DNA from: Escherichia phage p000y
Sequence record: MK047718.1
Length of the DNA: 64,000 bases
Reading direction: 5' to 3' (one strand)
Shown here: one piece after another, positions 1-64,000 of the stretch
Position numbering within the stretch: position 1 is the first letter of the stretch
Layout of the letters: each line of letters begins with the position of its first letter
Program-made: the position numbers and the translations under genes
Notes under the pieces: model-generated
What the model was told of the DNA's origin: nothing
The model's input: the letters and a program-made list of their open reading frames with translations, nothing else
The model's database searches: none

Positions 1-2
1 GC

Positions 3-1397
3 CATAACGTAATTGTTAACTGGTGTGATATTATTCCTGACTTTGGTTCATGGTCTTGGAATGTTAACGCAATCTATGTTAAGGGTGATGAATGTCGATA
101 TAATTTCGATGGTGAAAATATCACTAACGTAGGTTCAACAGGTGGTAATGTTGTAGGAATTTATCAGTTCAAAGACTGGGAATTCTACATGGGTTCTACT
201 GATGAGGAAATTCACGAATACTGCAAAGGTCGTGATTTCGTAGAATTCCTTTACGGCAGTGCATTCAATAAATCAGAGCTTATGAATCTAATTGATTTAG
301 GTGATATGCCTAAACTTGAAAAGGCTCATGAAGTTCGTGAACTGAATCGTAGTTTTAATGCAGTTGAAATTGGCGAAGAAACTGTAACTAAATTCGCGTT
401 AACCGAACAAGGTCGAGCTCTTCAAAAAGATGAGATTTCATGGTATTTGAAAGTGAAATCAGATTCAGTTCCTCAGTTAGTTTCGGTAAATGAAAATAAT
501 TTTGAAATGGAACGTATTAAAGGTAAGCCGGCATTTGAATATATTAAATCCAAATCAAGTCTTGCTCGTCCACAAATTGTTGATGCAATTTTAGATGCAC
601 TGAAATTCAGCACGGACACTTATTTTGTAAGTCCTGAAACTGTTCGCCGTGATTTCACTAAAGAGTTCTATACGAAAGTTATTGATCGTTGTGAAAGCAT
701 TCAGCCATTGATTGATTCATTTGGTAAAATCACACACGTGAACTACACTAAAATTGGACGTCTGAAGCCAATGTTGAAACAAGCTTTAGAACATCTTATT
801 CGTTATCATAACCGTTCTCAGGGACAGTACTCTGTTATTCATGGTGACCCGAACTTCAGTAATACTATGATTACCGATAACGGCGAAGTCAAGTTTATCG
901 ACCCTCGTGGATATTTTGGTGAAACCAAGATTTACGGGCCAAAATTATATGATGAAGCTAAAGTGCTTTATGCTGTTTCAGGTTATGATGAATTCAATGC
1001 TAATCCGACCTGGGGACAGTTTACTATTGATGAAACAACTTGTAATGTGACTATTAACATCAATCCATTAGTTTACAAATATGGAAAGATGAGTTCGTTT
1101 AACGAGTATCATCATTTGGCTGTAGCAATTATCTGGATTGCATTAGGTGGTTATTTCAAGAATAATCCACTTAAAGCGGTTGCCGCATATTATAAAGGTA
1201 TGGAACTTCTGACTAAGCAATTACGTAACATGGGCCGTGTACTTCAAGACGGCTCTATTAGTTATGACGTAGCAGAACCTGTAACGGCTACTCTGATTAC
1301 AAAAAATCCTGGTAAATGGGTACTAACTGATAAAGAAACTGGTGTTTCCTATCGTCCAATCGGCGGCGATATCACTCATCAATGGGAACGAATCTAA
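3..1397 (+). CDS. Kinase-fold protein (APH/choline-kinase-like), probably 5'-truncated by the window edge
   Basis: Frame is open from nt 3 with no stop before the ATG at 189 and no clear SD at 189. Brenner-type motif HGDPNFSN...KFIDPRGYFG typical of APH/ChoK-like phosphotransferases. Confidence 0.5.
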   Translation, partial: HNVIVNWCDIIPDFGSWSWNVNAIYVKGDECRYNFDGENITNVGSTGGNVVGIYQFKDWEFYMGSTDEEIHEYCKGRDFVEFLYGSAFNKSELMNLIDLGDMPKLEKAHEVRELNRSFNAVEIGEETVTKFALTEQGRALQKDEISWYLKVKSDSVPQLVSVNENNFEMERIKGKPAFEYIKSKSSLARPQIVDAILDALKFSTDTYFVSPETVRRDFTKEFYTKVIDRCESIQPLIDSFGKITHVNYTKIGRLKPMLKQALEHLIRYHNRSQGQYSVIHGDPNFSNTMITDNGEVKFIDPRGYFGETKIYGPKLYDEAKVLYAVSGYDEFNANPTWGQFTIDETTCNVTININPLVYKYGKMSSFNEYHHLAVAIIWIALGGYFKNNPLKAVAAYYKGMELLTKQLRNMGRVLQDGSISYDVAEPVTATLITKNPGKWVLTDKETGVSYRPIGGDITHQWERI

Positions 1398-1783
1398 TGC
1401 ACCGTGTAGAAAACATGCTTAATCTTTGTTTTGATGTCGATGATTGTATAACAGAGTGGAATAACAATCGTGATTACGTGAACTTCAAACCAGACGTCGA
1501 AATGGTGTCTGCCATTAATGCCCTGTATGATGCAGGGCATACCATAACGCTTTACACTGCCCGTGGTATGAAGTCGGTAGGTCCTGGTCGTATAGCAATT
1601 GACATTCTCCCAAGTCTGATTCAGAACTTGGAAAACATTGGTTTGAAGTACCATAATTTGCTAACACATAAACCAGTATATGATTGGATTATCGACGACA
1701 AAGCTATGCGTCCTGACGAATTCAAAGCTCTTATGAATAAAGGCGAATTCGAAACATTTAAATCATATAAACCAAATCTATAA
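1397..1783 (+). CDS. Small HAD-superfamily phosphatase-like protein
   Basis: TAATG overlap with the upstream ORF. N-terminal FDVDDCIT (DxDx motif I), later TARG and IDDKA motifs consistent with a capless HAD fold. Track start 1382 is an alternative. Confidence 0.5.
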   Translation: MHRVENMLNLCFDVDDCITEWNNNRDYVNFKPDVEMVSAINALYDAGHTITLYTARGMKSVGPGRIAIDILPSLIQNLENIGLKYHNLLTHKPVYDWIIDDKAMRPDEFKALMNKGEFETFKSYKPNL

Positions 1784-1829
1784 TAATTTAAGTAAGACCT
1801 GCAAAAACCATCGCATCAATTAACGCGAG

Positions 1830-2999
1830 ATGCAAAAAATGAATACTTTTAAAATCGGAACGAATTTTGATTTAGCTCTTCTTGATAAAATCGTAGAGCT
1901 CAATAAAACCTATCCTAATAGCTTGATAAACGAAGTATATGGCTCTACAAGAGAAATGGCTTTTGTAGCAGCCAGACCTGATTTTAGGCTTCCTGACGTT
2001 GACAAAAAGATGTTAGAAGACTACGTTAAACGTTGTAACGAATTAGGTATTTGCTTTAACTATACACTCAACACGATAAATCCTGGTTCAAAAAGAGAAC
2101 TAGTTGAGTGGAAGAAGAAAGCTATTCAGGATTATGTTCAGTATCTTTGGTCAATAGGCGTATGGCGTATTACTATCGCTAACCCTGTTGTTATGGAAAT
2201 TGTTCGTGAAGTCAATAAAGATATTGAGATTGAAGTTTCAACAATTCTACATGTCGATGCGGTAACTCAAATCAAATACTTACATGACCAATATAACATC
2301 AAAAAGGTCTGTTGCGGAATTCATAAGAACCGTTCAGTTTCTTTCCTGAAGCGTGCAGCAGAGTTTTGCAATAAGAACAATATAATATTTGAAGTTCTTG
2401 TAAATGAGTTCTGTTCTAATGCTGGTAAAGGGTATACAACACATTGTAGTTATCGTGACTCTTGCTATATTTTCCATAGTACTGATGTTACCGCTGATGA
2501 TGCTAAATCCTTAAATGGATATCCTATGCAGCACTGTATTAAAGCTCGTGATACAGACCCATTTAACTGGTTGAGAACTCGTTTTGTTCGTCCTCAAGAT
2601 TTGAAACTTTATAATGATATTGGTATCACTCAATTCAAAGTTTCAGGACGTACAGGTAGCACAGACTACATTTTGAAAGTTCTTGAAGCATACGCTTCTG
2701 AAAAGTTTGAAGGTAATTTGTTAGAACTGTGGAAGCCTTTAGAGACTATTTTCACTCTTGAAAATGAGACTGAGTTTTCACATACAGTAAATATTGAAAC
2801 CTCTTTGTTAGATGGCTTTTTAGAAAAAAGGTGGTTCAGACATCCAGATTTTGATTGTGCTAATGAAATCTGTGGGTCAACGTGTACATATTGTGAAAGG
2901 TATTATAAACGTCAATTATCTAAAAACGGGTTAGCAGAAAACTCCATATCTATTATTGATATAACTAACTCTGATGACGCTTTGAGGTACCCGGAATGA
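1830..2999 (+). CDS. Cys-rich 389-aa enzyme, peptidase-U32-like (RlhA/TrhP/UbiU family) by motif resemblance; alternatively an Fe-S protein with C-terminal CxxxCxYC
   Basis: Segments EVYGSTRE, FEVLVNEFCSNAGKGYTTHCSYRDSCY and ITQFKVSGRTGSTDYILKV resemble U32 TIM-barrel motifs as I recall them. C-terminal CANEICGSTCTYC cluster. Family call is unverified. Confidence 0.4.
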   Translation: MQKMNTFKIGTNFDLALLDKIVELNKTYPNSLINEVYGSTREMAFVAARPDFRLPDVDKKMLEDYVKRCNELGICFNYTLNTINPGSKRELVEWKKKAIQDYVQYLWSIGVWRITIANPVVMEIVREVNKDIEIEVSTILHVDAVTQIKYLHDQYNIKKVCCGIHKNRSVSFLKRAAEFCNKNNIIFEVLVNEFCSNAGKGYTTHCSYRDSCYIFHSTDVTADDAKSLNGYPMQHCIKARDTDPFNWLRTRFVRPQDLKLYNDIGITQFKVSGRTGSTDYILKVLEAYASEKFEGNLLELWKPLETIFTLENETEFSHTVNIETSLLDGFLEKRWFRHPDFDCANEICGSTCTYCERYYKRQLSKNGLAENSISIIDITNSDDALRYPE

Positions 3000-3235
3000 T
3001 TTCTAGAAAAAGTTTTAATTATAAACTTAACGAAGAGATTTTGACTATGAAACTGAACACTAACGAACAAATTCTTAAAAAGGCCCTTATGGGCCTGTTT
3101 GAAACCAAAGCGGCTAAAGTGATTAAAGAACCTGTTCAATTGGAATACTACACTGATGCATTCCTTCATAGTGTTCTTGGAAGTATAGATTCTGAAGCTT
3201 TACGTTATATCAACATTGTCAAGAAATTCAAATAA
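2996..3235 (+). CDS. Hypothetical protein (79 aa)
   Basis: ATGA overlap with the upstream gene; same-strand packing. Confidence 0.4.
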   Translation: MISRKSFNYKLNEEILTMKLNTNEQILKKALMGLFETKAAKVIKEPVQLEYYTDAFLHSVLGSIDSEALRYINIVKKFK

Positions 3236-3277
3236 GCTTTACGAATTGAGTATATAATAAATTGTATTGAGGTAAAC

Positions 3278-3994
3278 ATGGGAAAACATAACACAATGAA
3301 ATATATCAAAGCCGCAGATTTTCAAACCGCATTTAAAGCAGTCAATCGTGAAATTTTAGAAAACCCGGAATTCGTAACTGATTCTCGTATTGGACGTTGT
3401 AATGAAATTGGGTCTATGACAGTAGTTGTTGACACTCCATCATCATTCAAAATGACCGACCCACGTATTAACCGCATCTCTTATGAATATGCCGAAGACT
3501 TCTGGAAGTTTATGATTTCTGGTGGTACCAACGCAGAAGAAGCGTTTAAGGCATATCCTAATGTCGCTAAATTTATTTCTAAACCAAAATCAGATGTTTT
3601 GCCGGCGAACTTCAACACTTTCTATGGTCCTCGCATTGCGGCCCAATTACCAACTCTTCTAAAAGAACTTAAAGAAAAACCTAACTCTCGAAGAGTTGTG
3701 TTCCAAATTCTAGAAAGTTCTGATCAGGCTTTGCTTGATTCGGACGAAACACTTGAATATCCATGTACTGACTCAGTAACTTATTATATTCGTGATGGTA
3801 AGCTTTATACCCACTGTCATATGCGTTCTCAGAACTGTGCTGTTGTTATGCAGTTGGATTTTTATCTCCAAGGAAAATTACTTCATTATATCGCTAACGA
3901 ATGCGGTGTAGAAGTTGGTGATTATACTCATACCATGGTAAGTGCCCATGTGTTTGAACGTGATTTTGATTATGTTAAAGGATTCCTTGACTAA
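3278..3994 (+). CDS. 42: Deoxypyrimidylate hydroxymethylase of the thymidylate-synthase family (gp42-like dCMP hydroxymethylase)
   Basis: PNSRR, PCTDSVTYYIRD (catalytic Cys) and MRSQN...QLD motifs align with T4 gp42 PDSRR, MCTNTVQYLIRD, MRSND...RND. Sits directly upstream of the uvsX block as in T4. Appears more diverged than neighbouring core genes. Confidence 0.75.
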   Translation: MGKHNTMKYIKAADFQTAFKAVNREILENPEFVTDSRIGRCNEIGSMTVVVDTPSSFKMTDPRINRISYEYAEDFWKFMISGGTNAEEAFKAYPNVAKFISKPKSDVLPANFNTFYGPRIAAQLPTLLKELKEKPNSRRVVFQILESSDQALLDSDETLEYPCTDSVTYYIRDGKLYTHCHMRSQNCAVVMQLDFYLQGKLLHYIANECGVEVGDYTHTMVSAHVFERDFDYVKGFLD

Positions 3995-4893
3995 TGGCTA
4001 TTTTCCGCGTACCAATCTTGAGTATGCGGTCTTATGAAACTGGACAGTATGCTATCCTTAAGGATGGCAACTTCCAACTTCATTTGCACCGTGCTAATCC
4101 GGGTGATGTGATTACATATCCACGTAATGCATCTGATATTAAAGAATGCGAACGTCTTTTCCCAGAATTTAAGTTTGTTCCATTATGGTATAAAGATAAC
4201 GCGTATAACACTCGTAAATATTTCTGGACTGAAAATGAATTTGTGGTTGATTCATTAATTGATTATTATGATTGTGATTTTCTAATCACAGATATCACTG
4301 GTTATGGCGGCGCTTTTGATGTGGAATTCAATTTCAATATCACTGCAGACCCTAATAAACCACGTTTTTATATTGATGAATTCTTAAAAACCGACATGTT
4401 GTCTGTTAATCGTTCACTTCAAACTACTGTGTTGAATGAACGTCAAAAAGAAGTGCTGGTTAACGCAGGTGCAGATGGTAATAAGATTATCGTAACGCAG
4501 AAAGTTATACGTCCTTCCATCATGCAGCGTCTTGTAGGTGATTTGGCTCCTATTCATCTAGATGGTATTTTTCATCCATTTCGAATTAGTGACCCATGTT
4601 ATCGTTTTGAACAAGTGGTTGAATGTGCAATTCAATTAGGTCAACCGCTTTATATAACCGATCCAAATAATAGCTTCGACAGAAATAAGTATCCTGAAGA
4701 AGCGCTGATTCGAATTTTTAAACCAACTAAAACTGAGTACTATCAAATTCTTAAAGGACGTCCGAAAATTCAATATTTCGAAAATCCTGAAGAAGTATTC
4801 CATCCAGGTCTTGGTGAGTTCATCTACTTTAATGCTTTAATTTCTTCGCCGTATAATATACCTAAATACGAAGATGTCGTAATCGAGGAATAA
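3994..4893 (+). CDS. Hypothetical protein (299 aa) in the position T4 uses for beta-glucosyltransferase
   Basis: TAATG-coupled to gene 42. No resemblance to T4 beta-GT that I can see. Contains a YYDCDFLITD (DxD-like) segment. Function is inferred only from position. Confidence 0.5.
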   Translation: MAIFRVPILSMRSYETGQYAILKDGNFQLHLHRANPGDVITYPRNASDIKECERLFPEFKFVPLWYKDNAYNTRKYFWTENEFVVDSLIDYYDCDFLITDITGYGGAFDVEFNFNITADPNKPRFYIDEFLKTDMLSVNRSLQTTVLNERQKEVLVNAGADGNKIIVTQKVIRPSIMQRLVGDLAPIHLDGIFHPFRISDPCYRFEQVVECAIQLGQPLYITDPNNSFDRNKYPEEALIRIFKPTKTEYYQILKGRPKIQYFENPEEVFHPGLGEFIYFNALISSPYNIPKYEDVVIEE

Positions 4894-4894
4894 A

Positions 4895-5443
4895 ATGGCT
4901 AAAATTATTTTAGTAGATGGCCCGGATAATGCTGGTAAAACAACTTTCATTAATGACATAATGGAAATTAGTGAAAGATATGTAAAGATTGATTTCCCTA
5001 AACGAACAGTTGATGGACGTTTCGATGTTAAGTCTCGAAATGAAGTTGGCTGTTTCGAAACGATGTTGAATTATTTAGACCCTACTAAGATTTATCTGTT
5101 AGACCGTGGATATATTAGTAACTGGGTTTATGGACGTATTCGACAAGATGCGGACTCGATTCTTGACGTTTATGAACAGGACTATGTTCGTCTTTGCCAA
5201 AACCATGATGTGTTCACAATTATTTTAACACGTAACGAAATGACTGAAAGTTTTGAAGACGACCTTATTACTTTGTCTTCATTCGGTTTTAATACAGTCA
5301 TTTCACATTTTGAAGAGTTTGCAATTCATAACAAAATCCAAACGTATCAATTACTTAATCATGATGGTGCTAACAAAGTTATAGGATTTAATGCAAGCGA
5401 ACGTAATTATTTGATTACAGAAATTATCAAATGGGCTCGTTAA
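4895..5443 (+). CDS. P-loop nucleotide kinase, thymidylate-kinase-like
   Basis: Walker A GPDNAGKTT and LLDRGYISNWVYG (TMK-like DR(Y/H)xxSxxxYxG) motifs; 182 aa. Confidence 0.5.
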   Translation: MAKIILVDGPDNAGKTTFINDIMEISERYVKIDFPKRTVDGRFDVKSRNEVGCFETMLNYLDPTKIYLLDRGYISNWVYGRIRQDADSILDVYEQDYVRLCQNHDVFTIILTRNEMTESFEDDLITLSSFGFNTVISHFEEFAIHNKIQTYQLLNHDGANKVIGFNASERNYLITEIIKWAR

Positions 5444-5461
5444 GAGCCATTTAAAGTTTTA

Positions 5462-5488
5462 AATGCTGTATAACCCTTAGTATATAAT
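5462..5488 (+). promoter_or_regulatory. Candidate MotA-dependent middle promoter upstream of uvsX
   Basis: MotA-box-like aaTGCTgtA with TATAAT starting 19 nt after the TGCT core; same spacing as the candidate upstream of gene 39. Confidence 0.4.
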
Positions 5489-5541
5489 CATCTTATCTTT
5501 TAAACATGAGTAAAATATAATGATGCCTATGGAAAAATACA

Positions 5542-6714
5542 ATGTCTGATTTAAAATCTCGTCTGATTAAAGCTTCTACTTCTAAAATGACTGCAGACTT
5601 GACTAAGTCTAAGCTGTTTAATAATCGTGATGAAGTCCCTACTCGTATTCCGATGTTGAATATTGCATTAGGTGGTGCACTGAATGCCGGGTTGCAATCA
5701 GGCTTAACTATTTTTGCTGCTCCTTCTAAACACTTTAAAACGTTGTTTGGGCTGACCATGGTTGCAGCATATATGAAGAAATATAAAGATGCAATCTGTT
5801 TGTTTTATGACTCAGAATTCGGTGCTTCAGAATCTTATTTTCGTTCAATGGGTGTTGATTTAGACCGTGTAGTTCATACTCCGATTCAATCTGTCGAACA
5901 ACTTAAAGTTGATATGACTAATCAGCTTGACGCGATTGAACGCGGTGATAAAGTTATTATCTTTATCGATTCAATCGGTAATACTGCATCTAAGAAAGAA
6001 ACCGAAGATGCGTTGAACGAGAAAGTTGTAGGTGATATGTCTCGTGCTAAGGCACTTAAATCTCTGTTTCGCATTGTGACCCCGTATCTGACTATTAAAG
6101 ATATTCCGTGTGTTGCAATTAACCATACCGCAATGGAAATCGGCGGACTATATCCTAAAGAGATTATGGGTGGTGGTACAGGTATTCTTTACTCTGCTAA
6201 CACTGTATTCTTTATCTCTAAACGTCAGGTTAAAGAAGGTACAGAATTGACCGGTTATGACTTCACGTTGAAAGCAGAAAAATCTCGTACAGTTAAAGAG
6301 AAATCTACTTTCCCAATCACAGTTAATTTTGATGGTGGTATCGACCCATTCAGTGGCTTGTTAGAAATGGCAACTGAAATTGGTTTTGTAGTTAAGCCTA
6401 AAGCCGGGTGGTATGCTCGTGAATTCCTTGACGAAGAAACAGGTGAAATGATTCGTGAAGAGAAATCATGGCGTGCTAAAGCTACTGATTGTGTAGAATT
6501 CTGGGGACCGTTGTTTAAACACAAACCTTTCCGTGACGCAATTGAAACTAAATATAAACTAGGTGCTATCTCTTCTATTAAAGAAGTTGATGACGCTGTT
6601 AATGACCTTATTAATTGCAAAGCAACAACTAAAGTTCCGGTTAAAACTTCTGATGCTCCGTCTGCAGCAGATATAGAAAACGACCTTGATGAAATGGAAG
6701 ATTTCGATGAATAA
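5542..6714 (+). CDS. uvsX: UvsX RecA-like recombinase
   Basis: 390 aa; strong similarity to T4 UvsX from the N-terminus onward; synteny 42-uvsX-40-41. Confidence 0.95.
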   Translation: MSDLKSRLIKASTSKMTADLTKSKLFNNRDEVPTRIPMLNIALGGALNAGLQSGLTIFAAPSKHFKTLFGLTMVAAYMKKYKDAICLFYDSEFGASESYFRSMGVDLDRVVHTPIQSVEQLKVDMTNQLDAIERGDKVIIFIDSIGNTASKKETEDALNEKVVGDMSRAKALKSLFRIVTPYLTIKDIPCVAINHTAMEIGGLYPKEIMGGGTGILYSANTVFFISKRQVKEGTELTGYDFTLKAEKSRTVKEKSTFPITVNFDGGIDPFSGLLEMATEIGFVVKPKAGWYAREFLDEETGEMIREEKSWRAKATDCVEFWGPLFKHKPFRDAIETKYKLGAISSIKEVDDAVNDLINCKATTKVPVKTSDAPSAADIENDLDEMEDFDE

Positions 6715-7048
6715 TCTCGATGATTTAAATCTAGAAATCGTTGATGAATCCCCTTCTTCGGAAGGGGAAGACATTCGCAAAGAACGAGTGTTTAATGAAT
6801 CTCTTAAAATTGTCCGTTCAGCAATGGAAAATGTCATTCAAGAGATTCTGATTACGCTTGAAGATGGTTCTCATCATATAGTCTATATTACAAAACTAGA
6901 CTGGGTTGGTGGTAAAATCGTAATGGACTTTGCAGTTCTTGACCAGGGCAGAAAAGCAGAACTTGCACCACATGTTGAAAAATGTGTTACAATGCAAGTA
7001 CAACAAGCTTTTAATGAACGGACCAAGAAAAAATTTAAATTCTTTTAA
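6707..7048 (+). CDS. 40: gp40 head vertex assembly chaperone (position-based)
   Basis: ATGA overlap with the uvsX stop; about 113 aa; lies between uvsX and 41 as in T4. Track start 6686 is a TTG. Confidence 0.5.
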   Translation: MNNLDDLNLEIVDESPSSEGEDIRKERVFNESLKIVRSAMENVIQEILITLEDGSHHIVYITKLDWVGGKIVMDFAVLDQGRKAELAPHVEKCVTMQVQQAFNERTKKKFKFF

Positions 7049-7057
7049 GGAGTTATC

Positions 7058-8500
7058 GTGGTAGAAATTATTTTGTCTCATCTAGTATACGACCAGGCTT
7101 ATTTTTCTAAGGTCTGGCCTTATATGGATTCTGAGTATTTTGAGCGTGGACCGGCAAAAAATGTCTTTAAAATTATAAAGAGCCACGTTAACGAATATAA
7201 TGCAATGCCATCTATCAATGCGTTAAAGGTGGCTTTAGATAACAGTTCTTTAACTGAAGCCGAATATAAAGGAACTTCAGACCTAATTGAAAAATTGGCT
7301 GATACTCCTGAAGACCATGAGTGGTTGGTTAAAGAAACTGAGAAATATGTCCAGCAAAAAGCGATGTATAATGCTACATCCAAAATCATTGAGATTCAGT
7401 CTAATGCTGAACTACCTCCAGAACAACGTAACAAGAAAATGCCTGACGTAGGAGCTATTCCTGATATTATGCGTCAAGCACTTTCAATTTCGTTCGATAG
7501 TTATGTTGGACATGACTGGATGGAAGACTATGAAGCACGCTGGCTTTCTTATCTAAATAAAGCACGTAAGGTCCCGTTCAAATTAAACATTCTTAATAAA
7601 ATCACCAAAGGTGGCGCAGAAACAGGTACACTGAACGTTTTAATGGCCGGTGTTAACGTTGGTAAATCTTTAGGCCTTTGTTCACTTGCTGCAGATTATC
7701 TTCAAACAGGACATAATGTTCTTTATATTTCCATGGAAATGGCTGAAGAAGTTTGTGCTAAGCGTATAGATGCAAACATGCTTGACGTATCACTCGATGA
7801 TATCGATGATGGTAACGTATCTTATGCTGAATATAAAGCCAAGATGGAAAAATGGCGTTCAAAAACAACATTAGGACGTTTAGTAGTTAAACAGTATCCT
7901 ACTGGTGGAGCTAATGCTAATACATTTCGTGCATTGCTTAATGAGTTAAAACTTAAGAAGAACTTTGTGCCATCTGTAATCATGGTTGATTACTTAGGTA
8001 TTTGTGGGTCTTGTCGTATCAGAGTTTACACTGAAAATAGCTACACATTAGTTAAAGCTATCGCAGAAGAACTTCGTGCATTAGCAGTAGAATCTGAAAC
8101 AGTTCTATGGACTGCAGCTCAAGTAGGACGTGCAGCATGGGATGCTTCAGACATGAACATGAGTGATATCGCAGAATCGGCAGGTTTACCAGCAACGGCA
8201 GATTTCATGTTGGCTGTAATTGAAACCGAAGAACTTGCACAAGCTGAACAACAACTTATCAAACAAATCAAATCACGATACGGCGATAAGAATAAGTGGA
8301 ATAAATTCCTGATGGGTGTACGTAAAGGCAATCAGAAATGGGTTGAGATTGAGCAAGAAGGCATGAACACACCTAACACAGTAAATGAAAACGCAGGTGC
8401 TCAGATGCGTCAGGCAGAGGTGAATCGTACGGAACGCGTAGGTAAAGCCAAAGCAACACGTGCTGACCTAGATAGCTTAGCCAATGAGTTAAAATTTTAA
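7058..8500 (+). CDS. 41: gp41 replicative DNA helicase (DnaB-like)
   Basis: GTG start with AAGGAG SD; 480 aa, near-identical to T4 gp41 over long stretches (MVEIILSHL..., GVNVGKSLGLCSLAADYLQ). Confidence 0.95.
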   Translation: MVEIILSHLVYDQAYFSKVWPYMDSEYFERGPAKNVFKIIKSHVNEYNAMPSINALKVALDNSSLTEAEYKGTSDLIEKLADTPEDHEWLVKETEKYVQQKAMYNATSKIIEIQSNAELPPEQRNKKMPDVGAIPDIMRQALSISFDSYVGHDWMEDYEARWLSYLNKARKVPFKLNILNKITKGGAETGTLNVLMAGVNVGKSLGLCSLAADYLQTGHNVLYISMEMAEEVCAKRIDANMLDVSLDDIDDGNVSYAEYKAKMEKWRSKTTLGRLVVKQYPTGGANANTFRALLNELKLKKNFVPSVIMVDYLGICGSCRIRVYTENSYTLVKAIAEELRALAVESETVLWTAAQVGRAAWDASDMNMSDIAESAGLPATADFMLAVIETEELAQAEQQLIKQIKSRYGDKNKWNKFLMGVRKGNQKWVEIEQEGMNTPNTVNENAGAQMRQAEVNRTERVGKAKATRADLDSLANELKF

Positions 8501-8506
8501 TAAAAA

Positions 8507-8525
8507 GGAGACTTCGGTCTCCTTT
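8507..8525 (+). terminator. CUUCGG-tetraloop hairpin downstream of gene 41 (weak U tract)
   Basis: GGAGAC-TTCG-GTCTCC followed by TTT. Confidence 0.4.
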
Positions 8526-8588
8526 CGGGGTTTACATCTTCCTCTAGGCATGATATGATGAACTTACACCAACCAAGAGGAAAACATT

Positions 8589-8963
8589 ATGAATATGTCT
8601 CAAGCAATTTTTACTGCAATCACCGAAAACACAACTGTTGAAGTAGTTTCTCCACTGGCAACCTACGTTATTCTTGCTCCTAAAACTATTGTATCTCGTA
8701 TGGAAAACATGGGCAAACGTATCGTACAAATAGTTGGAGCTGGAAATCAAAAACTTGATTATCTACGAACCATCAAAGCTTATGAACATTTCCAACTCGA
8801 AAAAGGTTCTCCTATCCAGGTAGAACTCGTAAATGGTGATATCGTTCGAGCAATGTTCCATCATTTCTATGCATTGAATGACCCATCTAAAGCGGTTCGT
8901 TTAATTGCATACGACGCAAACCAAAAAGAAATCAACGCAGATGTATCTAAATTACGTTTTTAA
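8589..8963 (+). CDS. Hypothetical protein (124 aa)
   Basis: ORF with an upstream early-promoter-like element and a purine-rich RBS. Confidence 0.5.
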   Translation: MNMSQAIFTAITENTTVEVVSPLATYVILAPKTIVSRMENMGKRIVQIVGAGNQKLDYLRTIKAYEHFQLEKGSPIQVELVNGDIVRAMFHHFYALNDPSKAVRLIAYDANQKEINADVSKLRF

Positions 8964-9018
8964 GTTTACTTCTCCAGTAGTTGTGTTATTATAGACCTAT
9001 CAACTACTGGAGAACAAA

Positions 9019-9336
9019 ATGAAAACCATCGATTGTAAAGCAGAATTTAAGATTTTTTATCACGGTTCAAGTAGTTCAGCTAACATCGAAAACATGCTTT
9101 GTCCTCCTGAGGAAACAGGAGTTCTGTCTGAAACTGGACGTAAGAAAAACTTGGATCGTGTATTCTTTACTGAAGATATCGGTTTAGCAAAGATTTATGC
9201 AGGACGAGCGGCACGCTCTTATGGAGGTGAACCACGTCTCTATCGAGTAATTTCTCCGGTAGACGTAGTTCAAATGAATAATACTAAAGGTGCTACAGTT
9301 TATCACGCTGAATGGGCATTTTGCGAGGAAATATGA
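9019..9336 (+). CDS. Hypothetical protein (105 aa) with a YHGS motif
   Basis: RBS GGAGAA upstream. Contains FYHGSSS and KIYAGRAA segments. Confidence 0.5.
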   Translation: MKTIDCKAEFKIFYHGSSSSANIENMLCPPEETGVLSETGRKKNLDRVFFTEDIGLAKIYAGRAARSYGGEPRLYRVISPVDVVQMNNTKGATVYHAEWAFCEEI

Positions 9337-9521
9337 GCAAATTAACTAAAATTACTTTTATTGGCTGGTTTAAAAGCGGTGAGATGTTCACTAAAGATAT
9401 CATGTTATCAGGTGATCGTGAAGAAATCGAGTGGGTTGCGGTACAACTTGCTGAAGTAAACAATGCATTAGTTAAAGCATTTATTAATGACGAGAAAGTT
9501 TTTGAAGCAGATTTTCGATAA
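9333..9521 (+). CDS. dmd: Dmd (discriminator of mRNA degradation), inhibitor of RnlA/LsoA toxins
   Basis: MSKLTKITFIGWFKSGEMFTKDI...EVNNALVKAFINDEKV closely matches T4 Dmd as recalled; GAGGAA SD; ATGA overlap with the previous ORF. Confidence 0.8.
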   Translation: MSKLTKITFIGWFKSGEMFTKDIMLSGDREEIEWVAVQLAEVNNALVKAFINDEKVFEADFR

Positions 9522-9534
9522 TTTTAAAATAACT

Positions 9535-9564
9535 GTTTACAAGCACCGCATACTGTGTTACTAT
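9535..9564 (+). promoter_or_regulatory. T4-type early promoter
   Basis: GTTTAC, 18-nt spacer, TACTAT; followed by an RBS and the lipoprotein gene. Confidence 0.5.
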
Positions 9565-9592
9565 CTTTCTATCAACTACAGAGGAAATTGAA

Positions 9593-9961
9593 ATGAAAAA
9601 ATTAATCGCTTTAGCAATGGTATTTGGATTAACCGGATGTGGTGCCCACGGCTTTATCCCTAATAACGTTGGCCAACTGATTTACAATCCGAATGTTAAA
9701 CAGTACGACCAACCTAAAGTTGAAGTGGAAGATCCGGTTACTGTAGGTAATCGAATGATTCAAGCTGATGCTCATGCTCAACGTTATCGTGATTCTGATA
9801 CTGTAGCATTGTCAAAAGAACAACGCGTTAAAGAACATTGTCTACAGGCTACTGAAATCGCATTCATTCGCTATGTTGAAACAACTGGTAAAGAGCCTAC
9901 CCAGAAACAAATCGCGAATAACTACGTCCAGTGTATTGAACGTTTAAACAAATTTAATTAA
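9593..9961 (+). CDS. Putative lipoprotein (122 aa)
   Basis: Signal peptide with lipobox LTGC (MKKLIALAMVFGLTGCGA); own early promoter at 9535-9564. Confidence 0.55.
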   Translation: MKKLIALAMVFGLTGCGAHGFIPNNVGQLIYNPNVKQYDQPKVEVEDPVTVGNRMIQADAHAQRYRDSDTVALSKEQRVKEHCLQATEIAFIRYVETTGKEPTQKQIANNYVQCIERLNKFN

Positions 9962-10022
9962 TTGGTTTACGCAAAAGTTAAAACAAGATACTATAAACAT
10001 AACAAATCAAGAGGAAATTAAC

Positions 10023-10271
10023 ATGGAATTATTCGTAGCTAGTTCAGTAGCAGTTTTAATCGCAGGTATTGGTTCAATCATCATTTACATGTTGCCTTGG
10101 GTAATCGCACTTATTCGTGGCACAAAAAGCACAACAGCAATCTTCTTTGTATCTTTACTCTTTAACTGGACGATGATTGGTTGGATTGGAACTTTAATTT
10201 GGTCTATCGTTGCCGAAAAGAAATCTGCTCAGCAGCCTCAACAAGTAATTATTATTCGCGAAAAAGAATAA
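10023..10271 (+). CDS. Small membrane protein (82 aa, two predicted TM segments)
   Basis: Hydrophobic segments VASSVAVLIAGIGSIIIYMLPWVIALI and AIFFVSLLFNWTMIGWIGTLIWSIV; RBS GAGGAA. Confidence 0.5.
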   Translation: MELFVASSVAVLIAGIGSIIIYMLPWVIALIRGTKSTTAIFFVSLLFNWTMIGWIGTLIWSIVAEKKSAQQPQQVIIIREKE

Positions 10272-10275
10272 ACTT

Positions 10276-10305
10276 GTTTACATTATAGATGGACTATAGT
10301 ATAGT
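10276..10305 (+). promoter_or_regulatory. T4-type early promoter with inverted repeat GGACTA/TAGTCC flanking the -10
   Basis: GTTTAC...ggactatagtatagtagtcc; upstream of sp. Confidence 0.55.
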
Positions 10306-10334
10306 AGTCCTATCAAATCAACTAAGGAGTTAAA

Positions 10335-10628
10335 ATGAAAAAGTTATCATTGGCAGCAATCTTACTTGCAGTATCATGTGCACCGGCTCCAGTTACGGCA
10401 GGTTATGATAAAGACCTCTGTGAGTGGTCAATGACTGCAAATCAAGAAGATGTTGAACAACAAATCTTCTCTGATATCATGAACATCACTAAACGAGACC
10501 GTCCTAATATGGTTAATAAAGTTGTTGAACAACTTAAGTCTGGTGGTATCATGCAGTACAACTATGTTTTGTATTGTGACCCTAATTTCGATAACAAAGA
10601 TATCGTAACCGAAATCACAGGTGAATAA
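10335..10628 (+). CDS. sp: Spackle (periplasmic inhibitor of the gp5 lysozyme, superinfection exclusion)
   Basis: Signal peptide plus AGYDKDLCEWSMTA...GGIMQYNYVLYCD matches T4 Sp as recalled; AAGGAG SD. Confidence 0.8.
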   Translation: MKKLSLAAILLAVSCAPAPVTAGYDKDLCEWSMTANQEDVEQQIFSDIMNITKRDRPNMVNKVVEQLKSGGIMQYNYVLYCDPNFDNKDIVTEITGE

Positions 10629-11280
10629 TATGATTTATTATATGCACAAAAACGCACCATTTAAATATGGTAAATTTCCTAATGCACAATGTTATAATAT
10701 AACGCCGAACGAAAATAATAACGGATATCATATTGGTGTAATTTTTGTAATTGTTAAAGATAACGAAATCATTGCCTGGGCCGATTTTAAAGGTACAACA
10801 TATGATGTTAATCCTGTGCCTTTCACATATTACAATATAATGGATTTGGCATATGATTATAATTGGTTTAATCATGACACGTTGGCTCATATTGAAGGTG
10901 TAGGATTTGACATCTCTTATTCTAGCTATTCATTATGTCCTATGAGCCGAGCTCACGGTAAAGATGTATCATATCTTTCAATTCGGAAACGTGTAAACTT
11001 CAAACGTAGTACAGAGTATGTTGGTGGACTCTTTGTTAAAGATAATAAAATAACCCGTATTAGTTATCCTTTAAGTGTAGGTCAAAAAGATGTTGACGTT
11101 GATTTGGACTTAACTGAAAATAACATTAATCGTATTGCTTCTGTATATTTTGATATCGATGAAAAAATTGTAGTGTGTGGATACGAATTACCACCTGAAG
11201 AAAAGGCTGAAGCAATTGAAGTCGAATTAGAAATTTCTGTTGATGACCAAATATTTAATGCATTTATGAATCGAGGTTAA
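10621..11280 (+). CDS. Hypothetical protein (219 aa)
   Basis: Overlaps the sp stop; same-strand packing; lies in the 61.x interval. Confidence 0.5.
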   Translation: MNNMIYYMHKNAPFKYGKFPNAQCYNITPNENNNGYHIGVIFVIVKDNEIIAWADFKGTTYDVNPVPFTYYNIMDLAYDYNWFNHDTLAHIEGVGFDISYSSYSLCPMSRAHGKDVSYLSIRKRVNFKRSTEYVGGLFVKDNKITRISYPLSVGQKDVDVDLDLTENNINRIASVYFDIDEKIVVCGYELPPEEKAEAIEVELEISVDDQIFNAFMNRG

Positions 11281-11281
11281 A

Positions 11282-11479
11282 ATGACTACTGCAATTTGCA
11301 CTGGTTCTAAAATTAGTGTTTTTACAAGTTTTGAAGATTATGAAGTTGTTTCAAAACACCAATGCCATATTAGCGTAAAAGCTAATGACGGTGTAATTTG
11401 GAATATTCCACAGTATGAAGGCACTACATATGAAGTCACAGATATAAATGGTAACAAAGCAATCTTTGTAATTGATTAA
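11282..11479 (+). CDS. Hypothetical protein (65 aa)
   Basis: Tightly packed ORF starting 2 nt after the previous stop. Confidence 0.4.
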   Translation: MTTAICTGSKISVFTSFEDYEVVSKHQCHISVKANDGVIWNIPQYEGTTYEVTDINGNKAIFVID

Positions 11480-11498
11480 ATATACTCAGGAGGTACCT

Positions 11499-11966
11499 AT
11501 GGGTATTATTAACACTGCAATAGATTCTGTTTACGCATATAAGTTTATTCGACTAATGCAAAAACCTTTTACCGAATGGAAAGCATACGAAGCCAAAATC
11601 ATCGATGAACGTGGAAGTGTTCTTAAACGCCCTTCCACTCCTGAAGAGAAAGCGGCTTATACACCTTTTCATGCTTCAGTTCGTTCAATGAAGCGAATGA
11701 TGAACACTGTTCCAGGTCTTAATGGAATGGCATCAATGATGTCTGCCTGGAGTGCTGTAGCATCCCGCTATAACATTACAGAAGAACAGCAGAAAGAAAT
11801 ATTTAAAGAACTCCCTTTATTTGAGGATATGGTGGCTGGTGATTCAGGTGGCAGCCCTCAAGCTATTGCATCAGGAACAACCACAGGTGCAGTCGTAAAT
11901 AAAGGTCCAGAACAAATTCCTTCCAAGAAAAGAAAGCGAATTAAAGTAAATATTAATAAGTTGTGA
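11499..11966 (+). CDS. Hypothetical protein (about 155 aa)
   Basis: ATG at 11499 preceded by a strong SD (CAGGAGG) with 5-nt spacing; track start 11472 is a TTG inside the previous ORF. Confidence 0.5.
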   Translation: MGIINTAIDSVYAYKFIRLMQKPFTEWKAYEAKIIDERGSVLKRPSTPEEKAAYTPFHASVRSMKRMMNTVPGLNGMASMMSAWSAVASRYNITEEQQKEIFKELPLFEDMVAGDSGGSPQAIASGTTTGAVVNKGPEQIPSKKRKRIKVNINKL

Positions 11967-12005
11967 TATGATGGCCTTATTAATTTAAGGCCTCTGGAGA
12001 ATACT

Positions 12006-13028
12006 ATGGCTGAATGGATAGATAATGAATTTGCTTATCGTGCGTTTTCTCACCTCCCTCGTTTTAGACAAATCAATAATTCAAGCACATTTAAATTAAC
12101 GTTTCGTTGTCCAGTTTGTGGCGACTCCCAGACAGATGCAATGAAAGCTCGCGGATGGTATTATGGCGGTACTCCTGGTAATGTACATTGCTATAACTGC
12201 CAATACCACAATACAATTTCCGGATACTTAAAAGAGTATGATGAAGAGCTTTATCGCGAATATCTAATGGAAGTTCGTAAAGAAAAAGCTAGAATGGAAC
12301 CGAAGATTGAAAAGGTTCCTGAACATAAACCAGAACCGGAGAAAAAGACTATAAATTCTTTGCCGTCTTGTTCTCGTCTGGACAAACTGCCTGAAGAGCA
12401 TCCTATTGTGAAATATGTTAAGTCTCGGTGTATTCCTAAAGAATCGTGGAATAGATTATGGTTCACATTAGAATGGCCTAAATTGGTCAACAAGATTCAA
12501 CCTGGTACGTATAAGAAAGAGATTCCCGAGCCACGTTTAGTGATTCCTATTTTTAATAAAGACGGGAAGGCCGAGTCATTCCAAGGACGTGCACTTCGTA
12601 AAGATGCTCCTCAGAAATATATCACTATTAAAGCGTTTGAGTCTGCAACAAAAATTTATGGTGTTGAACGTGTTAAGGAAGGAGACGTCTGGGTAATGGA
12701 AGGCCCTATTGATAGTTTATTCATACCCAATGCAATCGCTATTACAGGCGGCTCAATAGATTTAGATGTGGTACCATTTAAAGAACGTCGGGTATGGGTA
12801 ATGGATAATGAACCTAGGCATCCAGATACTATAGCTCGCATGAAGCGATTAGTTGATGCAGGCGAACGTGTCATGTTCTGGGACCGAGCTCCATGGAGAT
12901 CAAAGGATGTGAATGATATGGTAATGAAAGAAAATGCAACACCACAAGAAATTTTAGAATATATGAAACAGAATATTTCAAGTGGGTTGCATGCTAAAAT
13001 GAGATTATCTCGTTATTCGAAGATTTAA
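12006..13028 (+). CDS. 61: gp61 DNA primase
   Basis: 340 aa; N-terminal zinc ribbon CPVCGDS...CYNC; TOPRIM-like VMEGPIDS and DNE motifs; synteny with 41. Confidence 0.9.
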   Translation: MAEWIDNEFAYRAFSHLPRFRQINNSSTFKLTFRCPVCGDSQTDAMKARGWYYGGTPGNVHCYNCQYHNTISGYLKEYDEELYREYLMEVRKEKARMEPKIEKVPEHKPEPEKKTINSLPSCSRLDKLPEEHPIVKYVKSRCIPKESWNRLWFTLEWPKLVNKIQPGTYKKEIPEPRLVIPIFNKDGKAESFQGRALRKDAPQKYITIKAFESATKIYGVERVKEGDVWVMEGPIDSLFIPNAIAITGGSIDLDVVPFKERRVWVMDNEPRHPDTIARMKRLVDAGERVMFWDRAPWRSKDVNDMVMKENATPQEILEYMKQNISSGLHAKMRLSRYSKI

Positions 13029-13222
13029 ACAAGCCCTATAATAGCAAAGGCCAAATCAACTACAGTATCCAATGGAACAGAAGGAACTATAATACCATGG
13101 GCAACTAACAATGGTGCAATCCCGAAGTTCCATGAAATAATGCCACCTACAACTATTGCAGCGATAGCAGTTTTCTTTTTATTGCCTTTAATAGCGTTGA
13201 TTAACGATGGAAGTTTAAACAT
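13025..13222 (-). CDS. Small hydrophobic membrane protein (65 aa) on the opposite strand
   Basis: Fills the 61-56 gap exactly. Minus-strand start is preceded by TAAGGAGAT (strong SD). Two hydrophobic segments. Confidence 0.4.
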   Translation of the reverse strand: MFKLPSLINAIKGNKKKTAIAAIVVGGIISWNFGIAPLLVAHGIIVPSVPLDTVVDLAFAIIGLV

Positions 13223-13310
13223 AATATCTCCTTAGTTACCTATTATTTATTACGCTTTATAAAATTAATGTTAGAATTAACTCTCTTATATTGAATTGAA
13301 AGGAAAAATA

Positions 13311-13832
13311 ATGGCACACTTTAACGAATGTTCACAACTTATTTCCGGTGTTGATAAAGCAGAAGAAGCTTATTTTAATGCTCTGATTCACGAAGATAAA
13401 GACCCACTGCAGGTAATGCTTGATATGCAGAAATCTTTACAGGTTCGTCTGGCAAATGACAAGCCTGAACATAACAAACATCCTGATGAATTGGCCACTG
13501 CTGGTGATGTTGTTGATTGGCTGCGTAATCAGAAAGATTATATTGATGATGAATTTCGTGAACTGCTGACTTCACTTGGTGGTATGAGCAACGGTGAAAA
13601 AGCCGCCAGCAGTGTATGGAAGCCGTGGAAGGCACAACATGCTGAATATCGTAATCGTCGTATTGATGAACTGTCTCCTGAAGACCAGCTCGAAATTAAA
13701 TTCGAAATGATTGATATTCTGCACTTCGTTCTGAACATGTTCCAAGGTCTGGGTCTTTCTGCTGAAGAAATCTTTAAACTGTATTATCTGAAGAATGCTG
13801 AAAACTTTGCTCGTCAAGACCGAGGTTATTAA
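13311..13832 (+). CDS. 56: gp56 dCTPase (dCTP/dCDP pyrophosphatase, MazG-like)
   Basis: MAHFNEC...DPLQVMLDMQ...ETAGDVVDWLR...EEIFKLYYLKNAENFARQDRGY near-identical to T4 gp56 as recalled. ATG 13311 with AAGGA SD; track start 13296 is a TTG. Confidence 0.9.
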   Translation: MAHFNECSQLISGVDKAEEAYFNALIHEDKDPLQVMLDMQKSLQVRLANDKPEHNKHPDELATAGDVVDWLRNQKDYIDDEFRELLTSLGGMSNGEKAASSVWKPWKAQHAEYRNRRIDELSPEDQLEIKFEMIDILHFVLNMFQGLGLSAEEIFKLYYLKNAENFARQDRGY

Positions 13833-14005
13833 TGGCTCGTTTAAATAAACGTCAGCTTAAGAAAGCTCATAAGAAACGTATTGACCAACTATTTAAAAAT
13901 GATAACAGTGAGCTTATTTGTAAGCTCCTGTCTAATCAACTTCAGCATGTTAGTCAATTATCAGACCATCTACATATGGTTGATTGGGTTGCAAATGAAA
14001 CTTGA
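13832..14005 (+). CDS. Hypothetical basic protein (57 aa)
   Basis: TAATG overlap with the gene 56 stop; basic N-terminus MARLNKRQLKKAHKKR. Confidence 0.3.
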   Translation: MARLNKRQLKKAHKKRIDQLFKNDNSELICKLLSNQLQHVSQLSDHLHMVDWVANET

Positions 14006-14219
14006 TTTTTATGCATGGCAAAAAGCCGGGAGACCGGCTAATAAAGCATTCGGCTCTGATGGATATAATACTAGACTCCACTGGAAATTTAATACTCCAG
14101 ATGATTATTCTCCGGTAATAATTAACGGTGATGTTGTTATATTAGCTAAATTCGGATATTTTATTGTCCCGAAGAAATTCATTATAAATACACCTGTAAT
14201 TAAACAACAAAGGAGTTAA
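13995..14219 (+). CDS. Hypothetical protein (74 aa)
   Basis: ATG overlaps the previous ORF end; contains the soc late promoter. Track start 13881 is less likely. Confidence 0.3.
   Translation: MKLDFYAWQKAGRPANKAFGSDGYNTRLHWKFNTPDDYSPVIINGDVVILAKFGYFIVPKKFIINTPVIKQQRS
14183..14190 (+). promoter_or_regulatory. T4 late promoter (TATAAATA) for soc
   Basis: Exact TATAAATA 32 nt upstream of the soc ATG. Confidence 0.65.
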
Positions 14220-14221
14220 TT

Positions 14222-14458
14222 ATGGGTGGTTATGTAAACATCAAAACCTTTACGCATCCTGCTGGTGAAGGTAAAGAAGTTAAAGGTATGGAAGTTTCTG
14301 TTCCGTTTGAAATCTATTCTAACGAGCATCGTATTGCAGATTCTCATTACCAAATCTTTCCATCAGAAAAGGCAGCTTATTCTACTGTAGTTTCTGATGC
14401 AGCTGACTGGAAAACTAAGAACGCTGCAATGTTTACCCCTACACCAGTAAGTGGTTAA
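14222..14458 (+). CDS. soc: Soc small outer capsid protein
   Basis: GYVNIKTF...HYQIFPSEKAAYSTV matches T4 Soc; late promoter TATAAATA 32 nt upstream; terminator follows. Confidence 0.85.
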   Translation: MGGYVNIKTFTHPAGEGKEVKGMEVSVPFEIYSNEHRIADSHYQIFPSEKAAYSTVVSDAADWKTKNAAMFTPTPVSG

Positions 14459-14467
14459 ATAATTTAA

Positions 14468-14492
14468 GGAATCCTTCGGGATTCCTTTTTTT
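14468..14492 (+). terminator. Intrinsic terminator after soc
   Basis: GGAATCC-TTCG-GGATTCC followed by T7. Confidence 0.75.
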
Positions 14493-14559
14493 GTTTCTAC
14501 AGTTTACAACCACTAAAAACTGTGTTAAGATATTCTTACTTACTCAAGAGGAGAACAAT

Positions 14560-14787
14560 ATGTTAAATCGTTGGATTAAACCTAATAACACATTAGGTGC
14601 TTTGATTGCTCAAGAAGTTTCGTTGAAATACGGTCTTGGATATTACGATGATGTAGTCGTACACTCATTCATGATGGATGGTGAAGACGTCAAATTTAAT
14701 GCCGAAATCCGTTGGGATGACGGTGGTGTTCGTTTTGTTCGAGGAACAATTAATGCTTACGATGCTGAAGAAGTTGTTTGCTGTTAA
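14560..14787 (+). CDS. Hypothetical protein (75 aa)
   Basis: ATG 14560 after AGAGGAG SD; the track N-terminal extension overlaps the promoter. Confidence 0.4.
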   Translation: MLNRWIKPNNTLGALIAQEVSLKYGLGYYDDVVVHSFMMDGEDVKFNAEIRWDDGGVRFVRGTINAYDAEEVVCC

Positions 14788-14800
14788 ACCAGGCGAAGGT

Positions 14801-14989
14801 ATGATGCCTATTCCTGATACACACGAAAAAAGTTGGGAATACATTGGTGACGGCATGATGGAAGAAGTTATTCGTCCTAAGTCTGCTTCAAACTCTTCAA
14901 GTTATAATCATTCATACGTATCGTCTTGGCCTGGTGATTCCGGGTCAAGTTATTCTGATTGTGGTTCAAGCTCAGGGAGCTGCGAATGA
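14801..14989 (+). CDS. Hypothetical Ser-rich protein (62 aa)
   Basis: ATG 14801 with GAAGG SD; the longer track ORF (14678) overlaps the previous gene. Confidence 0.35.
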   Translation: MMPIPDTHEKSWEYIGDGMMEEVIRPKSASNSSSYNHSYVSSWPGDSGSSYSDCGSSSGSCE

Positions 14990-15165
14990 ACAAGATAGTT
15001 AAATGGTTTAAAAGCTGGGACGATGGTGTCGGTCCAGAAGATTGGCTGGATGTTCTTGAAGAGAATATGGCTAAAGAATTCCAGAAACATGAAGAAAAGC
15101 TCGTCGAAGATGAAGGCGAACGTATTGTAAAACTTTATATGGGTGAACCATCGAGGAAATTATAA
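14986..15165 (+). CDS. Hypothetical protein (59 aa)
   Basis: ATGA overlap; GGGAG SD. Confidence 0.35.
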   Translation: MNKIVKWFKSWDDGVGPEDWLDVLEENMAKEFQKHEEKLVEDEGERIVKLYMGEPSRKL

Positions 15166-15629
15166 TGGATGCTATGCTATTTAAAATGTATTTGCTTGAA
15201 GCCAAGTCATTTAAACATATACCAGTAGAAGATAAGACTCCACTAGAAATAGCTATTCTCATTAACAAAAGTCTAAATAATCCGCAATATATCGTAGAAG
15301 AATTCTGCAAATTGCAGATTCCTAAAGGTTACAAAATTCGTGTAGAGCGAGTTGGAGCTATTACTCGTTCTAAAAATTCTCCGTTTAGTCTTGAAGAAGG
15401 CATAAAGGACTTAGGTTATGAATCTACGGAAAATGCAGTTTATGTGAATCCTGAAAAGCGTTTAGACCTGTTTGAAAAGCGAGACCATAAGTATTTTGCC
15501 AAAAAATACTTTATTACATCATTAGCAGATTTAATCCATTTGCAACGAGCTATTTGGAAATTTTTTAAGACAAAAGGTGTAGCACTAGAAACGTTCTCTG
15601 AACCTGCTAGTTTTTATCTCGGTGAATAA
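15165..15629 (+). CDS. Hypothetical protein (154 aa), in the position of T4 mrh
   Basis: ORF in the soc-modA interval; the name is positional only. Confidence 0.45.
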   Translation: MDAMLFKMYLLEAKSFKHIPVEDKTPLEIAILINKSLNNPQYIVEEFCKLQIPKGYKIRVERVGAITRSKNSPFSLEEGIKDLGYESTENAVYVNPEKRLDLFEKRDHKYFAKKYFITSLADLIHLQRAIWKFFKTKGVALETFSEPASFYLGE

Positions 15630-15630
15630 T

Positions 15631-15810
15631 ATGGACCTTATGAGTATGTTTGATGAGCCTGAAGTTGAGGCTCCTAAAGTGCATCGTAGTGAACTTGTTG
15701 ATGAACTAGATAGTATTATACAGCGTCATGGCTTTAGTTTACCATTAGATGTCCTGAAAGACCTCGCCTCTTATTATGATGACCCTCCACCATGGAGTCC
15801 ATGGAAATGA
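15631..15810 (+). CDS. Hypothetical acidic protein (59 aa)
   Basis: ATG immediately after the upstream stop; track start 15622 is a GTG. Confidence 0.35.
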   Translation: MDLMSMFDEPEVEAPKVHRSELVDELDSIIQRHGFSLPLDVLKDLASYYDDPPPWSPWK

Positions 15811-16026
15811 AAGAGAAATTGAAAGAGAAATTCTTACTAGAAATCAAGGAAAAAGACTTTGAGACATGGTATCGAATGGTGAAAGGGTTGACATTGCTTT
15901 TTAAAGCATCCTTATTCATGTTAGAACAACCTGGTCCTGATGGACCTTTAGTAGGAAAGCTTAAAAAGTAGTTTACATTCCCTCCTCTCGTGTTATGATA
16001 GGCTTATCTTTAAATGGAGGTCTATC

Positions 16027-16608
16027 ATGACATGTCAATCTGAACTTCAAGAACGTGAATACCTAACAAATCTGATTGATAGCAAATTCACCCGCCAAGA
16101 ACAAAACATTCTCTGGGCTTGCACCGATTCTAAGGAAGACCCAGATTTCCACTATGAATTAGACCATCTTGTTCGTAAGCATATGACTTCTACAGTACCA
16201 GTAGAACTCTACCGTGGTGTAACTCCAGAAGAAGTAGAACGTCTTTCCCTTCTTTCTGTTGGATGCCATTGGTCTCCTGGACGAGTAACATCGTTCACAA
16301 CTGATTTCGGTACGGCTCGTCAATTCTCCGGGAGATGGGAATATCAGACGTACACTATTCTTAGTCTCAGGAATGCTCCATTCATTTTTGATTACTACCA
16401 AAACATGGTTAACATTGTACTCGCCGGAAAGAACCCTAAACATGTTATGGAAGAAACGCGTGTTGACGTCTTAGATATGATTGAATCTGAACAAGAGTAC
16501 ATGGTCTCAAGTATCTCTAGATTTGAGATTGTGGAAATTGAAGACTTAGAATATGACCCTTTATCTCGATTATACAAAATCATTCATTTGAAAATGTTGA
16601 ATTTTTAG
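16027..16608 (+). CDS. modA: ADP-ribosyltransferase, ModA-like
   Basis: R-S-E ART signature: LYRG (Arg), SFTTDFGTA (STS-like) and ESEQEYMV (ExE); tandem paralog follows; position matches T4 modA. Confidence 0.6.
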   Translation: MTCQSELQEREYLTNLIDSKFTRQEQNILWACTDSKEDPDFHYELDHLVRKHMTSTVPVELYRGVTPEEVERLSLLSVGCHWSPGRVTSFTTDFGTARQFSGRWEYQTYTILSLRNAPFIFDYYQNMVNIVLAGKNPKHVMEETRVDVLDMIESEQEYMVSSISRFEIVEIEDLEYDPLSRLYKIIHLKMLNF

Positions 16609-16665
16609 TGTACAAACTCTTCCGATGATGATACTATAGACCTATCAACCACAGGAGAAACCTAA

Positions 16666-17274
16666 ATGTTTATGCCGTATAACGAGTGTGAAATTGAAGA
16701 AATGGTTCGTCGTGCTCAAAACCCTGAATATCAAGATGAATTGCAGTATGAAATTGATAGTCAATTCAGTGACATTGAACAAAGTGTACTGTGGCGGTGT
16801 ATGGAAAACAAGCCAGACTGTATTCAACAGGAGTTAAGTTCAATCGTTCGTAGAAATTGGACGTCTTCTGTTCCTGAGACAATGTATCGTGGAATCTCTA
16901 AGAAAACTATGGCCGCACTCGATGATAAAGGCATTGGTAGTATTATTAAATTTGACAGAGTAATGAGCTTCAGCCCAGTGTTCGGTGTAGCACGTAACTT
17001 TGCTTCGTATAATTTTTACGGAACATTTAATATGTTCTGCATCAAAGATGCACCATTTGCTTTCAACTTCCGTGAACATATGCTTAACATGATTCTGGCT
17101 GCGCCATCTTGTGAGTTCAATGGAGCTTTCCCTGAAGCGACAAGACGGTCTAATGCTAGACTTATATCCGACGAATGTGAATTTATGCTCCCTATAGGGA
17201 CTACACTGCGTGTAGATTCTATTATTCAAGATGGACGTTATACAATCTGGAATCTGTCTATTGTCAGTTACTGA
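16666..17274 (+). CDS. modB: ADP-ribosyltransferase, ModB-like
   Basis: Paralog of the previous gene: MYRG, SFSPVFGVA and DECEFMLP motifs; 202 aa. Confidence 0.6.
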   Translation: MFMPYNECEIEEMVRRAQNPEYQDELQYEIDSQFSDIEQSVLWRCMENKPDCIQQELSSIVRRNWTSSVPETMYRGISKKTMAALDDKGIGSIIKFDRVMSFSPVFGVARNFASYNFYGTFNMFCIKDAPFAFNFREHMLNMILAAPSCEFNGAFPEATRRSNARLISDECEFMLPIGTTLRVDSIIQDGRYTIWNLSIVSY

Positions 17275-17427
17275 CTGAATTGGAATAACCGGATGGAACT
17301 CAGAACCATTATAACACATAAAAAATTAAAGCATTTTACGAAAAAAGAGTGTACACTACCTGAGGGCATGATATTATAGACTTATCAGCTAAATGACCTT
17401 AACGTCCGTAAGACAGAGGAAAATATT

Positions 17428-18174
17428 ATGTTATCAAATAATAAAATTAACAAAATCAATCGTCGTCTTGACCACACCAGAGCTTCTGCGAAGAGACGCT
17501 CTAAGGATTTTAACTTAGACTTTAATTACCTTAAAAACATTCTTGATCAAAAGGTCTGCGCTTACTCAGGCGAATCTTTCAATAACTCTGTTGAAGGTGA
17601 GAAATTATCCTTAGAACGTTTTAATAACGATATCGGCTACATTAAAGGTAATGTTATCCCAGTTAAGAAAAAATATAACACGGCTCGTTCTGATTTAACA
17701 TTAGAAGAACTTATTGAGAAACGTGACGCTGTTGCAAGACGTATTGCTAATCCTTCTGCCCGTAAAGTAGAGAAACTTAATCTCGACGAGAAGAAATGGG
17801 CCCAAATTAAAAAGGTTTATGATACTATTTTAAAAATACGAGCAAAACGTGAAAATCGTGTTAAGCATATGGCGAACATGATGAAAAATCAACCTTTATC
17901 TAACGAATCTAAACTTAGAATTGTTGCTTTGAAAGCACGCATTAATGGCTCACATCAAGCAGAAGGCCATGAACTTACTAAACTCAACGTTCTTCTTAAA
18001 GGCTCTGACTGGAAAACTAAAACTAAATTAACTGACGCTGAATCGCTTTTCGATACATATGATAAAGTTATCCAAGGTCTGCAACGTTTTGAAAAGATTG
18101 GTTTCATTGGTAAATTAAAATTGAAACGTGGCTTACCACTTAGCGCATCATTATTCCAACTGATTAAAGGTTAA
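17428..18174 (+). CDS. Hypothetical protein (248 aa), in the position of T4 srd; N-terminal region resembles a degenerate HNH-like motif
   Basis: CAYSGESF...LSLERFNNDIGYIKGNVIPV; lies between modB and dda.1 as srd does in T4. Confidence 0.4.
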   Translation: MLSNNKINKINRRLDHTRASAKRRSKDFNLDFNYLKNILDQKVCAYSGESFNNSVEGEKLSLERFNNDIGYIKGNVIPVKKKYNTARSDLTLEELIEKRDAVARRIANPSARKVEKLNLDEKKWAQIKKVYDTILKIRAKRENRVKHMANMMKNQPLSNESKLRIVALKARINGSHQAEGHELTKLNVLLKGSDWKTKTKLTDAESLFDTYDKVIQGLQRFEKIGFIGKLKLKRGLPLSASLFQLIKG

Positions 18175-18176
18175 TT

Positions 18177-18488
18177 ATGGTTTATGTATATGCAATAGTT
18201 TATCGAGATATGGAAGGATTTACTGTCCCGGTTCCACTTGATGAGCATCGTCCTGCAGTATTTTTTAGAAAGGATATTGCAGATAAAGTTTTCGATACTT
18301 TGAAAACACAGTATAAAACAGATTTAAAAATGGGAGTTCTAAGAATGGTCGAAACTCCGCGTAAGTTTTGGTTTAATAAGCTTGAAATGAAACACGTTAA
18401 ACTAGATGCGGAGACGCAAAGATTGTATCAACGAATTCTGGACACAGGCCGTATTGTTAGTATTCCAATTGCAGGGACTTTACGATGA
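18177..18488 (+). CDS. Hypothetical protein (103 aa), dda.1 position
   Basis: Tightly packed upstream of dda; ATGA overlap at its 3' end. Confidence 0.5.
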   Translation: MVYVYAIVYRDMEGFTVPVPLDEHRPAVFFRKDIADKVFDTLKTQYKTDLKMGVLRMVETPRKFWFNKLEMKHVKLDAETQRLYQRILDTGRIVSIPIAGTLR

Positions 18489-19798
18489 CATTTGATGATT
18501 TGACTGAAGGTCAGAAAAACGCCTTCAACGTTGTTATGAACGCTATTAAAGAAAAGAAACATCACGTAACTATTAATGGGCCCGCTGGTACAGGTAAAAC
18601 AACCCTTACTAGATTCATCGTTGAAGCTCTTATTTCTGCCGGAGAATCAGGTATTATTTTAGCAGCCCCTACACATGCTGCTAAAAAGGTTCTAAGCAAA
18701 CTTGCTGGTCAAGAAGCATCGACTATTCATAGCATTCTTAAAATCAACCCAACTACATACGAAGAAAACGTATTGTTTGAACAGAAAAAGGTTCCCGACT
18801 TAGCCTTGTGTCGTGTACTGTTATTTGATGAAGCGTCAATGTGCGACCGTTCTCTGTTTAAAATAATGTTAGCTAGTATCCCTAAATGGTGTACAGTAAT
18901 TGGAATCGGCGACCGATGCCAGATTCGTCCGGTAGACCCAGGCGAATCAACTGCGTATCTAAGTCCTTTCTTCACTCACAAAGACTTCGTGCAATGCAAC
19001 CTTACAGAAGTTAAACGTAGCAATGCACCAATTATTGATGTTGCGACTGATATTCGTAATGGCAAATGGATTTACGATAAAGTAGTTGATGGACACGGTG
19101 TTCATGGATATACAGACCTTAAATCCTATATGATGAACTATTTTAACGTCGTTAAAACTCCTGAAGACCTTTTCGAAAATCGAATGATGGCATTCACAAA
19201 TAAGTCGGTGGACAAGTTGAATTCAATTATTCGCCGAAAACTTCTTGAAACAGAAAAACCGTTTATTAAAGACGAAGTCATTGTTCTACAAGAGCCATTT
19301 ACTAAGACATATAAACTAGATGGCAAAAATATGACCGAAATGCTTTTCAATAACGGGCAATTCGTTCGTATTCGAGATGCTGTAGAAACGTCTACATTCG
19401 TTAAAGCACGTGGTGTTTCAGGCGAATATATGATACGATACTGGAATCTTACAGTAGAAACATATGGGGATGATGAAGAATACATCCGCGAAGATATAAA
19501 GGTTATTTCTTCTGAAGAAGAGCTTTATAAATTCAATTTGTTTTTGGCTAAGACCGCAGAAACATACAAATTCTGGAATAAAGGCGGTAAAGCTCCATGG
19601 AGCGAATTCTGGGATGCTAAACGTATGTTCACTAAGGTGAAGGCACTACCAGTATCAACCTTCCATAAGGCCCAGGGCATGTCCGTCAATACAGCCTTTG
19701 TTTATACTCCGTGTATCCATTACGCTGATTCAGAATTAGCTAAACAGTTATTGTATGTCGGCACAACTCGTGGTCGTTTTGACGTCCATTTTATTTGA
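18485..19798 (+). CDS. dda: Dda DNA helicase (SF1)
   Basis: 437 aa; Walker A GPAGTGKTT, DEASM motif; length and position match T4 Dda. Confidence 0.9.
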   Translation: MTFDDLTEGQKNAFNVVMNAIKEKKHHVTINGPAGTGKTTLTRFIVEALISAGESGIILAAPTHAAKKVLSKLAGQEASTIHSILKINPTTYEENVLFEQKKVPDLALCRVLLFDEASMCDRSLFKIMLASIPKWCTVIGIGDRCQIRPVDPGESTAYLSPFFTHKDFVQCNLTEVKRSNAPIIDVATDIRNGKWIYDKVVDGHGVHGYTDLKSYMMNYFNVVKTPEDLFENRMMAFTNKSVDKLNSIIRRKLLETEKPFIKDEVIVLQEPFTKTYKLDGKNMTEMLFNNGQFVRIRDAVETSTFVKARGVSGEYMIRYWNLTVETYGDDEEYIREDIKVISSEEELYKFNLFLAKTAETYKFWNKGGKAPWSEFWDAKRMFTKVKALPVSTFHKAQGMSVNTAFVYTPCIHYADSELAKQLLYVGTTRGRFDVHFI

Positions 19799-19807
19799 GA
19801 GAAAATT

Positions 19808-20485
19808 ATGAGCACTGATGTTATTATAGATTTTGAAACATTCGGCAATACATCAAAAGCGGCTGTTATTGACCTTGCGGTTATTGCATATAATTCCGAC
19901 CCTGAAGTTGTTGAATCATTTGAAGAACTTGTTCAACGAGGTAAGCGAATTAAATTTAATTTAGCTTCTCAGAAAGGGAAGCGAGTTTTCGCTAAATCCA
20001 CTATGAAATGGTGGAAAGAACAATCAGCAGAAGCACGTAAAAACCTGGCTCCGTCTGAAGACGATGTCACTACGCTTGAAGGTATTAAAATCTTTTTAGA
20101 TTATTGTCGAGCTAATAAAGTTGACCAATGGAAATCACAGATGTGGTGCCGTGGTATGAGCTTTGACTTCCCGATCTTGGTCGATTTGATTCGTGATCTC
20201 TATCGTGATGAAGGTGTTCTTGAACCAGATATTGATACTGATAAATTAGAACCTGTTAAATTCTGGGCTCAACGTGATATTCGTACGGCAATCGAAGCTT
20301 ACTCGTTGACACGAGGATTAAGTATGTGTCCATTACCGATGGGTACGCTAAAAGGATTCGTTGCCCATGATAGTATTCACGATTGTGCTAAAGATATTTT
20401 GATGTTAAAATATGCTCAGCGTTATGCGCTTGGCCTTGAAGATGTCCCTGAGAATCCTGACCCGTTAAGTGTAAAACAGCGATAA
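19808..20485 (+). CDS. dexA: DexA exonuclease A (DnaQ-like 3'-5' exonuclease)
   Basis: 225 aa; N-terminal IIDFETFG exonuclease motif; follows dda as in T4. Confidence 0.8.
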   Translation: MSTDVIIDFETFGNTSKAAVIDLAVIAYNSDPEVVESFEELVQRGKRIKFNLASQKGKRVFAKSTMKWWKEQSAEARKNLAPSEDDVTTLEGIKIFLDYCRANKVDQWKSQMWCRGMSFDFPILVDLIRDLYRDEGVLEPDIDTDKLEPVKFWAQRDIRTAIEAYSLTRGLSMCPLPMGTLKGFVAHDSIHDCAKDILMLKYAQRYALGLEDVPENPDPLSVKQR

Positions 20486-20490
20486 AACCA

Positions 20491-20520
20491 GTTTACAACC
20501 AAGGATGGTTGGAGTATAAT
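20491..20520 (+). promoter_or_regulatory. T4-type early promoter with spacer hairpin AACCA-AGGA-TGGTT
   Basis: GTTTAC, 18-nt spacer, TATAAT. Confidence 0.55.
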
Positions 20521-20550
20521 CTTTCTATCTTAACCAAACAGGAAAACATT

Positions 20551-21045
20551 ATGAATATCAATACCACGGCTACTTACATCCTGAAAGATGAAAAACAAAT
20601 CAACTGGTACGGTGCTTCAGTGCGAGCTTATGAAAAGTTTTGTGAAATTTTAGGTGCCACTCAAGGTAATAGTTTCACTATTGTTAACTTCATCAAACAA
20701 GTTGAAGGCCCTTGGTTATTCTTAGAAATTAAAAATTCATATGGTATAATTTCTACTACCGCCCTTCCAAGCACCGACTTTGAACTGTTGATTGAAGAAG
20801 TAGAACCCGTTAAAGATATCTGTATTGATATGGATATCGCTTGTATGTACGGTACTCTGATTAAGCCTATTGAGCCTACTGATTTGTTGTGTAAATATGT
20901 TTCAATTCGACGCCCATTCGCTGGTCCAGTAAATGGATGGGTAACTGACCAATGGATTGAAGACGGTGTTGAACTTCTGAACGTTGTTCATGCAGGTGAT
21001 TTTAGTGTAGTTCCACGTAGTGCTGTGGTTAATATCCTTAATTAA
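20551..21045 (+). CDS. Hypothetical protein, paralog family member 1 (about 164 aa)
   Basis: ATG 20551 after an early promoter and RBS; shares the C-terminal motif DQWIEDGVELLNVVHAGDFSVVP with the next two ORFs. Confidence 0.5.
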   Translation: MNINTTATYILKDEKQINWYGASVRAYEKFCEILGATQGNSFTIVNFIKQVEGPWLFLEIKNSYGIISTTALPSTDFELLIEEVEPVKDICIDMDIACMYGTLIKPIEPTDLLCKYVSIRRPFAGPVNGWVTDQWIEDGVELLNVVHAGDFSVVPRSAVVNILN

Positions 21046-21107
21046 TGTTGTACATCCAAGGACGGATGGAGTATAATGAATTCAACTTAAACAAAGAGAG
21101 AGAAATT

Positions 21108-21563
21108 ATGATTACTATTGGTGAAATTAAGCGTGTATCGTCTGCATCTCGTTCTAAAGCTGCAGGTCGTCTAGTTGAAGTGGTAGGACTTCGTACTAAT
21201 GGTACTGGTCGTGTTAAAGAAGTTAAAGTTCGAATCATTCCTAGTTCTGGAAAAACTGAAACTCAGTACGCTTACGTAAGTCCTAAATTCTTGGAAACTC
21301 ATGTGAGCGCTCATTTTGCTTCTACTGAACCTAATGTACAGTTCAAATGGGCCTTGTGTAAAGGTGTTGAATTCCAGACTGATAAAGAATTTGACTTCAT
21401 CGATGAATACGGTTATCCAAGCAAAACTGATACTATGTGTGGCTTCATTAGTGACCAATGGGTTGAAGATGGTGAAAAGTTATACAATATCGTATTCTTA
21501 GGTGACTTCCGAGTTGTTAAAGAATCTGAAATCACTCGCTATGTGTCTCCTCGTAAAGCTTAA
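21108..21563 (+). CDS. Hypothetical protein, paralog family member 2 (about 151 aa)
   Basis: ATG 21108 after AGAGAGAGAA RBS; VSSASRSKAAGRLVEV and DQWVEDGEKLYNIVFLGDF shared with neighbours. Confidence 0.5.
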   Translation: MITIGEIKRVSSASRSKAAGRLVEVVGLRTNGTGRVKEVKVRIIPSSGKTETQYAYVSPKFLETHVSAHFASTEPNVQFKWALCKGVEFQTDKEFDFIDEYGYPSKTDTMCGFISDQWVEDGEKLYNIVFLGDFRVVKESEITRYVSPRKA

Positions 21564-21572
21564 GGAATTATT

Positions 21573-21992
21573 ATGAATATTGTAAATCTCTCTACAGGTG
21601 ATTACGTATATGTATCTGTTGCTTCTCGCTCTAAAGTTGCCGGGAAGTTGGTTGAAGTTCTTTCTGTGAGTGATCCGGTTTTTGGTCGTAACCAAGTTAA
21701 AGTTCGTGATGCTAATGGTAATATTGGCTACATCTCAAGCCAGTTCATTGAGCCAGAAGAACGTGCGTTCAAATGGAAACTGTGCAGGTCAGTTTTAGTT
21801 GTAAAAGACCATGAATTTACTATTGCTGCCGCAACTGATGGGTCTCCATGGACAACGAATCAAGTCGCTGGTTTTATTTCAGACCAATGGGTTGAAGATG
21901 GTGTTAAGCTTTATAACATCGTTTTCGCCGGACAGTTCATGGTAGTTCCTGAATTCCAAATCAAAGGATATAGCCAAGCATCTTTTGCATAA
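21573..21992 (+). CDS. Hypothetical protein, paralog family member 3 (139 aa)
   Basis: VSVASRSKVAGKLVEV and DQWVEDGVKLYNIVFAGQF shared with the two upstream ORFs. Confidence 0.5.
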   Translation: MNIVNLSTGDYVYVSVASRSKVAGKLVEVLSVSDPVFGRNQVKVRDANGNIGYISSQFIEPEERAFKWKLCRSVLVVKDHEFTIAAATDGSPWTTNQVAGFISDQWVEDGVKLYNIVFAGQFMVVPEFQIKGYSQASFA

Positions 21993-22051
21993 AGTTGTTT
22001 ACTTCTCCTCCGGTTTTGATATTATAACCATATCAACCAGAGGAGAATAAT

Positions 22052-22576
22052 ATGTTAGTTTACCGCGTAGAACGTAGTTTTTGTACTCAACGTGAATCAT
22101 TACCAGGAATTGCTATCGAAGACGGTAAAGCCGTCAGAATTTGGGAAACCTCTTGGAATAAAGAACCTCGCTCGCCATACGGTTGGTCGGGCACCGACAA
22201 CTCTGAAGAAACATGGGAGTTCCTTGATAAGCATGGAATACTCTCAGGTAACTTCTACCATCACGGCGACAACTATAATGTCCCTAATCGTCCTACAGTA
22301 AATGAAGACAAACTCCTTGAACAAAATATCTTAAGATACCATAGAATTGAGTACACATTTGAATTGAGTGAAGATTGGGCTCAAGGGTTCTATTTTGGAT
22401 TTGAAAGCGTTGACGCGGTTTATGCATGGTTTGATGACCAGGTGGATGTTGAACTCTTGAAAGCTAAAGGATACTACATCGCGGTCTATGAAGCACCTGA
22501 TTTCATCCTCGGAAGTTGTCAATTAATGTTCAGACGTTCATTGGCAGAACAAGTTGATTTTATTTTGCTAAAATGA
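22052..22576 (+). CDS. Hypothetical protein (174 aa)
   Basis: Early promoter plus AGAGGAGAA RBS upstream. Confidence 0.5.
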   Translation: MLVYRVERSFCTQRESLPGIAIEDGKAVRIWETSWNKEPRSPYGWSGTDNSEETWEFLDKHGILSGNFYHHGDNYNVPNRPTVNEDKLLEQNILRYHRIEYTFELSEDWAQGFYFGFESVDAVYAWFDDQVDVELLKAKGYYIAVYEAPDFILGSCQLMFRRSLAEQVDFILLK

Positions 22577-22605
22577 TGTACAACAACTATGGTTTATGAT
22601 ACTAT
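22577..22605 (+). promoter_or_regulatory. T4-type early promoter
   Basis: TGTACA, 17-nt spacer, TACTAT; conserved downstream ...TATAGACCTATCAA motif. Confidence 0.45.
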
Positions 22606-22633
22606 AGACCTATCAAATCAAGAGGAGAATATT

Positions 22634-22861
22634 ATGAAATGTCAAATCATTAAAAACGTAACTACTGATTCAAACATCGATGAGTTTGAAGATGTTCTGT
22701 TTAATCCTGATTTAGTTGTTGTACAGAAAAACTGGACCGGATTTTTATGCTACACCGAAGTGGTTTACGTTTACGAAAAACTCGGCGATGAAATGCCTAT
22801 CTATGGTATCTTCCGTGAAATCACTGAAAACGGTACAACTTATTGGAAGGAAACTTACTAA
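22634..22861 (+). CDS. Hypothetical protein (75 aa)
   Basis: ATG 22634 after AGAGGAGAA RBS; the track N-terminal extension overlaps the promoter. Confidence 0.45.
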
Positions 22862-23271
22862 TGGCTAATAAATTCCGCGTTAACTCATGGTACCAATTTA
22901 AAGATAAACGTGCCCAAGAAGAGTTTATTAAGGACCACACCGATAATGGTATTTATGCACGACGTCTTGGCATGGAACCATTTAAAGTATTAGATGTTGA
23001 CCATCTTGGTCGTCCTACTAAAATTGTGACATCTACTGGCATGGTTGGATACGCGACAGGTGGTGATATCCTTGATGAAAACTTTATCTGGCTCTCCACG
23101 AATGAAGCAGAGTTTTTTGATGAAGTGGGAAATCCGTATCAAGCGTCCGAAGAGCAAGATTCTGGTGAACTTGACGAATTGTCTGAATTTCCGGTGATGA
23201 CAATTACTATCGAAAATAACGACCAGGCATGGTCTTTGTATCAAATGTTGAAAGCACATTTTAAGGAATAA
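22861..23271 (+). CDS. Hypothetical acidic protein (136 aa)
   Basis: TAATG overlap at 22861; track start 22843 is a TTG. Confidence 0.45.
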
Positions 23272-23273
23272 TA

Positions 23274-23453
23274 ATGCCGTTATACGACTATAAATGCCAA
23301 TCTGAAGATTGCGGACATGAATATGAAAAAATTAAAAGGATTTCTGAACGAGAAAACGATGTTTGCCCTGAATGTCATCGTCTGTCTACTCGTCGGGTTT
23401 CTGCTCCTAAACATGTGAACGGTGGTTTTTACGACTTACTTAAGAAGGGTTAA
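23274..23453 (+). CDS. Zinc-ribbon protein (FmdB-like CxxC...CxxC, about 59 aa); below the ORF-track size cutoff
   Basis: Translation MPLYDYKCQSEDCGHEYEKIKRISERENDVCPECHRL...; coordinates are approximate to within 1-2 nt. Confidence 0.45.
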   Translation: MPLYDYKCQSEDCGHEYEKIKRISERENDVCPECHRLSTRRVSAPKHVNGGFYDLLKKG

Positions 23454-23455
23454 TT

Positions 23456-23878
23456 ATGGCTTTTAAAGGTTTTGAAGTTGGTAAGAAATATCGTATTATC
23501 AAAGGACAGGAAGATAATTTCTTGAGAATTCTTAATACGACTGGTAAACGTCTTAACACTACTCTGCATACAGTTTTATTATCAAGAGATTTTATTGTAG
23601 AAGAGATGATTGGTTATGGTGTTTCAATGATTGCCGCTGAAACCGATGGACCTGGACGTACAATCATTAGTATGCAAGGTGATATTCTGATTTATGGTGC
23701 AGAATTTAAATTCTTTGAAGAAGTTCCGGAACAAGATACAGCTGTCGATTTCAAAAAAGGCTCTATAGAATTTGTTGATGGTTCGGTGATCGTATCAGGC
23801 GATGTGGTCATTACAGTTAAAAGTGAACAAGGGCGTTTGGCTGCAATTGATGCACTTCAGAAAATTAAATTTAAATAA
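23456..23878 (+). CDS. Hypothetical protein (140 aa)
   Basis: ORF followed by a GGGCTTCGGCCC-TTTTT terminator. Confidence 0.5.
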   Translation: MAFKGFEVGKKYRIIKGQEDNFLRILNTTGKRLNTTLHTVLLSRDFIVEEMIGYGVSMIAAETDGPGRTIISMQGDILIYGAEFKFFEEVPEQDTAVDFKKGSIEFVDGSVIVSGDVVITVKSEQGRLAAIDALQKIKFK

Positions 23879-23895
23879 GGGCTTCGGCCCTTTTT
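23879..23895 (+). terminator. Intrinsic terminator upstream of the gene 39 middle promoter
   Basis: GGGC-TTCG-GCCC followed by T5. Confidence 0.65.
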
Positions 23896-23919
23896 GCTTT
23901 AGATTTCGGATGATAGAAT
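23893..23919 (+). promoter_or_regulatory. Candidate MotA-dependent middle promoter upstream of gene 39
   Basis: MotA box ttTGCTTtA followed by TAGAAT at the expected -10 distance. Confidence 0.4.
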
Positions 23920-23941
23920 ACCTTCATAACGAGGAGACAAC

Positions 23942-25759
23942 ATGATTAAAAATGAAATTAAGGTATTGTCAGATGTAGAACATATTAAGAAACGTAGTGG
24001 TATGTATATTGGTTCTTCTGCTAAAGAAGCACATGAGCGTTTTTTGTTTGGTAAATATCAACAAGTTGAATATGTTCCAGGTCTGGTTAAATTAATCGAT
24101 GAGATTATTGACAACTCGGTTGATGAAGCTATTCGTACATCATTTAAGTTTGCAAATAAAATTGATGTGCAAATTAAAAATAATCAAGTTTCGGTGGAAG
24201 ATAACGGACGTGGTATTCCTCAAGGTTTAGTTACCGACCAAACAGGTGAACAAATTCCTGGTCCTGTAGCAGCCTGGACTATTCCAAAGGCCGGTGGTAA
24301 CTTTGGTGATGACTCTGAACGCAAGACTGGTGGTATGAACGGCGTCGGGAGTAGTTTAACTAATATCTTCTCTACGTTGTTTACAGGCATCACGTCAGAT
24401 GGCGAAAATGAAATCACTGTTAACTGTTCAAACGGAATGGAAAACAAATCATGGTCTTCTAAGAAATCTAAAGGTAAAGGCACTAAAGTAATCTTCACTC
24501 CTGATTTCTCTTCATTTGAAGAGCATAATTTATCTCAAATTTATTTAGATATTACTTTAGACAGACTTCAAACATTGGCAGTCGTTTATCCTGATATCAA
24601 GTTCACATTTAATGGTAAAAAGGTTGATGGTAATTTTAAACGATTTGCTAAACAATTTGGTGAAGATAACATCATTCAAGAAAATGATAAAGTCTCTATA
24701 GCATTCACAACATCACCAGATGGCTTCCGTCATTTAACTTATGTGAATAACATCCATACTAAAAATGGTGGTCATCATGTTGAATGTGTAATGGATGATA
24801 TCTGCGAACATCTTTTGCCTGGTATTAAAAAGAAATATAAGGGTATTGAAGTCACTAAAGCTCGTGTTAAAGAATGCCTCACAATGTTGATGTTTATTAG
24901 AGACATGAGCAATATGCGTTTTGATTCTCAGACTAAAGAACGTTTAACGTCAACGTATGGTGATATTCGTAATCATATCCAATTAGATGCTAAGAAAATT
25001 GCTCAGGCACTTCTTAAAAACGAAGCCTTGATTATGCCTATTGTTGAAGCAGCATTAGCTCGTAAATTGGCGGCAGAAAAGGCTGCAGAAACTAAAGCAG
25101 CTAAAAAGGCAACTAAAGCTAAGGTTCATAAGCATATTAAAGCTAACCAATGTGGTAAAGACGCAGATACGACATTGTTCTTAACAGAAGGTGATTCTGC
25201 AATTGGTTATCTCATTGATGTTCGTGACCGTGAACTACACGGCGGATTCCCATTACGTGGTAAGGTGATGAATAGCTGGGGTATGTCATATGCGGATATG
25301 ATGAAGAACAAAGAGCTCTTTGATATCTGTGCTATCACAGGTCTTATTCTTGGTGAAAAGGCCGAGAATACGAACTATCGTAATATTGCAATTATGACTG
25401 ACGCAGATCACGACGGTCTTGGAAGTATCTATCCGGCTTTGCTTGCTTTCTTTAGTAATTGGCCTGAATTGTTTGAACAAGGACGTATTCGCTTTGTTAA
25501 AACACCTGTAATTATTGCACAAATTGGCAAAACTCAAAAATGGTTTTATACTGTAGCTGAGTATGAAGAAGTTAAAGATACACTGCCTAAGCATAGTATT
25601 CGATACATCAAGGGATTAGGCTCCCTTGAAAAGTCAGAGTATCGTGAAATGATTCAGAACCCTGTGTACGACGTAGTTAAACTTCCTGAAAATTGGAAAG
25701 AACTCTTTGAAATGTTGATGGGTGATGATTCAGAACTTCGTAAAGAATGGATGTCCTAA
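23942..25759 (+). CDS. 39: DNA topoisomerase II large subunit (GyrB-like), continuous 39/60 fusion
   Basis: 605 aa; GHKL ATPase motifs (IDEIIDNSVDEA, GGMNGVGSS), TOPRIM (LTEGDSA) and the C-terminal part corresponding to T4 gp60 in one uninterrupted frame. Confidence 0.9.
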   Translation: MIKNEIKVLSDVEHIKKRSGMYIGSSAKEAHERFLFGKYQQVEYVPGLVKLIDEIIDNSVDEAIRTSFKFANKIDVQIKNNQVSVEDNGRGIPQGLVTDQTGEQIPGPVAAWTIPKAGGNFGDDSERKTGGMNGVGSSLTNIFSTLFTGITSDGENEITVNCSNGMENKSWSSKKSKGKGTKVIFTPDFSSFEEHNLSQIYLDITLDRLQTLAVVYPDIKFTFNGKKVDGNFKRFAKQFGEDNIIQENDKVSIAFTTSPDGFRHLTYVNNIHTKNGGHHVECVMDDICEHLLPGIKKKYKGIEVTKARVKECLTMLMFIRDMSNMRFDSQTKERLTSTYGDIRNHIQLDAKKIAQALLKNEALIMPIVEAALARKLAAEKAAETKAAKKATKAKVHKHIKANQCGKDADTTLFLTEGDSAIGYLIDVRDRELHGGFPLRGKVMNSWGMSYADMMKNKELFDICAITGLILGEKAENTNYRNIAIMTDADHDGLGSIYPALLAFFSNWPELFEQGRIRFVKTPVIIAQIGKTQKWFYTVAEYEEVKDTLPKHSIRYIKGLGSLEKSEYREMIQNPVYDVVKLPENWKELFEMLMGDDSELRKEWMS

Positions 25760-25782
25760 GCTCCTTCGGGAGCTTCATTTTA
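25759..25782 (+). terminator. Hairpin terminator after gene 39
   Basis: AAGCTCC-TTCG-GGAGCTT followed by a T-rich tract. Confidence 0.5.
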
Positions 25783-25801
25783 ATTTTAATAAGGCTTAAT
25801 T

Positions 25802-26902
25802 ATGAAAGTTATGTTTATCCCATCTCGCGCAGTCCCATTTAACCCAGAACGTGTACAAGGTGGTCTTGAAGCAGTACATTTAAATGTGTTGAAATATTTA
25901 GTTTCTATCTGTGCTGATATTGATTATATCGGTTTTGATAATGACACATTTGGTGATTGGAAGGTTAATCATCATCCTGTTGGTCATCTGACAAAATTCA
26001 GTCTAGGTATGAGTTATACTATGGCTCGTAAGATTGTTGAACTAGCCGGCATCCATGAATACGATTTCGTTGTTACTATGGAACCGACTAAACTAACCGT
26101 TCAGGCAATTAAAGACGCAGGCCTCTCTAAAGTTCATAAGAATTTTATGGCAACACCATTTGAACCGGTATCTCGTGGCATTGTTCAAATTTGGGACCAG
26201 ACTATTCAAATTCATAAGAATGGTGGTAAGAGTTATGCTCCTACTAAAGCCTTCCGTGAATTTGAACGCAAATATTGTTATATGACTTCAGGTCTGACTG
26301 ACAAAATTGATTATGATTATTGGCGAGCAAATCCGTTGTTTGAAGCCGAAGATTATCCGGTTATTTGTTTGAATGAGAAACCTGAAGTTCTTCCGGCGAC
26401 GGATCTGATTATTAGTGCACAACGTTATGACACTAAAATGCGTCGTACTGATGTTGCTCTTGAAGCGATTAAAGCACTAGGCGAAAATGGTGCAGGATAC
26501 TGTCCTAGTAAATGGGCACCACCAGCTAAATATCCTGTTATTATTGATGCTCCACACAGTGAAATCATGGAACGCCTTAAAACAGCTAAAGCACTTATTA
26601 ATACGTGTCCTGACACAGGTACGGTAGAGAATAGTTCTATTGAAGCCATCTCTAAAGGTGTCCCTGTAATCCAGTTAGTTTTTAAGGATTATCCTCATGC
26701 GACATTTGAATACGACCCAGATACTGTGCGTGTAGAAATTGATTCCTCTACTCCTAAGAAAGAAGTAGTTGCGCTTTACACAAAAGCTGTATTAGAATTC
26801 ACTGACACATACGAAGCTCGAGTTAAACGTGCTGAAGCAGTATGGAAGAAGTATAACCGAGATGCAGTTGTTGCGATGTGGGATAAAATCTTCACAGCGT
26901 AA
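25802..26902 (+). CDS. GT-B fold glycosyltransferase (GT4-like), candidate DNA sugar transferase
   Basis: C-terminal DTGTVENSSIEAISKGVPVI resembles the GT-B EX7E / donor-binding segment; 366 aa; inserted between 39 and rIIA. Confidence 0.55.
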   Translation: MKVMFIPSRAVPFNPERVQGGLEAVHLNVLKYLVSICADIDYIGFDNDTFGDWKVNHHPVGHLTKFSLGMSYTMARKIVELAGIHEYDFVVTMEPTKLTVQAIKDAGLSKVHKNFMATPFEPVSRGIVQIWDQTIQIHKNGGKSYAPTKAFREFERKYCYMTSGLTDKIDYDYWRANPLFEAEDYPVICLNEKPEVLPATDLIISAQRYDTKMRRTDVALEAIKALGENGAGYCPSKWAPPAKYPVIIDAPHSEIMERLKTAKALINTCPDTGTVENSSIEAISKGVPVIQLVFKDYPHATFEYDPDTVRVEIDSSTPKKEVVALYTKAVLEFTDTYEARVKRAEAVWKKYNRDAVVAMWDKIFTA

Positions 26903-26918
26903 ATCCTGAATAGCCTGA

Positions 26919-26969
26919 GGCACTATTACACATAAGATGATAGATTATATGGTCTTTAGTAATAGTGCC
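26919..26969 (+). repeat. 11-bp perfect inverted repeat GGCACTATTAC / GTAATAGTGCC with a 29-nt spacer
   Basis: Read directly; lies between the glycosyltransferase gene and the rIIA.1-like ORF. Confidence 0.5.
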
Positions 26970-26994
26970 CTAGGAATCTACTGAAGAGAATATT

Positions 26995-27195
26995 ATGAGA
27001 ACATATAACGTGGACTTGGAACTTTTTGATAAAGCAGTGCTCCGGGAATTCCGGCTTATCCAAAGATTTTTTGATATTGAGTCAGCAGAGTCCTTTAAAG
27101 AACGCTTTAAAGAAATTCGATATAAAATACAAACTGATACAGCTACTAAAGAAGAACTTCTCGAAGTGGCAGAAATTTTTAAACGTAACTTGTGA
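26995..27195 (+). CDS. Hypothetical protein (66 aa), rIIA.1 position
   Basis: RBS GAAGAGAA; immediately upstream of rIIA. Confidence 0.4.
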   Translation: MRTYNVDLELFDKAVLREFRLIQRFFDIESAESFKERFKEIRYKIQTDTATKEELLEVAEIFKRNL

Positions 27196-27207
27196 TGAGA
27201 GAAAAAT

Positions 27208-29421
27208 ATGATTATTGAAACGGCTAAAGAAACAATTATTGGTTCAGGCGGTAAGAGCACAGCATTTACTATTCAAGGCAATAGCAAAGTTTATAAGATT
27301 TTGTCTAATGACCTTTATACAAACAAAGAATTGGCTTGTGTACGTGAATTAATCACAAACTGTATCGATGGACAAATTCTTAATGGTTGCACCGACAAGT
27401 TTATTGTTCAGGCTCCAGGTCGTTTAGACCCACGTTTTGTAGTTCGAGACTTTGGTCCTGGTATGAGTGATTTCACCATTCGAGGTAATGATGAAGAGCC
27501 AGGAATCTATAACTCATATTTTGCTTCAACTAAAACATCGAGTAACGATTTCATTGGTGGTTTCGGTCTCGGTTCTAAAGCTCCATTAGCATATACTGAT
27601 ACGTTTAACCTTACGTCTTATCACAACGGTGAAGTTCGTGGTTACGTAATTTACCAAGATGACACGGGTCCACAAATTAAGCCAACCTTTGTAGATAAGA
27701 TGGGCCCTGATGACAGTACGGGTGTAGAAGTAGTTGTACCGGTTAACCCAGAAGATTTTGAAAAGTTCGCATCCGAAATTGCTTATGTTATGCGTCCTCT
27801 CGGCGATATTGCAGAAGTTCGTGGTGTTAAAGATATTAAATACTTTCCTGAATTTGACGATGTATATTTGGCCAAGGAAGCTCCATGGGGTGAACGTGGT
27901 AATATCATGGCTGTTTATGGTGGTATTGTATATCCAATCGGAAGTGTTATTAAAGAACAAACATGGATGATGACACGATGCACTACAGCTTATATTAAAT
28001 TCCCTATGGGTGAACTAGATGTAGCCCCGTCTCGTGAAGCATTGTCATTTGATAAACGTACAGTAGCAAATATCCATAAACGCGTTGCAGAAATCGATGC
28101 AAAATTATTTGCTGAAGATTCTAAGAAATGGATTGATTGTGAATATCCACGTCATGTATTCCGTGAAATCGATTCTCTTGGTTACTCTGCTCGTAAATAT
28201 ATGGAAAAGGCCGGGTCTAATATTGAATCACTGAAATACTCTAAAGAACAACTAACTTATTCTGAGTTGTACAAACGTTTTAAAATGGGGCCTGAGTGGT
28301 GTAATCTTGGTGTCGTATACGATATCGTTGAATCCCCTCGTCTTCGTCGTATTCGTGAAAGCGGTAGCTCAACGGCAACCATTTCAATTAACAGTCTGAT
28401 TGGCATTAACATTAAAAACGTTGAAATTGTTATTGACGACGTTAAGGGACGCGTTCCATTAATGCGAGCTCTTAATTCAATTGAAATGTCTAAAGACGAG
28501 GTTAAATTAACCGGTAAAGTTCCACGCGGTTTTGGTAAAAGCGTACTATTCGTTGACCCTACAGACGAAGATGCAATGAAACTTCTGGAACGCCTTAAAG
28601 TTATCTTTGATGGCGACAACATTAACATGTACAAGACTTCAGAGCTTTTACAAATCGTTAAGCCATGGATTGAAGTCAAGACTCGTTCTAATGGGCCTCG
28701 TCCTAAATCCCCAAGTGCTCATCGGTTCTTTAAGAATGAAAACGATGTTTGGGTATCAGAAGACCTCTTTATTCCGGCAAGTGAAGCAGATGAAATCCAA
28801 GGTTATGCTATAGTTCGTAATCGTTCTAATGCTGAATGTCTTGACTCAGATAAAGGTTGGTTGAACTATGACTCCAATTTCTTGACCCGTATTGCTGATT
28901 TGTCAGGTATTAAAGAGTTCACTGTAGTTCGTCCACAGATTGCTAAGAAAGTTCGTAAACTTGGTGAAGTAGAATGCTTGTTCGAAAAATCAATTAATGA
29001 CTATATTACGCTAATCGATAAAGTAGATTATGATGAGTATGTATCACCAAGTCGTAGAGCACAGCCCTATCTAAACCATATTACTCGTAATGAAGAGCTT
29101 AACTTCCTTAGTAAGTATTTTAGCTCTAAGAACAAAGAAATCAGTAAAGACTTTGCAAAACTCTCCACAGTAAATAATCGCTGGGGATGGAATCGATTCG
29201 CAGGTGCTACTAATACAGACCTGAATAAGAAGTTAGAATTGTGTGCTAAAATTTTCGATAAGCTTAAAGATAATGCTTACGATAATGATGATAAAATGGT
29301 TATTGAATTCGAAACCAATTATCATATTGTGTCAGACTACATGGGACGACGTGGTACTCTTTCCAAAGAACAGGTCGCTCAAATCGTTAAATTCATGAAG
29401 GCCGTGGAAGCGGCCAAATAA
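27208..29421 (+). CDS. rIIA: rIIA (membrane-associated lysis inhibition / exclusion protein with a GHKL-like N-terminal domain)
   Basis: 737 aa; N-terminal ATPase-like motifs (ELITNCIDG, GGFGLGSK); size and position match T4 rIIA. Confidence 0.85.
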   Translation: MIIETAKETIIGSGGKSTAFTIQGNSKVYKILSNDLYTNKELACVRELITNCIDGQILNGCTDKFIVQAPGRLDPRFVVRDFGPGMSDFTIRGNDEEPGIYNSYFASTKTSSNDFIGGFGLGSKAPLAYTDTFNLTSYHNGEVRGYVIYQDDTGPQIKPTFVDKMGPDDSTGVEVVVPVNPEDFEKFASEIAYVMRPLGDIAEVRGVKDIKYFPEFDDVYLAKEAPWGERGNIMAVYGGIVYPIGSVIKEQTWMMTRCTTAYIKFPMGELDVAPSREALSFDKRTVANIHKRVAEIDAKLFAEDSKKWIDCEYPRHVFREIDSLGYSARKYMEKAGSNIESLKYSKEQLTYSELYKRFKMGPEWCNLGVVYDIVESPRLRRIRESGSSTATISINSLIGINIKNVEIVIDDVKGRVPLMRALNSIEMSKDEVKLTGKVPRGFGKSVLFVDPTDEDAMKLLERLKVIFDGDNINMYKTSELLQIVKPWIEVKTRSNGPRPKSPSAHRFFKNENDVWVSEDLFIPASEADEIQGYAIVRNRSNAECLDSDKGWLNYDSNFLTRIADLSGIKEFTVVRPQIAKKVRKLGEVECLFEKSINDYITLIDKVDYDEYVSPSRRAQPYLNHITRNEELNFLSKYFSSKNKEISKDFAKLSTVNNRWGWNRFAGATNTDLNKKLELCAKIFDKLKDNAYDNDDKMVIEFETNYHIVSDYMGRRGTLSKEQVAQIVKFMKAVEAAK

Positions 29422-29430
29422 GGAAACATT

Positions 29431-30357
29431 ATGTACAATATCAAATGCTTGTCCCAAGAAGAACAGTTAGAAGCTTACAGACTGGTTGAATCAGGTCAAT
29501 GGACCCGTCGGGAAATTGCTGATTACTTCGACATTTCAACAGATACTCTTCGTAAGATTGTTAAGAATTTTAAAGCCGAAGATGAGACTTCGAAAGTTGA
29601 AGAAGTTCCAGAAAATGATGAACCTATTATCGGCGGCCATCGTCCTGAAATCGTATGGAACGCGTCATCTAAATTTATTTCAATTATTGAAGGACGCGTA
29701 GCATATAATGCGACTCCATCAAGTCATGCAAATTTTGAAGAAATTAAAGCTAATCTGGTCGCAGGAAACCTTAGTAAAGCTGTCGAACTTATTAACATCA
29801 AGAAAGCTATTAGTAAGTTTGTTGACGGTAATGTTGTTATTGAAGGTGGTAGTTTATTTTATCAAGGTATAGAGATTCGTTCAGGGCTGGTTAACCGTAT
29901 TATTGATTCCATGGAAAAAGGCGAAGACTTTAAATTCTATCTGCCATTCCTTGAAAACCTGTTAGAAAACCCAAGTGAAAAAGCTGTACAACGTTTATTC
30001 GACTTCTTGGTTGCAAACGATATTGAAATCACTGAAGATGGTCATTTCTATGCGTGGAAAGTAGTTCGTAAGGACTATTTAGACTGCTATAGTGGTACAT
30101 TCGATAACTCACCAGGTAAAGTTGTTTCAATGCCTCGTACTCGTGTTAACGATGATGATACTCAAACCTGCTCCCGTGGTCTACATGTTTGTGCTAAATC
30201 TTATATTCGCCACTTTGGTTCAAGCTCAGATAAAGTTGTTAAGGTTAAAGTTCATCCACGTGATGTTGTATCTATCCCAGTTGACTACGGCGATGCTAAG
30301 ATGCGTACTTGTCGTTACGAAGTAATTTCAGACGTTACTGAATTATTTGCAGAATAA
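29431..30357 (+). CDS. rIIB: rIIB
   Basis: 308 aa; MYNIKCL...WNASSKFISI...SLFYQGIEIRSGLV...FYLPFLENLLENPS...KVVSMPRT...CSRGLHVC matches T4 rIIB as recalled. Confidence 0.85.
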   Translation: MYNIKCLSQEEQLEAYRLVESGQWTRREIADYFDISTDTLRKIVKNFKAEDETSKVEEVPENDEPIIGGHRPEIVWNASSKFISIIEGRVAYNATPSSHANFEEIKANLVAGNLSKAVELINIKKAISKFVDGNVVIEGGSLFYQGIEIRSGLVNRIIDSMEKGEDFKFYLPFLENLLENPSEKAVQRLFDFLVANDIEITEDGHFYAWKVVRKDYLDCYSGTFDNSPGKVVSMPRTRVNDDDTQTCSRGLHVCAKSYIRHFGSSSDKVVKVKVHPRDVVSIPVDYGDAKMRTCRYEVISDVTELFAE

Positions 30358-30362
30358 TAATT

Positions 30363-30384
30363 GGGGACTTCGGTCCCCTTTTTT
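30363..30384 (+). terminator. Intrinsic terminator after rIIB
   Basis: GGGGAC-TTCG-GTCCCC followed by T6. Confidence 0.75.
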
Positions 30385-30398
30385 CTTTAGGGGTAATT

Positions 30399-30686
30399 AT
30401 GATTCATCCATTTGACGTATCAGAATCCAAAATTGCTAATCTTCGTGGTCATCATAAGTGTAAATCGGTTTATTGTGCTAAATTGGTAAAACACCCAGGT
30501 GATGCACACTATGGCTGGTTAGAATGCGACGAAGTTGTTAATGAAATTCCACCTGTAGATGCTGAATATCTTGAAGAAGGTGACCGCATTTATTTTGGCG
30601 AACTACACATCAGAGGTATCTATGGTAAAGACGAACTTGGGATTGTTGAGACTGAAGAGTCTTCCGACATTTATTCTGTCGAATGA
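30399..30686 (+). CDS. Hypothetical Cys/His-rich protein (95 aa)
   Basis: AGGGG RBS; HHKCKSVYCAKLVKHPGDAHYGWLEC. Confidence 0.45.
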   Translation: MIHPFDVSESKIANLRGHHKCKSVYCAKLVKHPGDAHYGWLECDEVVNEIPPVDAEYLEEGDRIYFGELHIRGIYGKDELGIVETEESSDIYSVE

Positions 30687-30702
30687 GTTTTTGACTAGTG
30701 AA

Positions 30703-31179
30703 ATGAAGGTGAAGATTGCTGACACTGCTCGATATTCGTTGAGCCAAAATCCAGGTCAAATAAAAGAAGACGTTGTTCGACGTTGTAAGGTTGCAGTCTT
30801 TGCAGAGTATGTAGTAGCAAATTGGCTAGACGGATATGTTAATAAAGGTAATGAAGACGTAGAAGACCCGTACACGTATGCATGGGACGTTTTAGCTCAT
30901 CCTAAGTACTGTGGTCTACGCGTAGAAGTAAAGACCCATCAGATGGATTCGAAATGGATTTCGGTTACCACAGGATACGGTGGTGATTATCCGGGTGGTA
31001 ATGGAATCAATATAGGGCCCTTCTTGAATCATCGAGTCGCAGATTGTATTATTATATTAGATGTCAAAGAAACCTCACCTGACGTCTTCTCTTATTCTAT
31101 AAAGTTCGTGGGAGACCATGAAGACCTAAAGAAAATCGTCCGTAAGAGCAACTACAACGGATGGTATCTTCATCTTTAA
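30703..31179 (+). CDS. Hypothetical protein (about 159 aa), possible PD-(D/E)xK-like nuclease in the denB position
   Basis: ATG 30703 placed 16 nt after the previous stop; WDV...RVEVK is a possible D...ExK motif. The track start 30559 would overlap the previous gene. Confidence 0.35.
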   Translation: MKVKIADTARYSLSQNPGQIKEDVVRRCKVAVFAEYVVANWLDGYVNKGNEDVEDPYTYAWDVLAHPKYCGLRVEVKTHQMDSKWISVTTGYGGDYPGGNGINIGPFLNHRVADCIIILDVKETSPDVFSYSIKFVGDHEDLKKIVRKSNYNGWYLHL

Positions 31180-31191
31180 TTTCATAAAAGT

Positions 31192-31221
31192 GTTTACAAC
31201 TAAGTAGGACTATGATATAGT
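31192..31221 (+). promoter_or_regulatory. T4-type early promoter with inverted repeat GGACTA/TAGTCC
   Basis: GTTTAC...taggactatgatatagtagtcctatc. Confidence 0.55.
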
Positions 31222-31247
31222 AGTCCTATCTAAAAGAGGATAACATC

Positions 31248-31511
31248 ATGAAATTTAAATTTTTCTACGCAAAACATAAAGTAACAGGCGAATTTGTTTC
31301 AATGTACAACACTGCAGATGACGAAGGGATGATTTATACCCATTTGGGTCTATCTCATTGGGACTCAGACGTGCCTTATATGTCATCTGAAGCCGAAATA
31401 ACTCGTTTAGTTAACGGACATATGAACGACCATTTTAGTGTTATTCTTTCTAAAGACCTTAAAGAGGTTATCAACAAAGGATATATGGAACTTGCGGAAG
31501 TTGAGATATGA
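31248..31511 (+). CDS. Hypothetical protein (87 aa)
   Basis: Early promoter 31192-31221 plus AGAGGA RBS. Confidence 0.45.
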   Translation: MKFKFFYAKHKVTGEFVSMYNTADDEGMIYTHLGLSHWDSDVPYMSSEAEITRLVNGHMNDHFSVILSKDLKEVINKGYMELAEVEI

Positions 31512-31700
31512 GCTCTAAAATGTGGATCGGAATATGGTTGCTTAGTATCCCTATGATTTGTATAATATTTTCAATTGCATTGAGGTACTTATGAAAAATG
31601 CACTTATTGTATTAAGAACAATTTGTGATACGGGTTTTTACATTGCATGTTCGTTCACTGGAACATGGTTGGCTTTAACATATTTTAATGTAATTTAATT

Positions 31701-31730
31701 GTTTACAACAAGGTAGGATTATGGTATAGT
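31701..31730 (+). promoter_or_regulatory. T4-type early promoter with inverted repeat GTAGGA/TCCTAC
   Basis: GTTTAC...gtaggattatggtatagtagtcctac. Confidence 0.55.
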
Positions 31731-31758
31731 AGTCCTACTGAAACATGAGGAACACAAA

Positions 31759-31959
31759 ATGGCTAAGCTTTTTAAAGATGTTGAAATTGGTGAAAAATTT
31801 GTTCTGAATAACGGTCAGCAGCTTATTCGTGTAGCTTCTATCGCCGGACAAACTCATAACTGTATCGCCCCAACGTGTTGGACTCGATTCTTTATTGAAG
31901 ATGACACTGAATGTTTAACTGTTGAAGAGCTTTTTGAACGTTCCGATATAGCCGAATAA
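31759..31959 (+). CDS. Hypothetical protein (66 aa)
   Basis: Early promoter 31701-31730 plus GAGGAA RBS. Confidence 0.45.
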   Translation: MAKLFKDVEIGEKFVLNNGQQLIRVASIAGQTHNCIAPTCWTRFFIEDDTECLTVEELFERSDIAE

Positions 31960-31961
31960 AA

Positions 31962-31991
31962 TTGTACAAACTCTTGAGAGCAGAGTATAAT
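31962..31991 (+). promoter_or_regulatory. T4-type early promoter with inverted repeat GAGAGCA/TGCTCTC spanning the -10 TATAAT
   Basis: TTGTAC...gagagcagagTATAATgctctc; upstream of ndd. Confidence 0.55.
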
Positions 31992-32035
31992 GCTCTCATG
32001 GATTACAAAAACATTAATCAATTGAGGAAATTAGC

Positions 32036-32482
32036 ATGTCCAAATATTTAACTCGTAAAGACCTTCTGGCAGTTGGTGGTGAAGTTGTTGCCGTAGTTCG
32101 TAATGGCGAATACGGTTCTGAAGTTTCTAAAGAGTTTCGTTCTCGTGAAGGTTTTTACTTCTTTGTTAAAGGCTCATCCGATTGGCGACAAGTAGCAGCA
32201 CGATTCTTTGTAGGACGTCAACGTTCTAAACAAGGGTTGGATGCAATTCTTTCTCACATTCGTCAAGGCCGTTCGCAACTAGCCCGCACTATGGGCACTA
32301 ACAATATTGAATATGATGTAATCTTTGTTGCAGCTAAGAACATGAAACCACTGACCACTGGTTATGGTAAAGGTCAATTGGCTCTGGCATTCACTCGCAA
32401 CCATACATCAGAATATCAAACACTCACTGAAATGAACCGTCTTCTGGCAGATAATTTCAAATTCATTCTTCAGAGTTACTAA
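32036..32482 (+). CDS. ndd: Ndd nucleoid disruption protein
   Basis: [12 protein letters not shown]...[33 protein letters not shown]...[45 protein letters not shown] matches T4 Ndd as recalled. Confidence 0.85.
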
Positions 32483-32534
32483 TTTATACAGGCCTATTAA
32501 GTTGGGCCTTTAATTTATTTTTGAGGTAATTAAA

Positions 32535-32681
32535 ATGATAGCATGGATTATTGCATTGCTGTGTTGGACATTTTTATTCGTTAGCACTTTAGTTACAGGC
32601 GAAACAACAGTATTTCAACAGGCCATATCACAAGGTACCTTAGCGGTCTTAGCTCTTCTTAACGTGTTAAAAGGCGAGTAA
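32535..32681 (+). CDS. Small hydrophobic protein (48 aa), possibly ac-like; below the track cutoff
   Basis: GAGGT RBS; MIAWIIALLCWTFLFVSTLV... Confidence 0.3.
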   Translation: MIAWIIALLCWTFLFVSTLVTGETTVFQQAISQGTLAVLALLNVLKGE

Positions 32682-32821
32682 TGATTAAGAAAATCTTAGC
32701 AGGAGCCTTCGGGCTCTTGTTGTTGCTTACGGTTCTGTACTACGGTGTGATGTTTGGACTAATCCAAGTAGTGCTTTTCATTTCAGATGTTATAATGGAT
32801 ATTCGTTCATTAATATGGTGA
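32681..32821 (+). CDS. Small hydrophobic protein (46 aa); below the track cutoff
   Basis: TAATG overlap; MIKKILAGAFGLLLLLTVLYYGVMFGLIQVVLF. Confidence 0.3.
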   Translation: MIKKILAGAFGLLLLLTVLYYGVMFGLIQVVLFISDVIMDIRSLIW

Positions 32822-32825
32822 AAAT

Positions 32826-34151
32826 ATGCAATTGAATTCTCGTAATCTAAAAAGTATTATTGATAACGAAGCCTTAGCATATGCGATGTACACCGTTGAA
32901 AACCGTGCAATCCCAAACATGATTGATGGATTTAAGCCGGTTCAACGTTTTGTGGTCCATCGTGCGTTAGATTTGGCTCGTGGTAATAAAGAAAAATTTC
33001 ATAAACTTGCGTCAATTGCAGGCGGTGTTGCAGATTTAGGTTATCACCATGGTGAATCTTCTGCACAAGATGCAGGTGCATTGATGGCTAACACATGGAA
33101 CAACAACTATCCACTGTTAGATGGCCAAGGCAACTTTGGTTCTAGAACAGTCCAAAAAGCTGCAGCATCTCGTTATATTTTTGCTCGTGTAAGTAAAAAT
33201 TTCTATAACGTATATAAAGATACTGAATATGCTCCAGCTCATGAAGATAAAGAACACATTCCACCAAAATTCTATCTTCCTATTATTCCGACAGTTCTTT
33301 TGAATGGCGTCTCTGGTATTGCAACCGGTTACGCAACAAATATTCTGCCTCATAGTTTTAAATCGGTAAAAAAGGCTGTATTACAAGCTCTTCAAGGTAA
33401 AAATGTCACTAAGCCAAAAGTTGAATTCCCGGAATTCCGTGGTGAAGTACATGAAGTTGATGGGCGTTATGAGATTCACGGAACGTATAAGTTCACATCT
33501 CGCACTCAAATGCAGATAACTGAAATCCCATATAAATTCGACCGTGAAACGTATGTGAGTAAGGTTCTTGACCCGTTGGAAGACAAAGGTCTAATCTCAT
33601 GGGAAGATGATTGTGGTGAACACGGCTTTGGGTTTAAGGTGAAGTTCCGTAAAGAGTACTCGCTTCCTGATGATGAAGAGCTACGTCATGAAAAAATCAT
33701 GAAAGATTTTAGTCTCATCGAACGTCGTTCACAAAACATCACAGTGATTAATGAAAAGGGTAAATTAGCTGTCTACGATAACGTAGTGGACTTAATCAAA
33801 GATTTTGTTGAAGTCCGTAAGACTTACGTTCAGAAACGTATTGACAACAAAATCCTTGAATCTGAAAAAGCATTTAAACTGGCTTTTGCTAAGGCACACT
33901 TCATCAAAAAAGTTATCAACGGTGAAATTGTGATTCAGGGCAAGACTCGTAAAGCTTTGACTGAAGAGCTAGCACAAATAGAAATGTATAAAGAACATGT
34001 CGATAAACTGGTAGGTCTTAACATCTTCCATATCACTTCCGATGAAGCACGTAAACTAGCCGAAGAAGCTAAAGCTAAGAAAGAAGAAAATGAGTATTGG
34101 AAGTCTACTGATGTTGTGACAGAGTACACTAAAGACTTGGAGGCACTTTGA
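32826..34151 (+). CDS. 52: DNA topoisomerase II medium subunit (GyrA-like)
   Basis: 441 aa; N-terminal ENRAIPNMIDGFKPVQRF, typical of type IIA topoisomerase A subunits; position matches T4 gene 52. Confidence 0.9.
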   Translation: MQLNSRNLKSIIDNEALAYAMYTVENRAIPNMIDGFKPVQRFVVHRALDLARGNKEKFHKLASIAGGVADLGYHHGESSAQDAGALMANTWNNNYPLLDGQGNFGSRTVQKAAASRYIFARVSKNFYNVYKDTEYAPAHEDKEHIPPKFYLPIIPTVLLNGVSGIATGYATNILPHSFKSVKKAVLQALQGKNVTKPKVEFPEFRGEVHEVDGRYEIHGTYKFTSRTQMQITEIPYKFDRETYVSKVLDPLEDKGLISWEDDCGEHGFGFKVKFRKEYSLPDDEELRHEKIMKDFSLIERRSQNITVINEKGKLAVYDNVVDLIKDFVEVRKTYVQKRIDNKILESEKAFKLAFAKAHFIKKVINGEIVIQGKTRKALTEELAQIEMYKEHVDKLVGLNIFHITSDEARKLAEEAKAKKEENEYWKSTDVVTEYTKDLEAL

Positions 34152-34228
34152 GTGCCCTAGCCTTAGGATTTCTCGGTGCAATAGCTGCACTAGTGATTTG
34201 GCTGTATTGGTTGGACAAACATGATTAG

Positions 34229-34247
34229 GGAGCTTCGGCTCCTTTTT
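34229..34247 (+). terminator. Intrinsic terminator after gene 52
   Basis: GGAGC-TTCG-GCTCC followed by T5. Confidence 0.65.
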
Positions 34248-34268
34248 GTGCATTTTTCTCACAAAACA

Positions 34269-34298
34269 GTTTACACGTGCTTCAAACATGATATTATA
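34269..34298 (+). promoter_or_regulatory. T4-type early promoter upstream of motA
   Basis: GTTTAC, CACGTG palindrome in the spacer, A/T-rich -10. Confidence 0.45.
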
Positions 34299-34336
34299 AA
34301 CCTATCAAAACAAAACAACCGAATTGGAGAAATAAA

Positions 34337-34969
34337 ATGTCTAAAGTTACTTACATCATCAAAGCTTCTGAAAACGCTCTGAATGAAAAAACTGCTGCAA
34401 TAATGGTTTATATCATTAAGAACAACTTCACCACTGCTGCCAATGTCCGTGAAGCTCTGGAAGCAGAATACAATGCATCGGTTGTTAACTCTAACATTGG
34501 TGTATTGATTAAGAAAGGTTTGGTCGAAAAATCCGGTGATGGACTTGTAGCAACAGGCGAAGCAATGGATATTATCCAAAAAGCTGCAGACCTATTTGCT
34601 CAAGAAAATGCTCCAGAACTTCTTCAGAAACGTAACACCAGAAAAGCACGTGGAGTTACTCCTGAAATGCATGAATTAGCAAACTTTGTTTTTGAAAATA
34701 TTAAAGATAAAGTTGAAGTTAAAGAAATTGGTGAAAACCGTAGTAACTTAGAAGTTCGATTTGCAAAACGAGTTCTAGGTATTCGTCAGATCGAAATTCG
34801 TCGAGATGGCGCTCTTAGAATCTTTGCATACAACATGTCAGAAACTGAATCAAAGCTGTTTACTTCTCTTGAAAATGATGTTAAGATTAAGATCGGTGGT
34901 AAATATACTTACATTGACTTCCCTAATGTGTCCAAAGAAATCATTACCCTTGTAACTAACGTACTGTGA
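34337..34969 (+). CDS. motA: MotA middle-transcription activator
   Basis: MSKVTYIIKAS...VVNSNIGVLIKKGLVEKSGDGL...QENAPELL matches T4 MotA as recalled; 210 aa. Confidence 0.9.
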   Translation: MSKVTYIIKASENALNEKTAAIMVYIIKNNFTTAANVREALEAEYNASVVNSNIGVLIKKGLVEKSGDGLVATGEAMDIIQKAADLFAQENAPELLQKRNTRKARGVTPEMHELANFVFENIKDKVEVKEIGENRSNLEVRFAKRVLGIRQIEIRRDGALRIFAYNMSETESKLFTSLENDVKIKIGGKYTYIDFPNVSKEIITLVTNVL

Positions 34970-34979
34970 GGAATACATA

Positions 34980-35309
34980 ATGAATAAGCTGAATATTATT
35001 AACGAACTTCGTAAATGTGCAGAACCTACTCAGGAAGGATGGGATATTTGGTACCACGGGGCTTATTTAGGGACAATTGTAAAGATTAAAGCAGGCCAAT
35101 ATACGGTTATTCGTGAAAATAATGACGCGCCATTTGGCCTTCGTAAAAACTACATGGCAGCGATCAGTTCATTTGTTGATGCAGCTTACGAAATCTATAA
35201 AGAAGATTATAAAGAATATCAGCAGTCACAACCGGTTATTCGTTCAATTGGTGTTAACAAAGCTCAGCAGAAAACTTTGTGGCAACGTATTAAAGGATGG
35301 TTTAAATGA
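34980..35309 (+). CDS. Hypothetical protein (109 aa)
   Basis: ORF in the motA-asiA interval. Confidence 0.5.
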
Positions 35310-35767
35310 AAACTTTTAAAGAACGTTTAGCTCTGTTAGATAAAGCTTTGACGCGTGAGACTCCGGAAAGTCTGGCTGCTAAATTAGCTTCTTACGGTGG
35401 TGAATATACAGAACAAAATGTTTTAGATGAAGTTCCTGAAATCTGTTGGCAGACTCTGTATTGGGATGAAAACCAAAAGTATCAACGACGAATTGTCTGC
35501 GCAGCCAACCGTTTTAAATTAAAAGATGGACGAACTCTTATTATTCCAGGTGCTCGTCATTATTCTAAAGATATGGCAGAAGTTTTAGATGTAGTTAAAC
35601 CTCAATTAGTTACTCAACAAGTTTGTGATGATGACCAAGGGTTTATTGACCAGTATAGTAATTATTGGACACGTGAAGAAGCAATGATTATTGCAACTTA
35701 CGCTGGACAAGTACGTATTGAACGTGGTGGTAATGAAAAAGAACTTTACTCTGAGGACCTTTACTAA
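35306..35767 (+). CDS. Hypothetical protein (153 aa)
   Basis: ATGA overlap; contains IVCAANRF...PGARHYS...[16 protein letters not shown]. Confidence 0.5.
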
Positions 35768-36048
35768 TGAATCTTAAACAACTCCAGATTGATGCTATTG
35801 AAGCCCACATTAATCATATCAAACGCCTGAATGCTATGATGGAAGAAAATTATGGTATGTATGCTAATCAGCCTGGTTGGGATGCTTTAGACCATCCTTA
35901 TTTGGTTAATTTATGTAAAGGTGATACGTTAGCAATTATTCGTGATGGGTTAAAACCTTTCTTGCGCGACATGTATATTAAAATGAACGAAGAAATTATT
36001 AGCTCGTTGCAATATCAATTAAGGAAATTAGATGATGAGAATAATTGA
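35767..36048 (+). CDS. Hypothetical protein (93 aa), in the arn-region
   Basis: TAATG overlap; T4 has arn and arn.x genes in this interval. Confidence 0.45.
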   Translation: MNLKQLQIDAIEAHINHIKRLNAMMEENYGMYANQPGWDALDHPYLVNLCKGDTLAIIRDGLKPFLRDMYIKMNEEIISSLQYQLRKLDDENN

Positions 36049-36250
36049 TTCTAAAGCAGATTATTTTAATTCTGTTAATGATAAGAATAAAGCTTTAATT
36101 CGCCACTTTATTACTGAGATGGGTTATACTGACTCTAAAGATTTGAAAGAGCACATTATCGAATGTTCTGTGGCTAAAAAGTTTTCTTTCACAGACAAAT
36201 GTTTAAATGAGGTTATAAATCATTATGAACAATCTTGTAGCAAAACATGA
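36032..36250 (+). CDS. Hypothetical protein (72 aa)
   Basis: Overlapping, tightly packed ORF. Confidence 0.4.
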   Translation: MMRIIDSKADYFNSVNDKNKALIRHFITEMGYTDSKDLKEHIIECSVAKKFSFTDKCLNEVINHYEQSCSKT

Positions 36251-36633
36251 TTTCAATAAGGCTTCTGTCCATAAGGACAAAAAGAAATCAGAACTTCAAT
36301 CTAAACGTAAACAAAAACATAAGGGTAAAGACTATGCTTACTAAAATCAAAGAAAATCCTGCCACTGAACTTGTTATTCGATGTGAAGAACTTGCAGAGC
36401 TTTATCAGGTTAACCGAGAAGTGTGTCGTAGTGTTATCGTAGATATGGAAGATGAAGTCTGTTCTCGTATTCCTTTTAGTGTCGATTTCAATCACATGAA
36501 GCCCGGTGAAATCACTATCGTCTTTGGTTCTGACTATACTGAAGAACGGGCTCTTAACGTCCTAGAATATGAAATGTCGTTTTTCGACATACAGGACTAT
36601 ATTGATAGTTATAAGGAACGATATGAGTCATAA
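36247..36633 (+). CDS. Hypothetical protein (128 aa; alternative start at 36334)
   Basis: ATGA overlap at 36247; an internal ATG at 36334 has an AAGGG SD. Confidence 0.45.
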   Translation: MISIRLLSIRTKRNQNFNLNVNKNIRVKTMLTKIKENPATELVIRCEELAELYQVNREVCRSVIVDMEDEVCSRIPFSVDFNHMKPGEITIVFGSDYTEERALNVLEYEMSFFDIQDYIDSYKERYES

Positions 36634-36784
36634 TCTTCAGAACGTAGTAGAGGCCGAACGTGAGCGCGAGGCTTTAGTCTATAATGAACTATTAGTTCAA
36701 TTCTTGGTCTTACACTCGTATGAACAGGAAGACTATACCAATTACGTTAAAAGCGTAGAAAAAGCCGTTTACAATCAACACTGA
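36623..36784 (+). CDS. Hypothetical protein (53 aa)
   Basis: ATG 36623 with AAGGAA SD; the track start 36569 lies inside the previous ORF. Confidence 0.35.
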   Translation: MSHNLQNVVEAEREREALVYNELLVQFLVLHSYEQEDYTNYVKSVEKAVYNQH

Positions 36785-36830
36785 TAATGGTACTATATCC
36801 ATATCAACTAAGTGGAATGAATAAAACGTT

Positions 36831-37103
36831 ATGAATAAAGACATTGAAATCGTACGTGAAATTATTACTATTGCTTCTATTTTGATTAAATTCTCTAGGG
36901 AAGATATTGTTGAAGACCGAGCAAGTTTCATCGGATTCTTGAATGAGATTGGAATTAAAAAAGATGGTCGGCAGCTAAATCAGAATTCTTTTAGAAAACT
37001 AATTACAAATTTAACTGCCGAAGAAAAGAAAACACTGATTAGTGAATTCAATGAAGGTTTTGAAAATATTTATCGTCATTTAGCGATGTATTCTAACAAC
37101 TAA
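36831..37103 (+). CDS. asiA: AsiA anti-sigma70 factor
   Basis: MNKDIEIVREIITIASILIKFSREDIVEDRA...NEGFENIYRHLAMYSNN near-identical to T4 AsiA as recalled. Confidence 0.9.
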   Translation: MNKDIEIVREIITIASILIKFSREDIVEDRASFIGFLNEIGIKKDGRQLNQNSFRKLITNLTAEEKKTLISEFNEGFENIYRHLAMYSNN

Positions 37104-37766
37104 TTATTTAGCCCTTCCTAGTATTCGGATCGCTTGGTTACATATAGCCGCTAAGCGATCTTCCTCAAGTATATTATTATTCCCCTTATACCAATACATC
37201 GTCACAGTTCCAGCATAGATGTTATCCAAATTAAAGTATGGACAACTATACATATAAGAAAGTTCGGCAGTTTTAGATTTTGTAGGCAAAAATGCAAATT
37301 CTGATTTAGACGAGAAATGACGGCCACTTAAATGAATTATATATTCATTGGCCGTTTTATCCACCGGGAATCCGCCAAGGGACTTTTCAGAAATTGTGCT
37401 AGGTAGTTTGCCTTCATAAGCTATAAGGTCGACAAAATAATTTAAGTTTTTAGGTCTGAAAGAATACACAGCACTAAAATCTGCACCAGATGAGATATGA
37501 ACTATTTGCAGTTGTTCTAGAGCCGCAGATTCAAAACGTAAAGCTCGTTCTTTTTGGATTATTTCAGTATAAGTATCATACTTAGCTCTTACATAATAAT
37601 CCAGCAAAATACTTCCTTTGTACCATATTAGTGCCATTAGGAACAAAAGAATAATTACCGCTACTCGGGACATTAAAACCTTTCCAGTAGCGTTATCTTT
37701 GAAAATACGATCTAGCAACCCAAATAGAATATCACTAGGCGAAAATGACACTTTTGGTGTTGCCAT
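37104..37766 (-). CDS. t: Holin T
   Basis: SFSPSDILFGLLDRIFKDNATGKVL...FSAVYSFRPKNLNYFVDLIAYEGKLPSTISEKSLGG...YMYSCPYFNLDNIYAGT matches T4 holin T as recalled. Confidence 0.9.
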   Translation of the reverse strand: MATPKVSFSPSDILFGLLDRIFKDNATGKVLMSRVAVIILLFLMALIWYKGSILLDYYVRAKYDTYTEIIQKERALRFESAALEQLQIVHISSGADFSAVYSFRPKNLNYFVDLIAYEGKLPSTISEKSLGGFPVDKTANEYIIHLSGRHFSSKSEFAFLPTKSKTAELSYMYSCPYFNLDNIYAGTVTMYWYKGNNNILEEDRLAAICNQAIRILGRAK

Positions 37767-37775
37767 AATACCTCC

Positions 37776-38327
37776 TTACTTAAAGATATTTATAATCGCT
37801 TTGATAATAGATTTGTTTTCAAGGTCAGGGAATTTAGGGAATTCGCCGCCAAGATGTTCATGTTTTTCTAAAAGGGCAAAGAATTTTTTGAGCTCTTTAA
37901 ATTTTCGTTTTTCTTCTCTATTAGCAACCTCTGCGTCAATAAGAGAACTTAAAACACTGAATAATTTATAGAGTTCATGAATTTTCTTATCACGTTGAAC
38001 TACGCGTTTATATGCTTCATCTTCCTTCCACCCGTCGTCGGTCCAAATGTCAAATTCACCAGGTTCTTCCGTAGTAACATTTTGAAGAGCACCCGGAGTG
38101 TCAATAACAATTTTTTGCTTATCATAAGTCCATACTGTTTTTCCACGATGGTCTTCAACATATACCCATTCTTGTTCGTGTTCATCAAATAAAACAGCAT
38201 AGCCTTCTTTAGGGTCTAAAGGTTTTTTTGGTGTTGAATGAGCCGGAAATCCTACACCTTTTAATGGTTTATAATTTTCTTCTTTGTAAAATTCTTTAGT
38301 GTCAAAATAATAATGATAGAGTTTCAT
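37776..38327 (-). CDS. 38: gp38 tail fibre assembly chaperone (T4 type)
   Basis: MKLYHYYFDTKEFYKEENYKPLKG...DIWTDDGWKEDE...FALLEKHEHLGGEFP matches T4 gp38 as recalled; 183 aa. Confidence 0.85.
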   Translation of the reverse strand: MKLYHYYFDTKEFYKEENYKPLKGVGFPAHSTPKKPLDPKEGYAVLFDEHEQEWVYVEDHRGKTVWTYDKQKIVIDTPGALQNVTTEEPGEFDIWTDDGWKEDEAYKRVVQRDKKIHELYKLFSVLSSLIDAEVANREEKRKFKELKKFFALLEKHEHLGGEFPKFPDLENKSIIKAIINIFK

Positions 38328-38357
38328 ATTATAAAAAGGGACCGAAGTCCCTTCTCC
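38328..38357 (-). promoter_or_regulatory. Hairpin between an SD and the gene 38 start codon (split ribosome-binding site, or 37/38 terminator)
   Basis: - strand reads UAA(37 stop)GGAGAA-GGGACUUCGGUCCC-UUUUUAUAAU-AUG(38). Confidence 0.5.
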
Positions 38358-41300
38358 TTATGCTAAACGAACGATATAGTTAAAAGCAACGTTTTTAACT
38401 GTGTTTTCTGTATTTCCTGTGGCATTTACAGTTATTGTATGTCCATGGGAACCAATCGCTACCGAATGAGAGTGGGCACCAATACCTACAGTATGTGTAT
38501 GGGCACCAATACCTACAGTATGCGCGTGGTTACCTGTGGTACTTGTGGTTCCTGACCAAGAGTGTGTATGGTTACCTTCTGAAGAAGTTTTGGCCATATT
38601 CGACGATGCGGTAGCACCACTCACGGTTGCAGTGAATTTAGCGTTACCGTTTGGACCCGCACTATTGTATCCATCATAGAATACGCTAGTGGGTATGCCG
38701 CCTTGTACCTGAGGACCTGAGCGCGCATGTTGGTGGTTACCTGCAGCACTTGTAGTTCCACTCACCGTATGGTTATGGTTACCTGTGGTATTACTGGTCT
38801 TAGTACCATAATCAAAGCTTGAAGTCGTTTTGCTACCGTAATCAAAACTAGAAGTGGTCTTAGTACCCAAATCTGTGCTTGATGCACTTGCACTATGGCT
38901 ATGTGACTTAACACCGTCTGCTTCTGTACTCAATACAGCACGCCCAGATGGTTTACCCTTGATAGTTTGACCACGCATATCAGGCAGAGTGCCGGAAGGA
39001 TACACCGCAGCTAACTTAGGATACAAGTCAGCATCAAATGTTTGACCTTCCATTATGGCATAACCTTCAGGAGGTGTATCAGTAGGCCAAGGAATCGGAG
39101 CACCGATTGGGTAACTCGAGACAATATCCGTCTTAAGGTTATTTATTGTTGTATTCAAGTTAGCAAAATTACCAGAACCACCAGTGATATTACCATCAGT
39201 ACCAATACGAACATTACCAGCGCCTAATTTACCAGGAGAATAAAAATCACCGTTTTTATTAAATTCCCATCCAAGATCCTTTATAACAGCACCAGTAGAA
39301 ACGCCGTCACCACCTTCGTGATAATGAACTCTAAAGTTACCACCATTAATTAAAGTACCAATAGAATAGCAACTATTATTTTGAACGTATCTTTGTTTCA
39401 CAATAGGAACATAAGTGCTTGTATCTGTTCTATCAATATTCATATAGAACGGAGCACGAACGTTTTCATTATTTTGTGAAGCAAAAGAACCGGCTCCAGC
39501 AGGTCGTGCAGTATCAGTACATTCAGCGTCGATATATGCCGATTGTCCTAATTGCATACGGTAATTAGGAGAAATACGACTATTACTAGTGATAACAACA
39601 AGTTTATTATCATTATCGACCGTTACCATATTACCGCCAGCACCATCATCGCCTAATGTAACGGAATGGCGCATTTGTACCATACCGTTGTTAAGAGAAA
39701 CACTCAATGGGCGAAGGTTAGAAATACCACCACTTTCACCTGCATCTTTAAGTGTAGGTATAATATGCAAAGACGCTTCAGAACGACGGAAAATAGCTCC
39801 ATATTCAGCATTGTAAATACGGAAAGCATCTGCGGTATTACCGATTTTAACTTGACCGGTAATAGAACCACCGCCGGATAAAACAAGCCCGTTATCCATA
39901 GTAACTTGTCCGGATAATGTACTTAATCCATTAACTCTAAGACTTCCATCGGTGATAATGCTCCCTCTTGCATTCAGTTGTCCATTAATTTGTGTTACAA
40001 CAGGTCCCACAGTTTCTGAACCGGTTGGAGCTACGCGCTGAGAATAAAAATAATATCCCTGCCCGTCAGCTACTTCAAAAACTGTTTCACGAGTACGATC
40101 GCCGGATGCGTTAAATGAATTACCCCATGCTTTAACAGTTACGTAGCTTTTATTCTGCCCAGCACGAGTACCACCTTCCCACAAAATTTGCTTAGTGCCA
40201 TCAACTGTAGTAGTTGGAGCGAATGTTAGCCCAGCAGTAGAATTATTAGCTGCTAAATATACACCATTATATATTGAAAGCTGCTTAGTGGATGTAATAC
40301 CGCCATCAGCATAAAACATCACATTATTTGCACCGGTTACCAATTTCAAAATACCCGGGTTAATTTCCATACCTTGTTGGGTATTGATATTCATCTGACC
40401 TGTACCACGGAAATAATGGGAAAATTTACCGCCAGAATTATATCCGATGTGGGTTTGACCATCACCTGCATTGTTTGTATCAGCCTGGGTTTGAACCGAT
40501 AAAAGCGCGGCGTTGGTTCCAGGCATTGTCCAGGTTCCGCCTTGGTCTTCTGAGCGTCCAAATAATGCTTTACGAGTACTACGGAAACTATCAGGAGTAA
40601 TAGAAGCAACAGAATTCCAATTACCTACTAAATCATAAACGCCTTGCTTAATATATTTTAAACCAGTTGCAGCATCGCCCAAAGCAATATATCTTTCTCC
40701 CATTGGAGTAGGAGAGCCGTAGTTGTTAGTATTTTCGTCAGCAGTAATTGTGCCAATAGCAAGTGAACGACGTAATACCATTGCTCCATCATTACGAAGA
40801 CCCATTAATTTAGTAGTAAGTGTATTTCCGGTCCACCAAGAAATTTCATCATTCTTACCAGTTTGAGCTGAAGCGATTTCATGGTAAATGGTTCCACCTG
40901 ATTTAGCTCGAACTTTACGAAGATAGTTTATACCATTTTCTTCACCTGTTCCAGGATAAACATATTGAACTAATGACTGCGAATCGTATTGTCCAAATGC
41001 TTTTGTGTCTAAAACAATGGTTTTCGTATTAACTTGTGGAGCAGAAACTATACCATTAGCGGAGTTAATATTGCCTGACGCAGAAATATTACCTTTGCTG
41101 ACAAATAAATCACCAGTGTCAACTTGGAAATTACCATTACGATTAAAAGTCCAATATTTCGAATCCCCAGTTTCATCAATATAATGGAACTTAAAACTGC
41201 CTTCAGCAACCAATGTACCCGCTGAAAACGTACCATCTTTATAACGTTGCTTAATGAGTGGATGATATTCTGAAATAGAAGTAGTTGAACTTAAATCTGT

Positions 41301-41633
41301 AAAGATAGGAGCTTTATTTAGGTGTTGATTTGCCCACGCGCCATTACCAGCTGTTTTAGGTAAAAATTCAATATATTTTCCTGCATAAACAAACTGATTT
41401 CCATTGAGATTATATGTGCCGTTTTGTAAATAATCACCATTTTGAGTTACATTACCGTTAATATCCCCGCCCTTAGCAAAACCTAGGCTAATAATATTAC
41501 CGAGGTCATCTTTAGTAAAAAGAGTTCGATCTTTTAAGTTTATCGCTAATTCGCCTTCGGCTAATTGTGCTGCAGTAGGATTAACTCCTGCCACTTTGCT
41601 TCTTTTAAATTGTATCTGTTTTAATGTAGCCAT
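38358..41633 (-). CDS. 37: gp37 long tail fibre distal subunit (receptor binding)
   Basis: 1091 aa; C-terminal His-box repeats ([41 protein letters not shown]) like the iron-binding needle of T4 gp37; synteny 34-35-36-37-38. Confidence 0.9.
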
Positions 41634-41641
41634 AAGTCCTC

Positions 41642-42304
41642 TTAATAATAGCCGAAATCTTGAACAGAATCTTTAATTACAATCTGGTCGAAACGAGGAA
41701 CATGATTAGCCTCGGAGGCCGGATTCTGTGAGAAAAAGTTTGGTGCTGTTAAAGTACCAGTCATGGTATCGCCTTTACGCAATACACGGGAATTTGCGTT
41801 ATCCGTAACAATATTTATTCGTCCATCAACATAATCTTTACGAGTAAGGTCATTTGCTGCTATAGGAGCAGTAGCGTTAGAACGGACAGGACCAATTGCA
41901 TAAAAACCGCCCTTAGTGCTGATATCACCGGTACGAGCGTTAATTACAACAGTTCGGTCCGCTGAACCTTGTGATGACTTAAAACCAATACCATTCCACG
42001 AAACGATGTCAATATTTGCCATATCAAAAGTAGCTGCATCACCGTTACCTGGATAAACACCACACTGTTGACTACTACCTACAGTAGGAACATGTACTCC
42101 TCCATTAAATCGAACAGTTGCAGCGTAAGTACCACCATTAGCTTTAGAAACGAAATCGTTATCAGCCGCTTGTGGTTTATTATATTCTGAATAAAGTTTA
42201 AACGTTTTATACAGGACGTCATCACCTGCTGGCATTAAAGGGAAATTACCTTGATGCCATATGACAGCACCGCCAGTTGTACTACCAGCTTTTAAATCGG
42301 CCAT
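41642..42304 (-). CDS. 36: gp36 long tail fibre distal connector
   Basis: 220 aa; position between 35 and 37; late promoter upstream; N-terminal segment similar to the gp37 N-terminus (GSTTGGA...). Confidence 0.8.
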
Positions 42305-42328
42305 AGTTGTCTCCTTATATGTATACCA

Positions 42329-42336
42329 TATTTATA
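42329..42336 (-). promoter_or_regulatory. T4 late promoter (TATAAATA) for gene 36
   Basis: Exact TATAAATA on the - strand about 25 nt upstream of the gp36 start. Confidence 0.65.
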
Positions 42337-42337
42337 C

Positions 42338-42361
42338 AAAAATGGGAGACCGAAGTCTCCC
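42338..42361 (-). terminator. Hairpin terminator between 35 and 36 (- strand)
   Basis: On the - strand GGGAGAC-TTCG-GTCTCCC then AUUUUU, immediately upstream of the gene 36 late promoter. Confidence 0.55.
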
Positions 42362-42366
42362 TAAAT

Positions 42367-43494
42367 TTATTCTGATGCTTCTTTAAATTCTTGTCCAAAT
42401 ACCTTACCAGTATCAGTTGAAGATTGAGTAGGTAATGTCATTATGTCTGGAGCACTTAAAGATTCTGAAACATAATTTACACGAATACCATTTATACCAA
42501 ACTCAGCAGGTTTTGAAACGCTTCCATTACATGATACTTCAGTGAATATAACGTTTCTTAATCCGCCTTGCCCGACTGGAGCTGTACGATAACAATAAAT
42601 CGTGAACCCGTCAGCACCAGCAGGAATTTCTATGTAGTCTTCATATATCTTCCATTCACCTGCGCCCCCATCAAAGTTTATATCCTTAAATGAAATAGGT
42701 GAAGTAGAAGGAGATTTAAAGAAACGAATAGAAAGTCGTGTCGTCCCTTGTGCTAACAAATCGGCATCGGCCATTAGTTGGAATTTCATATAAAGGAAAT
42801 CTCCAGGCTTCAATTTATACCCAGCGAGAGGTGTAATAAGGGATGTTGTAGGCATCCTTTTAATTTCATTATTAGTACCTCCAATGGCAGATAAAAATGT
42901 GTCTGACGATTCATACGTACGTCTAGGGAAGCCGGTAGCACCAATATCATCGATCGTGTCGTACACAACATCAAGTGGTGTACTATAGTCGGTTGAAGTT
43001 TTCTTATTACTATACTTAATATGTTCTAGTGCTATAGCATTCTTACCAGAAATATAAAATGCAGAATAAGAAATGTCCACTATATTTAAAACTTGTTGAG
43101 CTAATGGAATAGCAGAACTCCCAGCTTTAGTAAACCATGCAAGAACTTCTGGTGGAAAGTTTGTTTTAGCGTTAGTAACAAGAGCAAATATAAAATTTGA
43201 AGCATATGTGTCCATGAAAGTAACAAATGCACTTGACGTGGTGTCGTTTTCAGTAGAGAAATTATATGTCTTAGATTCAACTACTGCACCTGTTGTAGGA
43301 TTTATTACACGAACGTTTAATCCAACGGAAAAAACCTGGGACCCAAGTGGATTATCCTGGAACTTAATATAAGCAGGAGATGTTGATAGCGGGCAAGAGC
43401 CCGCTATGCTTAATTTAAATCGTACTGAATTGCTTTCCGATAAAAATGGCGTTTGGACGTATCCTTGTCCAAACTTAGCCATAAATTTTTCCAT
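42367..43494 (-). CDS. 35: gp35 long tail fibre hinge
   Basis: 375 aa; between 34 and 36. Confidence 0.8.
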   Translation of the reverse strand: MEKFMAKFGQGYVQTPFLSESNSVRFKLSIAGSCPLSTSPAYIKFQDNPLGSQVFSVGLNVRVINPTTGAVVESKTYNFSTENDTTSSAFVTFMDTYASNFIFALVTNAKTNFPPEVLAWFTKAGSSAIPLAQQVLNIVDISYSAFYISGKNAIALEHIKYSNKKTSTDYSTPLDVVYDTIDDIGATGFPRRTYESSDTFLSAIGGTNNEIKRMPTTSLITPLAGYKLKPGDFLYMKFQLMADADLLAQGTTRLSIRFFKSPSTSPISFKDINFDGGAGEWKIYEDYIEIPAGADGFTIYCYRTAPVGQGGLRNVIFTEVSCNGSVSKPAEFGINGIRVNYVSESLSAPDIMTLPTQSSTDTGKVFGQEFKEASE

Positions 43495-43502
43495 AATACC
43501 TC

Positions 43503-46500
43503 TTATTCAATCCACTCGAATTTAACAGATTTATTCACAGGGTCTGGAATAATGCGGACATTACCAATCCTTAAGAAATCCCTTATTGTCAAGTTTCCGA
43601 TTGTTGCATTATCAGAAGGTAAAGCACCAATATCAGATGGCTGAGGAGGGTTACCCCCATCAAATACTTGAACAAAACTTGACCAAGAATTTTTAGTTTT
43701 CTGCCATGTACGAGTCCAACGGGTTGTACGTGCTTCTGGGGTTGTTGGATAAGTAATCCAATCTTGGTAAAGTGAATCAAGTGTGTTACCAAACTGAGTC
43801 AGTGTACCAGGAGATTTAACTTCTTCGCCACGTTCTAAGTATGGAAGCCCAGTCACTTCATTAGTTTTTTCAACCATTTTAAAATAACCTGGGAACTGGT
43901 TATAAGTGGCTGAATCGTTAATATCAATTGACCAGAATCCTACATTATCAGATGTTGGCGCACGGGTATATAAATCGGATGTTTTAGTACCCTGAGAACG
44001 AATTCTCGAGTTAACAGTCAAACCGCCAGAATTTATAGTAGCACCTTTGGCAATGATTAAGCTTTCACCAATCGTAACTTGACCGGATTGATTATTAATT
44101 GATAATGGACGTAATCCATTAAATCCACCGGTCTGATCACCAGATGCAGTAAGCATAAAATATGTGCTGCCACCATCATTGCGAATAAAGAATCCGTAAT
44201 CACCACTAATTGCTCTGAAAGCATTTGCAGACTTGCTAATGAATTCGCCATTGGCTGTAACTGAACGACCAAATGTTGCAACGCCATTCGCATTTAACAT
44301 GCCGGATGCGTTAACATTTATTGGCATCACAGTACCATTGATACTAAACGTTATATTCCCGGCTTTATTACGTTGAGAATAAAAGTGATTAGATGTTTCA
44401 TCGCCAACTTCAAATACAGTAGAACGTGTTGTATCTGAACCACCACCAAATTCATTTCCCCAAACTCTGATAGTCATCGTCTGTGCTGGGTTAGTTCCAG
44501 TTTGAGGTCCTTTCTCAAAAATCAGACGAGTTGCCGTTCCAGTATTAGAAATAGTTAATGTACTATTTGCCGAAACTGAACCACCAAACGTAGCAGTACT
44601 AGATGATACAAGAGGGGCACTCAGATTCGTTTGTTGGGTTAAGGTTAGTGAACCATTAACCGTCTGTGCAATGTCCCTACGAATGAACTGAGATGAATCT
44701 AGGCCATCTAATAAATTTGCGTCAGCAGCTTTTGCTTTTAATGGCAAATAGTTAGCAAGTACACGGTTTAATTCATATGGAGAAATAGCATAACTATTTT
44801 TTTCATATGATTCTAAAGGTTGTGTTGAACCAACTGTATCATTACCAACGAATGTAATTGAACCAGATGAAGTTTTAACAAAACCTCTTATTGCAGTAGT
44901 AGCAGCCCATGTCGGTTCATTCTGGACAATCCATTTTAAATTCTTAGGAGATACAGCAGTATTAGCAGAAGTTCCTGTTACAGTTTCAGCCTGAGTAGCA
45001 ACCTTAATTACGCCTTCAGACGTTTCAGTGGACTTAGTCCCTAAAAGCTTTTTAGGAGTAATAAGAACATCATCTAAAGTTCCTGCATTAGATTCTGCTT
45101 GGGTCGCTACACGAAGTGTACCACGTTGTGTTTCATTTGCTTTAGAAATATCAAGAGTATAATGGTTCCACAAGGTTCCTTCTTCAATAAGTCCGGAATC
45201 AGAATTAACACTGGTACGGTCAGAAGAATCAAAATGAGTTTTAATTTTCAGTGGAGTTGAGATACGAGTATCATCAGTTCCAGTATCAAATTCAACTTGC
45301 GTAGCAAGTTCGGCTATGCCGGATAATCCTTCCGTAGCTTTCCTATCATTTAACGTCTTAGGCGTTACTGCACGTGTATAATCAGTCCCAGCATTAGTTT
45401 CTGTTTGCGTAGCAATTTCAATTAAACCAATACGTCCATCAGTAGAAGTTTTCTTATGTAGTGTTTCAGGAGTTACTACAGCGTGAGAATAACCTGCTTG
45501 AGATTGGCCGGCAATTACTTCACTATCAACAGCTAAAATTACTGCACCTTGTTGAGCATAAGTTGCTTTATATTGGTCAAGGGCTTTAGGAGAAATAGTT
45601 AAATTATTTACGGTTTTATTATAAACGTTAGTGCCTGCGGTACCACGAGTTTCAGCAGGAGTAGCAGAAGTAGTTGATACATATTTAACTATACCAGATA
45701 GTGTTTCAGAACCCTGACGGGCCTGTAATTTCTTAGGCGTAATAATCGTTGTGTCATCAAGACCAGCATCGGTTTCAGCCTGAGTAGCAATTTCAGCAAG
45801 ACCGCGACGAGTTTCAGTTGCTGTACGCCCATTTAGTTTTTTAGGCGTAACAATAGTATCGTCCACAAATGTTGCTGTGGAATTCTGGTTAACTTGTGCT
45901 GTTGTAGCAATTTTAGCGATACCACGTCGAGCTTCAGTTGCTGTACGATTTGCCAACGTTTCAGGAGTAATAGCCACTTCTTTAGCCGGAGTATTCTCTA
46001 AATCAACATTTGCTTGCGCTTGAGTAGCAAGAGCAATAACACCTAAACGAGCTCGTGTAGCATCAGTTCCAGCATCAACACGTTCTACCGTAGGGACGTT
46101 TTGTTGAACGACCCAATAACGTGTACCAGCAACGGTGTCTTCGATATACGCTAATTCTAATACAGGAACATATGAAGTAGTGCCATTGAATTCTAGTTCA
46201 GTAACAGAGACCCATTGAGCATCAGGTGGATATTCAGAACGTTTAGGGAACTGAAGCAATGCAACAGAAGAAGCAATTGTATCACCTTCGGCAGCTTTAA
46301 TTTTTACTGTTTGGCCTTTACGCATGTAGTTCATTGAAATTTTAACAGTGTCACCACTCAAAATTCCGGAAGGCAGCGTAAGATTAATAGTTCCGGCTGT
46401 AGCGTTATTTGTGCCAAAAATAAGAACTTCTTCATTTGGACGAATATTTGAATCCGCACGGATAATACGAAGACGCGATTTCTGGTCGCCTTCCCATATA

Positions 46501-47378
46501 CGCCATAAACTATTTGCAGCATCAAAAACAAAAAACGCGTCAGAGTCATTTCTGCCTTCGGCAATATGAGTCCCGACTTCACCAATAGACGTTGTATCAT
46601 CAAATGTTTTAACAATTGTATGATACAGTGGGTTTAATTTATCTAAATCAACTAGGTGGATTATATCACCGTTGTTAGCATTACGTGGAAGTGTAATGTT
46701 GATTGGTGCTGCACTAGTAAAACGACGAACGATAAAATCATTTGCTTGTGCTTGATATGGTGTCGCAGGTGTAACAGTGATTGATTCTTTACCATAATCG
46801 GTAATATACATCTGCCACAAACGATTACTAAACACAAACAATAGTTGTGAACGTGGGCGCGTCATTAAAACCGTACGAACTTGTTCACCTCTAAAGTTTA
46901 AAATACTCTGTACAGACGCGTTAATCTGTACTTTAACTGTCCCGGTTCTTCCACCAATATCAGCCAAAACAACAGTATCACCATCAACCGGCGTATTTGG
47001 CAACGTGAAAACCATATCATTGCCGGCACCAGTGTTAACCGAAATAGATTCACCTGAAGAAAGTTGATAAGTCCCAGAAGCGACAGTTATCCATTGTGCA
47101 TCAGTACGAACTGCACGCCATTGTAAAAGGTTAAATGCCCCGGAAGGAGACACGATATCATTTATTGCTTGATATAAACGGTTGTCATAAAGAACAACAA
47201 ATCCTTTGTTATATCCACGCGTAGAATCATATACTTGAACGGTGTTTTCTTGTACCAGGAAGTCAACGTTTACGCCATCAGTACCTACTGTACGGTCGGC
47301 TAATGCTACGTTAACAATCTTGTCGCCACCGGCGTCCAGACCGTCTTCGGCTCTGAACTTACGTTTGATGTCGGCCAT
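43503..47378 (-). CDS. 34: gp34 long tail fibre proximal subunit
   Basis: 1291 aa with internal repeats (...RGIAKIATTAQV / RGLAEIATQAET / SGIAELATQVEF...); late promoter TATAAATA about 30 nt upstream. Confidence 0.9.
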   Translation of the reverse strand: MADIKRKFRAEDGLDAGGDKIVNVALADRTVGTDGVNVDFLVQENTVQVYDSTRGYNKGFVVLYDNRLYQAINDIVSPSGAFNLLQWRAVRTDAQWITVASGTYQLSSGESISVNTGAGNDMVFTLPNTPVDGDTVVLADIGGRTGTVKVQINASVQSILNFRGEQVRTVLMTRPRSQLLFVFSNRLWQMYITDYGKESITVTPATPYQAQANDFIVRRFTSAAPINITLPRNANNGDIIHLVDLDKLNPLYHTIVKTFDDTTSIGEVGTHIAEGRNDSDAFFVFDAANSLWRIWEGDQKSRLRIIRADSNIRPNEEVLIFGTNNATAGTINLTLPSGILSGDTVKISMNYMRKGQTVKIKAAEGDTIASSVALLQFPKRSEYPPDAQWVSVTELEFNGTTSYVPVLELAYIEDTVAGTRYWVVQQNVPTVERVDAGTDATRARLGVIALATQAQANVDLENTPAKEVAITPETLANRTATEARRGIAKIATTAQVNQNSTATFVDDTIVTPKKLNGRTATETRRGLAEIATQAETDAGLDDTTIITPKKLQARQGSETLSGIVKYVSTTSATPAETRGTAGTNVYNKTVNNLTISPKALDQYKATYAQQGAVILAVDSEVIAGQSQAGYSHAVVTPETLHKKTSTDGRIGLIEIATQTETNAGTDYTRAVTPKTLNDRKATEGLSGIAELATQVEFDTGTDDTRISTPLKIKTHFDSSDRTSVNSDSGLIEEGTLWNHYTLDISKANETQRGTLRVATQAESNAGTLDDVLITPKKLLGTKSTETSEGVIKVATQAETVTGTSANTAVSPKNLKWIVQNEPTWAATTAIRGFVKTSSGSITFVGNDTVGSTQPLESYEKNSYAISPYELNRVLANYLPLKAKAADANLLDGLDSSQFIRRDIAQTVNGSLTLTQQTNLSAPLVSSSTATFGGSVSANSTLTISNTGTATRLIFEKGPQTGTNPAQTMTIRVWGNEFGGGSDTTRSTVFEVGDETSNHFYSQRNKAGNITFSINGTVMPINVNASGMLNANGVATFGRSVTANGEFISKSANAFRAISGDYGFFIRNDGGSTYFMLTASGDQTGGFNGLRPLSINNQSGQVTIGESLIIAKGATINSGGLTVNSRIRSQGTKTSDLYTRAPTSDNVGFWSIDINDSATYNQFPGYFKMVEKTNEVTGLPYLERGEEVKSPGTLTQFGNTLDSLYQDWITYPTTPEARTTRWTRTWQKTKNSWSSFVQVFDGGNPPQPSDIGALPSDNATIGNLTIRDFLRIGNVRIIPDPVNKSVKFEWIE

Positions 47379-47408
47379 TCGTTTTTCCTTTATTGTTTCA
47401 ATAATACT

Positions 47409-47416
47409 TATTTATA
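47409..47416 (-). promoter_or_regulatory. T4 late promoter (TATAAATA) for gene 34
   Basis: Exact TATAAATA on the - strand about 30 nt upstream of the gp34 start. Confidence 0.7.
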
Positions 47417-47419
47417 CCA

Positions 47420-47449
47420 GTTTACGCTTTCAAATGAGTGTGTTACTAT
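47420..47449 (+). promoter_or_regulatory. T4-type early promoter upstream of rnh
   Basis: GTTTAC, 18-nt spacer, TACTAT. Confidence 0.45.
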
Positions 47450-47481
47450 AGACAAGTTGACTAACTGAACAAGAGGTTCAT

Positions 47482-48399
47482 ATGGATTTAGAAATGATGT
47501 TGGATGAAGATTACAAAGAAGGTATTGCGCTTGCCGACTTTAGTAACATTGCACTGGCAGCCGCATTAAACAACTTTGAAGACGGCGATAAAATTACAGT
47601 TCCAATGGTTCGCCATGTAATCTTGAATTCAATTCGTAAAAACGTAGTGATGTTCCGTAAGCAAGGCTATACAAAATTTGTATTGTGTATGGATAATGCT
47701 ACTTCGGGTTATTGGCGTCGAGACTTTGCTTACTATTACAAGAAAAATCGTAAAACCGATCGTGAAGCTTCAAAGTGGGATTGGGAAGGATATTTTACTG
47801 CACTCCATCAAGTTGTTGATGAGATTAAGAAATACATGCCATACGTTGTAATGGATATTGACAAGTATGAAGCGGATGACCATATCGGTGTATTAACTAA
47901 ATATTTGTCATTAGCTGGACATAAAGTATGTATTGTTGCATCAGATGGTGACTTTACACAATTACACAAATATCCTAACGTTAAACAGTGGTCGCCACCA
48001 CAGAAAAAATGGGTTAAAATTAAGAATGGTTCTGCTGAAATTGATTGCATGACTAAAATTCTTAAAGGTGACCGTAAGGATGGTGTTGCATCTGTTCGAG
48101 TTCGTGGCGACTTCTGGTTTACCAGAGTTGATGGTGAACGAACTCCGAGTATGAAAACATCGATTATTGAAGCAATTGCCAATGACCGTTCTCAAGCTGA
48201 AGTATTATTAAGTGCAGAAGAATATAAACGGTATCAAGAAAATTTGGTTCTCATTGATTTTGATTATATCCCTGATAATATTGCTTCAACCATTATAGAG
48301 TATTATAACTCGTATAAACAACAACCTAAAGGCAAGATTTATTCATACTTTGTAAAATCTGGTCTTTCTAAATTAACAAGTGTAATTAATGAATTCTGA
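47482..48399 (+). CDS. rnh: RNase H (FEN-family 5'-3' exonuclease)
   Basis: 305 aa, same length as T4 RNase H; acidic motifs (CMDNATSGYWRRD, DKYEADDHIGVL, ASDGDFTQL). Confidence 0.9.
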   Translation: MDLEMMLDEDYKEGIALADFSNIALAAALNNFEDGDKITVPMVRHVILNSIRKNVVMFRKQGYTKFVLCMDNATSGYWRRDFAYYYKKNRKTDREASKWDWEGYFTALHQVVDEIKKYMPYVVMDIDKYEADDHIGVLTKYLSLAGHKVCIVASDGDFTQLHKYPNVKQWSPPQKKWVKIKNGSAEIDCMTKILKGDRKDGVASVRVRGDFWFTRVDGERTPSMKTSIIEAIANDRSQAEVLLSAEEYKRYQENLVLIDFDYIPDNIASTIIEYYNSYKQQPKGKIYSYFVKSGLSKLTSVINEF

Positions 48400-48406
48400 G
48401 GTAAAC

Positions 48407-48676
48407 ATGGCTAAGAAAGAAGCAGTTGAATTTAATCAAGATGTGCACGGTGAAGAACTGGCTAAACTAGTCAAGGAAGCTTCCGATAACAAACTTAAAA
48501 TTTCTGGTTATAATGAACTGATTAAAGACATTCGTACTCGTGCTAAAGAAGAGCTTGGTGTTGATGGAAAAATGTTTAATCGTTTGTTAGCTCTTTATCA
48601 TAAAGACGCTCGTGACCAATTTGAAGCTGAAAACGAAGAGGTAGTCGAGCTTTATGACACAGTTTTCACTAAGTGA
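48407..48676 (+). CDS. dsbA: DsbA double-stranded DNA binding protein (late transcription)
   Basis: MAKKEAVEFNQDVHGEELAKLVKEASDNKLKISGYNELIKDIRTRAKEELGVDGKMFNRLLALYHKD matches T4 DsbA as recalled; GAGGT SD. Confidence 0.8.
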   Translation: MAKKEAVEFNQDVHGEELAKLVKEASDNKLKISGYNELIKDIRTRAKEELGVDGKMFNRLLALYHKDARDQFEAENEEVVELYDTVFTK

Positions 48677-48992
48677 TATTAAACCGGTTGATGAGGCCGG
48701 TTTATCTGAACAAGAATTAGCAGTAAAACACGATAAAGATGATATCGCTAAATTGCTTGACCGACAAGAAAACGGATTCATTATCGAATCCATGGTTGAA
48801 CAATTTGGTATGTCTTATTTAGAAGCAACAACTGCTTTCTTGGAAGAAAATTCTATTCCAGAAACACAATTTGCTAAATTTATTCCTACAGGAATTGTTG
48901 AAAAAATTACAAGCGAAGCAATTGACGAAAACATGCTTCGCCCATCAGTTGCTCGTGGTGAAAAAACTAATACGTTAGATTTCTTATTATGA
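48654..48992 (+). CDS. 33: gp33 late transcription co-activator
   Basis: MTQFSLSDIKPVDEAGLSEQELAVKHDKDDIAKLLDRQENGFIIESMVEQFGMSYLEATTAFLEENSIPETQFAKFIP matches T4 gp33 as recalled. Confidence 0.9.
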   Translation: MTQFSLSDIKPVDEAGLSEQELAVKHDKDDIAKLLDRQENGFIIESMVEQFGMSYLEATTAFLEENSIPETQFAKFIPTGIVEKITSEAIDENMLRPSVARGEKTNTLDFLL

Positions 48993-49642
48993 TTAAAATA
49001 CGCATGCCTCCTGATGGAGAACGTTATATTAACGGAAAATCGGTATACAAACTATACTTGATGTGCAAACAACATTTTAATGGTCGGTATGACGTAATCA
49101 AATATAACTGGTGCATGCGTGTTTCGGATAATGCGTATCAAAAACGCCGAGATAAATATTTCTTTGAAAAACTAGCAGAGAAATATAAATTGAAGGAACT
49201 CACCTTGATATTCATAAGCAACTTAGTTGCTAACCAAGACGCATGGATTGGTGAGATATCAGACGCTGATGCATTAGTTTTCTATAGGGAATATATTGGA
49301 CGTCTCAAACAAGCTAAAGAGACGTTTTCTGAAGACGTACGTAACATCTACTATTTCAGTAAGAAAGTTGAAGTTAGTGCGCTTCAAGAGATATTTGATT
49401 ATAATAACAACGTTCAGTCGAGCTACATATTCAAATTGCTACAAAGCAATATAATTTCATTTGAGACTTTCTTATTGTTAGACTCGTTTTTGAATATTAT
49501 AGATAAGCACGACGAACTCACTGACAATTTAGTGTGGCAAAATTATTCTACCAAATTAAAGGCATATCGAAAAATACTTCAAATCGATGGAAATGCTGCT
49601 AAGAAATTGTTCATAGAAACAATCAAATCATGTAAGTATTAA
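48989..49642 (+). CDS. 59: gp59 helicase loader
   Basis: 217 aa (T4 gp59 is 217 aa); ATGA overlap with 33; position before 32. Confidence 0.85.
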   Translation: MIKIRMPPDGERYINGKSVYKLYLMCKQHFNGRYDVIKYNWCMRVSDNAYQKRRDKYFFEKLAEKYKLKELTLIFISNLVANQDAWIGEISDADALVFYREYIGRLKQAKETFSEDVRNIYYFSKKVEVSALQEIFDYNNNVQSSYIFKLLQSNIISFETFLLLDSFLNIIDKHDELTDNLVWQNYSTKLKAYRKILQIDGNAAKKLFIETIKSCKY

Positions 49643-49671
49643 GCTTTATTTCTTGTGTGTTAAAATTACTT

Positions 49672-49679
49672 TATAAATA
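49672..49679 (+). promoter_or_regulatory. Late-promoter-like TATAAATA upstream of gene 32
   Basis: Exact TATAAATA about 90 nt upstream of the gp32 ATG. Confidence 0.45.
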
Positions 49680-49689
49680 AATCATACCA

Positions 49690-49767
49690 GCTACGAGGTA
49701 TAAGTGTCGTAGCAACCAACTGTAAATAAATTAAATAATTTAAATAATCTAAATAAAGGTAAATATA
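49690..49767 (+). promoter_or_regulatory. Gene 32 translational operator (autoregulatory leader): hairpin plus repeated TAAATAA elements
   Basis: Stem GCTACGA/TCGTAGC (49690-49713), then five direct TAAATAA-like repeats with about 9-nt period running up to the ATG; matches the known architecture of the T4 gene 32 leader. Confidence 0.6.
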
Positions 49768-50670
49768 ATGTTTAAACGTAAATCTACTGCTGACCTCGCT
49801 GCTCAAATGGCTAAACTGAACGGTAACAAAGGTTTCTCTTCAGAAGATAAAGGCGAATGGAAGCTGAAGCTAGATGCATCCGGTAATGGTCAAGCGGTAA
49901 TTCGTTTCTTGCCAGCAAAAACTGATGATGCACTACCATTTGCAATTCTTGTTAACCACGGTTTCAAGAAAAATGGTAAATGGTATATTGAAAATTGCTC
50001 TTCTACACATGGTGATTACGACTCTTGTCCTGTATGTCAGTACATTAGTAAAAATGACCTGTACAATACCAACAAAGCTGAATATTCTCAACTGAAACGT
50101 AAAACTTCTTATTGGGCTAATATTCTGGTTGTTAAAGACCCTCAAGCTCCAGATAATGAAGGTAAAGTATTTAAATATCGTTTCGGTAAAAAGATTTGGG
50201 ACAAAATCAATGCAATGATTGCAGTTGATACCGAAATGGGTGAAACTCCAGTTGATGTTACTTGTCCGTTTGAAGGTGCTAACTTCGTTCTGAAAGCTAA
50301 GCAGGTTTCTGGTTTTAGCAACTATGACGAATCTAAATTCTTGGGTCAATCTGAAATTCCTCGTATTAATGACGAAGCATTCCAGAAAGAACTATATGAC
50401 CAGATGGTAGACCTTACCACTTTGACGGCTAAAGACCAGTTCAAATCCTTTGAAAAATTAAATGAATCTTTCGCTAAGGTTCTTGGTACTGCCGCTCTTG
50501 GTGGTGCAGCAGCCGCAGCAGCTTCTGTTGCAGATAAAGTTGCTTCTGACCTTGACGATTTTGATAAAGACATGGAAGCCTTTAGTTCTGCAAAAACTGA
50601 AGATGACTTCATGAGTTCTACCTCATCCTCTGATGATGGTGACCTCGATGACCTGTTAGCTGGTCTATAA
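49768..50670 (+). CDS. 32: gp32 single-stranded DNA binding protein
   Basis: [36 protein letters not shown]...[12 protein letters not shown]... near-identical to T4 gp32; operator-like leader upstream; terminator downstream. Confidence 0.95.
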
Positions 50671-50676
50671 TAAATC

Positions 50677-50698
50677 GGGAGACTTCGGTCTCCCTTTT
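50677..50698 (+). terminator. Intrinsic terminator after gene 32
   Basis: GGGAGAC-TTCG-GTCTCCC followed by T4. Confidence 0.7.
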
Positions 50699-50783
50699 GA
50701 GTATCTGTAAATTGCCGAAAAAGTTGTTTACTTCTTCCCTGGATGTATTAGTATAGACATATCAACAACATGAGGAAATCAAA

Positions 50784-51188
50784 ATGGAAATCGGAAAATC
50801 TTATATCATTAACCCTTTATTTAAAGACGACTTTGTTCAAGAAGCACCACATAATAACGCTAAGATGTTAAAACTGATTGAACTCCATGGGCCTAGTTTT
50901 GTTGTAAACGGAATGGAACCTGATTACGATAGCGATACGCCAAACGTAGTAAGTGTAACTATGGAAGATGGTACTGTATGTTCTGCCGGTGGTGAAATTG
51001 AAACTTATTTTGAGATTTATCCTGATGAGTTCAAATACTTTATTGAGTACTTTACTGAGGTAGATTTAGTAAAGCCTCAACCTACTAACGAAGGTATAAC
51101 TTTAGGTGTAACAAAAATCCATTGTATCGTAGATGAAACCAACGTCGACGAAATCATCGAACTTTTGCAAAAAACTTTTAAAAAGTAG
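50784..51188 (+). CDS. Hypothetical protein (134 aa)
   Basis: Early promoter and RBS upstream; 32-frd interval. Confidence 0.5.
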   Translation: MEIGKSYIINPLFKDDFVQEAPHNNAKMLKLIELHGPSFVVNGMEPDYDSDTPNVVSVTMEDGTVCSAGGEIETYFEIYPDEFKYFIEYFTEVDLVKPQPTNEGITLGVTKIHCIVDETNVDEIIELLQKTFKK

Positions 51189-51216
51189 TTTACAATCAGA
51201 TAGGGTTATGTTATAG
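51187..51216 (+). promoter_or_regulatory. T4-type early promoter with inverted repeat GATAGGG/CCCTATC
   Basis: GTTTAC...gatagggttatgttatagtagccctatc. Confidence 0.55.
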
Positions 51217-51251
51217 TAGCCCTATCAAATAAAAGTGAAGAGGAGAATAAA

Positions 51252-51494
51252 ATGAGATTGCAACGCCAGAGCATCAAAGATTCAGAAGTTAGAGGTAAAT
51301 GGTACTTCAACATCGTTGGTAAAGATGCTGAACTCCTTGAACAAGCTGAAGAAGCTTTACGTGAAATGGGTTGGAACGAAGAATGTGATGGATGTCCACT
51401 CTACGAAGATGGTATATCATCCGGATTCTGGATTTATCACTCGGATGTCGACCAATTTAAAGCTGATTGGAAAATTGTGAAAAAGTCTGTTTGA
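51252..51494 (+). CDS. Hypothetical protein (80 aa)
   Basis: Early promoter 51187-51216 plus GAGGAGAA RBS. Confidence 0.5.
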   Translation: MRLQRQSIKDSEVRGKWYFNIVGKDAELLEQAEEALREMGWNEECDGCPLYEDGISSGFWIYHSDVDQFKADWKIVKKSV

Positions 51495-51503
51495 GGAAAT
51501 ACA

Positions 51504-51755
51504 ATGAAAACACTAAATTTACTTAAGGTTGGGGAAGACATAGATATTGCTGATATCTACAAAAATCTAACTTATTATGATAATTTATTTGTCGTTCAAA
51601 CCTTAAATGGCGATTATTACACTGTTTCTTTAGTGCGAAATAAATTTAAAAACAAATTTTACTTTTGTATTTATAATTATCACGGCCAACGCTCTAGCAA
51701 TTATATTGAACCATCTGACATATTTTATATTGAGGAATTAAAATGCTTAAATTAG
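51504..51755 (+). CDS. Hypothetical protein (83 aa)
   Basis: GAGGAA RBS; packed before frd. Confidence 0.45.
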   Translation: MKTLNLLKVGEDIDIADIYKNLTYYDNLFVVQTLNGDYYTVSLVRNKFKNKFYFCIYNYHGQRSSNYIEPSDIFYIEELKCLN

Positions 51756-52330
51756 TATTCGCATGCGCACCATCTAAAACAGTTGATGATAAACTGGAAT
51801 ATGCTTTTGGATTAGGTGATGGACTTCCATGGAAGCATATCAAACAAGATATGAGTAACTTTGTTGCTCGCACTAAAAACACTGTAATGGTTATGGGTGC
51901 TAAGACTTTTGCATCATTACCTCGTCTACTCCCAGATCGTACTCATGTAGTTGTCACCGATATGTCTAGAAAACTGCCTAGGACTAAAAGCGACGAACTT
52001 GCACGGTTCTATATCACCCAAGCAGAATTTATTACCCTGGTGACTGGTAGTGAAATTAACTTGTTCGGCCCTTCAACAGACGTACCATTTAAACTTTCTA
52101 CTGAACATGTTGATGTATCTGTTATCGGTGGCCCGGCTCTATTAAAACAAGCACTGCCTTATGCCGATGAAATTGTGATGACTAAAATCATTAAGAAATG
52201 TCGTGTTAATTCAGACGTTCAACTTGATAAAGATTTCATCCAAGATATTATGCTTCAACGTTCTATGGTAGAATCTCATTACTACAGAATCGATGAACTC
52301 ACCGAAATTACTGAGAGCGTATATAAATGA
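51743..52330 (+). CDS. frd: Dihydrofolate reductase
   Basis: MLKLVFA..PSKTVD...FGLGDGLPW...MGAKTF.SLP.LLP.R.HVVV...VIGGPALL...LPYADE matches T4 Frd; 195 aa. Confidence 0.85.
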   Translation: MLKLVFACAPSKTVDDKLEYAFGLGDGLPWKHIKQDMSNFVARTKNTVMVMGAKTFASLPRLLPDRTHVVVTDMSRKLPRTKSDELARFYITQAEFITLVTGSEINLFGPSTDVPFKLSTEHVDVSVIGGPALLKQALPYADEIVMTKIIKKCRVNSDVQLDKDFIQDIMLQRSMVESHYYRIDELTEITESVYK

Positions 52331-53187
52331 AACAATACCAATACCTGATTAATGATATCCTAGAAAATGGCTACGAAACAGACGACCGTACAGGCACAGG
52401 AACAATTGCCCTGTTCGGAACTAAATTACGTTGGGACCTGACTAAAGGATTCCCTGCAGTAACAACTAAGAAATTAGCATGGAAAGCTTGTATTGCCGAG
52501 TTACTGTGGTTCATGTCTGGTTCTACCAATGTTAATGATTTACGTATTCGTACTCACGGTAGTCTTATTCAAGGTAAAACTATTTGGGACGACAACTATG
52601 AAAATCAGGCAAAAGACCTTGGATATCATAGCGGCGAACTTGGTCCTATTTATGGTAAGCAATGGCGTGATTTTGGCGGTGTAGACCAATTGGTCAAAAC
52701 TATCGACCGCATTAAAGCTCTTCCTAATGATCGTCGTCAAATTGTTTCTGCCTGGAATCCGGCTGAAATAAATCAAATGGCACTTCCTCCTTGCCATATG
52801 TTCTATCAGTTCAATGTGCGTAATGGTCATCTTGATTTACAATGGTACCAGAGAAGTGTTGATGTTTTCTTGGGCTTGCCGTTCAACATTGCCTCGTACG
52901 CTGCCTTGACTCATATTGTAGCTAAGATGTGTAATCTTATCCCGGGTGATTTAGTGTTCTCAGGCGGCAACACGCATATCTACAGCAATCATGTCGAGCA
53001 ATGCAAAGAAGTTCTTCGTCGTGAACCTAAAGAGTTATGTTCTCTTGAAATTAATTGGCCTAGTAATTTTGAGAATTGGCCTACAAAAATCCAAATGGAC
53101 TGGGTTACTGGAACGATGACACATTCTGATTTCGTTCTTAAAAATTACGAATCTCATCCAGCTATCAAAGCTAAAATGGCGGTATAA
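52327..53187 (+). CDS. td: Thymidylate synthase (uninterrupted, no intron)
   Basis: 286 aa; LPPCHMFYQF, QRSVDVFLGLPFNIASYA; a single continuous ORF. Confidence 0.9.
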   Translation: MKQYQYLINDILENGYETDDRTGTGTIALFGTKLRWDLTKGFPAVTTKKLAWKACIAELLWFMSGSTNVNDLRIRTHGSLIQGKTIWDDNYENQAKDLGYHSGELGPIYGKQWRDFGGVDQLVKTIDRIKALPNDRRQIVSAWNPAEINQMALPPCHMFYQFNVRNGHLDLQWYQRSVDVFLGLPFNIASYAALTHIVAKMCNLIPGDLVFSGGNTHIYSNHVEQCKEVLRREPKELCSLEINWPSNFENWPTKIQMDWVTGTMTHSDFVLKNYESHPAIKAKMAV

Positions 53188-53188
53188 A

Positions 53189-53443
53189 ATGATTTTACGT
53201 TTTATTAATTCATATGGCACCACAATTTTTGAAATGAAAAATCCAAGTGAACTGGATATCCCTTCACCAAATAGTGAAATCACAGTTAAAGGTGAACGAT
53301 TCATTTGTTATTCACATGAACGAATTTATGAATATCGTGAATTCTGTGGTGGATTCGGTATAGAAAAAGAACCGTTGGTTTATTTTAATATCACGGTCTT
53401 GACTCCTAAAGAATACGAAGAAATTATTGCAGAGGACATGTAA
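53189..53443 (+). CDS. Hypothetical protein (84 aa)
   Basis: ORF packed between td and nrdA. Confidence 0.45.
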   Translation: MILRFINSYGTTIFEMKNPSELDIPSPNSEITVKGERFICYSHERIYEYREFCGGFGIEKEPLVYFNITVLTPKEYEEIIAEDM

Positions 53444-53748
53444 TGAAAATGTGCCGCGTTGTGAATAAATATAAATCCGATTTTGATGTTAATATTCATC
53501 GTGGCACATTCTGGGGAAATTATGTAGGCAAGGATGCCTCTTCCCGAGAAGAAGCTATTGAGCTTTTCAAAAAGGATTTTATTAAGAGAATTAAGTGTGG
53601 AGAAATCACAAAAGCTCATCTAGAACCTTTACGTGGTATGCGTCTGGGATGCACATGTAAACCAAAAGCCTGTCATGGTGATATAATATCTCTAGTGGTT
53701 AATAAACTTTTTAAAGACGAATTTAATATAGAGGACATATGCAAGTAA
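53443..53748 (+). CDS. Hypothetical protein (101 aa) with a GCTCKPKACHGD motif
   Basis: TAATG overlap; CxC...CH motif suggests a small metal-binding domain. Confidence 0.45.
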   Translation: MKMCRVVNKYKSDFDVNIHRGTFWGNYVGKDASSREEAIELFKKDFIKRIKCGEITKAHLEPLRGMRLGCTCKPKACHGDIISLVVNKLFKDEFNIEDICK

Positions 53749-55994
53749 CTAAGAGCAGTGGCGTATCCCAAAATTTTGATGCACAGAAAATTATCCAAGT
53801 TCTGACCTGGCAATGTGAAGGAACACAAATTGACCCATATGAATTGTACGAAGAAATTAAGACCCATCTTGTCGACGGGATGAGCACCAAAGATATTCAG
53901 AAGATTTGTATTAAAGTTGCAGCTAACTCGATTTCTGTCGAAGAACCTGATTATCAGTATGTCGCCGCCAAAGGGCTAATGTTTGCACTTCGTAAAGATG
54001 TGTATGGCCAGTTTGAACCGCCTGCTTTTATCGACCATATTTCTTATTGTGTTAATGAAGGCAAATATGACCCTGAGCTGTTGTCTCAATATTCAGCAGA
54101 AGAAATCATTTATCTCGATTCACAGATTAAACATGAACGAGACTTTGACCTGACTTATGCTGGTGCTATGCAACTTAAAGAAAAATATCTAGTTAAAGAT
54201 AAAACAACTGGGAAGATTTATGAAACTCCCCAGTTTGCTATCATGGCTATTGGCATGGCCTTACACCAAGACGAAACTCATGACCGTTTGAAACATATTA
54301 TTCGTTTTTATGATGCCGTTTCTACTCATCAAGTTTCATTGCCAACCCCAATTATGGCAGGTGCTCGTACTCCGACTCGCCAGTTTTCTAGTTGTGTAGT
54401 TATTGAAGCCGGTGATTCCTTAAAATCTATTAACAAAACTTCAGCATCAATTATTGAATATATTTCTAAACGAGCTGGTATTGGTATCAACGTTGGTATG
54501 CTTCGTGCAGAAGGTTCTAAGATCGGTATGGGTGAAGTTCGACATACGGGTGTTATTCCGTTCTGGAAACATTTCCAAACTGCAGTAAAATCTTGTTCTC
54601 AAGGCGGTATTCGTGGTGGTGCTGCTACAGCATATTATCCGATGTGGCACTTAGAAGTAGAGAACCTATTAGTTCTGAAAAATAACAAAGGCGTGGATGA
54701 AAACCGTATTCGACATATGGACTACGGAATTCAGATTAATGACCTTATGATGGAACGCCTTGGTAAAAATGATTATATTACTTTATTTAGCCCTCACGAA
54801 ATGTCAGGCGAACTATACTACTCGTTCTTTGAAGATCAAGATAAATTCCGTGAGCTTTATGAGAAAGCTGAAAAAGACCCAACAATCAGAAAGAAAAGAA
54901 TCAAAGCACTAGAACTCTTTGAATTGTTCATGACTGAACGTTCTGGCACCGCTCGAATTTATCCGCAATTCGTTGATAACACGAACAACTACACTCCATT
55001 TATTCGTGAAAAAGCTCCAATTCGTCAGAGTAACTTATGTTGTGAAATCGCTATTCCAACTAATGATGTGAATGGTCCTGATGCTGAAATTGGTTTATGC
55101 ACATTATCTGCTTTTGTATTAGATAAATTTGATTGGCAAGACCAAGATAAAATTAATGAACTTGCTGAAGTACAAGTACGTGCACTTGATAACCTGTTAG
55201 ACTATCAAGATTATCCGGTTCCAGAAGCTTTAAAAGCTAAAAAGCGTCGAAACCTCGGTGTTGGTGTGACGAACTATGCCGCATGGTTAGCTTCTAACTT
55301 TGCTTCATATGAAGACGCTAACGATTTGACTCATGAATTGTTTGAGAGATTGCAATATGGCCTTATCAAAGCATCAATCAAACTCGCCAAAGAAAAAGGA
55401 TGTTGCGAGTATTATTCAGACACTAAATGGTCTAGAGGCGAATTACCTATCGACTGGTACAATAAAAAGATTGACCAAATCGCAGCCCCGAACTACGTCT
55501 GTGACTGGGAAGAACTTCGAGCTGAACTCAAAGAACATGGAATTCGTAACTCAACGTTGTCTGCACTCATGCCTTGTGAGTCAAGCAGTCAAGTATCAAA
55601 CTCTACAAACGGGATTGAGCCACCACGTGGTCCAGTAAGTATTAAAGAATCTAAAGAAGGCAACTTCCGACAGGTTGTTCCTAATATCGAACATAACATG
55701 AGTCTTTACGACTACGCGTGGAAACTTGCTAAGAAAGGTAATAAACCTTATTTGACCCAAGTTGCTATCATGTTGAAATGGGTGTGCCAATCTGCTTCTG
55801 CTAATACTTACTATGACCCTGCAGTATTTGAGAAAGGTAAAGTGCCAATGTCAGTAATGCTTGACGATCTGCTTTACTTCTGGTACTTTGGCGGAAAAAA
55901 CCTCTACTATCATAACACTCGTGATGGGTCCGGTACAGACGACTATGAATTAGAAACACCTAAAGCAGAAGATTGTTCTGCTTGTAAGCTTTAA
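53739..55994 (+). CDS. nrdA: Ribonucleotide reductase alpha subunit (class Ia)
   Basis: 751 aa; N-terminal ATP-cone; active-site NLCCEI and C-terminal CxxC (CSACKL). Confidence 0.95.
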   Translation: MQVTKSSGVSQNFDAQKIIQVLTWQCEGTQIDPYELYEEIKTHLVDGMSTKDIQKICIKVAANSISVEEPDYQYVAAKGLMFALRKDVYGQFEPPAFIDHISYCVNEGKYDPELLSQYSAEEIIYLDSQIKHERDFDLTYAGAMQLKEKYLVKDKTTGKIYETPQFAIMAIGMALHQDETHDRLKHIIRFYDAVSTHQVSLPTPIMAGARTPTRQFSSCVVIEAGDSLKSINKTSASIIEYISKRAGIGINVGMLRAEGSKIGMGEVRHTGVIPFWKHFQTAVKSCSQGGIRGGAATAYYPMWHLEVENLLVLKNNKGVDENRIRHMDYGIQINDLMMERLGKNDYITLFSPHEMSGELYYSFFEDQDKFRELYEKAEKDPTIRKKRIKALELFELFMTERSGTARIYPQFVDNTNNYTPFIREKAPIRQSNLCCEIAIPTNDVNGPDAEIGLCTLSAFVLDKFDWQDQDKINELAEVQVRALDNLLDYQDYPVPEALKAKKRRNLGVGVTNYAAWLASNFASYEDANDLTHELFERLQYGLIKASIKLAKEKGCCEYYSDTKWSRGELPIDWYNKKIDQIAAPNYVCDWEELRAELKEHGIRNSTLSALMPCESSSQVSNSTNGIEPPRGPVSIKESKEGNFRQVVPNIEHNMSLYDYAWKLAKKGNKPYLTQVAIMLKWVCQSASANTYYDPAVFEKGKVPMSVMLDDLLYFWYFGGKNLYYHNTRDGSGTDDYELETPKAEDCSACKL

Positions 55995-56048
55995 GACTTT
56001 TTATTATAATTTACTCATGGATGAGTTAATAACTAAGTGAGAAATATA

Positions 56049-57227
56049 ATGAGTACAGTTTTTAACACACAACAAGTCGATGTTTTGAATGAACCGATGT
56101 TCTTTGGTTCTGGTCTTGGCCTCGCACGGTATGATATTCAGCGTCATAAAGTTTTTGAAGAGCTTATCGAAAAGCAGCTCTCGTTCTTTTGGCGTCCCGA
56201 GGAAGTAAACTTGATGTTGGATTCGGCCCAGTTTAATAAGCTTCCACAGTTCCAACAGGACATCTTTACCAACAACCTTAAGTATCAATCATTATTAGAT
56301 TCTATCCAAGGTAGAGCACCATCTGCGGTACTTATGTCATTGCTTTCAGACCCTTCATTAGATACATGGGTTGCTACATGGACTTTCAGTGAAACTATTC
56401 ACTCTCGTTCATATACTCATATTATGCGAAATCTTTATACAGATCCATCGAAGGTGTTTGATGAGATTGTATTAGATGAAGCTATTATGAAGCGTGCCGA
56501 ATCTATCGGACGATATTATGATGATGTTCTGGTTAAAGCTCGTTATTGGGAAAACGCTAAAGCTGATATCGAATACCAAAAAGAAATTAATGCAGACGAA
56601 GACGTTATTGAAGATGCTATTGAGCATGAGACATATTGGAAGCGTGAGCTAATGAAATCTCTTTACCTCTGTTTGCACGTTATTAATGCCTTAGAAGCTA
56701 TTCGTTTTTATGTATCTTTCGCATGCACCTTTAACTTCCACAAGAATATGGAAATCATGGAAGGTAATGCCAAGATTATGAAGTTCATTGCTCGTGATGA
56801 ACAGCTCCACCTCAAGGGCACTCAATATATTATTCGCGCTTTACAAGATGGCGAAGACGGTGATGAATGGGTCAAAATTGCTCAAGAGTGTGAACAAGAA
56901 GCAGTTGATATTTTCATGGAAGTTAACGCTCAAGAAAAAGAATGGGCTGAACACTTGTTTAAAGATGGTGCTCTTCCAGGTCTAAATGTTAAAATCCTAA
57001 GTGAATTTGTGGATTATCTTACCGTGTCTCGTATGCGTAGTTGTGGTCTGCCATGTCCTCTTAAAGACGTATCAACTCGTCATCCTATTCCATGGATTCG
57101 TGAGTATTTGAACTCTGATTTGGTTCAAGCAGCCCCACAAGAAGTTGAAATCAGTTCTTATCTTGTCGCACAAATTGATAATGATGTAGACCAAAATGTA
57201 ATCAATTCATACAAAAAATATTTCTAA
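56049..57227 (+). CDS. nrdB: Ribonucleotide reductase beta subunit (uninterrupted, no intron)
   Basis: About 392 aa; di-iron ligand motifs (ETIHSRSYTHI, EGNAKIMKFIARDEQLHL); ATG 56049 (the track start 56037 is 4 codons upstream). Confidence 0.9.
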   Translation: MSTVFNTQQVDVLNEPMFFGSGLGLARYDIQRHKVFEELIEKQLSFFWRPEEVNLMLDSAQFNKLPQFQQDIFTNNLKYQSLLDSIQGRAPSAVLMSLLSDPSLDTWVATWTFSETIHSRSYTHIMRNLYTDPSKVFDEIVLDEAIMKRAESIGRYYDDVLVKARYWENAKADIEYQKEINADEDVIEDAIEHETYWKRELMKSLYLCLHVINALEAIRFYVSFACTFNFHKNMEIMEGNAKIMKFIARDEQLHLKGTQYIIRALQDGEDGDEWVKIAQECEQEAVDIFMEVNAQEKEWAEHLFKDGALPGLNVKILSEFVDYLTVSRMRSCGLPCPLKDVSTRHPIPWIREYLNSDLVQAAPQEVEISSYLVAQIDNDVDQNVINSYKKYF

Positions 57228-57253
57228 GGACGGGACTTCGGTCCCACTTTATT
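57225..57253 (+). promoter_or_regulatory. Hairpin between an SD and the denA start codon (split ribosome-binding site)
   Basis: UAAGGAC-GGGACUUCGGUCCC-ACUUUAUU-AUG; same architecture as at gene 38. Confidence 0.45.
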
Positions 57254-57664
57254 ATGAAAGATATCGCCGCCGAATATTCCTTTATTAAATATACAGAATT
57301 GGAGCTATTAGAAGATGCAACAATTAAAACAGTTGATGTCCCTAATAAGAAAAATGTCATATATGCTATTGCTATAGATGACGAACTTGTGTATATTGGT
57401 AAAACCAAGAATTTAAAGAAACGCATTAACTATTATCGAACAGCCATAAATCGAAAAGACCAGACTTCAGATTCAAGAAAATCACTTATGATTTTGGATG
57501 CCTTAATGCAAGGCAAAAAGGTTGAATTCTGGGCCCGCCAATGTTTTGACCTTTCAGTCACCAACGAACTTGGTTCAATGACCATCGCAACAATGGACCT
57601 TGAAGAACCACTTTTTATCAAAAAGTTCAACCCGCCTTGGAATATCCAACATAAGAAAAAGTAG
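57254..57664 (+). CDS. denA: Endonuclease II (DenA), GIY-YIG family
   Basis: 136 aa (T4 DenA is 136 aa); GIY-YIG-like VIYAIAIDDELVYIGKTKNLKKRINYY; position after nrdB. Confidence 0.8.
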   Translation: MKDIAAEYSFIKYTELELLEDATIKTVDVPNKKNVIYAIAIDDELVYIGKTKNLKKRINYYRTAINRKDQTSDSRKSLMILDALMQGKKVEFWARQCFDLSVTNELGSMTIATMDLEEPLFIKKFNPPWNIQHKKK

Positions 57665-57693
57665 TTTACATACCACAAGGATTGTGGTACAAT
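57664..57693 (+). promoter_or_regulatory. T4-type early promoter with spacer hairpin ACCACAA-GGA-TTGTGGT
   Basis: GTTTAC, 18-nt spacer, TACAAT; upstream of rnlA. Confidence 0.55.
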
Positions 57694-57710
57694 TTAAAAA
57701 AACTAACTGA

Positions 57711-58844
<1,134 letters not shown>

Positions 58845-58856
58845 CGGTTTACAAAC

Positions 58857-58886
58857 ACCAAGGATGGTGATACTATGGGTTTATCA
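58857..58886 (+). promoter_or_regulatory. T4-type early promoter with spacer hairpin CACCA-AGGA-TGGTG
   Basis: GTTTAC, 18-nt spacer, TACTAT; upstream of the alc-like gene. Confidence 0.55.
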
Positions 58887-58905
58887 ACAACACGAGGAGA
58901 AAATT

Positions 58906-59406
58906 ATGAATATGCAATTGATTACTAACGATATGGTCGTAAACGCTTTTGGAGACACAACTGACGGAATCCGGGTCTTTAAGAAAGGACGTCCAGTTGG
59001 TTATCTTACTGACCTACGGGTTACACTGGCCAAAAATCTTAAAAAGAAAGTAAAACAAAAAGAGTATTCAACCCGATACGCTGAAGAGAAACGCGAAGCG
59101 ATGCCAGAAGCAGTTAATGCTATGGTAGAATTTCTTCAAAACAATTTGACTAAATATGACGCTAATGTGTTCATTAATATTAGTCAACCAAACGTACATA
59201 TCGCAGGTATAAAATTCTACATTATTTGCGACCCTCTTACCGACAAATTCAACCGTCTCGGAATTTCAAGTCCATATCATACAGCAGAAGAGTTGTGTGT
59301 ATTGTTTGAATCGTACAAAATCCAGTGTGATGGTTTGAAAACCGTTCTTATCAATGGATTATCCCGAGATGAAATCATTGAGATTATTAAAACATGCTTA
59401 AAGTAA
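58906..59406 (+). CDS. alc: Alc-like protein (position- and size-based)
   Basis: ATG 58906 after GAGGAGAA RBS; 166 aa against T4 Alc 167 aa; between rnlA and the spanins. Confidence 0.5.
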   Translation: MNMQLITNDMVVNAFGDTTDGIRVFKKGRPVGYLTDLRVTLAKNLKKKVKQKEYSTRYAEEKREAMPEAVNAMVEFLQNNLTKYDANVFINISQPNVHIAGIKFYIICDPLTDKFNRLGISSPYHTAEELCVLFESYKIQCDGLKTVLINGLSRDEIIEIIKTCLK

Positions 59407-59750
59407 ATCCTATTTACGCTATAGTAGCAGCTTTTGCTCTAGTTTCTACGGTAACAATAGTTGTCTTAAACAACAAAGTTGATTCGTTGAATACTGAATT
59501 AGCTTCTGTCAAAGAGACTGCTAAAAACAATGCTAAAGTATTAGATGACTTCAAGGTTCAATATCAGTCAATCGAAGAAATGACTTATAAGAACCGTGTT
59601 TTAGTTGACCAACTTAAGGCCGAAAATGAAAAGCTCCGTAAGGATTCGAAGAAGAAGAACGTGGTGGCAAGTAAGCCAGGATTGGTCGAAAAACAAATCA
59701 ACAGGTCCTTCGATTCCTTTGCAGAAGACCTCAGGAAGCTCTCAGAATGA
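59394..59750 (+). CDS. i-spanin (PseT.3-like, N-terminal TM anchor plus coiled coil)
   Basis: N-terminal TM segment IYAIVAAFALVSTVTIVVL; charged helical remainder; adjacent o-spanin-like lipoprotein. Confidence 0.55.
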   Translation: MLKVNPIYAIVAAFALVSTVTIVVLNNKVDSLNTELASVKETAKNNAKVLDDFKVQYQSIEEMTYKNRVLVDQLKAENEKLRKDSKKKNVVASKPGLVEKQINRSFDSFAEDLRKLSE

Positions 59751-60037
59751 TTAAATTAACTGTGGCTGTATTATCTATTGGTCTCCTAGTTGGATGTACT
59801 CAGGATGTGCCAGTAAGCCCTAAAGAAACTTTACATCCTTCATGGCCTACGCCTATTTCCGAATACAACCAGAAATGGCAAGTAAAGGTTATTGATGGTA
59901 ATCCGTGGGTTGGAATGCCATTTGAAGACTCTCAAGAATTTCGTATCTGGTTAAACGACGTAAAAAGATATATACATGACCAGAAGACTATGTTATGTTA
60001 TTATCGTAGTGGTTTAAAAGAGGAAAAATGCCAATGA
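59747..60037 (+). CDS. o-spanin outer-membrane lipoprotein (PseT.2-like)
   Basis: Lipobox LLVGC (MIKLTVAVLSIGLLVGCTQ); ATGA overlap with the i-spanin. Confidence 0.55.
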   Translation: MIKLTVAVLSIGLLVGCTQDVPVSPKETLHPSWPTPISEYNQKWQVKVIDGNPWVGMPFEDSQEFRIWLNDVKRYIHDQKTMLCYYRSGLKEEKCQ

Positions 60038-60252
60038 CTAAAGAACAGCATGAATACATTAAAGGGCTTATCTATGAATCTGAAATGGCGGCTATGATTT
60101 ATGGACGCCAGATTCAACGATTAGAATCTTTGCCTCCGACTAATGACCGCTTGTTAGTTCAGTCTCGTGCTAATCTGAAAAATGAATATCAGAATAAGTG
60201 GGCAGTAGCGACTAAAGCTCTTCATGAGTATATTGAATCTTTAGTAAAATAG
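60028..60252 (+). CDS. Hypothetical protein (74 aa)
   Basis: Overlapping start; pseT.1-like position. Confidence 0.45.
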   Translation: MPMTKEQHEYIKGLIYESEMAAMIYGRQIQRLESLPPTNDRLLVQSRANLKNEYQNKWAVATKALHEYIESLVK

Positions 60253-60281
60253 TTTACAAACTCTCAGGAGCAGAGTATAAT
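60253..60281 (+). promoter_or_regulatory. T4-type early promoter with inverted repeat GGAGCA/TGCTCC spanning the -10 TATAAT
   Basis: GTTTACaaactctcaggagcagagTATAATgctcc; near-duplicate of the promoter at 31962. Confidence 0.55.
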
Positions 60282-60309
60282 GCTCCTATGGATAATTGAG
60301 GAAATCTAA

Positions 60310-60608
60310 ATGAAAACATTACTAGAGAATTACATCAAACGGTCTGATGAGTATATTGATATCTGTCGTGGAATGTCACTTGGCAATTATGACAAAGATG
60401 CAGCAAAGGCACTAGATGAAGCAGGTAAAGCTCTTCGTAAAGCTGCTAAAGAAAAAGGGTTGGATTTGCAACAACTCAAAAGTCATATGATTAAATTTAT
60501 TTCTTCAAACGTTAGAAGTACGTCAATTAATAAAAACGTTGCTGAAATTAATAAAGACCGGCGCGAGCATAACATTCGTATTCTTGAAATTTTCTTAGGA
60601 ATAAAATA

Positions 60609-60609
<1 letters not shown>
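60310..60609 (+). CDS. Hypothetical protein (99 aa)
   Basis: Early promoter 60253-60281 and GAGGAAA RBS. Confidence 0.45.
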
Positions 60610-61696
<1,087 letters not shown>

Positions 61697-61888
61697 ATGA
61701 AACGATTATATGAAGTGATTGAGGCCATCGAACATCATAAAGAATATTTGTTTGTAGCCTGGCCTTTAGTAAATGGACAGTTCGGTATTGATGTGCTGGA
61801 CTATGAGCATGAAGAACGTTTGGACGGCGGTATATTTGATAACGTCGACCAGGCAATTGAATGGTTAAATGAAAACTATGTACGATAA
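61697..61888 (+). CDS. Hypothetical protein (63 aa)
   Basis: Starts immediately after the pseT stop. Confidence 0.4.
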   Translation: MKRLYEVIEAIEHHKEYLFVAWPLVNGQFGIDVLDYEHEERLDGGIFDNVDQAIEWLNENYVR

Positions 61889-62093
61889 ACATCATGAAAT
61901 AGAAGATGAAGCATACAAAATGCTTCGTAAACTAGTGGGACTTAATATGAGTCCTACATTAATCAACAAACTCGCAGGAATTCGTAATGATCTGAATACT
62001 CGTTACAAAGGTGAATATCATGTAGAGTTTGTTCCTGTAGGTGAACCAACCGAGCGATTTGTTGTTCGAGTTAAAGTAAATACTGTGCACTGA
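61869..62093 (+). CDS. Hypothetical protein (74 aa)
   Basis: Overlapping, packed ORF. Confidence 0.4.
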   Translation: MKTMYDKHHEIEDEAYKMLRKLVGLNMSPTLINKLAGIRNDLNTRYKGEYHVEFVPVGEPTERFVVRVKVNTVH

Positions 62094-62100
62094 GGTAATT

Positions 62101-62376
62101 ATGTTCCCAACTTATTCTGAAATTGTAAAGGTAGTCTTCAGTCAGATTATTGCTAATAATATGTTTGAAGTGCTTGATAATGCAGCCGAACTCAGAGTTC
62201 ATGCTCAAGTAACTCATGTACTCAATGCTTTGCTCCCAGACCAAGTAGATTCTATTGCTATTACTCTTCTCCCTGGATCTGCACACGTCATCGTGGTATT
62301 TGATCTTGACGGCGATTTAGTTATCCAATGTGATATCAATTTCGGTACACAAAAAATTGAATGCAAAGCAATTTGA
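62101..62376 (+). CDS. Hypothetical protein (91 aa)
   Basis: GAGGTAA RBS. Confidence 0.45.
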   Translation: MFPTYSEIVKVVFSQIIANNMFEVLDNAAELRVHAQVTHVLNALLPDQVDSIAITLLPGSAHVIVVFDLDGDLVIQCDINFGTQKIECKAI

Positions 62377-62378
62377 TG

Positions 62379-62408
62379 GTTTACAACATGGTGGAGTTGT
62401 GATACTAT
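62379..62408 (+). promoter_or_regulatory. T4-type early promoter
   Basis: GTTTAC, 18-nt spacer, TACTAT; ACAAC/GTTGT inverted repeat in the spacer. Confidence 0.45.
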
Positions 62409-62436
62409 AACTCTACCAACAAATGAGGAAATAGAA

Positions 62437-62673
62437 ATGCTAAGTGAAAACCCAATTACAGTACACGAATTTCAGATTAAAGTAAAAGAATTTGCTCAAG
62501 CACTCATCAATAAAGTGTCTGAACGTTTCCAAGATGCAACATTACGAGTTATTCAAGAATCTCCACGTTCTTTTCTCATAATCGTTAATCCTAAAGATGG
62601 TGACCAAATTACTAATCTTAAATTAGGCAGTGATGGTCTTGTTGAAGCAACTCGAGTATATGGAACACTATAA
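62437..62673 (+). CDS. Hypothetical protein (78 aa)
   Basis: Early promoter 62379-62408 and GAGGAAA RBS. Confidence 0.45.
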   Translation: MLSENPITVHEFQIKVKEFAQALINKVSERFQDATLRVIQESPRSFLIIVNPKDGDQITNLKLGSDGLVEATRVYGTL

Positions 62674-62793
62674 TGAGAGCTATCTCATTACTATCGAGAA
62701 TGGTCATAAATCTGAGCACTACCAACTTAGCCTGTCTAATCCGGTTAAAGGTATTGTTGAATCAGAATCTGTTTATATCTCCTAAGGATTGTT

Positions 62794-63786
62794 ATGTTAC
62801 CTGTCGTCGGAAAACTTATTTCTCCAAAAGAACTGGCTGAGATTATTCCTTTGTCGGAAGCTTACGCATCACAAGTGGCTTCTCATCGCGAACAAGTTAA
62901 TTCGATTATGAACGGTGAAGACCCACGCAAACTTATTGTTGTAGGTCCTTGTTCAATTCATGACCCTATTGCTGCTGTTGAATACGGCAAACGTCTGGCT
63001 GAACTTCAAACTCGTCTTCCTAATGTTCTGTTAGTGATGCGCGTTTATTTTGAAAAGCCTCGAACTACCGTAGGTTGGAAAGGTCTTGTAAATGATCCAT
63101 ATCTTGACGGAAGTTTTGATATGAACCACGGTCTTATAGTTGCACGAACATTGTGTCGTAAACTTCTACGTATGGGACTTCCATTAGCAACTGAAGTATT
63201 AGACCCATTCACGATTAAGTATCTTTCTGGTATTTTCTCATGGGTTGCTATTGGCGCCCGTACGACTGAAAGTCAGACACATCGTGAAATTGCTTCAGGT
63301 CTACCGATGTGCGTAGGCTTCAAGAACGCAACCAATGGTTCTATTAAAGTAGCTACAGACGCGATGTATAGCGCCGCCTGGCCTCATCGGTATATGGGTA
63401 TGGACGTCGATGGTACTGTAGGCATTGTTGAAGCTGAAGGTAATCAGAATACGCATATCGTATTGCGTGGCGGGACCAACGGCCCGAACTATCATTCTTC
63501 TGATATTCAAGAAGCTTCTAACAAAGCAAGTGCAGTAGGTCTGAATCATTATGTAATGGTTGACTGTAGCCATGCAAACGCTGCTGGGCATTATAGCAAT
63601 CAAATTGGTATTGGTAAAAATTTAGCAGCTAATGATTTGGTCAAAGGAATTATGATAGAATCATTCCTACATGAAGGAAATCAAAAAATTTCTGATAATA
63701 TGTCCTATGGCGTTTCCGTTACCGATGCGTGCATCAGTTGGGAACAAACTAAAGAGCTGTTAACTTATATTAATAAGGTTCAATAA
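62794..63786 (+). CDS. 3-deoxy-D-arabino-heptulosonate-7-phosphate (DAHP) synthase, class I (AroG/AroF/AroH-like)
   Basis: LIVVGPCSIHDP, VMRVYFEKPRTTVGWKGLVNDP, GARTTESQTHRE, GFKN.T.G, IVLRGG, VMVDCSHAN and ESFLHEGNQ align with E. coli AroG motifs as recalled; 330 aa. Confidence 0.85.
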   Translation: MLPVVGKLISPKELAEIIPLSEAYASQVASHREQVNSIMNGEDPRKLIVVGPCSIHDPIAAVEYGKRLAELQTRLPNVLLVMRVYFEKPRTTVGWKGLVNDPYLDGSFDMNHGLIVARTLCRKLLRMGLPLATEVLDPFTIKYLSGIFSWVAIGARTTESQTHREIASGLPMCVGFKNATNGSIKVATDAMYSAAWPHRYMGMDVDGTVGIVEAEGNQNTHIVLRGGTNGPNYHSSDIQEASNKASAVGLNHYVMVDCSHANAAGHYSNQIGIGKNLAANDLVKGIMIESFLHEGNQKISDNMSYGVSVTDACISWEQTKELLTYINKVQ

Positions 63787-64000
63787 TGAAAGCTAGCACA
63801 TATCTTCAAATTGCTTATTTGATTTCTCAAGAATCAAAATGTTGTTCATGGAAAGTTGGTGCCGTCATTGAAAAAGATGGACGCATTATTTCTACAGGTT
63901 ATAATGGCTCTCCTTCAGGTGGTACAAACTGTTGCGAACATGCATCCGAAAACGGTTGGTTGAAGAATAAACCAAGCCCGGTCATCGTTGCTGGGCATAA
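63786..64000 (+). CDS. cd: dCMP deaminase (3'-truncated by the window end)
   Basis: MKASTYLQIAYLISQESKCCSWKVGAVIEKDGRIISTGYNGSPSGG matches the T4 Cd N-terminus as recalled; TAATG overlap. Confidence 0.85.
   Translation, partial: MKASTYLQIAYLISQESKCCSWKVGAVIEKDGRIISTGYNGSPSGGTNCCEHASENGWLKNKPSPVIVAGH

Follow-up and report, generated by a model that had tools for sequence, protein, structure and literature searches.

A putative arabinosyltransferase and a thymidylate kinase-fold protein in the arabinosyl-5-hydroxycytosine gene cluster of an RB69-like phage

What do the two genes of Escherichia phage p000y that stand in place of T4 beta-gt encode, and what does the second of them, a small P-loop kinase, phosphorylate? 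We analysed them in a window of 64,000 nucleotides (the whole stretch studied; sequence record MK047718.1) from an RB69/HY126-like Mosigvirus with 98-99% nucleotide identity to many deposited phages, HY126 included. An initial annotation placed an unknown 299-aa protein and a thymidylate kinase (TMK)-like protein directly after a hydroxymethylase gene (42), and suggested that the kinase acts on a modified nucleotide or on a hydroxymethyl (hm)-pyrimidine in DNA. We find that the two genes, encoding a transferase and a kinase, are members, already known as such, of the published arabinosyl-5-hydroxycytosine pathway of RB69-like phages, in which a sugar-bearing 5-hydroxycytosine takes the place of cytosine in viral DNA.

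The locus and its modified base

The features that bear on the question are:

1..1397, + strand: AfhE / RB69 gp52:53 homolog, C-terminal ~465 codons; the gene starts beyond the window edge
1397..1783, + strand: HAD-type phosphatase, AfhF / RB69 gp51 homolog (PHROG 1238, E=3e-43)
1830..2999, + strand: U32-peptidase-family protein, RB69 gp50 homolog (Pfam Peptidase_U32, E=7e-11)
2996..3235, + strand: conserved small ORF of 79 aa, RB69 gp49 homolog (PHROG 8601, E=2e-50)
3278-3994, + strand: ThyA-superfamily dCMP 5-hydroxylase (5hodCMP synthase), PDB 9IQC match, D169N
3994-4893, + strand: 299-aa ORF, GT-B fold glycosyltransferase of the RB69 gp46:47 / DLP3 gp79 / Thanatos TH1_063 family
4895-5443, + strand: 182-aa ORF, TMK-fold P-loop kinase of the RB69 gp45 / DLP3 gp78 / Thanatos TH1_064 family
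5542-6714: uvsX, downstream of the kinase ORF
25802..26902, + strand: second glycosyltransferase (366 aa), RB69 gp3 / ORF003c type, between topoisomerase and rIIA

The 299-aa and 182-aa ORFs are present exactly as first annotated, and the pair lies between the ThyA-family gene and uvsX, as does beta-gt in T4. The ThyA-like stop overlaps the start of the 299-aa ORF (TAATG at 3992-3996), and a single base separates the stop of the latter from the kinase ATG. A promoter and terminator scan of positions 2900-5700 yielded nothing beyond shuffled expectation.

The gene taken for a hydroxymethylase is instead a dCMP 5-hydroxylase. Its product is ~97% identical to PDB 9IQC, 9IR2 and 9IQU (phmmer E=2.9e-160), the first of which is the solved HY126 enzyme. 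In an alignment with E. coli ThyA it carries D169N and N177D (RSQN aligned to the E. coli RSCD, and D at position 177), and the catalytic Cys146 of the PC(T) motif is kept, a combination that places it among the 5hodCMP synthases. Conversion of dCMP to 5-hydroxy-dCMP was shown for RB69 gp48 and the HY126 homolog (PMC13326640). Because the neighbouring gene encodes a dCMP 5-hydroxylase and not a hydroxymethylase, the modified base of this phage is arabinosyl-5-hydroxycytosine rather than hmC. No hm-pyrimidine is involved, and the idea of one as the kinase substrate is not sustained (PMC13326640).

UDP-arabinofuranose is made by other genes of the cluster (PMC13326640). The AfhE homolog, the frame of which is open from base 3, matches PHROG 4098 (E=1.9e-197, profile positions 161-559) and, weakly, APH/kinase models of Pfam; the p000v annotation agrees. 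By homology it is predicted to be a bifunctional arabinose-5-P kinase / UDP-arabinose pyrophosphorylase, a function taken from PMC13326640, where the pyrophosphorylase domain is reported to be active in HY126. The coordinates of the AfhF homolog are from the p000v and CAU_ECP01 annotations, and the reported activity of HY126 AfhF is conversion of Araf-1,5-P2 to Araf-1-P (as cited in PMC13326640). Several loci carry a homolog of the 79-aa ORF in the corresponding place. The distal 366-aa protein matches PDB 9IQZ/9IR0, 'phage HY126 glycosyltransferase' (phmmer E=4e-248), and its type is the proposed second arabinosyltransferase of the pathway (PMC13326640, PMC6024577).

The U32-family protein has a weak match to UbiU, is at least 80.7% identical over 12 phage lineages and has 13 invariant Cys. 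It is linked to chorismate mutase and may be a candidate O2-independent hydroxylase.

The 299-aa protein

This protein belongs to a conserved gene family (PHROG 3891, E=1.6e-155). No sequence match was identified in Pfam, NCBIfam or PDB chains, and Pfam glycosyltransferase models (e.g., Glycos_transf_1) were matched by none of 41 diverse family members at E<=0.01. The fold, however, consists of two Rossmann-like domains in GT-B topology. Thus, the product annotated as unknown is a GT-B fold glycosyltransferase, and its family (RB69 gp46:47, DLP3 gp79, Thanatos TH1_063) has already been named putative arabinosyltransferase 1 (PMC13326640); membership in PHROG 3891 and the position beside the D169N ThyA homolog both identify the window copy with it. 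A sequencing error splits RB69 gp46:47 in its GenBank record; in the window the gene is one uninterrupted ORF and otherwise equivalent. As initially noted, the protein does not resemble T4 beta-glucosyltransferase (GT63), either in sequence or closely in structure.

From its fold, synteny and phyletic pattern, we infer that the protein is probably a small GT4-like, retaining-type GT-B glycosyltransferase. With UDP-Araf as donor, it would place the first, alpha-linked, base-proximal arabinofuranose on the 5-OH of 5-hydroxycytosine. The base-proximal arabinose is alpha-linked by NMR, which a retaining-type enzyme fits (PMC13326640). By installing the first sugar on 5-hydroxycytosine the protein would fill the role that beta-gt has in T4, as a functional analogue in the same genomic slot. 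In Thanatos, which is mono-pentosylated, the TH1_063-family protein (47.8% identical to the window protein) is the sole glycosyltransferase identified in the 12.9-kb cluster locus. TH1_065 was considered as a second one there and rejected, as it is a U32 protein.

In the experiments of Lee et al., individual DLP3 glycosyltransferases did not arabinosylate 5hoC-DNA (PMC13326640). TH1_063 did not transfer xylose to DNA or dCMP; in vitro it formed UDP-xylose from UTP and xylose-1-P (PMC12838424). In the literature surveyed, outside He et al. 2026 and Mahler et al. 2025, no activity is reported for the 299-aa or the 182-aa protein.

The 182-aa kinase and its relatives

The kinase is likewise a member of a conserved gene family (PHROG 761, 'thymidylate kinase', E=4e-45), and the copy in HY126 shares 97.8% identity with it. 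Its positional counterpart is RB69 gp45, a TMK-like gene beside gp46:47; RB69 gp45 and DLP3 gp78 belong to the 5hoC cluster and are labelled 'nucleotide kinase' (PMC13326640), and RL38J1 gp214 is possibly a further relative. The P-loop, GPDNAGKT, spans residues 8-15. The DR...S...Y.G motif first described is present as regards DR, S, Y and G but not in its exact spacing, the actual sequence being DRGYISNWVYG (DR...S...YG). GPDNAGKT, FPKR and DRG are invariant across 23 family members, ~37 of the 182 residues are invariant in the family, and SRNEV, TRN and FEDDLI are family-specific invariant motifs.

TMK is the best structural match, and the protein has the TMK fold. Identity to TMKs (vaccinia, yeast, human, bacterial) is 13-19%, and there is no hit to Pfam PF02223 at E<=0.1. 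With TIGR00041 the protein reaches 15.7 bits, below the threshold of 83.25, over the P-loop only. Membership among ordinary TMKs was considered and rejected, as Pfam, NCBIfam and PDB searches (single sequence and profile) gave marginal, N-terminal matches only, although the fold matches. Against vaccinia and yeast TMK the family profile aligns at the P-loop and FPKR (E 0.005-0.03 overall), with the P-loop Asp and FPKR falling on LDKSGKTT and FPQR of the vaccinia enzyme; DRG pairs with DRY in yeast TMK only, in an alignment below significance. An hhalign comparison of the family with E. coli TMK gave a 25-column P-loop match (78% probability, E=1.8e-5). Class I TMKs have Arg in the P-loop where the window protein has Asn. 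The kinase has the motifs of a TMK, namely a P-loop with an acidic residue, an Arg for the NMP phosphate and a DR motif. In TMKs, the residues equivalent to the P-loop Asp, FPKR and DRG bind the free nucleotide at its 3'-OH and 5'-phosphate. Their retention points to a free deoxynucleotide, not DNA, as the acceptor.

Lacking is structural or sequence similarity to the T4 gp1 family (PDB 1dek/1del). T4 gp1 dNMP kinase is a phage-encoded kinase for modified dCMP, and its RB69 homolog phosphorylates 5hodCMP (PMC13326640). The 182-aa protein is a second kinase in addition to the gp1-type dNMP kinase, as had been proposed. Among the likenesses considered at the outset (T4 gp1, TMK and 5-hmdU kinases), the TMK fold holds, whereas TMK HMMs, gp1 and full-length M6 gp54 do not match.

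The genetic link of the kinase to a pyrimidine hypermodification cluster is borne out. Its neighbours are the dCMP 5-hydroxylase, the GT-B transferase and the genes for UDP-arabinose synthesis. The genes for hydroxylase, transferase and kinase form a cluster in almost every related phage; the three stand next to each other in 15 of 18 IMG/VR loci as well as in HY126 and Thanatos. Phage records number 343 for the kinase and 348 for the transferase, with matching host-name distributions (an overlap compared by counts), and the flanking genes are shared at the DNA level by ~420 other T4-like records. Kinase and transferase can also be apart: in JS98-, F48- and phiP4-3-type phages the kinase is upstream of the hydroxylase. 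In Morganella phage MP1 the kinase, located between DNA polymerase and uvsX, is intact and keeps every invariant motif; the transferase and ThyA-like hydroxylase are absent from the stretch covered, the first 150 of the 163 kb of this phage. In locus L023 the neighbours of a distant family member form a nucleotide-pool module: a MazG-like NTPase, a ThyA homolog, a dCMP deaminase and PolA. Some proteins that hhalign places in the same kinase family (E=2e-24; P0179, P0180 and others) carry an MBD4-like HhH-GPD DNA-glycosylase domain as a fusion. Two viral-contig scans gave no genomic context for these fusions. A metagenome scan yielded three loci; in the best, L044, a PolA / DnaB replication module and a methyltransferase are all that is seen.

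Judging by fold and motifs, the 182-aa protein would be a highly diverged TMK-fold enzyme, and it is probably the deoxynucleoside-monophosphate kinase of the pathway. With ATP as phosphate donor, it would act on a free pyrimidine deoxynucleoside monophosphate of the pathway, most likely 5-hydroxy-dCMP or a derivative, which would be channelled towards the triphosphate. We give a probability of roughly 0.6 to the combined reading, in which the 299-aa glycosyltransferase adds the first Araf and the 182-aa kinase phosphorylates a pathway dNMP rather than a DNA base.

Weighing the substrates

The RB69 gp1-type kinase converts 5hodCMP to 5hodCDP and, with the hydroxylase, suffices to place 5hoC in E. 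coli DNA (PMC13326640); therefore a second 5hodCMP kinase looks redundant. This redundancy, the closest structural match being TMK, and the intact kinase of MP1 in the absence of transferase and hydroxylase would suit a general pyrimidine dNMP kinase (e.g., for dTMP or dUMP) that boosts supply and sits in the cluster through shared early/middle expression only. We consider this possible but doubtful. The phages already carry a gp1-type kinase, which in T4 phosphorylates dTMP; the kinase and transferase records agree in number and hosts, while many others share the flanks; and the high share of invariant residues, together with the failed TMK HMMs, suggests a specialised site. A far smaller chance attaches to a DNA nucleobase kinase like 5-hmdU DNA kinase (5-HMUDK), acting on 5-hydroxycytosine in the polymer, which we regard as extremely unlikely. 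Both are small P-loop kinases encoded in phage clusters for pyrimidine hypermodification, the family aligns with M6 gp54 at 82% probability in hhalign, and the HhH-GPD-fused relatives recall the pairing of 5-HMUDK with an HhH-fold transferase (PMC8989533). However, the M6 gp54 match is confined to the N-terminal half with the P-loop (81 columns, E=1e-5) and is comparable in strength to the 25-column E. coli TMK match, and it does not improve with the fused relatives; kinship with 5-HMUDK was rejected, as the family profile and the fused relatives align with M6 gp54 at the P-loop only. The analogy to 5-hmdU DNA kinases fails in this comparison, and phosphorylation of a modified pyrimidine in DNA is disfavoured by the retained TMK residues, which bind a free 3'-OH and 5'-phosphate. 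Genes for aGPT-Pplase, amino-acid:DNA transferase or dUMP hydroxymethylase do not accompany the kinase, and no aGPT-Pplase is annotated across the homologous 50 kb of p000v. 5-HMUDK (M6 gp54, ViI gp67, SP10 gp186) makes a leaving group on the hydroxymethyl of polymer DNA, which is not needed here: the 5-oxygen of 5hoC is retained as the glycosidic bridge, therefore a phosphate would be no leaving group and phosphorylation of the 5-OH would be chemically senseless (PMC13326640).

The order of steps could also differ, with the first arabinose added to the mononucleotide: the 299-aa protein would glycosylate 5hodCMP, the kinase would take arabinosyl-5hodCMP, and polymerase would insert the glycosylated dCTP analogue. 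A dedicated TMK-like kinase would then be required because the gp1-type kinase could not accept the bulky arabinosyl-5hodCMP, which would account for a second dNMP kinase travelling with the transferase. Kinase motifs that imply a free nucleotide acceptor agree with this order, as does the inactivity of single glycosyltransferases on 5hoC-DNA; the data of Lee et al. do not separate nucleotide-level from post-replicative first arabinosylation (PMC13326640), and 299 aa is unusually small for a DNA glycosyltransferase (351-400 for T4 beta-/alpha-gt; PMC6024577). We nevertheless hold it unlikely, as a section heading of PMC13326640 places tri-arabinosyl biosynthesis on DNA, kinase and transferase are apart in JS98-, F48- and phiP4-3-type phages, and MP1 has the kinase with no transferase in the 150 kb covered. 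All characterised phage DNA glycosylations are, to our knowledge, post-replicative. It is very improbable that the 299-aa protein is not a transferase at all and supplies the activated sugar as a UDP-pentose pyrophosphorylase. Purified TH1_063 did form UDP-xylose in an LC-MS assay (PMC12838424), but the assay had one end point and used a non-native sugar, and a contaminating host enzyme could have acted in it. Moreover, the fold is GT-B and not that of a nucleotidyltransferase, and the AfhE / gp52:53 homolog already has a dedicated pyrophosphorylase domain, reported to be active in HY126 (PMC13326640).

Arabinosyl-5-hydroxycytosine shields a large group of T4-like phages, many of them in therapy collections, from restriction enzymes, DNA glycosylases and some CRISPR systems. 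The hydroxylase and sugar-activation steps of the pathway were solved in 2025-2026. For the genes of this window, the hydroxymethylase label and the idea of an hm-pyrimidine kinase do not hold and are corrected here. Identifying the first-sugar enzyme, its acceptor (nucleotide or DNA) and the reason for a second, TMK-like kinase would complete the pathway. The same answers would show whether DNA glycosylation can be pre-replicative; arabinosylation at the nucleotide level, if it does occur, would be the first example of such a pathway.

Locus layout and modification chemistry

The genes considered here are:

1-1397, +, bifunctional arabinose-5-P kinase / UDP-arabinose pyrophosphorylase (AfhE / RB69 gp52:53 homolog); the window begins inside this gene
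1830-2999, +, U32-peptidase-family protein (RB69 gp50 homolog), two genes upstream of the hydroxylase
2996-3235, +, conserved 79-aa ORF (RB69 gp49 homolog; PHROG 8601), between the U32 gene and the hydroxylase
3278-3994, +, ThyA-family gene (dCMP 5-hydroxylase homolog)
3994-4893, +, 299-aa ORF (putative transferase; PHROG 3891)
4895-5443, +, 182-aa ORF (putative TMK-like kinase)
5542-6714, +, uvsX
25802-26902, +, second pathway glycosyltransferase (RB69 ORF003c / gp3 type, 366 aa), between topoisomerase and rIIA

The ThyA-family gene and the 299-aa ORF overlap by one base (TAATG), and a single base separates the latter from the 182-aa ORF. This layout agrees with the initial annotation, which placed the two ORFs directly after "42", in the beta-gt slot; in T4 gene order, this is the position of beta-gt. 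The frame of the first gene is open from base 3, thus the listed 402-aa ORF is a mere part of a protein of ~561 aa. Chorismate mutase was ruled out as an identity for the 79-aa ORF, as one compared locus (L011) carries both genes side by side. Over its first 8.5 kb, the window shares 98-99% identity with ~150 RB69-group phages (Mosigvirus) of Escherichia and Shigella in the databases, among them p000v, APCEc01 and PECP20. The cluster of a relative, HY126, has the same gene order, and its kinase is 97.8% identical to the 182-aa protein.

Along its whole length, the ThyA homolog shares ~97% identity with the solved structures 9IQC, 9IR2 and 9IQU. Aligned with E. coli ThyA, it retains the catalytic Cys and has Asn at 169 and Asp at 177 (RSQN vs RSCD). 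RB69 gp48 and other D169N homologs produce 5-hydroxy-dCMP with flavin and O2, and RB69 DNA contains mono- and di-arabinofuranosyl-5-hydroxycytosine, the sugar being ether-linked via the oxygen introduced by the hydroxylase (Lee et al., 2026; PMC13326640). Judged by its sequence, the neighbour in the window is a hydroxylase and not the hydroxymethylase initially proposed, which, together with the arabinosyl-5-hydroxycytosine of RB69 DNA, makes the hm-pyrimidine premise wrong for this phage.

The 299-aa putative transferase

Sequence matches to the 299-aa protein were not identified in Pfam, NCBIfam or PDB, its PHROG is annotated as 'unknown function', and none of 41 diverse relatives (136 were found in a large protein collection) matches a Pfam GT model. 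The AlphaFold2 model, built from a 41-sequence input, is very confident (pLDDT 94.6, pTM 0.89). T4 beta-gt is not among the top 60 matches. The suggestion that the protein is unrelated to glycosyltransferases does not hold, and our result reproduces the entry for the homologous RB69 gp46:47, named 'arabinosyltransferase 1', in Table 1 of PMC13326640. The alpha linkage reported for the base-proximal arabinose (PMC13326640) fits the retaining-type scaffold of this putative transferase.

In the 12.9 kb examined of the Thanatos cluster locus, the 299-aa homolog (a neighbour of the U32 protein TH1_065) is the only GT identified, and Thanatos DNA is mono-pentosylated. The 366-aa GT of the window is virtually the same protein as the 'phage HY126 glycosyltransferase' solved as PDB 9IQZ/9IR0 (E=4e-248). 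That the 299-aa protein is a UDP-pentose pyrophosphorylase rather than a transferase is highly improbable: its Thanatos homolog is reported to form UDP-xylose from UTP and xylose-1-P (PMC12838424), but this activity is hard to reconcile with the fold.

The 182-aa putative kinase

Across 23 relatives of the 182-aa protein, 37 positions are invariant, including the motifs GPDNAGKT, FPK(R), GR, RNEV, FET, DR, SN-VY, R113 and FxDDLI. The AF2 model (pLDDT 87.3) is weak in loops 37-41 and ~121-130, which are LID-like regions. By sequence the protein falls outside the TMKs, with zero Pfam matches and 15.7 bits versus 83 for TIGR00041. In the family profile, the P-loop Asp and FPKR align to vaccinia TMK, and DRG to the DRY of yeast TMK. 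In TMKs, such residues contact a free deoxynucleotide at its 3'-OH and 5'-phosphate. Because they align in the profile, we infer that the acceptor of this putative kinase is a mononucleotide. Likeness to the 5-hmdU DNA kinase M6 gp54 is confined to the N-terminal P-loop half (82% probability), so the analogy to DNA kinases drawn initially is unsupported. What stands of the initial annotation is a TMK-like kinase tied to hypermodification; the hm-pyrimidine chemistry falls with the identification of the neighbour as a dCMP hydroxylase.

A profile search found 293 relatives among 1.84 billion representatives, so the kinase family is narrow. Hydroxylase, transferase and kinase genes are adjacent in 15 of 18 IMG/VR loci, as well as in HY126 and Thanatos, and a phage collection holds the kinase in 343 records and the transferase in 348, with matching genus counts. 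Adjacency of kinase and transferase is not universal, as JS98-, F48- and phiP4-3-type phages carry the kinase upstream of the hydroxylase.

On the best reading, the putative kinase serves this pathway specifically, as a dNMP kinase acting on 5hodCMP or a derivative of it. In RB69, the gp1-type kinase takes 5hodCMP to the diphosphate and, with the hydroxylase, is enough for 5hoC incorporation in E. coli (PMC13326640), thus a second kinase is not strictly needed for this step. Three points leave some room for a more radical, though quite unlikely, scheme in which the nucleotide itself would receive the first sugar and the 182-aa kinase would act on the glycosylated monophosphate: this apparent redundancy, the inactivity of individual DLP3 GTs in assays on 5hoC-DNA, and the view of Lee et al. 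that first arabinosylation at the nucleotide level is compatible with their data (PMC13326640). A generic TMK role, also unlikely, would find support in Morganella phage MP1 (NC_031020), an exception to the linkage: it encodes an intact kinase with every family-invariant motif between DNA polymerase and uvsX (L043:20500-21030), while the transferase, ThyA-like hydroxylase and arabinose genes were not found across the 150 kb covered of its 163 kb. In its congener Rgz1 the cluster is complete, and the kinase there is just 58.6% identical to the MP1 copy.

A few proteins that hhalign places in the same kinase family (E=2e-24; P0179, P0180, P0185, P0187, P0189, P0194, P0196 and P0235; locus L044:25-1089) carry a C-terminal MBD4-like HhH-GPD DNA-glycosylase domain (motifs WKFF..., PLGLQN and GLGKYA-DS). 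The sole contig with context for this fusion places it beside PolA, a methyltransferase, a DnaN-like protein and DnaB. A distant kinase relative occurs on a 47.8 kb IMG/VR contig that is not T4-like (L023:6001-9552). The genes around it form a nucleotide-pool module: a MazG-like NTPase/pyrophosphohydrolase, a ThyA homolog, a dCMP-deaminase fusion and PolA with a UDG domain. This ThyA homolog, which retains Asp169 and has Asp at 177, is dCMP-type and not a hydroxylase; the module probably represents a further cytosine-replacement system.

The 2018-2026 literature (PMC6024577; PMC13326640, and He 2026 and Mahler 2025 cited therein) already covers both genes with their folds and proposed roles, and the window is nearly identical to phages already studied. 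This places the finding among what is already known. The initial observation is confirmed, its interpretation partly right and its chemistry wrong.

The U32-family protein

The U32 enzymes TrhP, RlhA and UbiU/V are O2-independent hydroxylases, and hydroxylation by TrhP and UbiU/V requires prephenate, the product of chorismate mutase. The U32 protein is the most conserved of the cluster (at least 80.7% identity over 12 phage lineages that range from phages of E. coli to Thanatos, a phage of Shewanella), with 13 invariant Cys that include a C-terminal CX4CX3CX2C cluster. A type II chorismate mutase gene (in Rgz1, Pfam CM_2 E=5.9e-12) directly adjoins the U32 gene in 11 of the distinct loci examined outside Mosigvirus (e.g., U32 and mutase at L025:3667-4827 and 5023-5400, and at L006:7462-8598 and 8553-8849). 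For this protein, Lee et al. (2026; PMC13326640) give the label 'sugar or heterocycle reductase'; U32, prephenate and chorismate go unmentioned in their paper. Given the O2-independent chemistry of known U32 enzymes, its dependence on prephenate in TrhP and UbiU/V, and the adjacent chorismate mutase, the protein may hydroxylate C5 anaerobically, as a backup to the O2-dependent 5hodCMP synthase. This suggests a second, anaerobic route to 5-hydroxycytosine that would complement the ThyA-like enzyme.

Follow-up and report, generated by a model that had tools for sequence, protein, structure and literature searches.

The Mosigvirus version of the T-even 41-61 accessory region in Escherichia phage p000y, with two new leads among its early genes

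The interval between genes 41 and 61 of Escherichia phage p000y is, with high confidence, the Mosigvirus (RB69-type) version of the T-even 41-61 accessory region, a set of early, small, non-essential genes directed against host defences and competing phages. Our analysis supports its description as a plastic region of exclusion and anti-defence genes, in which the unnamed neighbours are candidates for further functions of this kind. The island idea is not new and the locus has already been described: Srikant et al. presented the region in 2022 as a possible "anti-TA island" and named its other genes as antitoxin candidates (PMC9391042).

Gene content, plasticity and transcription

The source phage belongs to Mosigvirus; its DNA is 98.1-98.6% identical to RB69 and to over 150 records of this genus. 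In the analysed window, a stretch of 64,000 nucleotides (sequence record MK047718.1), positions 8589-11966 extend from the ATG of the first ORF past gene 41 to the stop codon that closes the last ORF ahead of gene 61, and hold nine conserved + strand ORFs between these two replication genes. All nine strongly match PHROG families (E 5e-29 to 2e-131), which identifies them as real genes and excludes chance ORFs. Their functions are assigned by homology throughout. The ORFs and their flanks are, in order:

7058..8500, + strand: gene 41, replicative helicase, conserved left flank (99.8% identical to RB69 gp41)
8589..8963, + strand: RB69 ORF041c-like, 124 aa (phrog_10668, E 3e-85)
9019..9336, + strand: RB69 ORF040c-like, 105 aa, minimal Arr/KptA-like ADP-ribosyltransferase fold
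9333..9521, + strand: dmd, 62 aa, antitoxin-like inhibitor of RnlA/LsoA (PF17587, E 2e-19; phrog_2102, E 6e-32)
9522..9534, no strand: site of RB69 tifA (61.4), gene missing here (~206-nt alignment gap relative to RB69 right past the dmd stop)
9593..9961, + strand: imm.1-like lipoprotein, 122 aa (DUF5481, Imm.1 family, E 4e-9)
10023..10271, + strand: imm, superinfection immunity membrane protein, 82 aa (PF14373, E 1.5e-15)
10335..10628, + strand: sp (Spackle), 97 aa, periplasmic (PF25676, E 1e-42)
10630..11280, + strand: adfA (61.2), 216 aa from the first ATG (PF23813, E 9e-120)
11282..11479, + strand: RB69 ORF033c-like, 65 aa (phrog_3249, E 4e-33)
11499..11966, + strand: gene 61.1, intact long form, 155 aa (phrog_2086, E 8e-74)
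12006..13028, + strand: gene 61, primase, conserved right flank (99.4% identical to RB69 gp61)

The corresponding region of RB69 (NC_004928, RB69p042-p030) has the same gene order and 98% DNA identity. It differs from the window in containing 61.4/tifA, in three residues of AdfA (R164 is common to both), in the hairpin preceding gene 61, the loop of which is inverted (each loop is the reverse complement of the other), and in gene 61.1, which in the RB69 record is split by a 1-nt deletion into ORF032c and 61.1. The T4 "anti-TA island" (dmd, tifA/61.4, sp, adfA/61.2, 61.1) occupies the same position between genes 41 and 61, and shares with the window dmd, sp, adfA, the C-terminal part of 61.1 and early transcription. 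Unlike the window, however, T4 contains tifA, lacks ORF041c, ORF040c and ORF033c, carries imm.1-imm between genes 43 and 42, and has only a short, 54-aa form of 61.1.

In a presence/absence matrix of loci from eight genera, genes 41 and 61 are conserved wherever the fetched locus extends to them; the Acinetobacter phage locus gave no match to gene 61. The interval between them varies from ~0.5 kb to 3.7 kb and its genes are mostly different among the eight genera, so that the term "hyperplastic", used in the initial annotation, is justified. RB69-type tifA, present in 69 records versus ~154 Mosigvirus records, is polymorphic even within the genus. ORF041c, which has no hydrophobic segment, is lineage-restricted, with only 2 clusters among 5.8 billion proteins and no occurrence found in the 7 other genera examined. 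ORF033c lies directly 5' of 61.1 in Dhakavirus and Gelderlandvirus as well.

Early promoters were called solely as matches to the consensus GTTTAC-N16-19-TANNNT. This motif occurs 26 times in the window, against 3.9 +/- 2.2 expected (6.7-fold over chance), and only five + strand intergenic matches are present in the 41-61 region, each 30-60 nt 5' of a start codon. Together with two predicted RNA stem-loops, these are:

8504..8525, + strand: stem-loop just past the gene 41 stop, with a UUCG loop on a 9-bp stem (RNA fold)
8530..8559, + strand: early-promoter-like P1 (GTTTACA..TGATATGAT; motif match)
8964..8992, + strand: early-promoter-like P2 (motif match)
9535..9564, + strand: early-promoter-like P3 (motif match)
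9965..9994, + strand: early-promoter-like P4 (motif match)
10276..10305, + strand: early-promoter-like P5, the last before gene 61 (motif match)
11973..11994, + strand: stem-loop in the gap from the 61.1 stop to the ribosome-binding site of gene 61 (-12.0 kcal/mol, z -2.8)

The other junctions in the interval are overlaps or gaps of 1-19 nt. The proposal that each gene has its own early promoter is wrong: five matches serve nine ORFs, and dmd is coupled to ORF040c, the probable dmd start at 9333 being an ATG within the ATGA overlap with the ORF040c stop. Genes adfA, ORF033c and 61.1 come after sp at spacings of 1, 1 and 19 nt, and the motif scan gave no early-promoter match for any of the three. 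The region may be read as five putative transcription units, in which P1 would serve ORF041c, P2 ORF040c and dmd, P3 imm.1, P4 imm, and P5 sp, with the P5 transcript probably running on through adfA and then ORF033c and 61.1. Early timing, of RNA as well as protein, is documented in T4 for the orthologues of dmd, 61.4, sp, 61.2 and imm.1 (PMC9697503 supplement). The stem-loop at 8504..8525 (-12.8 kcal/mol, z -3.2; 0/200 shuffles equally stable) fails the T-run rule of the terminator scan.

Exclusion and anti-defence genes

The functions of Dmd, TifA and AdfA have been published (PMC9391042). Dmd, correctly identified in the initial annotation, would by its literature activity bind and block the endoribonuclease toxins RnlA and LsoA. 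The same interval in RB69 and T4 also carries TifA (61.4), a ToxN inhibitor (PMC9391042), in keeping with the proposed anti-defence theme. No match to TifA was found anywhere in the 64-kb window, and the island is consequently smaller here than in RB69. AdfA had been counted among the unknown neighbours, although it is the published anti-DarT factor; the unnamed ORFs were in fact five, not four, and include this known gene. In its active allele AdfA would bind the DarT toxin. The protein of the window has an arginine at residue 164 (RB69 numbering), and the R164 allele, unlike H164, is reported neither to bind nor to neutralise DarT1 (PMC11257639), which would render it inactive on this toxin.

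A lipobox, two transmembrane segments and a signal-like segment are observed in the three adjacent genes imm.1, imm and sp. The Imm.1 protein, rightly called a lipoprotein, has an LTGC lipobox at residues 13-16 and a hydrophobic segment at residues 4-22; it is 33% identical to Tequatrovirus Imm.1, which has the same lipobox. The "two-TM protein" indeed contains two hydrophobic segments, but is already known as Imm, with 65% identity to its Tequatrovirus counterpart. Sp, for which the Spackle assignment holds, has an N-terminal hydrophobic segment (residues 4-24). Given the activities of Imm and Sp in the literature, Imm.1 (lipoprotein), Imm (inner membrane) and Sp (periplasm) would together make up one contiguous envelope module for the exclusion of superinfecting T-even phages, with Sp inhibiting the gp5 lysozyme of the incoming phage from the periplasm. 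The suggestion that unnamed neighbours of dmd and sp are exclusion or anti-defence candidates is thus supported by two of them, 61.2 being the experimentally characterised AdfA and the two-TM protein the classical Imm.

The island described here lacks tifA, carries the R164 form of AdfA, and includes a 61.1 protein that looks head-related rather than like a classical cytoplasmic inhibitor.

It is unlikely that the interval is a mere recombination-tolerant dumping ground between two essential genes, where unrelated mobile early genes pile up because insertions are harmless, with no common anti-defence theme, and where adjoining dmd or sp tells nothing about an ORF. Such a view would fit the almost entirely different gene content of the genera, the different locations of imm.1-imm in Tequatrovirus (between genes 43 and 42) and in Mosigvirus (between 41 and 61), the presence of the ADP-ribosyltransferase gene in a different plastic region of the Slopekvirus and Tulanevirus genomes, and the mixture of envelope, cytoplasmic and head-related functions. 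However, dmd, tifA and adfA of the orthologous interval inhibit three different toxin-antitoxin defences, imm.1, imm and sp are contiguous and all concern exclusion, and a conflict role for five of the nine ORFs here is hard to obtain by chance.

The ADP-ribosyltransferase fold of ORF040c

Four independent lines of support show that the ORF040c-like protein has a conserved minimal Arr/KptA-like ADP-ribosyltransferase fold; the corresponding activity is putative. Arr is both its best Foldseek match and the sole PDB family matched by its sequence profile, at an E-value of only 0.025, and the window protein has no direct Pfam match. Like ORF040c, Arr (rifampin ADP-ribosyltransferase, PF12120; PDB entries 2HW2 and 9IAF) is a small single-domain fold, with its catalytic histidine aligned to the YHG(T/S) motif of ORF040c. 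The two differ in length (105 aa versus 143 aa for Arr, of which only residues 13-82 are aligned), in the replacement of Arr Tyr49 by an invariant Phe, and in setting: Arr acts on an antibiotic, whereas such a substrate is not indicated for ORF040c, a phage early gene. ORF040c is conserved more strongly than the helicase gp41: its identity to the Dhakavirus counterpart is 88.6% (gp41, 67.9%), and to that of an Acinetobacter phage 68.4% (gp41, 58.6%). Large multidomain proteins contain homologous domains alongside ART-PolyVal, NUDIX, GNAT and Toprim domains, a setting that agrees with polyvalent proteins, whose architectures have been described as those of conflict effectors injected by phages and plasmids (PMC9503650). 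In Slopekvirus and Tulanevirus the gene is found at another place, close to srd and rnlB, and its linkage to dmd is therefore not general. We propose that ORF040c is an NAD-binding domain that, early in infection, would ADP-ribosylate a conserved target belonging to the host or consisting of nucleic acid.

Alternatively, and with low confidence, ORF040c could be a protein-modifying effector and a fourth T-even ADP-ribosyltransferase, directed at a conserved host or defence protein in the manner of Alt/ModA/ModB on RNA polymerase or AcrF11 on Cas8f. The acidic residue E103, invariant in the phage family though not conserved in non-phage relatives, provides an H..E pattern like that of macromolecule-modifying transferases; the very strong conservation across hosts suggests that the target is itself conserved universally, and relatives are found within large multidomain proteins of the polyvalent type. 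On the other hand, the nearest relatives in sequence and fold, Arr and KptA, act on a small molecule and an RNA phosphate, respectively, and not on proteins, and the substrate-recognition loop is not assignable from the model, in which confidence is low for residues 33-42, including the invariant GRxKN motif.

An RNA-end processing enzyme of the KptA/Tpt1 type, which would complement Dmd and TifA through repair, by NAD+-dependent phosphate removal or capping on RNAs cut by RnlA, LsoA and ToxN, is improbable. What KptA does in the repair of phage RNA has been reviewed (PMC9503650). This alternative would account for the invariant basic residues R41, K43 and R63, for the position directly 5' of dmd here and in Dhakavirus, and, in Slopekvirus, for the distance of ~1.4 kb between the gene and RNA ligase 2. 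Yet the 105 residues of ORF040c span the NAD-binding lobe only and would lack the RNA-binding N-lobe of Tpt1, which carries most of its catalytic Arg-His-Arg-Arg tetrad; Arr outranks KptA in Foldseek and in sequence profiles, and no RNA ligase is linked to ORF040c in the window phage.

Gene 61.1 and the capsid protein gp23

Sequence comparisons show that the C-terminal half of 61.1 is homologous to residues 38-102 of gp23, a stretch that runs from the end of the propeptide across the gp21 cleavage site into the mature N-terminal arm. With RB69 gp23 residues 64-94, 15/31 residues are identical (BLASTP, E 2e-5), around LTE/AEIGGDHG...IAAGQTSGAVTQIGP (slash, cleavage site), and the family profile scores 33 bits against gp23 (E 2.5e-11, 10-protein set). 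The family alignment has an [LIMV]-x-E motif at the position aligned to the gp23 cleavage site, E109 being kept in at least 90% of 35 members. The homology ends at gp23 residue 102 or earlier, so 61.1 lacks the HK97-fold body of gp23; no similarity to gp24 was found.

The short 61.1 proteins of T4 (MKTFKEFIKE, then DMVAGD) and Dhakavirus (MKSFKEVMNE) start like the T4 internal proteins IPIII and IPII (MKTYQEFIAE) and IPI (MKTFKEF), that is, with a capsid targeting sequence (CTS; rules in PMC9026906), ending in I/M-x-E before the conserved body. This start suggests that 61.1 is a head-targeted, processed peptide. At the same junction the long form has L-F-E, and in the window a 109-residue N-terminal domain stands where the short forms have the CTS. 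The retained part would be a 46-residue gp23-related peptide, whereas the internal proteins are globular and basic; packaging of 61.1 is a prediction. In the proposed mechanism, 61.1 would enter the prohead, where the gp21 protease may cut at L-F-E109/D, freeing a basic peptide similar to the N-arm of the capsid protein. Weighing against this mechanism are the missing CTS of the long form, its poor AF2 model (pLDDT 63), the T4 proteome time course, in which the 61.1 protein is unclassified (PMC9697503 supplement), and the absence of a canonical late promoter (TATAAATA) from the interval.

It is rather doubtful that 61.1 is no head protein at all, but a primase-helicase accessory factor, or a decoy that mimics the N-terminal region of the capsid protein and dampens a host sensor which responds to capsid protein when freshly synthesised. 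The gene lies directly 5' of gene 61 in every genus in which both were found, and in Aeromonas phage AsFcp_4 no other gene stands between 41 and 61. The gp23-like stretch would also stop right where the Gol peptide, the activator of Lit, starts, if this corresponds, as we assume, to gp23 residues 93-122. T4 61.1 is moreover transcribed early (PMC9697503 supplement). Against such a role, the T4 and Dhakavirus proteins have a 10-residue sequence nearly identical to the internal-protein CTS in place of the whole N-terminal domain, with the junction exactly at the conserved x-E/D site, an arrangement that would make little sense if prohead targeting and gp21 cleavage were of no importance.

The ADP-ribosyltransferase fold of ORF040c and the homology of 61.1 to gp23 represent new leads within this known locus.

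Gene content and plasticity of the interval between genes 41 and 61

The interval 8589-11966 is flanked by a DnaB-like helicase gene (7058-8500), with uvsX and gene 40 located upstream, and by the primase gene (12006-13028). The bounds proposed for it in the initial annotation are those of the first ATG past gene 41 and the final stop ahead of gene 61. A megablast search with 8400-12100 reveals 152 phage records at ≥80% coverage, all of which belong to Mosigvirus (RB69-like phages) and the best of which are 98.1-98.6% identical. Every gene of the corresponding stretch carries a name in the annotation of RB69. The interval contains nine ORFs, all with PHROG matches at E-values from 5e-29 to 2e-131.

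Genes of the interval, with ORF041c, ORF040c and ORF033c named after their RB69 counterparts
8589-8963, + strand: ORF041c-like, 124 aa; PHROG match
9019-9336, + strand: ORF040c-like, 105 aa; PHROG match
9333-9521, + strand: dmd, 62 aa; PF17587, E 2e-19; its ATG overlaps the ORF040c stop as ATGA
9593-9961, + strand: imm.1, 122 aa; DUF5481; LTGC lipobox
10023-10271, + strand: imm, 82 aa; PF14373, E 1.5e-15; two hydrophobic segments
10335-10628, + strand: sp (Spackle), 97 aa; PF25676, E 1e-42
10630-11280, + strand: adfA (61.2, anti-DarT), 216 aa; PF23813, E 9e-120
11282-11479, + strand: ORF033c-like, 65 aa; PHROG match
11499-11966, + strand: 61.1, 155 aa; PHROG match

The initial annotation is real in what it observed and mostly correct. 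Its identifications of Dmd (PF17587), Spackle (PF25676) and a lipoprotein (DUF5481 with an LTGC lipobox) are borne out. The two-TM membrane protein that it listed, which has two hydrophobic segments, is the classical Imm protein (PF14373), and the unnamed ORFs number five instead of four, one of them being the published AdfA. That neighbours of dmd and sp are candidates for exclusion or anti-defence functions is supported, with AdfA among them, and is an idea already published. Because both the locus and the concept are known, little here is new; what interest remains attaches to ORF040c and 61.1, a pair of conserved and uncharacterised proteins with specific and testable predicted biochemistry. 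Domain and PDB searches with ORF041c give no informative match, and its weak similarities to 3-dehydroquinate dehydratase, phosphoheptose isomerase and HSBP1 lie far under the cutoffs and are attributed to chance. An Rfam scan of the interval identifies no family, the sole match at E ≤ 1 being a chance hit to a miRNA model (26 bits, compared with a gathering score of 66). The genes of the island are not covered in the HIDEN-SEQ preprint. On the minus strand a hydrophobic ORF of 65 aa (13025-13222), which probably encodes a small membrane protein, overlaps gene 61 at its end. Its location corresponds to that of RB69ORF029w and of a phage RB9 gene labelled dam.1, and the annotations of Dhakavirus and Gelderlandvirus include a similar ORF in reverse orientation.

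The window proteins were searched against the loci downstream of gene 41 in eight further phages; with Mosigvirus included, these cover eight genera. The content between genes 41 and 61 differs across the eight genera, confirming that the interval deserves the term "hyperplastic". Gene 41 is found in all loci, and gene 61 in all loci that reach that far, except in an Acinetobacter phage, where it is unmatched; in the RB69-like phage mogra the gene 61 match covers the first 198 residues only. The Tequatrovirus and Dhakavirus loci contain dmd, sp and tifA (61.4, the ToxN inhibitor), while adfA is absent from the Tequatrovirus RB9 and present only as a remnant in Dhakavirus. Among the genera compared, ORF041c occurs only in Mosigvirus, and just two clusters of homologues are found among 5.8 billion proteins. 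In the Karamvirus, Slopekvirus-like and Acinetobacter phages the small ORFs between genes 41 and 61 are mostly unrelated, and in the Aeromonas phage AsFcp_4 61.1 is the sole gene at this position.

Matches to the T4 early-promoter consensus GTTTAC-N16-19-TANNNT (a -35-like and a -10 element), on which the early-promoter assignments rest, are strongly enriched in the window, with 26 occurrences (22 on the + strand) compared to 3.9 ± 2.2 expected; none of 100 shuffles reaches 26. The + strand matches in the interval, at 8530, 8964, 9535, 9965 and 10276, are all intergenic, each with a start codon 30-60 nt further downstream. As candidate promoters they precede ORF041c, ORF040c (with dmd), imm.1, imm and sp, such that five of the nine ORFs have a site within 60 nt upstream. 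No match is present for adfA, ORF033c and 61.1, which come after sp at spacings of 1, 1 and 19 nt. Since the predicted map comprises five units for nine ORFs, the consensus matches do not bear out the view that each ORF has its own early promoter. Among the T4 orthologues, dmd, 61.4, sp, 61.2 and imm.1 belong to the early class both as RNA and as protein; for T4 61.1 the RNA is early and the protein was left unclassified in the time-course proteome (supplement of PMC9697503). Two stable hairpins bracket the interval, at 8504-8525 (UUCG loop, -12.8 kcal/mol, z -3.2) and 11973-11994 (-12.0 kcal/mol, z -2.8). The sole terminator-like match, at 9104-9121, is rejected as it lies inside ORF040c. The hairpin at 11973-11994 has the same stem, GGCCTTA/TAAGGCC, in RB69 (about 5278-5299 of the RB69 locus), whereas its 12-nt loop reads TTATTAATTTAA in the window and in phage mogra but TTAAATTAATAA, the exact reverse complement, in RB69. 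This amounts to a small inversion of the loop a short way ahead of the ribosome-binding site of the primase gene.

Counter-defence and exclusion genes

The window Dmd (62 aa) matches PF17587 with 70.1 bits (cutoff 27) and is 62% identical to a Tequatrovirus Dmd. T4 Dmd binds and inhibits the RnlA and LsoA toxins (cited in PMC9391042), and its homology to the window protein suggests the same activity for the latter. In T4, 61.4 is TifA, an inhibitor of ToxN (Srikant et al. 2022, PMC9391042); the same study noted that Dmd (anti-RnlA) and AdfA (61.2, anti-DarT) are encoded near tifA, that the region "may be an anti-TA island" and that its other genes are antitoxin candidates. No tifA is present next to dmd in p000y, where an alignment gap of ~206 nt relative to RB69 (2626-2838 of the RB69 locus) occurs right after the dmd stop, at 9522-9534, and a tblastn search of RB69 TifA against the whole 64-kb window gives nothing below E 4.9. 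An RB69-type tifA is found in ~69 phage records, compared with ~154 Mosigvirus records, indicating a presence/absence polymorphism in the genus.

AdfA of p000y matches PF23813 over profile positions 1-211 of 211 (398 bits). Residue 164 is an arginine, as in wild-type RB69, while three other residues differ from RB69; the His164 of the DarT1-binding, DarT1-neutralising allele is not present. According to the LeRoux laboratory, wild-type RB69 AdfA (R164) does not bind DarT1 and the R164H variant does, and the RB69 relatives Bas46 and Bas47 also carry R164 (PMC11257639). As judged from its sequence, p000y has a reduced anti-TA set, in which tifA is missing and the adfA allele is of the DarT1-inactive type. 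With tifA missing, p000y is therefore predicted to be more sensitive to toxIN than RB69, and with the R164 allele DarTG1 is predicted to block it, barring compensation by some other factor. Both sensitivities are testable predictions.

The genes imm.1, imm and sp encode predicted envelope proteins. Spackle matches PF25676 over residues 1-96 of 96 (145 bits), and a hydrophobic segment at its N-terminus (residues 4-24) has the character of an export signal. Imm matches PF14373 with 57.2 bits (cutoff 27.9), contains hydrophobic segments at residues 1-34 and 40-59, and is 65% identical to Tequatrovirus Imm. Imm.1 matches DUF5481 with 37.3 bits (cutoff 27) and has its LTGC lipobox at residues 13-16. 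The gene imm.1 is located directly upstream of imm both in the window and in RB9, of which Imm.1 also has an LTGC motif; the two Imm.1 proteins are 33% identical. The pair lies between dmd and sp in Mosigvirus (9593-10271), the only one of the genera compared in which it occurs between genes 41 and 61, and between genes 43 and 42 in Tequatrovirus (522-1161 of the RB9 locus). The presence of adjacent imm.1 and imm at two genomic sites therefore suggests that they relocate as one cassette, which in turn argues that the Imm.1 lipoprotein is likely to work with Imm. The locus as a whole illustrates the way in which T-even phages gather genes for counter-defence and for exclusion in a single early-expressed, fast-changing region, as is already described in the literature.

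The ADP-ribosyltransferase domain of ORF040c

The ORF040c family is represented in 609 phage records, with hosts belonging to Escherichia, Klebsiella, Acinetobacter, Aeromonas and Vibrio, and some depositors have already labelled homologues "putative ADP-ribosyl transferase". Across the 38 aligned family members, identity to the window protein is 60-88%, and the invariant residues include H15-G16, E38, G40-R41, K43-N44-L45, F49, Y60, R63 and E103. ORF040c is better conserved than the replicative helicase, with identities of 88.6% versus 67.9% to Dhakavirus and 68.4% versus 58.6% to an Acinetobacter phage; such conservation across five host genera points to a universal target.

Searches with the window ORF040c against Pfam (at E ≤ 1), NCBIfam and, using phmmer, the PDB give no match, and a profile of close phage homologues alone does not reach the ADP-ribosyltransferase Arr. 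With the profile broadened by distant relatives, Arr is the only PDB match (E 0.025), its H19 aligning to H15 and its Y49 to the invariant F49. The alignment spans Arr 13-82 only, such that D84 of the H-Y-D triad lies beyond it; a nearby position in the window ORF040c is N88, which is variable in the family. ORF040c shows an ADP-ribosyltransferase fold with the catalytic histidine on strand 1. A profile search of 1.84 billion representatives yields 221 relatives, and in many of the distant ones (P0129-P0227) the ORF040c-type domain is C-terminal or internal in proteins of up to 3,924 aa, with ART-PolyVal, NUDIX, GNAT and Toprim as partner domains. In P0129, P0133 and P0147 the homologous region is matched by Arr-ms (PF12120) with 26.9-29.4 bits (cutoff 25). 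Some of the large relatives hold two different ADP-ribosyltransferase domains.

ORF040c is a minimal ADP-ribosyltransferase domain and a candidate compact NAD-utilising enzyme. The large relatives match the architectures of polyvalent proteins, which phages and plasmids are described to inject as conflict effectors (PMC9503650), and it is conceivable, if tentative, that ORF040c is an effector that modifies macromolecules. This prediction is ranked slightly above that of a KptA-like enzyme acting on RNA ends, which we consider rather unlikely. A two-lobe Tpt1/KptA enzyme (~180 aa, with an RNA-binding N-lobe) is ruled out by the single lobe of ORF040c, and orthology to Arr by the lack of a direct Pfam match and the restriction of the alignment to Arr 13-82. 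As an Arr/KptA-like enzyme, ORF040c would serve counter-defence or host takeover and would be co-expressed with dmd. Homologues of ORF040c are located outside the 41-61 interval in Slopekvirus (VAC13 locus, 2501-2818, near srd and rnlB) and Tulanevirus (phiAS4 locus, 2501-2839), so that the link with dmd is a feature of Mosigvirus and Dhakavirus only. The accessory region that holds the homologue, a few genes upstream of srd, encodes an RNA ligase 2 in the Klebsiella phage VAC13; in the Aeromonas phage phiAS4 this region encodes an HD phosphohydrolase.

Gene 61.1 and its likeness to the major capsid protein

Gene 61.1 is the sole gene of the interval that is retained in almost all genera examined, and it lies just upstream of the primase gene wherever both are found. 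Its product has a length of ~155 aa in most genera and of ~54 aa in Tequatrovirus and Dhakavirus. Residues 107-137 of the window 61.1 (LFEDMVAGDSGGSPQAIASGTTTGAVVNKGP) align to residues 64-94 of the major capsid protein gp23 of RB69 (LTEAEIGGDHGYNAQNIAAGQTSGAVTQIGP) with 15 of 31 residues identical (E 2e-5), and a 61.1 family profile matches gp23 38-102 with 33 bits (E 2.5e-11) and no other head protein in a set of ten. No similarity of 61.1 is detected to gp24, gp20, gp21, gp22, gp67, gp68 or the bodies of the internal proteins. The prohead protease gp21 cleaves T4 gp23 after Glu65, at the LTE↓A site (arrows mark the cleavage position, which for 61.1 is a predicted one), and the gp23 stretch that is homologous to the C-terminal half of 61.1 spans this site. 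L107-F-E109↓D110 of the window 61.1 aligns to this site and to I-K-E↓D of T4 61.1. The motif [LIMV]-x-E is present at the aligned position throughout the 61.1 family alignment, with E109 occurring in at least 90% of 35 members.

At their N-termini the short forms of 61.1 furthermore resemble the capsid targeting sequence (CTS) of the T4 internal proteins. In IPIII the CTS comprises residues 1-10, of which 4 and 7 matter for targeting and 8 and 10 for gp21 processing (PMC9026906). IPIII and IPII begin with MKTYQEFIAE and IPI with MKTFKEF; nearly identical to these are the starts of T4 61.1 (MKTFKEFIKE↓DMVAGDSGG; 3467-3631, minus strand, of the T4 locus) and Dhakavirus 61.1 (MKSFKEVMNE↓DMVAGD). 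T4 61.1 has F4, F7, I8 and E10 at the key positions. The short form thus appears to be a targeting sequence fused to a gp23-like peptide, with the long form probably having a 109-residue helical domain in its place. From the CTS-like start, the gp23-like peptide and the aligned cleavage motif we infer uptake of 61.1 into the prohead and processing by gp21. Against this reading, the long form has no targeting sequence, as the N-terminus of the window 61.1 (MGIINTAIDS) contains no 10-residue CTS like MKTYQEFIAE, and its structural model is poor (pLDDT 63, pTM 0.39), with a disordered C-terminus. The lack of an exact late-promoter box (TATAAATA) in the interval and upstream of T4 61.1 also counts against a head protein; TATAAATG at 11443-11450, 49 nt upstream of the 61.1 start, matches the T4 late box at 7 of 8 positions.

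The Gol peptide presumably corresponds to gp23 residues 93-122, and a role of 61.1 as a Lit/Gol decoy is rejected, since the strong gp23 homology stops at residue 94 and the weaker profile alignment at 102. In the RB69 record (4805-5271 of the locus) an A-run is shorter by 1 nt (GAGAAAGCG to GAG-AAGCG), and this deletion divides 61.1 into ORF032c and gp61.1, whereas in the window and in phage mogra 61.1 is one intact ORF of 155 aa. Either an error of sequencing or a true frameshift in the laboratory stock may underlie the split. No paper on the function of gp61.1, or on a connection of 61.1 with the capsid or the CTS, was found in the open-access literature.

As a head protein, 61.1 would be a nearly universal component of Straboviridae that arose when the major capsid gene was partly duplicated. 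The short T4 protein would get into the prohead via its internal-protein targeting sequence, and cleavage by gp21 at [LIMV]-x-E↓(D)MVAGD would leave in the head a peptide of ~45 residues, resembling the capsid N-arm, that might be injected along with the DNA. That 61.1 is a head-targeted, capsid-derived protein and ORF040c a fourth ADP-ribosyltransferase of T-even-type phages, with both representing unrecognised types of effector, is a joint reading that we hold with considerable reserve. The 61.1 protein has the hallmarks of a substrate of the prohead protease and, if confirmed, would be a new component of the well-studied T4 head.

Follow-up and report, generated by a model that had tools for sequence, protein, structure and literature searches.

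The site under study, at 10276-10310 of the 64,000-nucleotide window from Escherichia phage p000y (MK047718.1), lies in the gap that separates the stop codon of imm at 10271 from the ATG of sp at 10335 and reads GTTTACATTATAGATGGACTATAGTATAGTAGTCC, followed by TATCAAATCAACTAAGGAGTTAAAATG. Its elements comprise a -35 GTTTACA at 10276-10282, a -10 TATAGT at 10300-10305 and an SD sequence AAGGAG, and the inverted repeat GGACTAT/(G)TAGTCC flanks the -10 (MFE z = -2.6). The predicted +1 is the A at 10312. A 6-kb piece around the site shares 98.5% identity with Escherichia coli O157 typing phage 3 (Mosigvirus) and shows weaker similarity to hundreds of T4-like phages. On sequence identity, the window is that of a Mosigvirus, within the RB69 group of T-even phages; it is approximately 95-97.5% identical to RB69 across the compared region and represents a separate isolate. 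According to annotation transfer, the window spans the classical T-even early region. The + strand carries uvsX, 40, 41, dmd, imm.1, imm, sp, 61, 56, soc, mrh, modB, modA, srd, dda, dexA, motB, cef, 39, rIIA, rIIB, denB, ndd, 52, motA and asiA in this order. A minus-strand late block (t, 38 and 37-34) follows asiA, after which the + strand is used again for rnh, 32, frd, td, nrdA, nrdB, rnlA, alc and pseT.

The earlier note had listed eight further coordinates with the layout of the finding site and had put the number of copies at 15 or more. All eight display the same arrangement, and the count rises to 25. A loose -35/-10 search came first, and a profile HMM built from the alignment of 25 sites then returned exactly these sites at E <= 0.015 (Table 1). 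A clear score gap separates them from the next-best match (E = 0.4). All copies are on the + strand, and no match better than E = 3.7 was detected on the minus strand. In an unbiased repeat search, the modules made up the principal dispersed repeat families (D1, D3-D7, D11, D14 and D20). Each copy is positioned immediately 5' of an ORF and on the strand of that gene (25/25); imm, sp, modA, modB, srd, motA, motB, asiA, ndd and alc are among the genes that the copies precede. When 8-24 kb was scanned with a generic sigma-70 consensus, 61 matches were obtained against 52.4 expected, which is the chance level. The generic scan is therefore unable to validate the sites, and it is an extended, phage-specific signature that defines the module family. 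The profile HMM parts the modules cleanly from the background, whereas the generic scan does not.

Table 1. Modules of the putative early-promoter family in the window, named by the gene or ORF that follows each of them.
Downstream gene or ORF	Positions	Strand	RB69 orthologue	Repeat family	Features
ORF041c	8530..8591	+	Pe:20971		directly after the terminator-like hairpin of gene 41; spacer TCTTCCTCT pairs with SD AGAGGAA
ORF040c-dmd	8964..9021	+	Pe:20537	D5	candidate SD-masking class; perfect 14-bp inverted repeat of spacer TTCTCCAGTAGTTG and leader CAACTACTGGAGAA, covering GGAG; hairpin -21.5 kcal/mol; MFE z = -4.5
imm.1	9535..9595	+	Pe:19761		no significant hairpin
imm	9965..10025	+	Pe:19331		no hairpin
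sp (finding site)	10276..10337	+	Pe:19020		putative early promoter
mrh.2	14502..14562	+	Pe:14950		canonical terminator hairpin just 5' of the module (14466-14487)
modB	15971..16029	+	Pe:13466		-10 region pairs with SD/start-codon region
modA	16608..16668	+	Pe:12829		four consecutive substitutions relative to RB69, toward the family consensus (ACCTTT -> AGACCT)
srd	17349..17430	+	Pe:12088		long leader, 44 nt
motB.1	20491..20553	+	Pe:8947	D11	small spacer hairpin ACCA-AGGA-TGGT
motB	21048..21110	+	Pe:8387	D11	75% identity over 64 nt to the 20491 module
motB.2	21997..22054	+	Pe:7443	D5	candidate SD-masking class; spacer TTCTCCTCCGGTT pairs with leader AACCAGAGGAGAA (13-bp repeat); MFE z = -4.3
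cef	22576..22636	+	Pe:6863		
87-aa ORF	31192..31250	+		D1	TAGGACTA/TAGTCCTA flanks -10; z = -2.7
66-aa ORF	31701..31761	+		D1	GTAGGATTA/TAGTCCTAC flanks -10; z = -3.5
ndd	31962..32038	+		D20	GAGAGC/GCTCTC flanks TATAAT; z = -3.3
motA	34269..34339	+			
asiA (anti-sigma factor)	36767..36833	+			
rnh	47420..47484	+			start-region block second most divergent, 3/8 match to CCTATCAA
134-aa ORF, after gene 32	50726..50786	+		D5	
80-aa DUF5417 ORF	51188..51254	+			GATAGGGTTAT/(G)TAGCCCTATC flanks -10; z = -4.7
rnlA	57664..57722	+			spacer hairpin CCACA-AGGAT-TGTGG; spacer almost the same as in the T4 promoter 5' of rIIA.1
alc	58847..58908	+			spacer hairpin CACCA-AGGA-TGGTG
99-aa ORF	60252..60312	+		D20	AGGAGC/GCTCCT flanks TATAAT; matches the ndd module at 83% identity over 46 nt, stem changes compensatory
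78-aa ORF	62379..62439	+			GGTGGAGTTGTGA/(T)ATAACTCTACC; z = -3.8; 13-pair repeat, two pairs G-U; loop holds the first part of the -10 (TAC)

With the -10 hexamer set at -12 to -7, the modules share one overall order: an A-rich region, the -35 GTTTACA, a spacer of 16 or 17 bp, an extended -10 (TGn-TAyWAT) and CCT-A-TCAA at the predicted start. The A-rich part resembles an UP element, with A at -40 in 20/25 copies and A or T at each of the positions -43 to -41 in 24/25. G-36 is present in 16 copies, and all 25 contain TTTAC or TGTAC, the alignment columns T17, T19, A20 and C21 being invariant; the A at -30, following TTTAC, is also among the conserved positions. The extended -10 has T-15 in 20/25 and G-14 in 19/25, while T-12, A-11 and T-7 occur in every copy, giving TAnnnT. 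The ATA(c/g) motif described in the earlier note is present, but its variable base, which belongs to the -10, is mostly C or T (TACTAT or TATTAT) rather than c or g.

The block from -3 to +5, CCTATCAA, is matched exactly in 6/25 copies, at seven or more of its eight positions in 11 and at six or more in 16. Upstream of the start, the counts are 19/25 for C-3, 12/25 for C-2 and 21/25 for T-1, and from the start onward they are 24/25 for A+1, 18/25 each for T+2 and C+3, and 19/25 for A+5. These column counts exceed the base composition (background frequencies of 0.18 for C and 0.32 for A). Furthermore, the 14-mer TATAGACCTATCAA with up to three mismatches has 19 matches against 8.7 expected, a number reached in 0/100 shuffles. 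The block is thus conserved beyond chance, as the earlier note had supposed; its placement wholly inside the transcript is not upheld, as the block straddles the predicted start. Sigma-70 geometry alone suggests that transcription starts at the A 7 nt after the -10 in CCT-A-TCAA. By this geometry, the predicted transcripts would begin with AUCAA, and the CCT would be untranscribed. The predicted start A residues of the 25 modules are at 8566, 8999, 9571, 10001, 10312, 14538, 16006, 16644, 17384, 20527, 21084, 22032, 22612, 31228, 31737, 31998, 34304, 36803, 47456, 50761, 51224, 57700, 58883, 60288 and 62415.

The distance from the predicted start A to the ATG gives a leader of 20-24 nt in 19/25 copies, with GAGGA or GGAG 5' of the ATG. 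On the 5' side, the preceding ORF could be identified for 22 copies. In 16 of them, 0-6 nt separate the stop codon of that ORF from TTTAC; the final base of the stop coincides with position -36 in seven cases. With the stop codon so near TTTAC, a single module takes up the entire intergenic gap of 55-63 nt, its A-rich region lying within the coding sequence of the gene before it.

These features indicate that the modules very probably represent the early promoters, dependent on sigma-70, of a T-even phage of the RB69 type, with a short leader and an RBS joined to each. The early-promoter reading of the earlier note is thereby strengthened: the modules carry the T4 signature (A-rich region, GTTTAC, TGn and TAnnnT), they face genes by 25 to 0, and 13 have RB69 orthologues. 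T4 early promoters are composed of UP, -35, TGn and -10 elements with additional consensus regions (Hinton 2010, PMC2988021). The comparison with T4 that the earlier note had proposed gave a positive result, in that the same search over 30 kb of T4 detected the same signature 5' of T4 early genes. A covariance model built from the 25 sites, using sequence only, retrieved 71 further copies in T4 and 12 T4-like contigs, all on the gene strand. The same consensus appears in T4 and three other lineages, and, according to the consensus strings by lineage, the start region TATCAACTAC recurs in T4-like phages and two more distant groups. In RB69, 58 early promoters were predicted and their coordinates published in Additional file 3 of Nolan et al. 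2006 (Virol J 3:30). All 13 modules at 8.5-22.6 kb map one-to-one to Pe:20971 through Pe:6863 of that list. The GenBank record of Yersinia phage fPS-2 labels the orthologous motB.2 site 'predicted early promoter'. The T4 record AF158101 contains no promoter features, and none of the Mosigvirus records of O157 typing phage 3, moha, RB69 and NicPhage annotates these promoters. A literature search for genome-wide start-site maps of T4 or RB69 found nothing relevant. The module set is useful for annotating Mosigvirus genomes.

It is hardly credible that the modules are MotA-dependent middle promoters, late promoters or intrinsic terminators instead. A sigma-70-type -10 is common to the modules and middle promoters, and hairpins are present in some modules; however, the module sequences contradict each of these assignments. 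The MotA box of middle promoters (TGCTT at -30), which takes the place of a -35 element, occurs in 0/25 modules, and the pattern TGCTTNA-N11-13-TANNNT, with 14 matches against 3.8 expected, overlaps none of them. When the -10 hexamers only were compared with the late-promoter sequence TATAAATA, 0/25 matched. Among the 13 modules (of 25) in the interval 8000-24000, none has a terminator-like hairpin, and a scan of the whole window against Rfam gave no family match. Since the module stems are A/T-rich and lack a U-tract, they would be poor intrinsic terminators, and strong termination is doubtful. A reading of the modules as chance repeats was likewise rejected.

The palindrome that the earlier note had listed among the module elements has no constant sequence: the inverted repeats are site-specific, and they occur in no more than approximately 10 copies out of 25. 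The repeats are non-random, and the functions proposed for them below are putative. Folding of the region from -42 to +24 of each module against dinucleotide shuffles yielded a summed MFE z of -6.7 over the 25 modules. Eight of them reach z <= -2.5 (8964, 10276, 21997, 31192, 31701, 31962, 51188 and 62379), two are marginal, and approximately 15 have no significant hairpin. In a column-preserving shuffle, each alignment column was permuted among the 25 modules, which keeps the consensus and breaks the correlations within a site; here z ranged from -6.7 to -8.6, and 0/400 shuffles reached the native value. The native left and right halves also fold better than chimeras (p = 0.013). In a fixed register, the helix between -22..-15 and -8..-1 is paired in 63.5% of the cells, compared with 60.4% after shuffling (33/500 shuffles as high). 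This weak covariation arises because the stem registers differ between sites, and the module consensus is itself partly self-complementary in the fixed-register test.

Three geometries were distinguished. In the first, the stems flank the -10 and end at about -1, as at the finding site, ndd and the 60252 module. The second consists of small hairpins within the spacer (motB.1, rnlA and alc). In the third, long stems form between the spacer and the SD leader, with the -10 and the start in the loop (8964 and 21997). The repeat around the -10 of P(sp) is kept in four lineages with unrelated sequences, namely GGACTAT/(G)TAGTCC, GGGATAATA/TATTATCCC, GGGATAAT/ATTATCCC and AAGGCCAT/ATGGCCTT, and is absent from the T4 lineage. 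An operator for a common repressor was rejected, as the repeat sequences vary by site. The 3' arm of the hairpins either ends at or before +2 or covers the SD with the start in the loop; hence a module's own transcript cannot form the hairpin, and the hairpin can act only on read-through RNA or on DNA.

Two rival readings centre on the repeats. In the first, which is possible but rather unlikely, the inverted repeats serve mainly as translational licences: the RBS would be hidden in read-through RNA, and the gene would be translated only from its own early-promoter transcripts, whose start lies within the loop, with expression ceasing once the early promoters shut off. The motB.2 promoter speaks in its favour. 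Among GenBank phage records, its spacer-to-SD stem is kept in four genera, Mosigvirus, Tequatrovirus, Karamvirus and Dhakavirus, with stem sequences that differ in each through compensatory changes and predicted dG values of -19 to -25 kcal/mol; a viral-contig search for MotB.2 relatives returned only near-identical phages. The perfect repeat of the 8964 module lies over GGAG, and the predicted accessibility of the start region increases from read-through to own RNA, from 0.20 to 0.51 in this module and from 0.24 to 0.58 in the 15971 module. The same hairpin logic operates in T4 e, soc, 49 and I-TevI, with late promoters. GGAG can also be shielded by RNA structure from cleavage by RegB (PMC3014915). 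As a general explanation, however, this reading is opposed by the restriction of strong spacer-to-SD pairing to 4/25 modules, by duplex energies of native pairs that are no better than those of chimeric pairs family-wide (p = 0.59), and by the fact that most hairpins end before +2 and never reach the SD. For the spacer-SD class itself, RBS masking in read-through RNA is the simplest reading. We regard as still less probable a defined subclass of T-even early promoters in which the -35/-10 spacer and the SD leader of the downstream gene are reverse complements. Read-through RNA would then be silent in translation, RNA from the gene's own early promoter alone would be translated, and synthesis of the protein would be tied strictly to the first minutes of infection. 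Such complementarity is exemplified by motB.2 in four genera, ORF040c-dmd in the window phage and cef in T4. More speculatively, the conserved block from -3 to +5 might be a cis target of early-promoter shut-off.

The second reading, that the modules, above all their inverted repeats, are mainly DNA recombination sites with promoter activity secondary to this role, appears improbable. On this reading, gene cassettes would be excised, inserted and swapped at the modules. It draws on PeSLs, which consist of an early promoter, a stem-loop (usually in the -35/-10 spacer or over the -10) and an SD (PMC2839356; PMC4122927), and whose mini-circles have been shown experimentally in RB49/phi1 (PMC2839356). 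Modules at unrelated loci fall into sub-families with 76-83% identity over 46-58 nt. One of these sub-families unites T4 P(motB), whose stem is GGGACC/GGTCCC, with P(ndd) and the promoter of the ORF at 60310 in the window phage. Three differences in gene order between T4 and the window phage are bounded by modules: two extra promoter-ORF cassettes (ORF041c/ORF040c) lie between 41 and dmd; imm.1-imm adjoins sp, whereas its T4 position is between 42 and 43; and the order of motB.2 and motB.1-motB is permuted. The four substitutions toward the consensus in the 16608 module look like a short conversion patch. In contrast, three features are predicted for a promoter and not for a recombination site: all copies keep to one strand, their distance to the ATG is fixed, and precisely the polymerase-contact positions are conserved. 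Evidence that is unfavourable, or neutral at best, comes from a comparison of RB69, NicPhage and O157 typing phage 3, which revealed about six indels in all, a number too small to reveal recombination at modules; only one of them abuts a module. This 61.4-ORF indel, next to the 9535 module, involved a microhomology, ATTTC, and not a pair of modules, and the others lie far from modules. The portability that the earlier note had ascribed to the cassettes receives qualitative support from the sub-families at non-orthologous loci and the three T4 breakpoints at modules; it is plausible and has already been published as a concept.

On the early-promoter reading, the host RNA polymerase holoenzyme would bind the A-rich region, GTTTACA, TGn and TAyWAT, as T4 biology suggests. 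Initiation would occur at the conserved A, 7 bases past the -10, in the pyrimidine(-1)/purine(+1) context CCT-A-TCAA, and, by analogy with T4, the promoters would be fired by the host sigma-70 polymerase immediately after infection (Hinton 2010, PMC2988021). The resulting mRNA leader of 20-24 nt would be G-poor and A/C-rich, carrying GAGGA or GGAG 6-9 nt 5' of the ATG, and this short leader with its GGAG-type RBS would allow immediate translation. The predicted outcome is immediate-early production of small regulators and host-takeover proteins from imm, sp, modA, modB, srd, motA, motB, asiA, ndd and alc. The RegB nuclease, which inactivates early mRNAs, has targets of a matching type, GGAG with A-rich sequence after it (PMC3014915). 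Where a hairpin forms in read-through RNA, it may mask the RBS that follows or, as the PeSL model proposes, act as an attenuator or insulator of transcription. Since the modules are alike in sequence, they would make homology available for recombination, by which promoter-gene cassettes could be reshuffled.

Both the promoters and the cassette idea are already known, from the RB69 predictions of 2006 and the PeSL work of 2010 and 2014, and the module family is real but ordinary. The RB69 predictions fall at the same loci and also note a preference for C at -3 to -1; their models cover 49-53 nt, and the main text of that paper does not discuss the ATCAA block at +1..+5, the leader or the inverted repeats (Nolan 2006). 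The least-described details are the start region TATCAACTAC across genera and the compensatory upkeep of hairpins that could form only in read-through RNA, including those of the candidate SD-masking subclass. Both details bear on the insulation of the dozens of tandem T-even early transcription units and on the switch-off of early expression.

Compared with T4, the window phage shares the A-rich region, GTTTAC, TGn, TAnnnT, very short leaders and the GGAG RBS of the early promoters. The T4 promoters retrieved by the same model also share the start region, and some of them contain inverted repeats. The two phages differ in the CC at -3/-2, which is stronger in the window phage, and in the sub-families of the promoters carried by orthologous genes; the T4 sp promoter lacks the repeat found in P(sp) of the window phage. 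The likeness to PeSLs lies in the composite arrangement, from an upstream stop in an A/T-rich stretch through an early promoter, in part of the modules a stem-loop, and an SD to the start codon; the stem-loop of a PeSL may also lie elsewhere than in the spacer or over the -10. PeSLs are clustered among small non-essential genes and have been proposed to be mobile regulatory cassettes, in which the stem-loops attenuate upstream transcription and the modules recombine, shuffling the cassettes (PMC2839356; PMC4122927). Their description comes from RB49/phi1, T4/PST and KVP40/nt-1 and does not extend to RB69-type phages (Arbiol 2010; Comeau et al. 2014). In a lacZ reporter, strong termination was demonstrated for one G/C-rich stem-loop of RB49 (Arbiol et al. 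2010, PMC2839356). Whereas PeSL stems are polyG/polyC, those in the window are A/T-rich, and only about 40% of the window modules have a significant stem, unlike the PeSL definition.

In systems with a hairpin-masked RBS, the RBS is paired in read-through RNA and free in transcripts started inside the hairpin, a geometry shared by the 8964 and 21997 modules and their orthologues. The known cases use late or middle promoters, and the gene is switched on late. A hairpin-masked RBS is also found in Aeh1 mobE (cited in PMC3014915). In contrast to the known cases, the internal promoter of the window modules is early and would confine translation to the early period. If true, the SD-masking subclass would represent the early-promoter mirror image of the late-gene hairpin switches.

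At the motB.2 promoter, the Shine–Dalgarno (SD) leader is the reverse complement of the spacer directly 3′ of the −35 element in four genera (Mosigvirus, Tequatrovirus, Karamvirus and Dhakavirus), and the sequence of the resulting stem differs in each of them. The loop of this stem contains the predicted transcription start. Judged from the sequence, the ribosome-binding site of motB.2 could be hidden in read-through RNA only.

In its discriminator, the modA promoter departs from those of RB69 and phiE142 by four substitutions in a row, by which ACCTTT becomes AGACCT. Since the substituted block is identical to those of the early-promoter modules starting at 8964 (ORF040c-dmd) and 22576 (cef), this patch may reflect a short gene conversion between modules. 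A second local difference borders the 9535 module (imm.1) on its upstream side, where an approximately 210-bp 61.4-like ORF, present between dmd and the imm.1 promoter in RB69, moha and NicPhage, is absent; the deletion joint exhibits an ATTTC microhomology. The top sub-threshold match to the module profile (E = 0.4) lies 5′ of the primase gene 61. This site possesses an extended −10 element, TGTGATATGAT, without GTTTAC; beyond this element, the leader contains an inverted repeat of 7 bp (GGCCTTA/TAAGGCC) immediately 5′ of the SD.

The sequence also differs from RB69 in the soc.2/soc.1 region, which is replaced (348 nt here, 193 nt in RB69) and has no early-promoter module nearby. A 65-aa ORF homologous to RB69ORF029w is located on the minus strand between genes 61 and 56, in an early region otherwise encoded entirely on the plus strand. 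The long tail fibre genes contain internal direct repeats of 28–52 nt (repeat families D2, D9, D17 and D19), which probably encode repeated structural motifs of gp34 and gp37.

Coordinates of the features (window positions unless stated otherwise)
Feature	Position	Strand
Sugar-nucleotide/thymidylate genes	1-5443	
61.4-like ORF deletion joint	9514-9523	
Gene 61 upstream site	11960-12005	
RB69ORF029w homologue	13025-13222	minus
soc.2/soc.1 region	13834-14183	
modA discriminator	16633-16637	
motB.2 promoter	21997-22054	
motB.2 promoter orthologue, L002	T4 8161-8231	minus
motB.2 promoter orthologue, L028		
motB.2 promoter orthologue, L029		
Direct repeats in long tail fibre genes	38500-46100	minus
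MotA-box patterns, range	964-62502	
MotA-box patterns, examples	4833, 14884, 23895, 48282, 52251, 61389	plus

At the start of the window, GlmU-like and phosphoheptose isomerase sugar-nucleotide genes adjoin thymidylate-synthase-like and thymidylate-kinase-like genes, as identified from the annotation of RB69 and O157tp3 (E. coli O157 typing phage 3). This group, which we take to be an RB69-type DNA hypermodification cluster, contains no early-promoter modules. The MotA-box middle-promoter pattern TGCTTNA-N11-13-TANNNT occurs 14 times, against 3.8 expected, and these sites are consistent with the middle promoters predicted in RB69.
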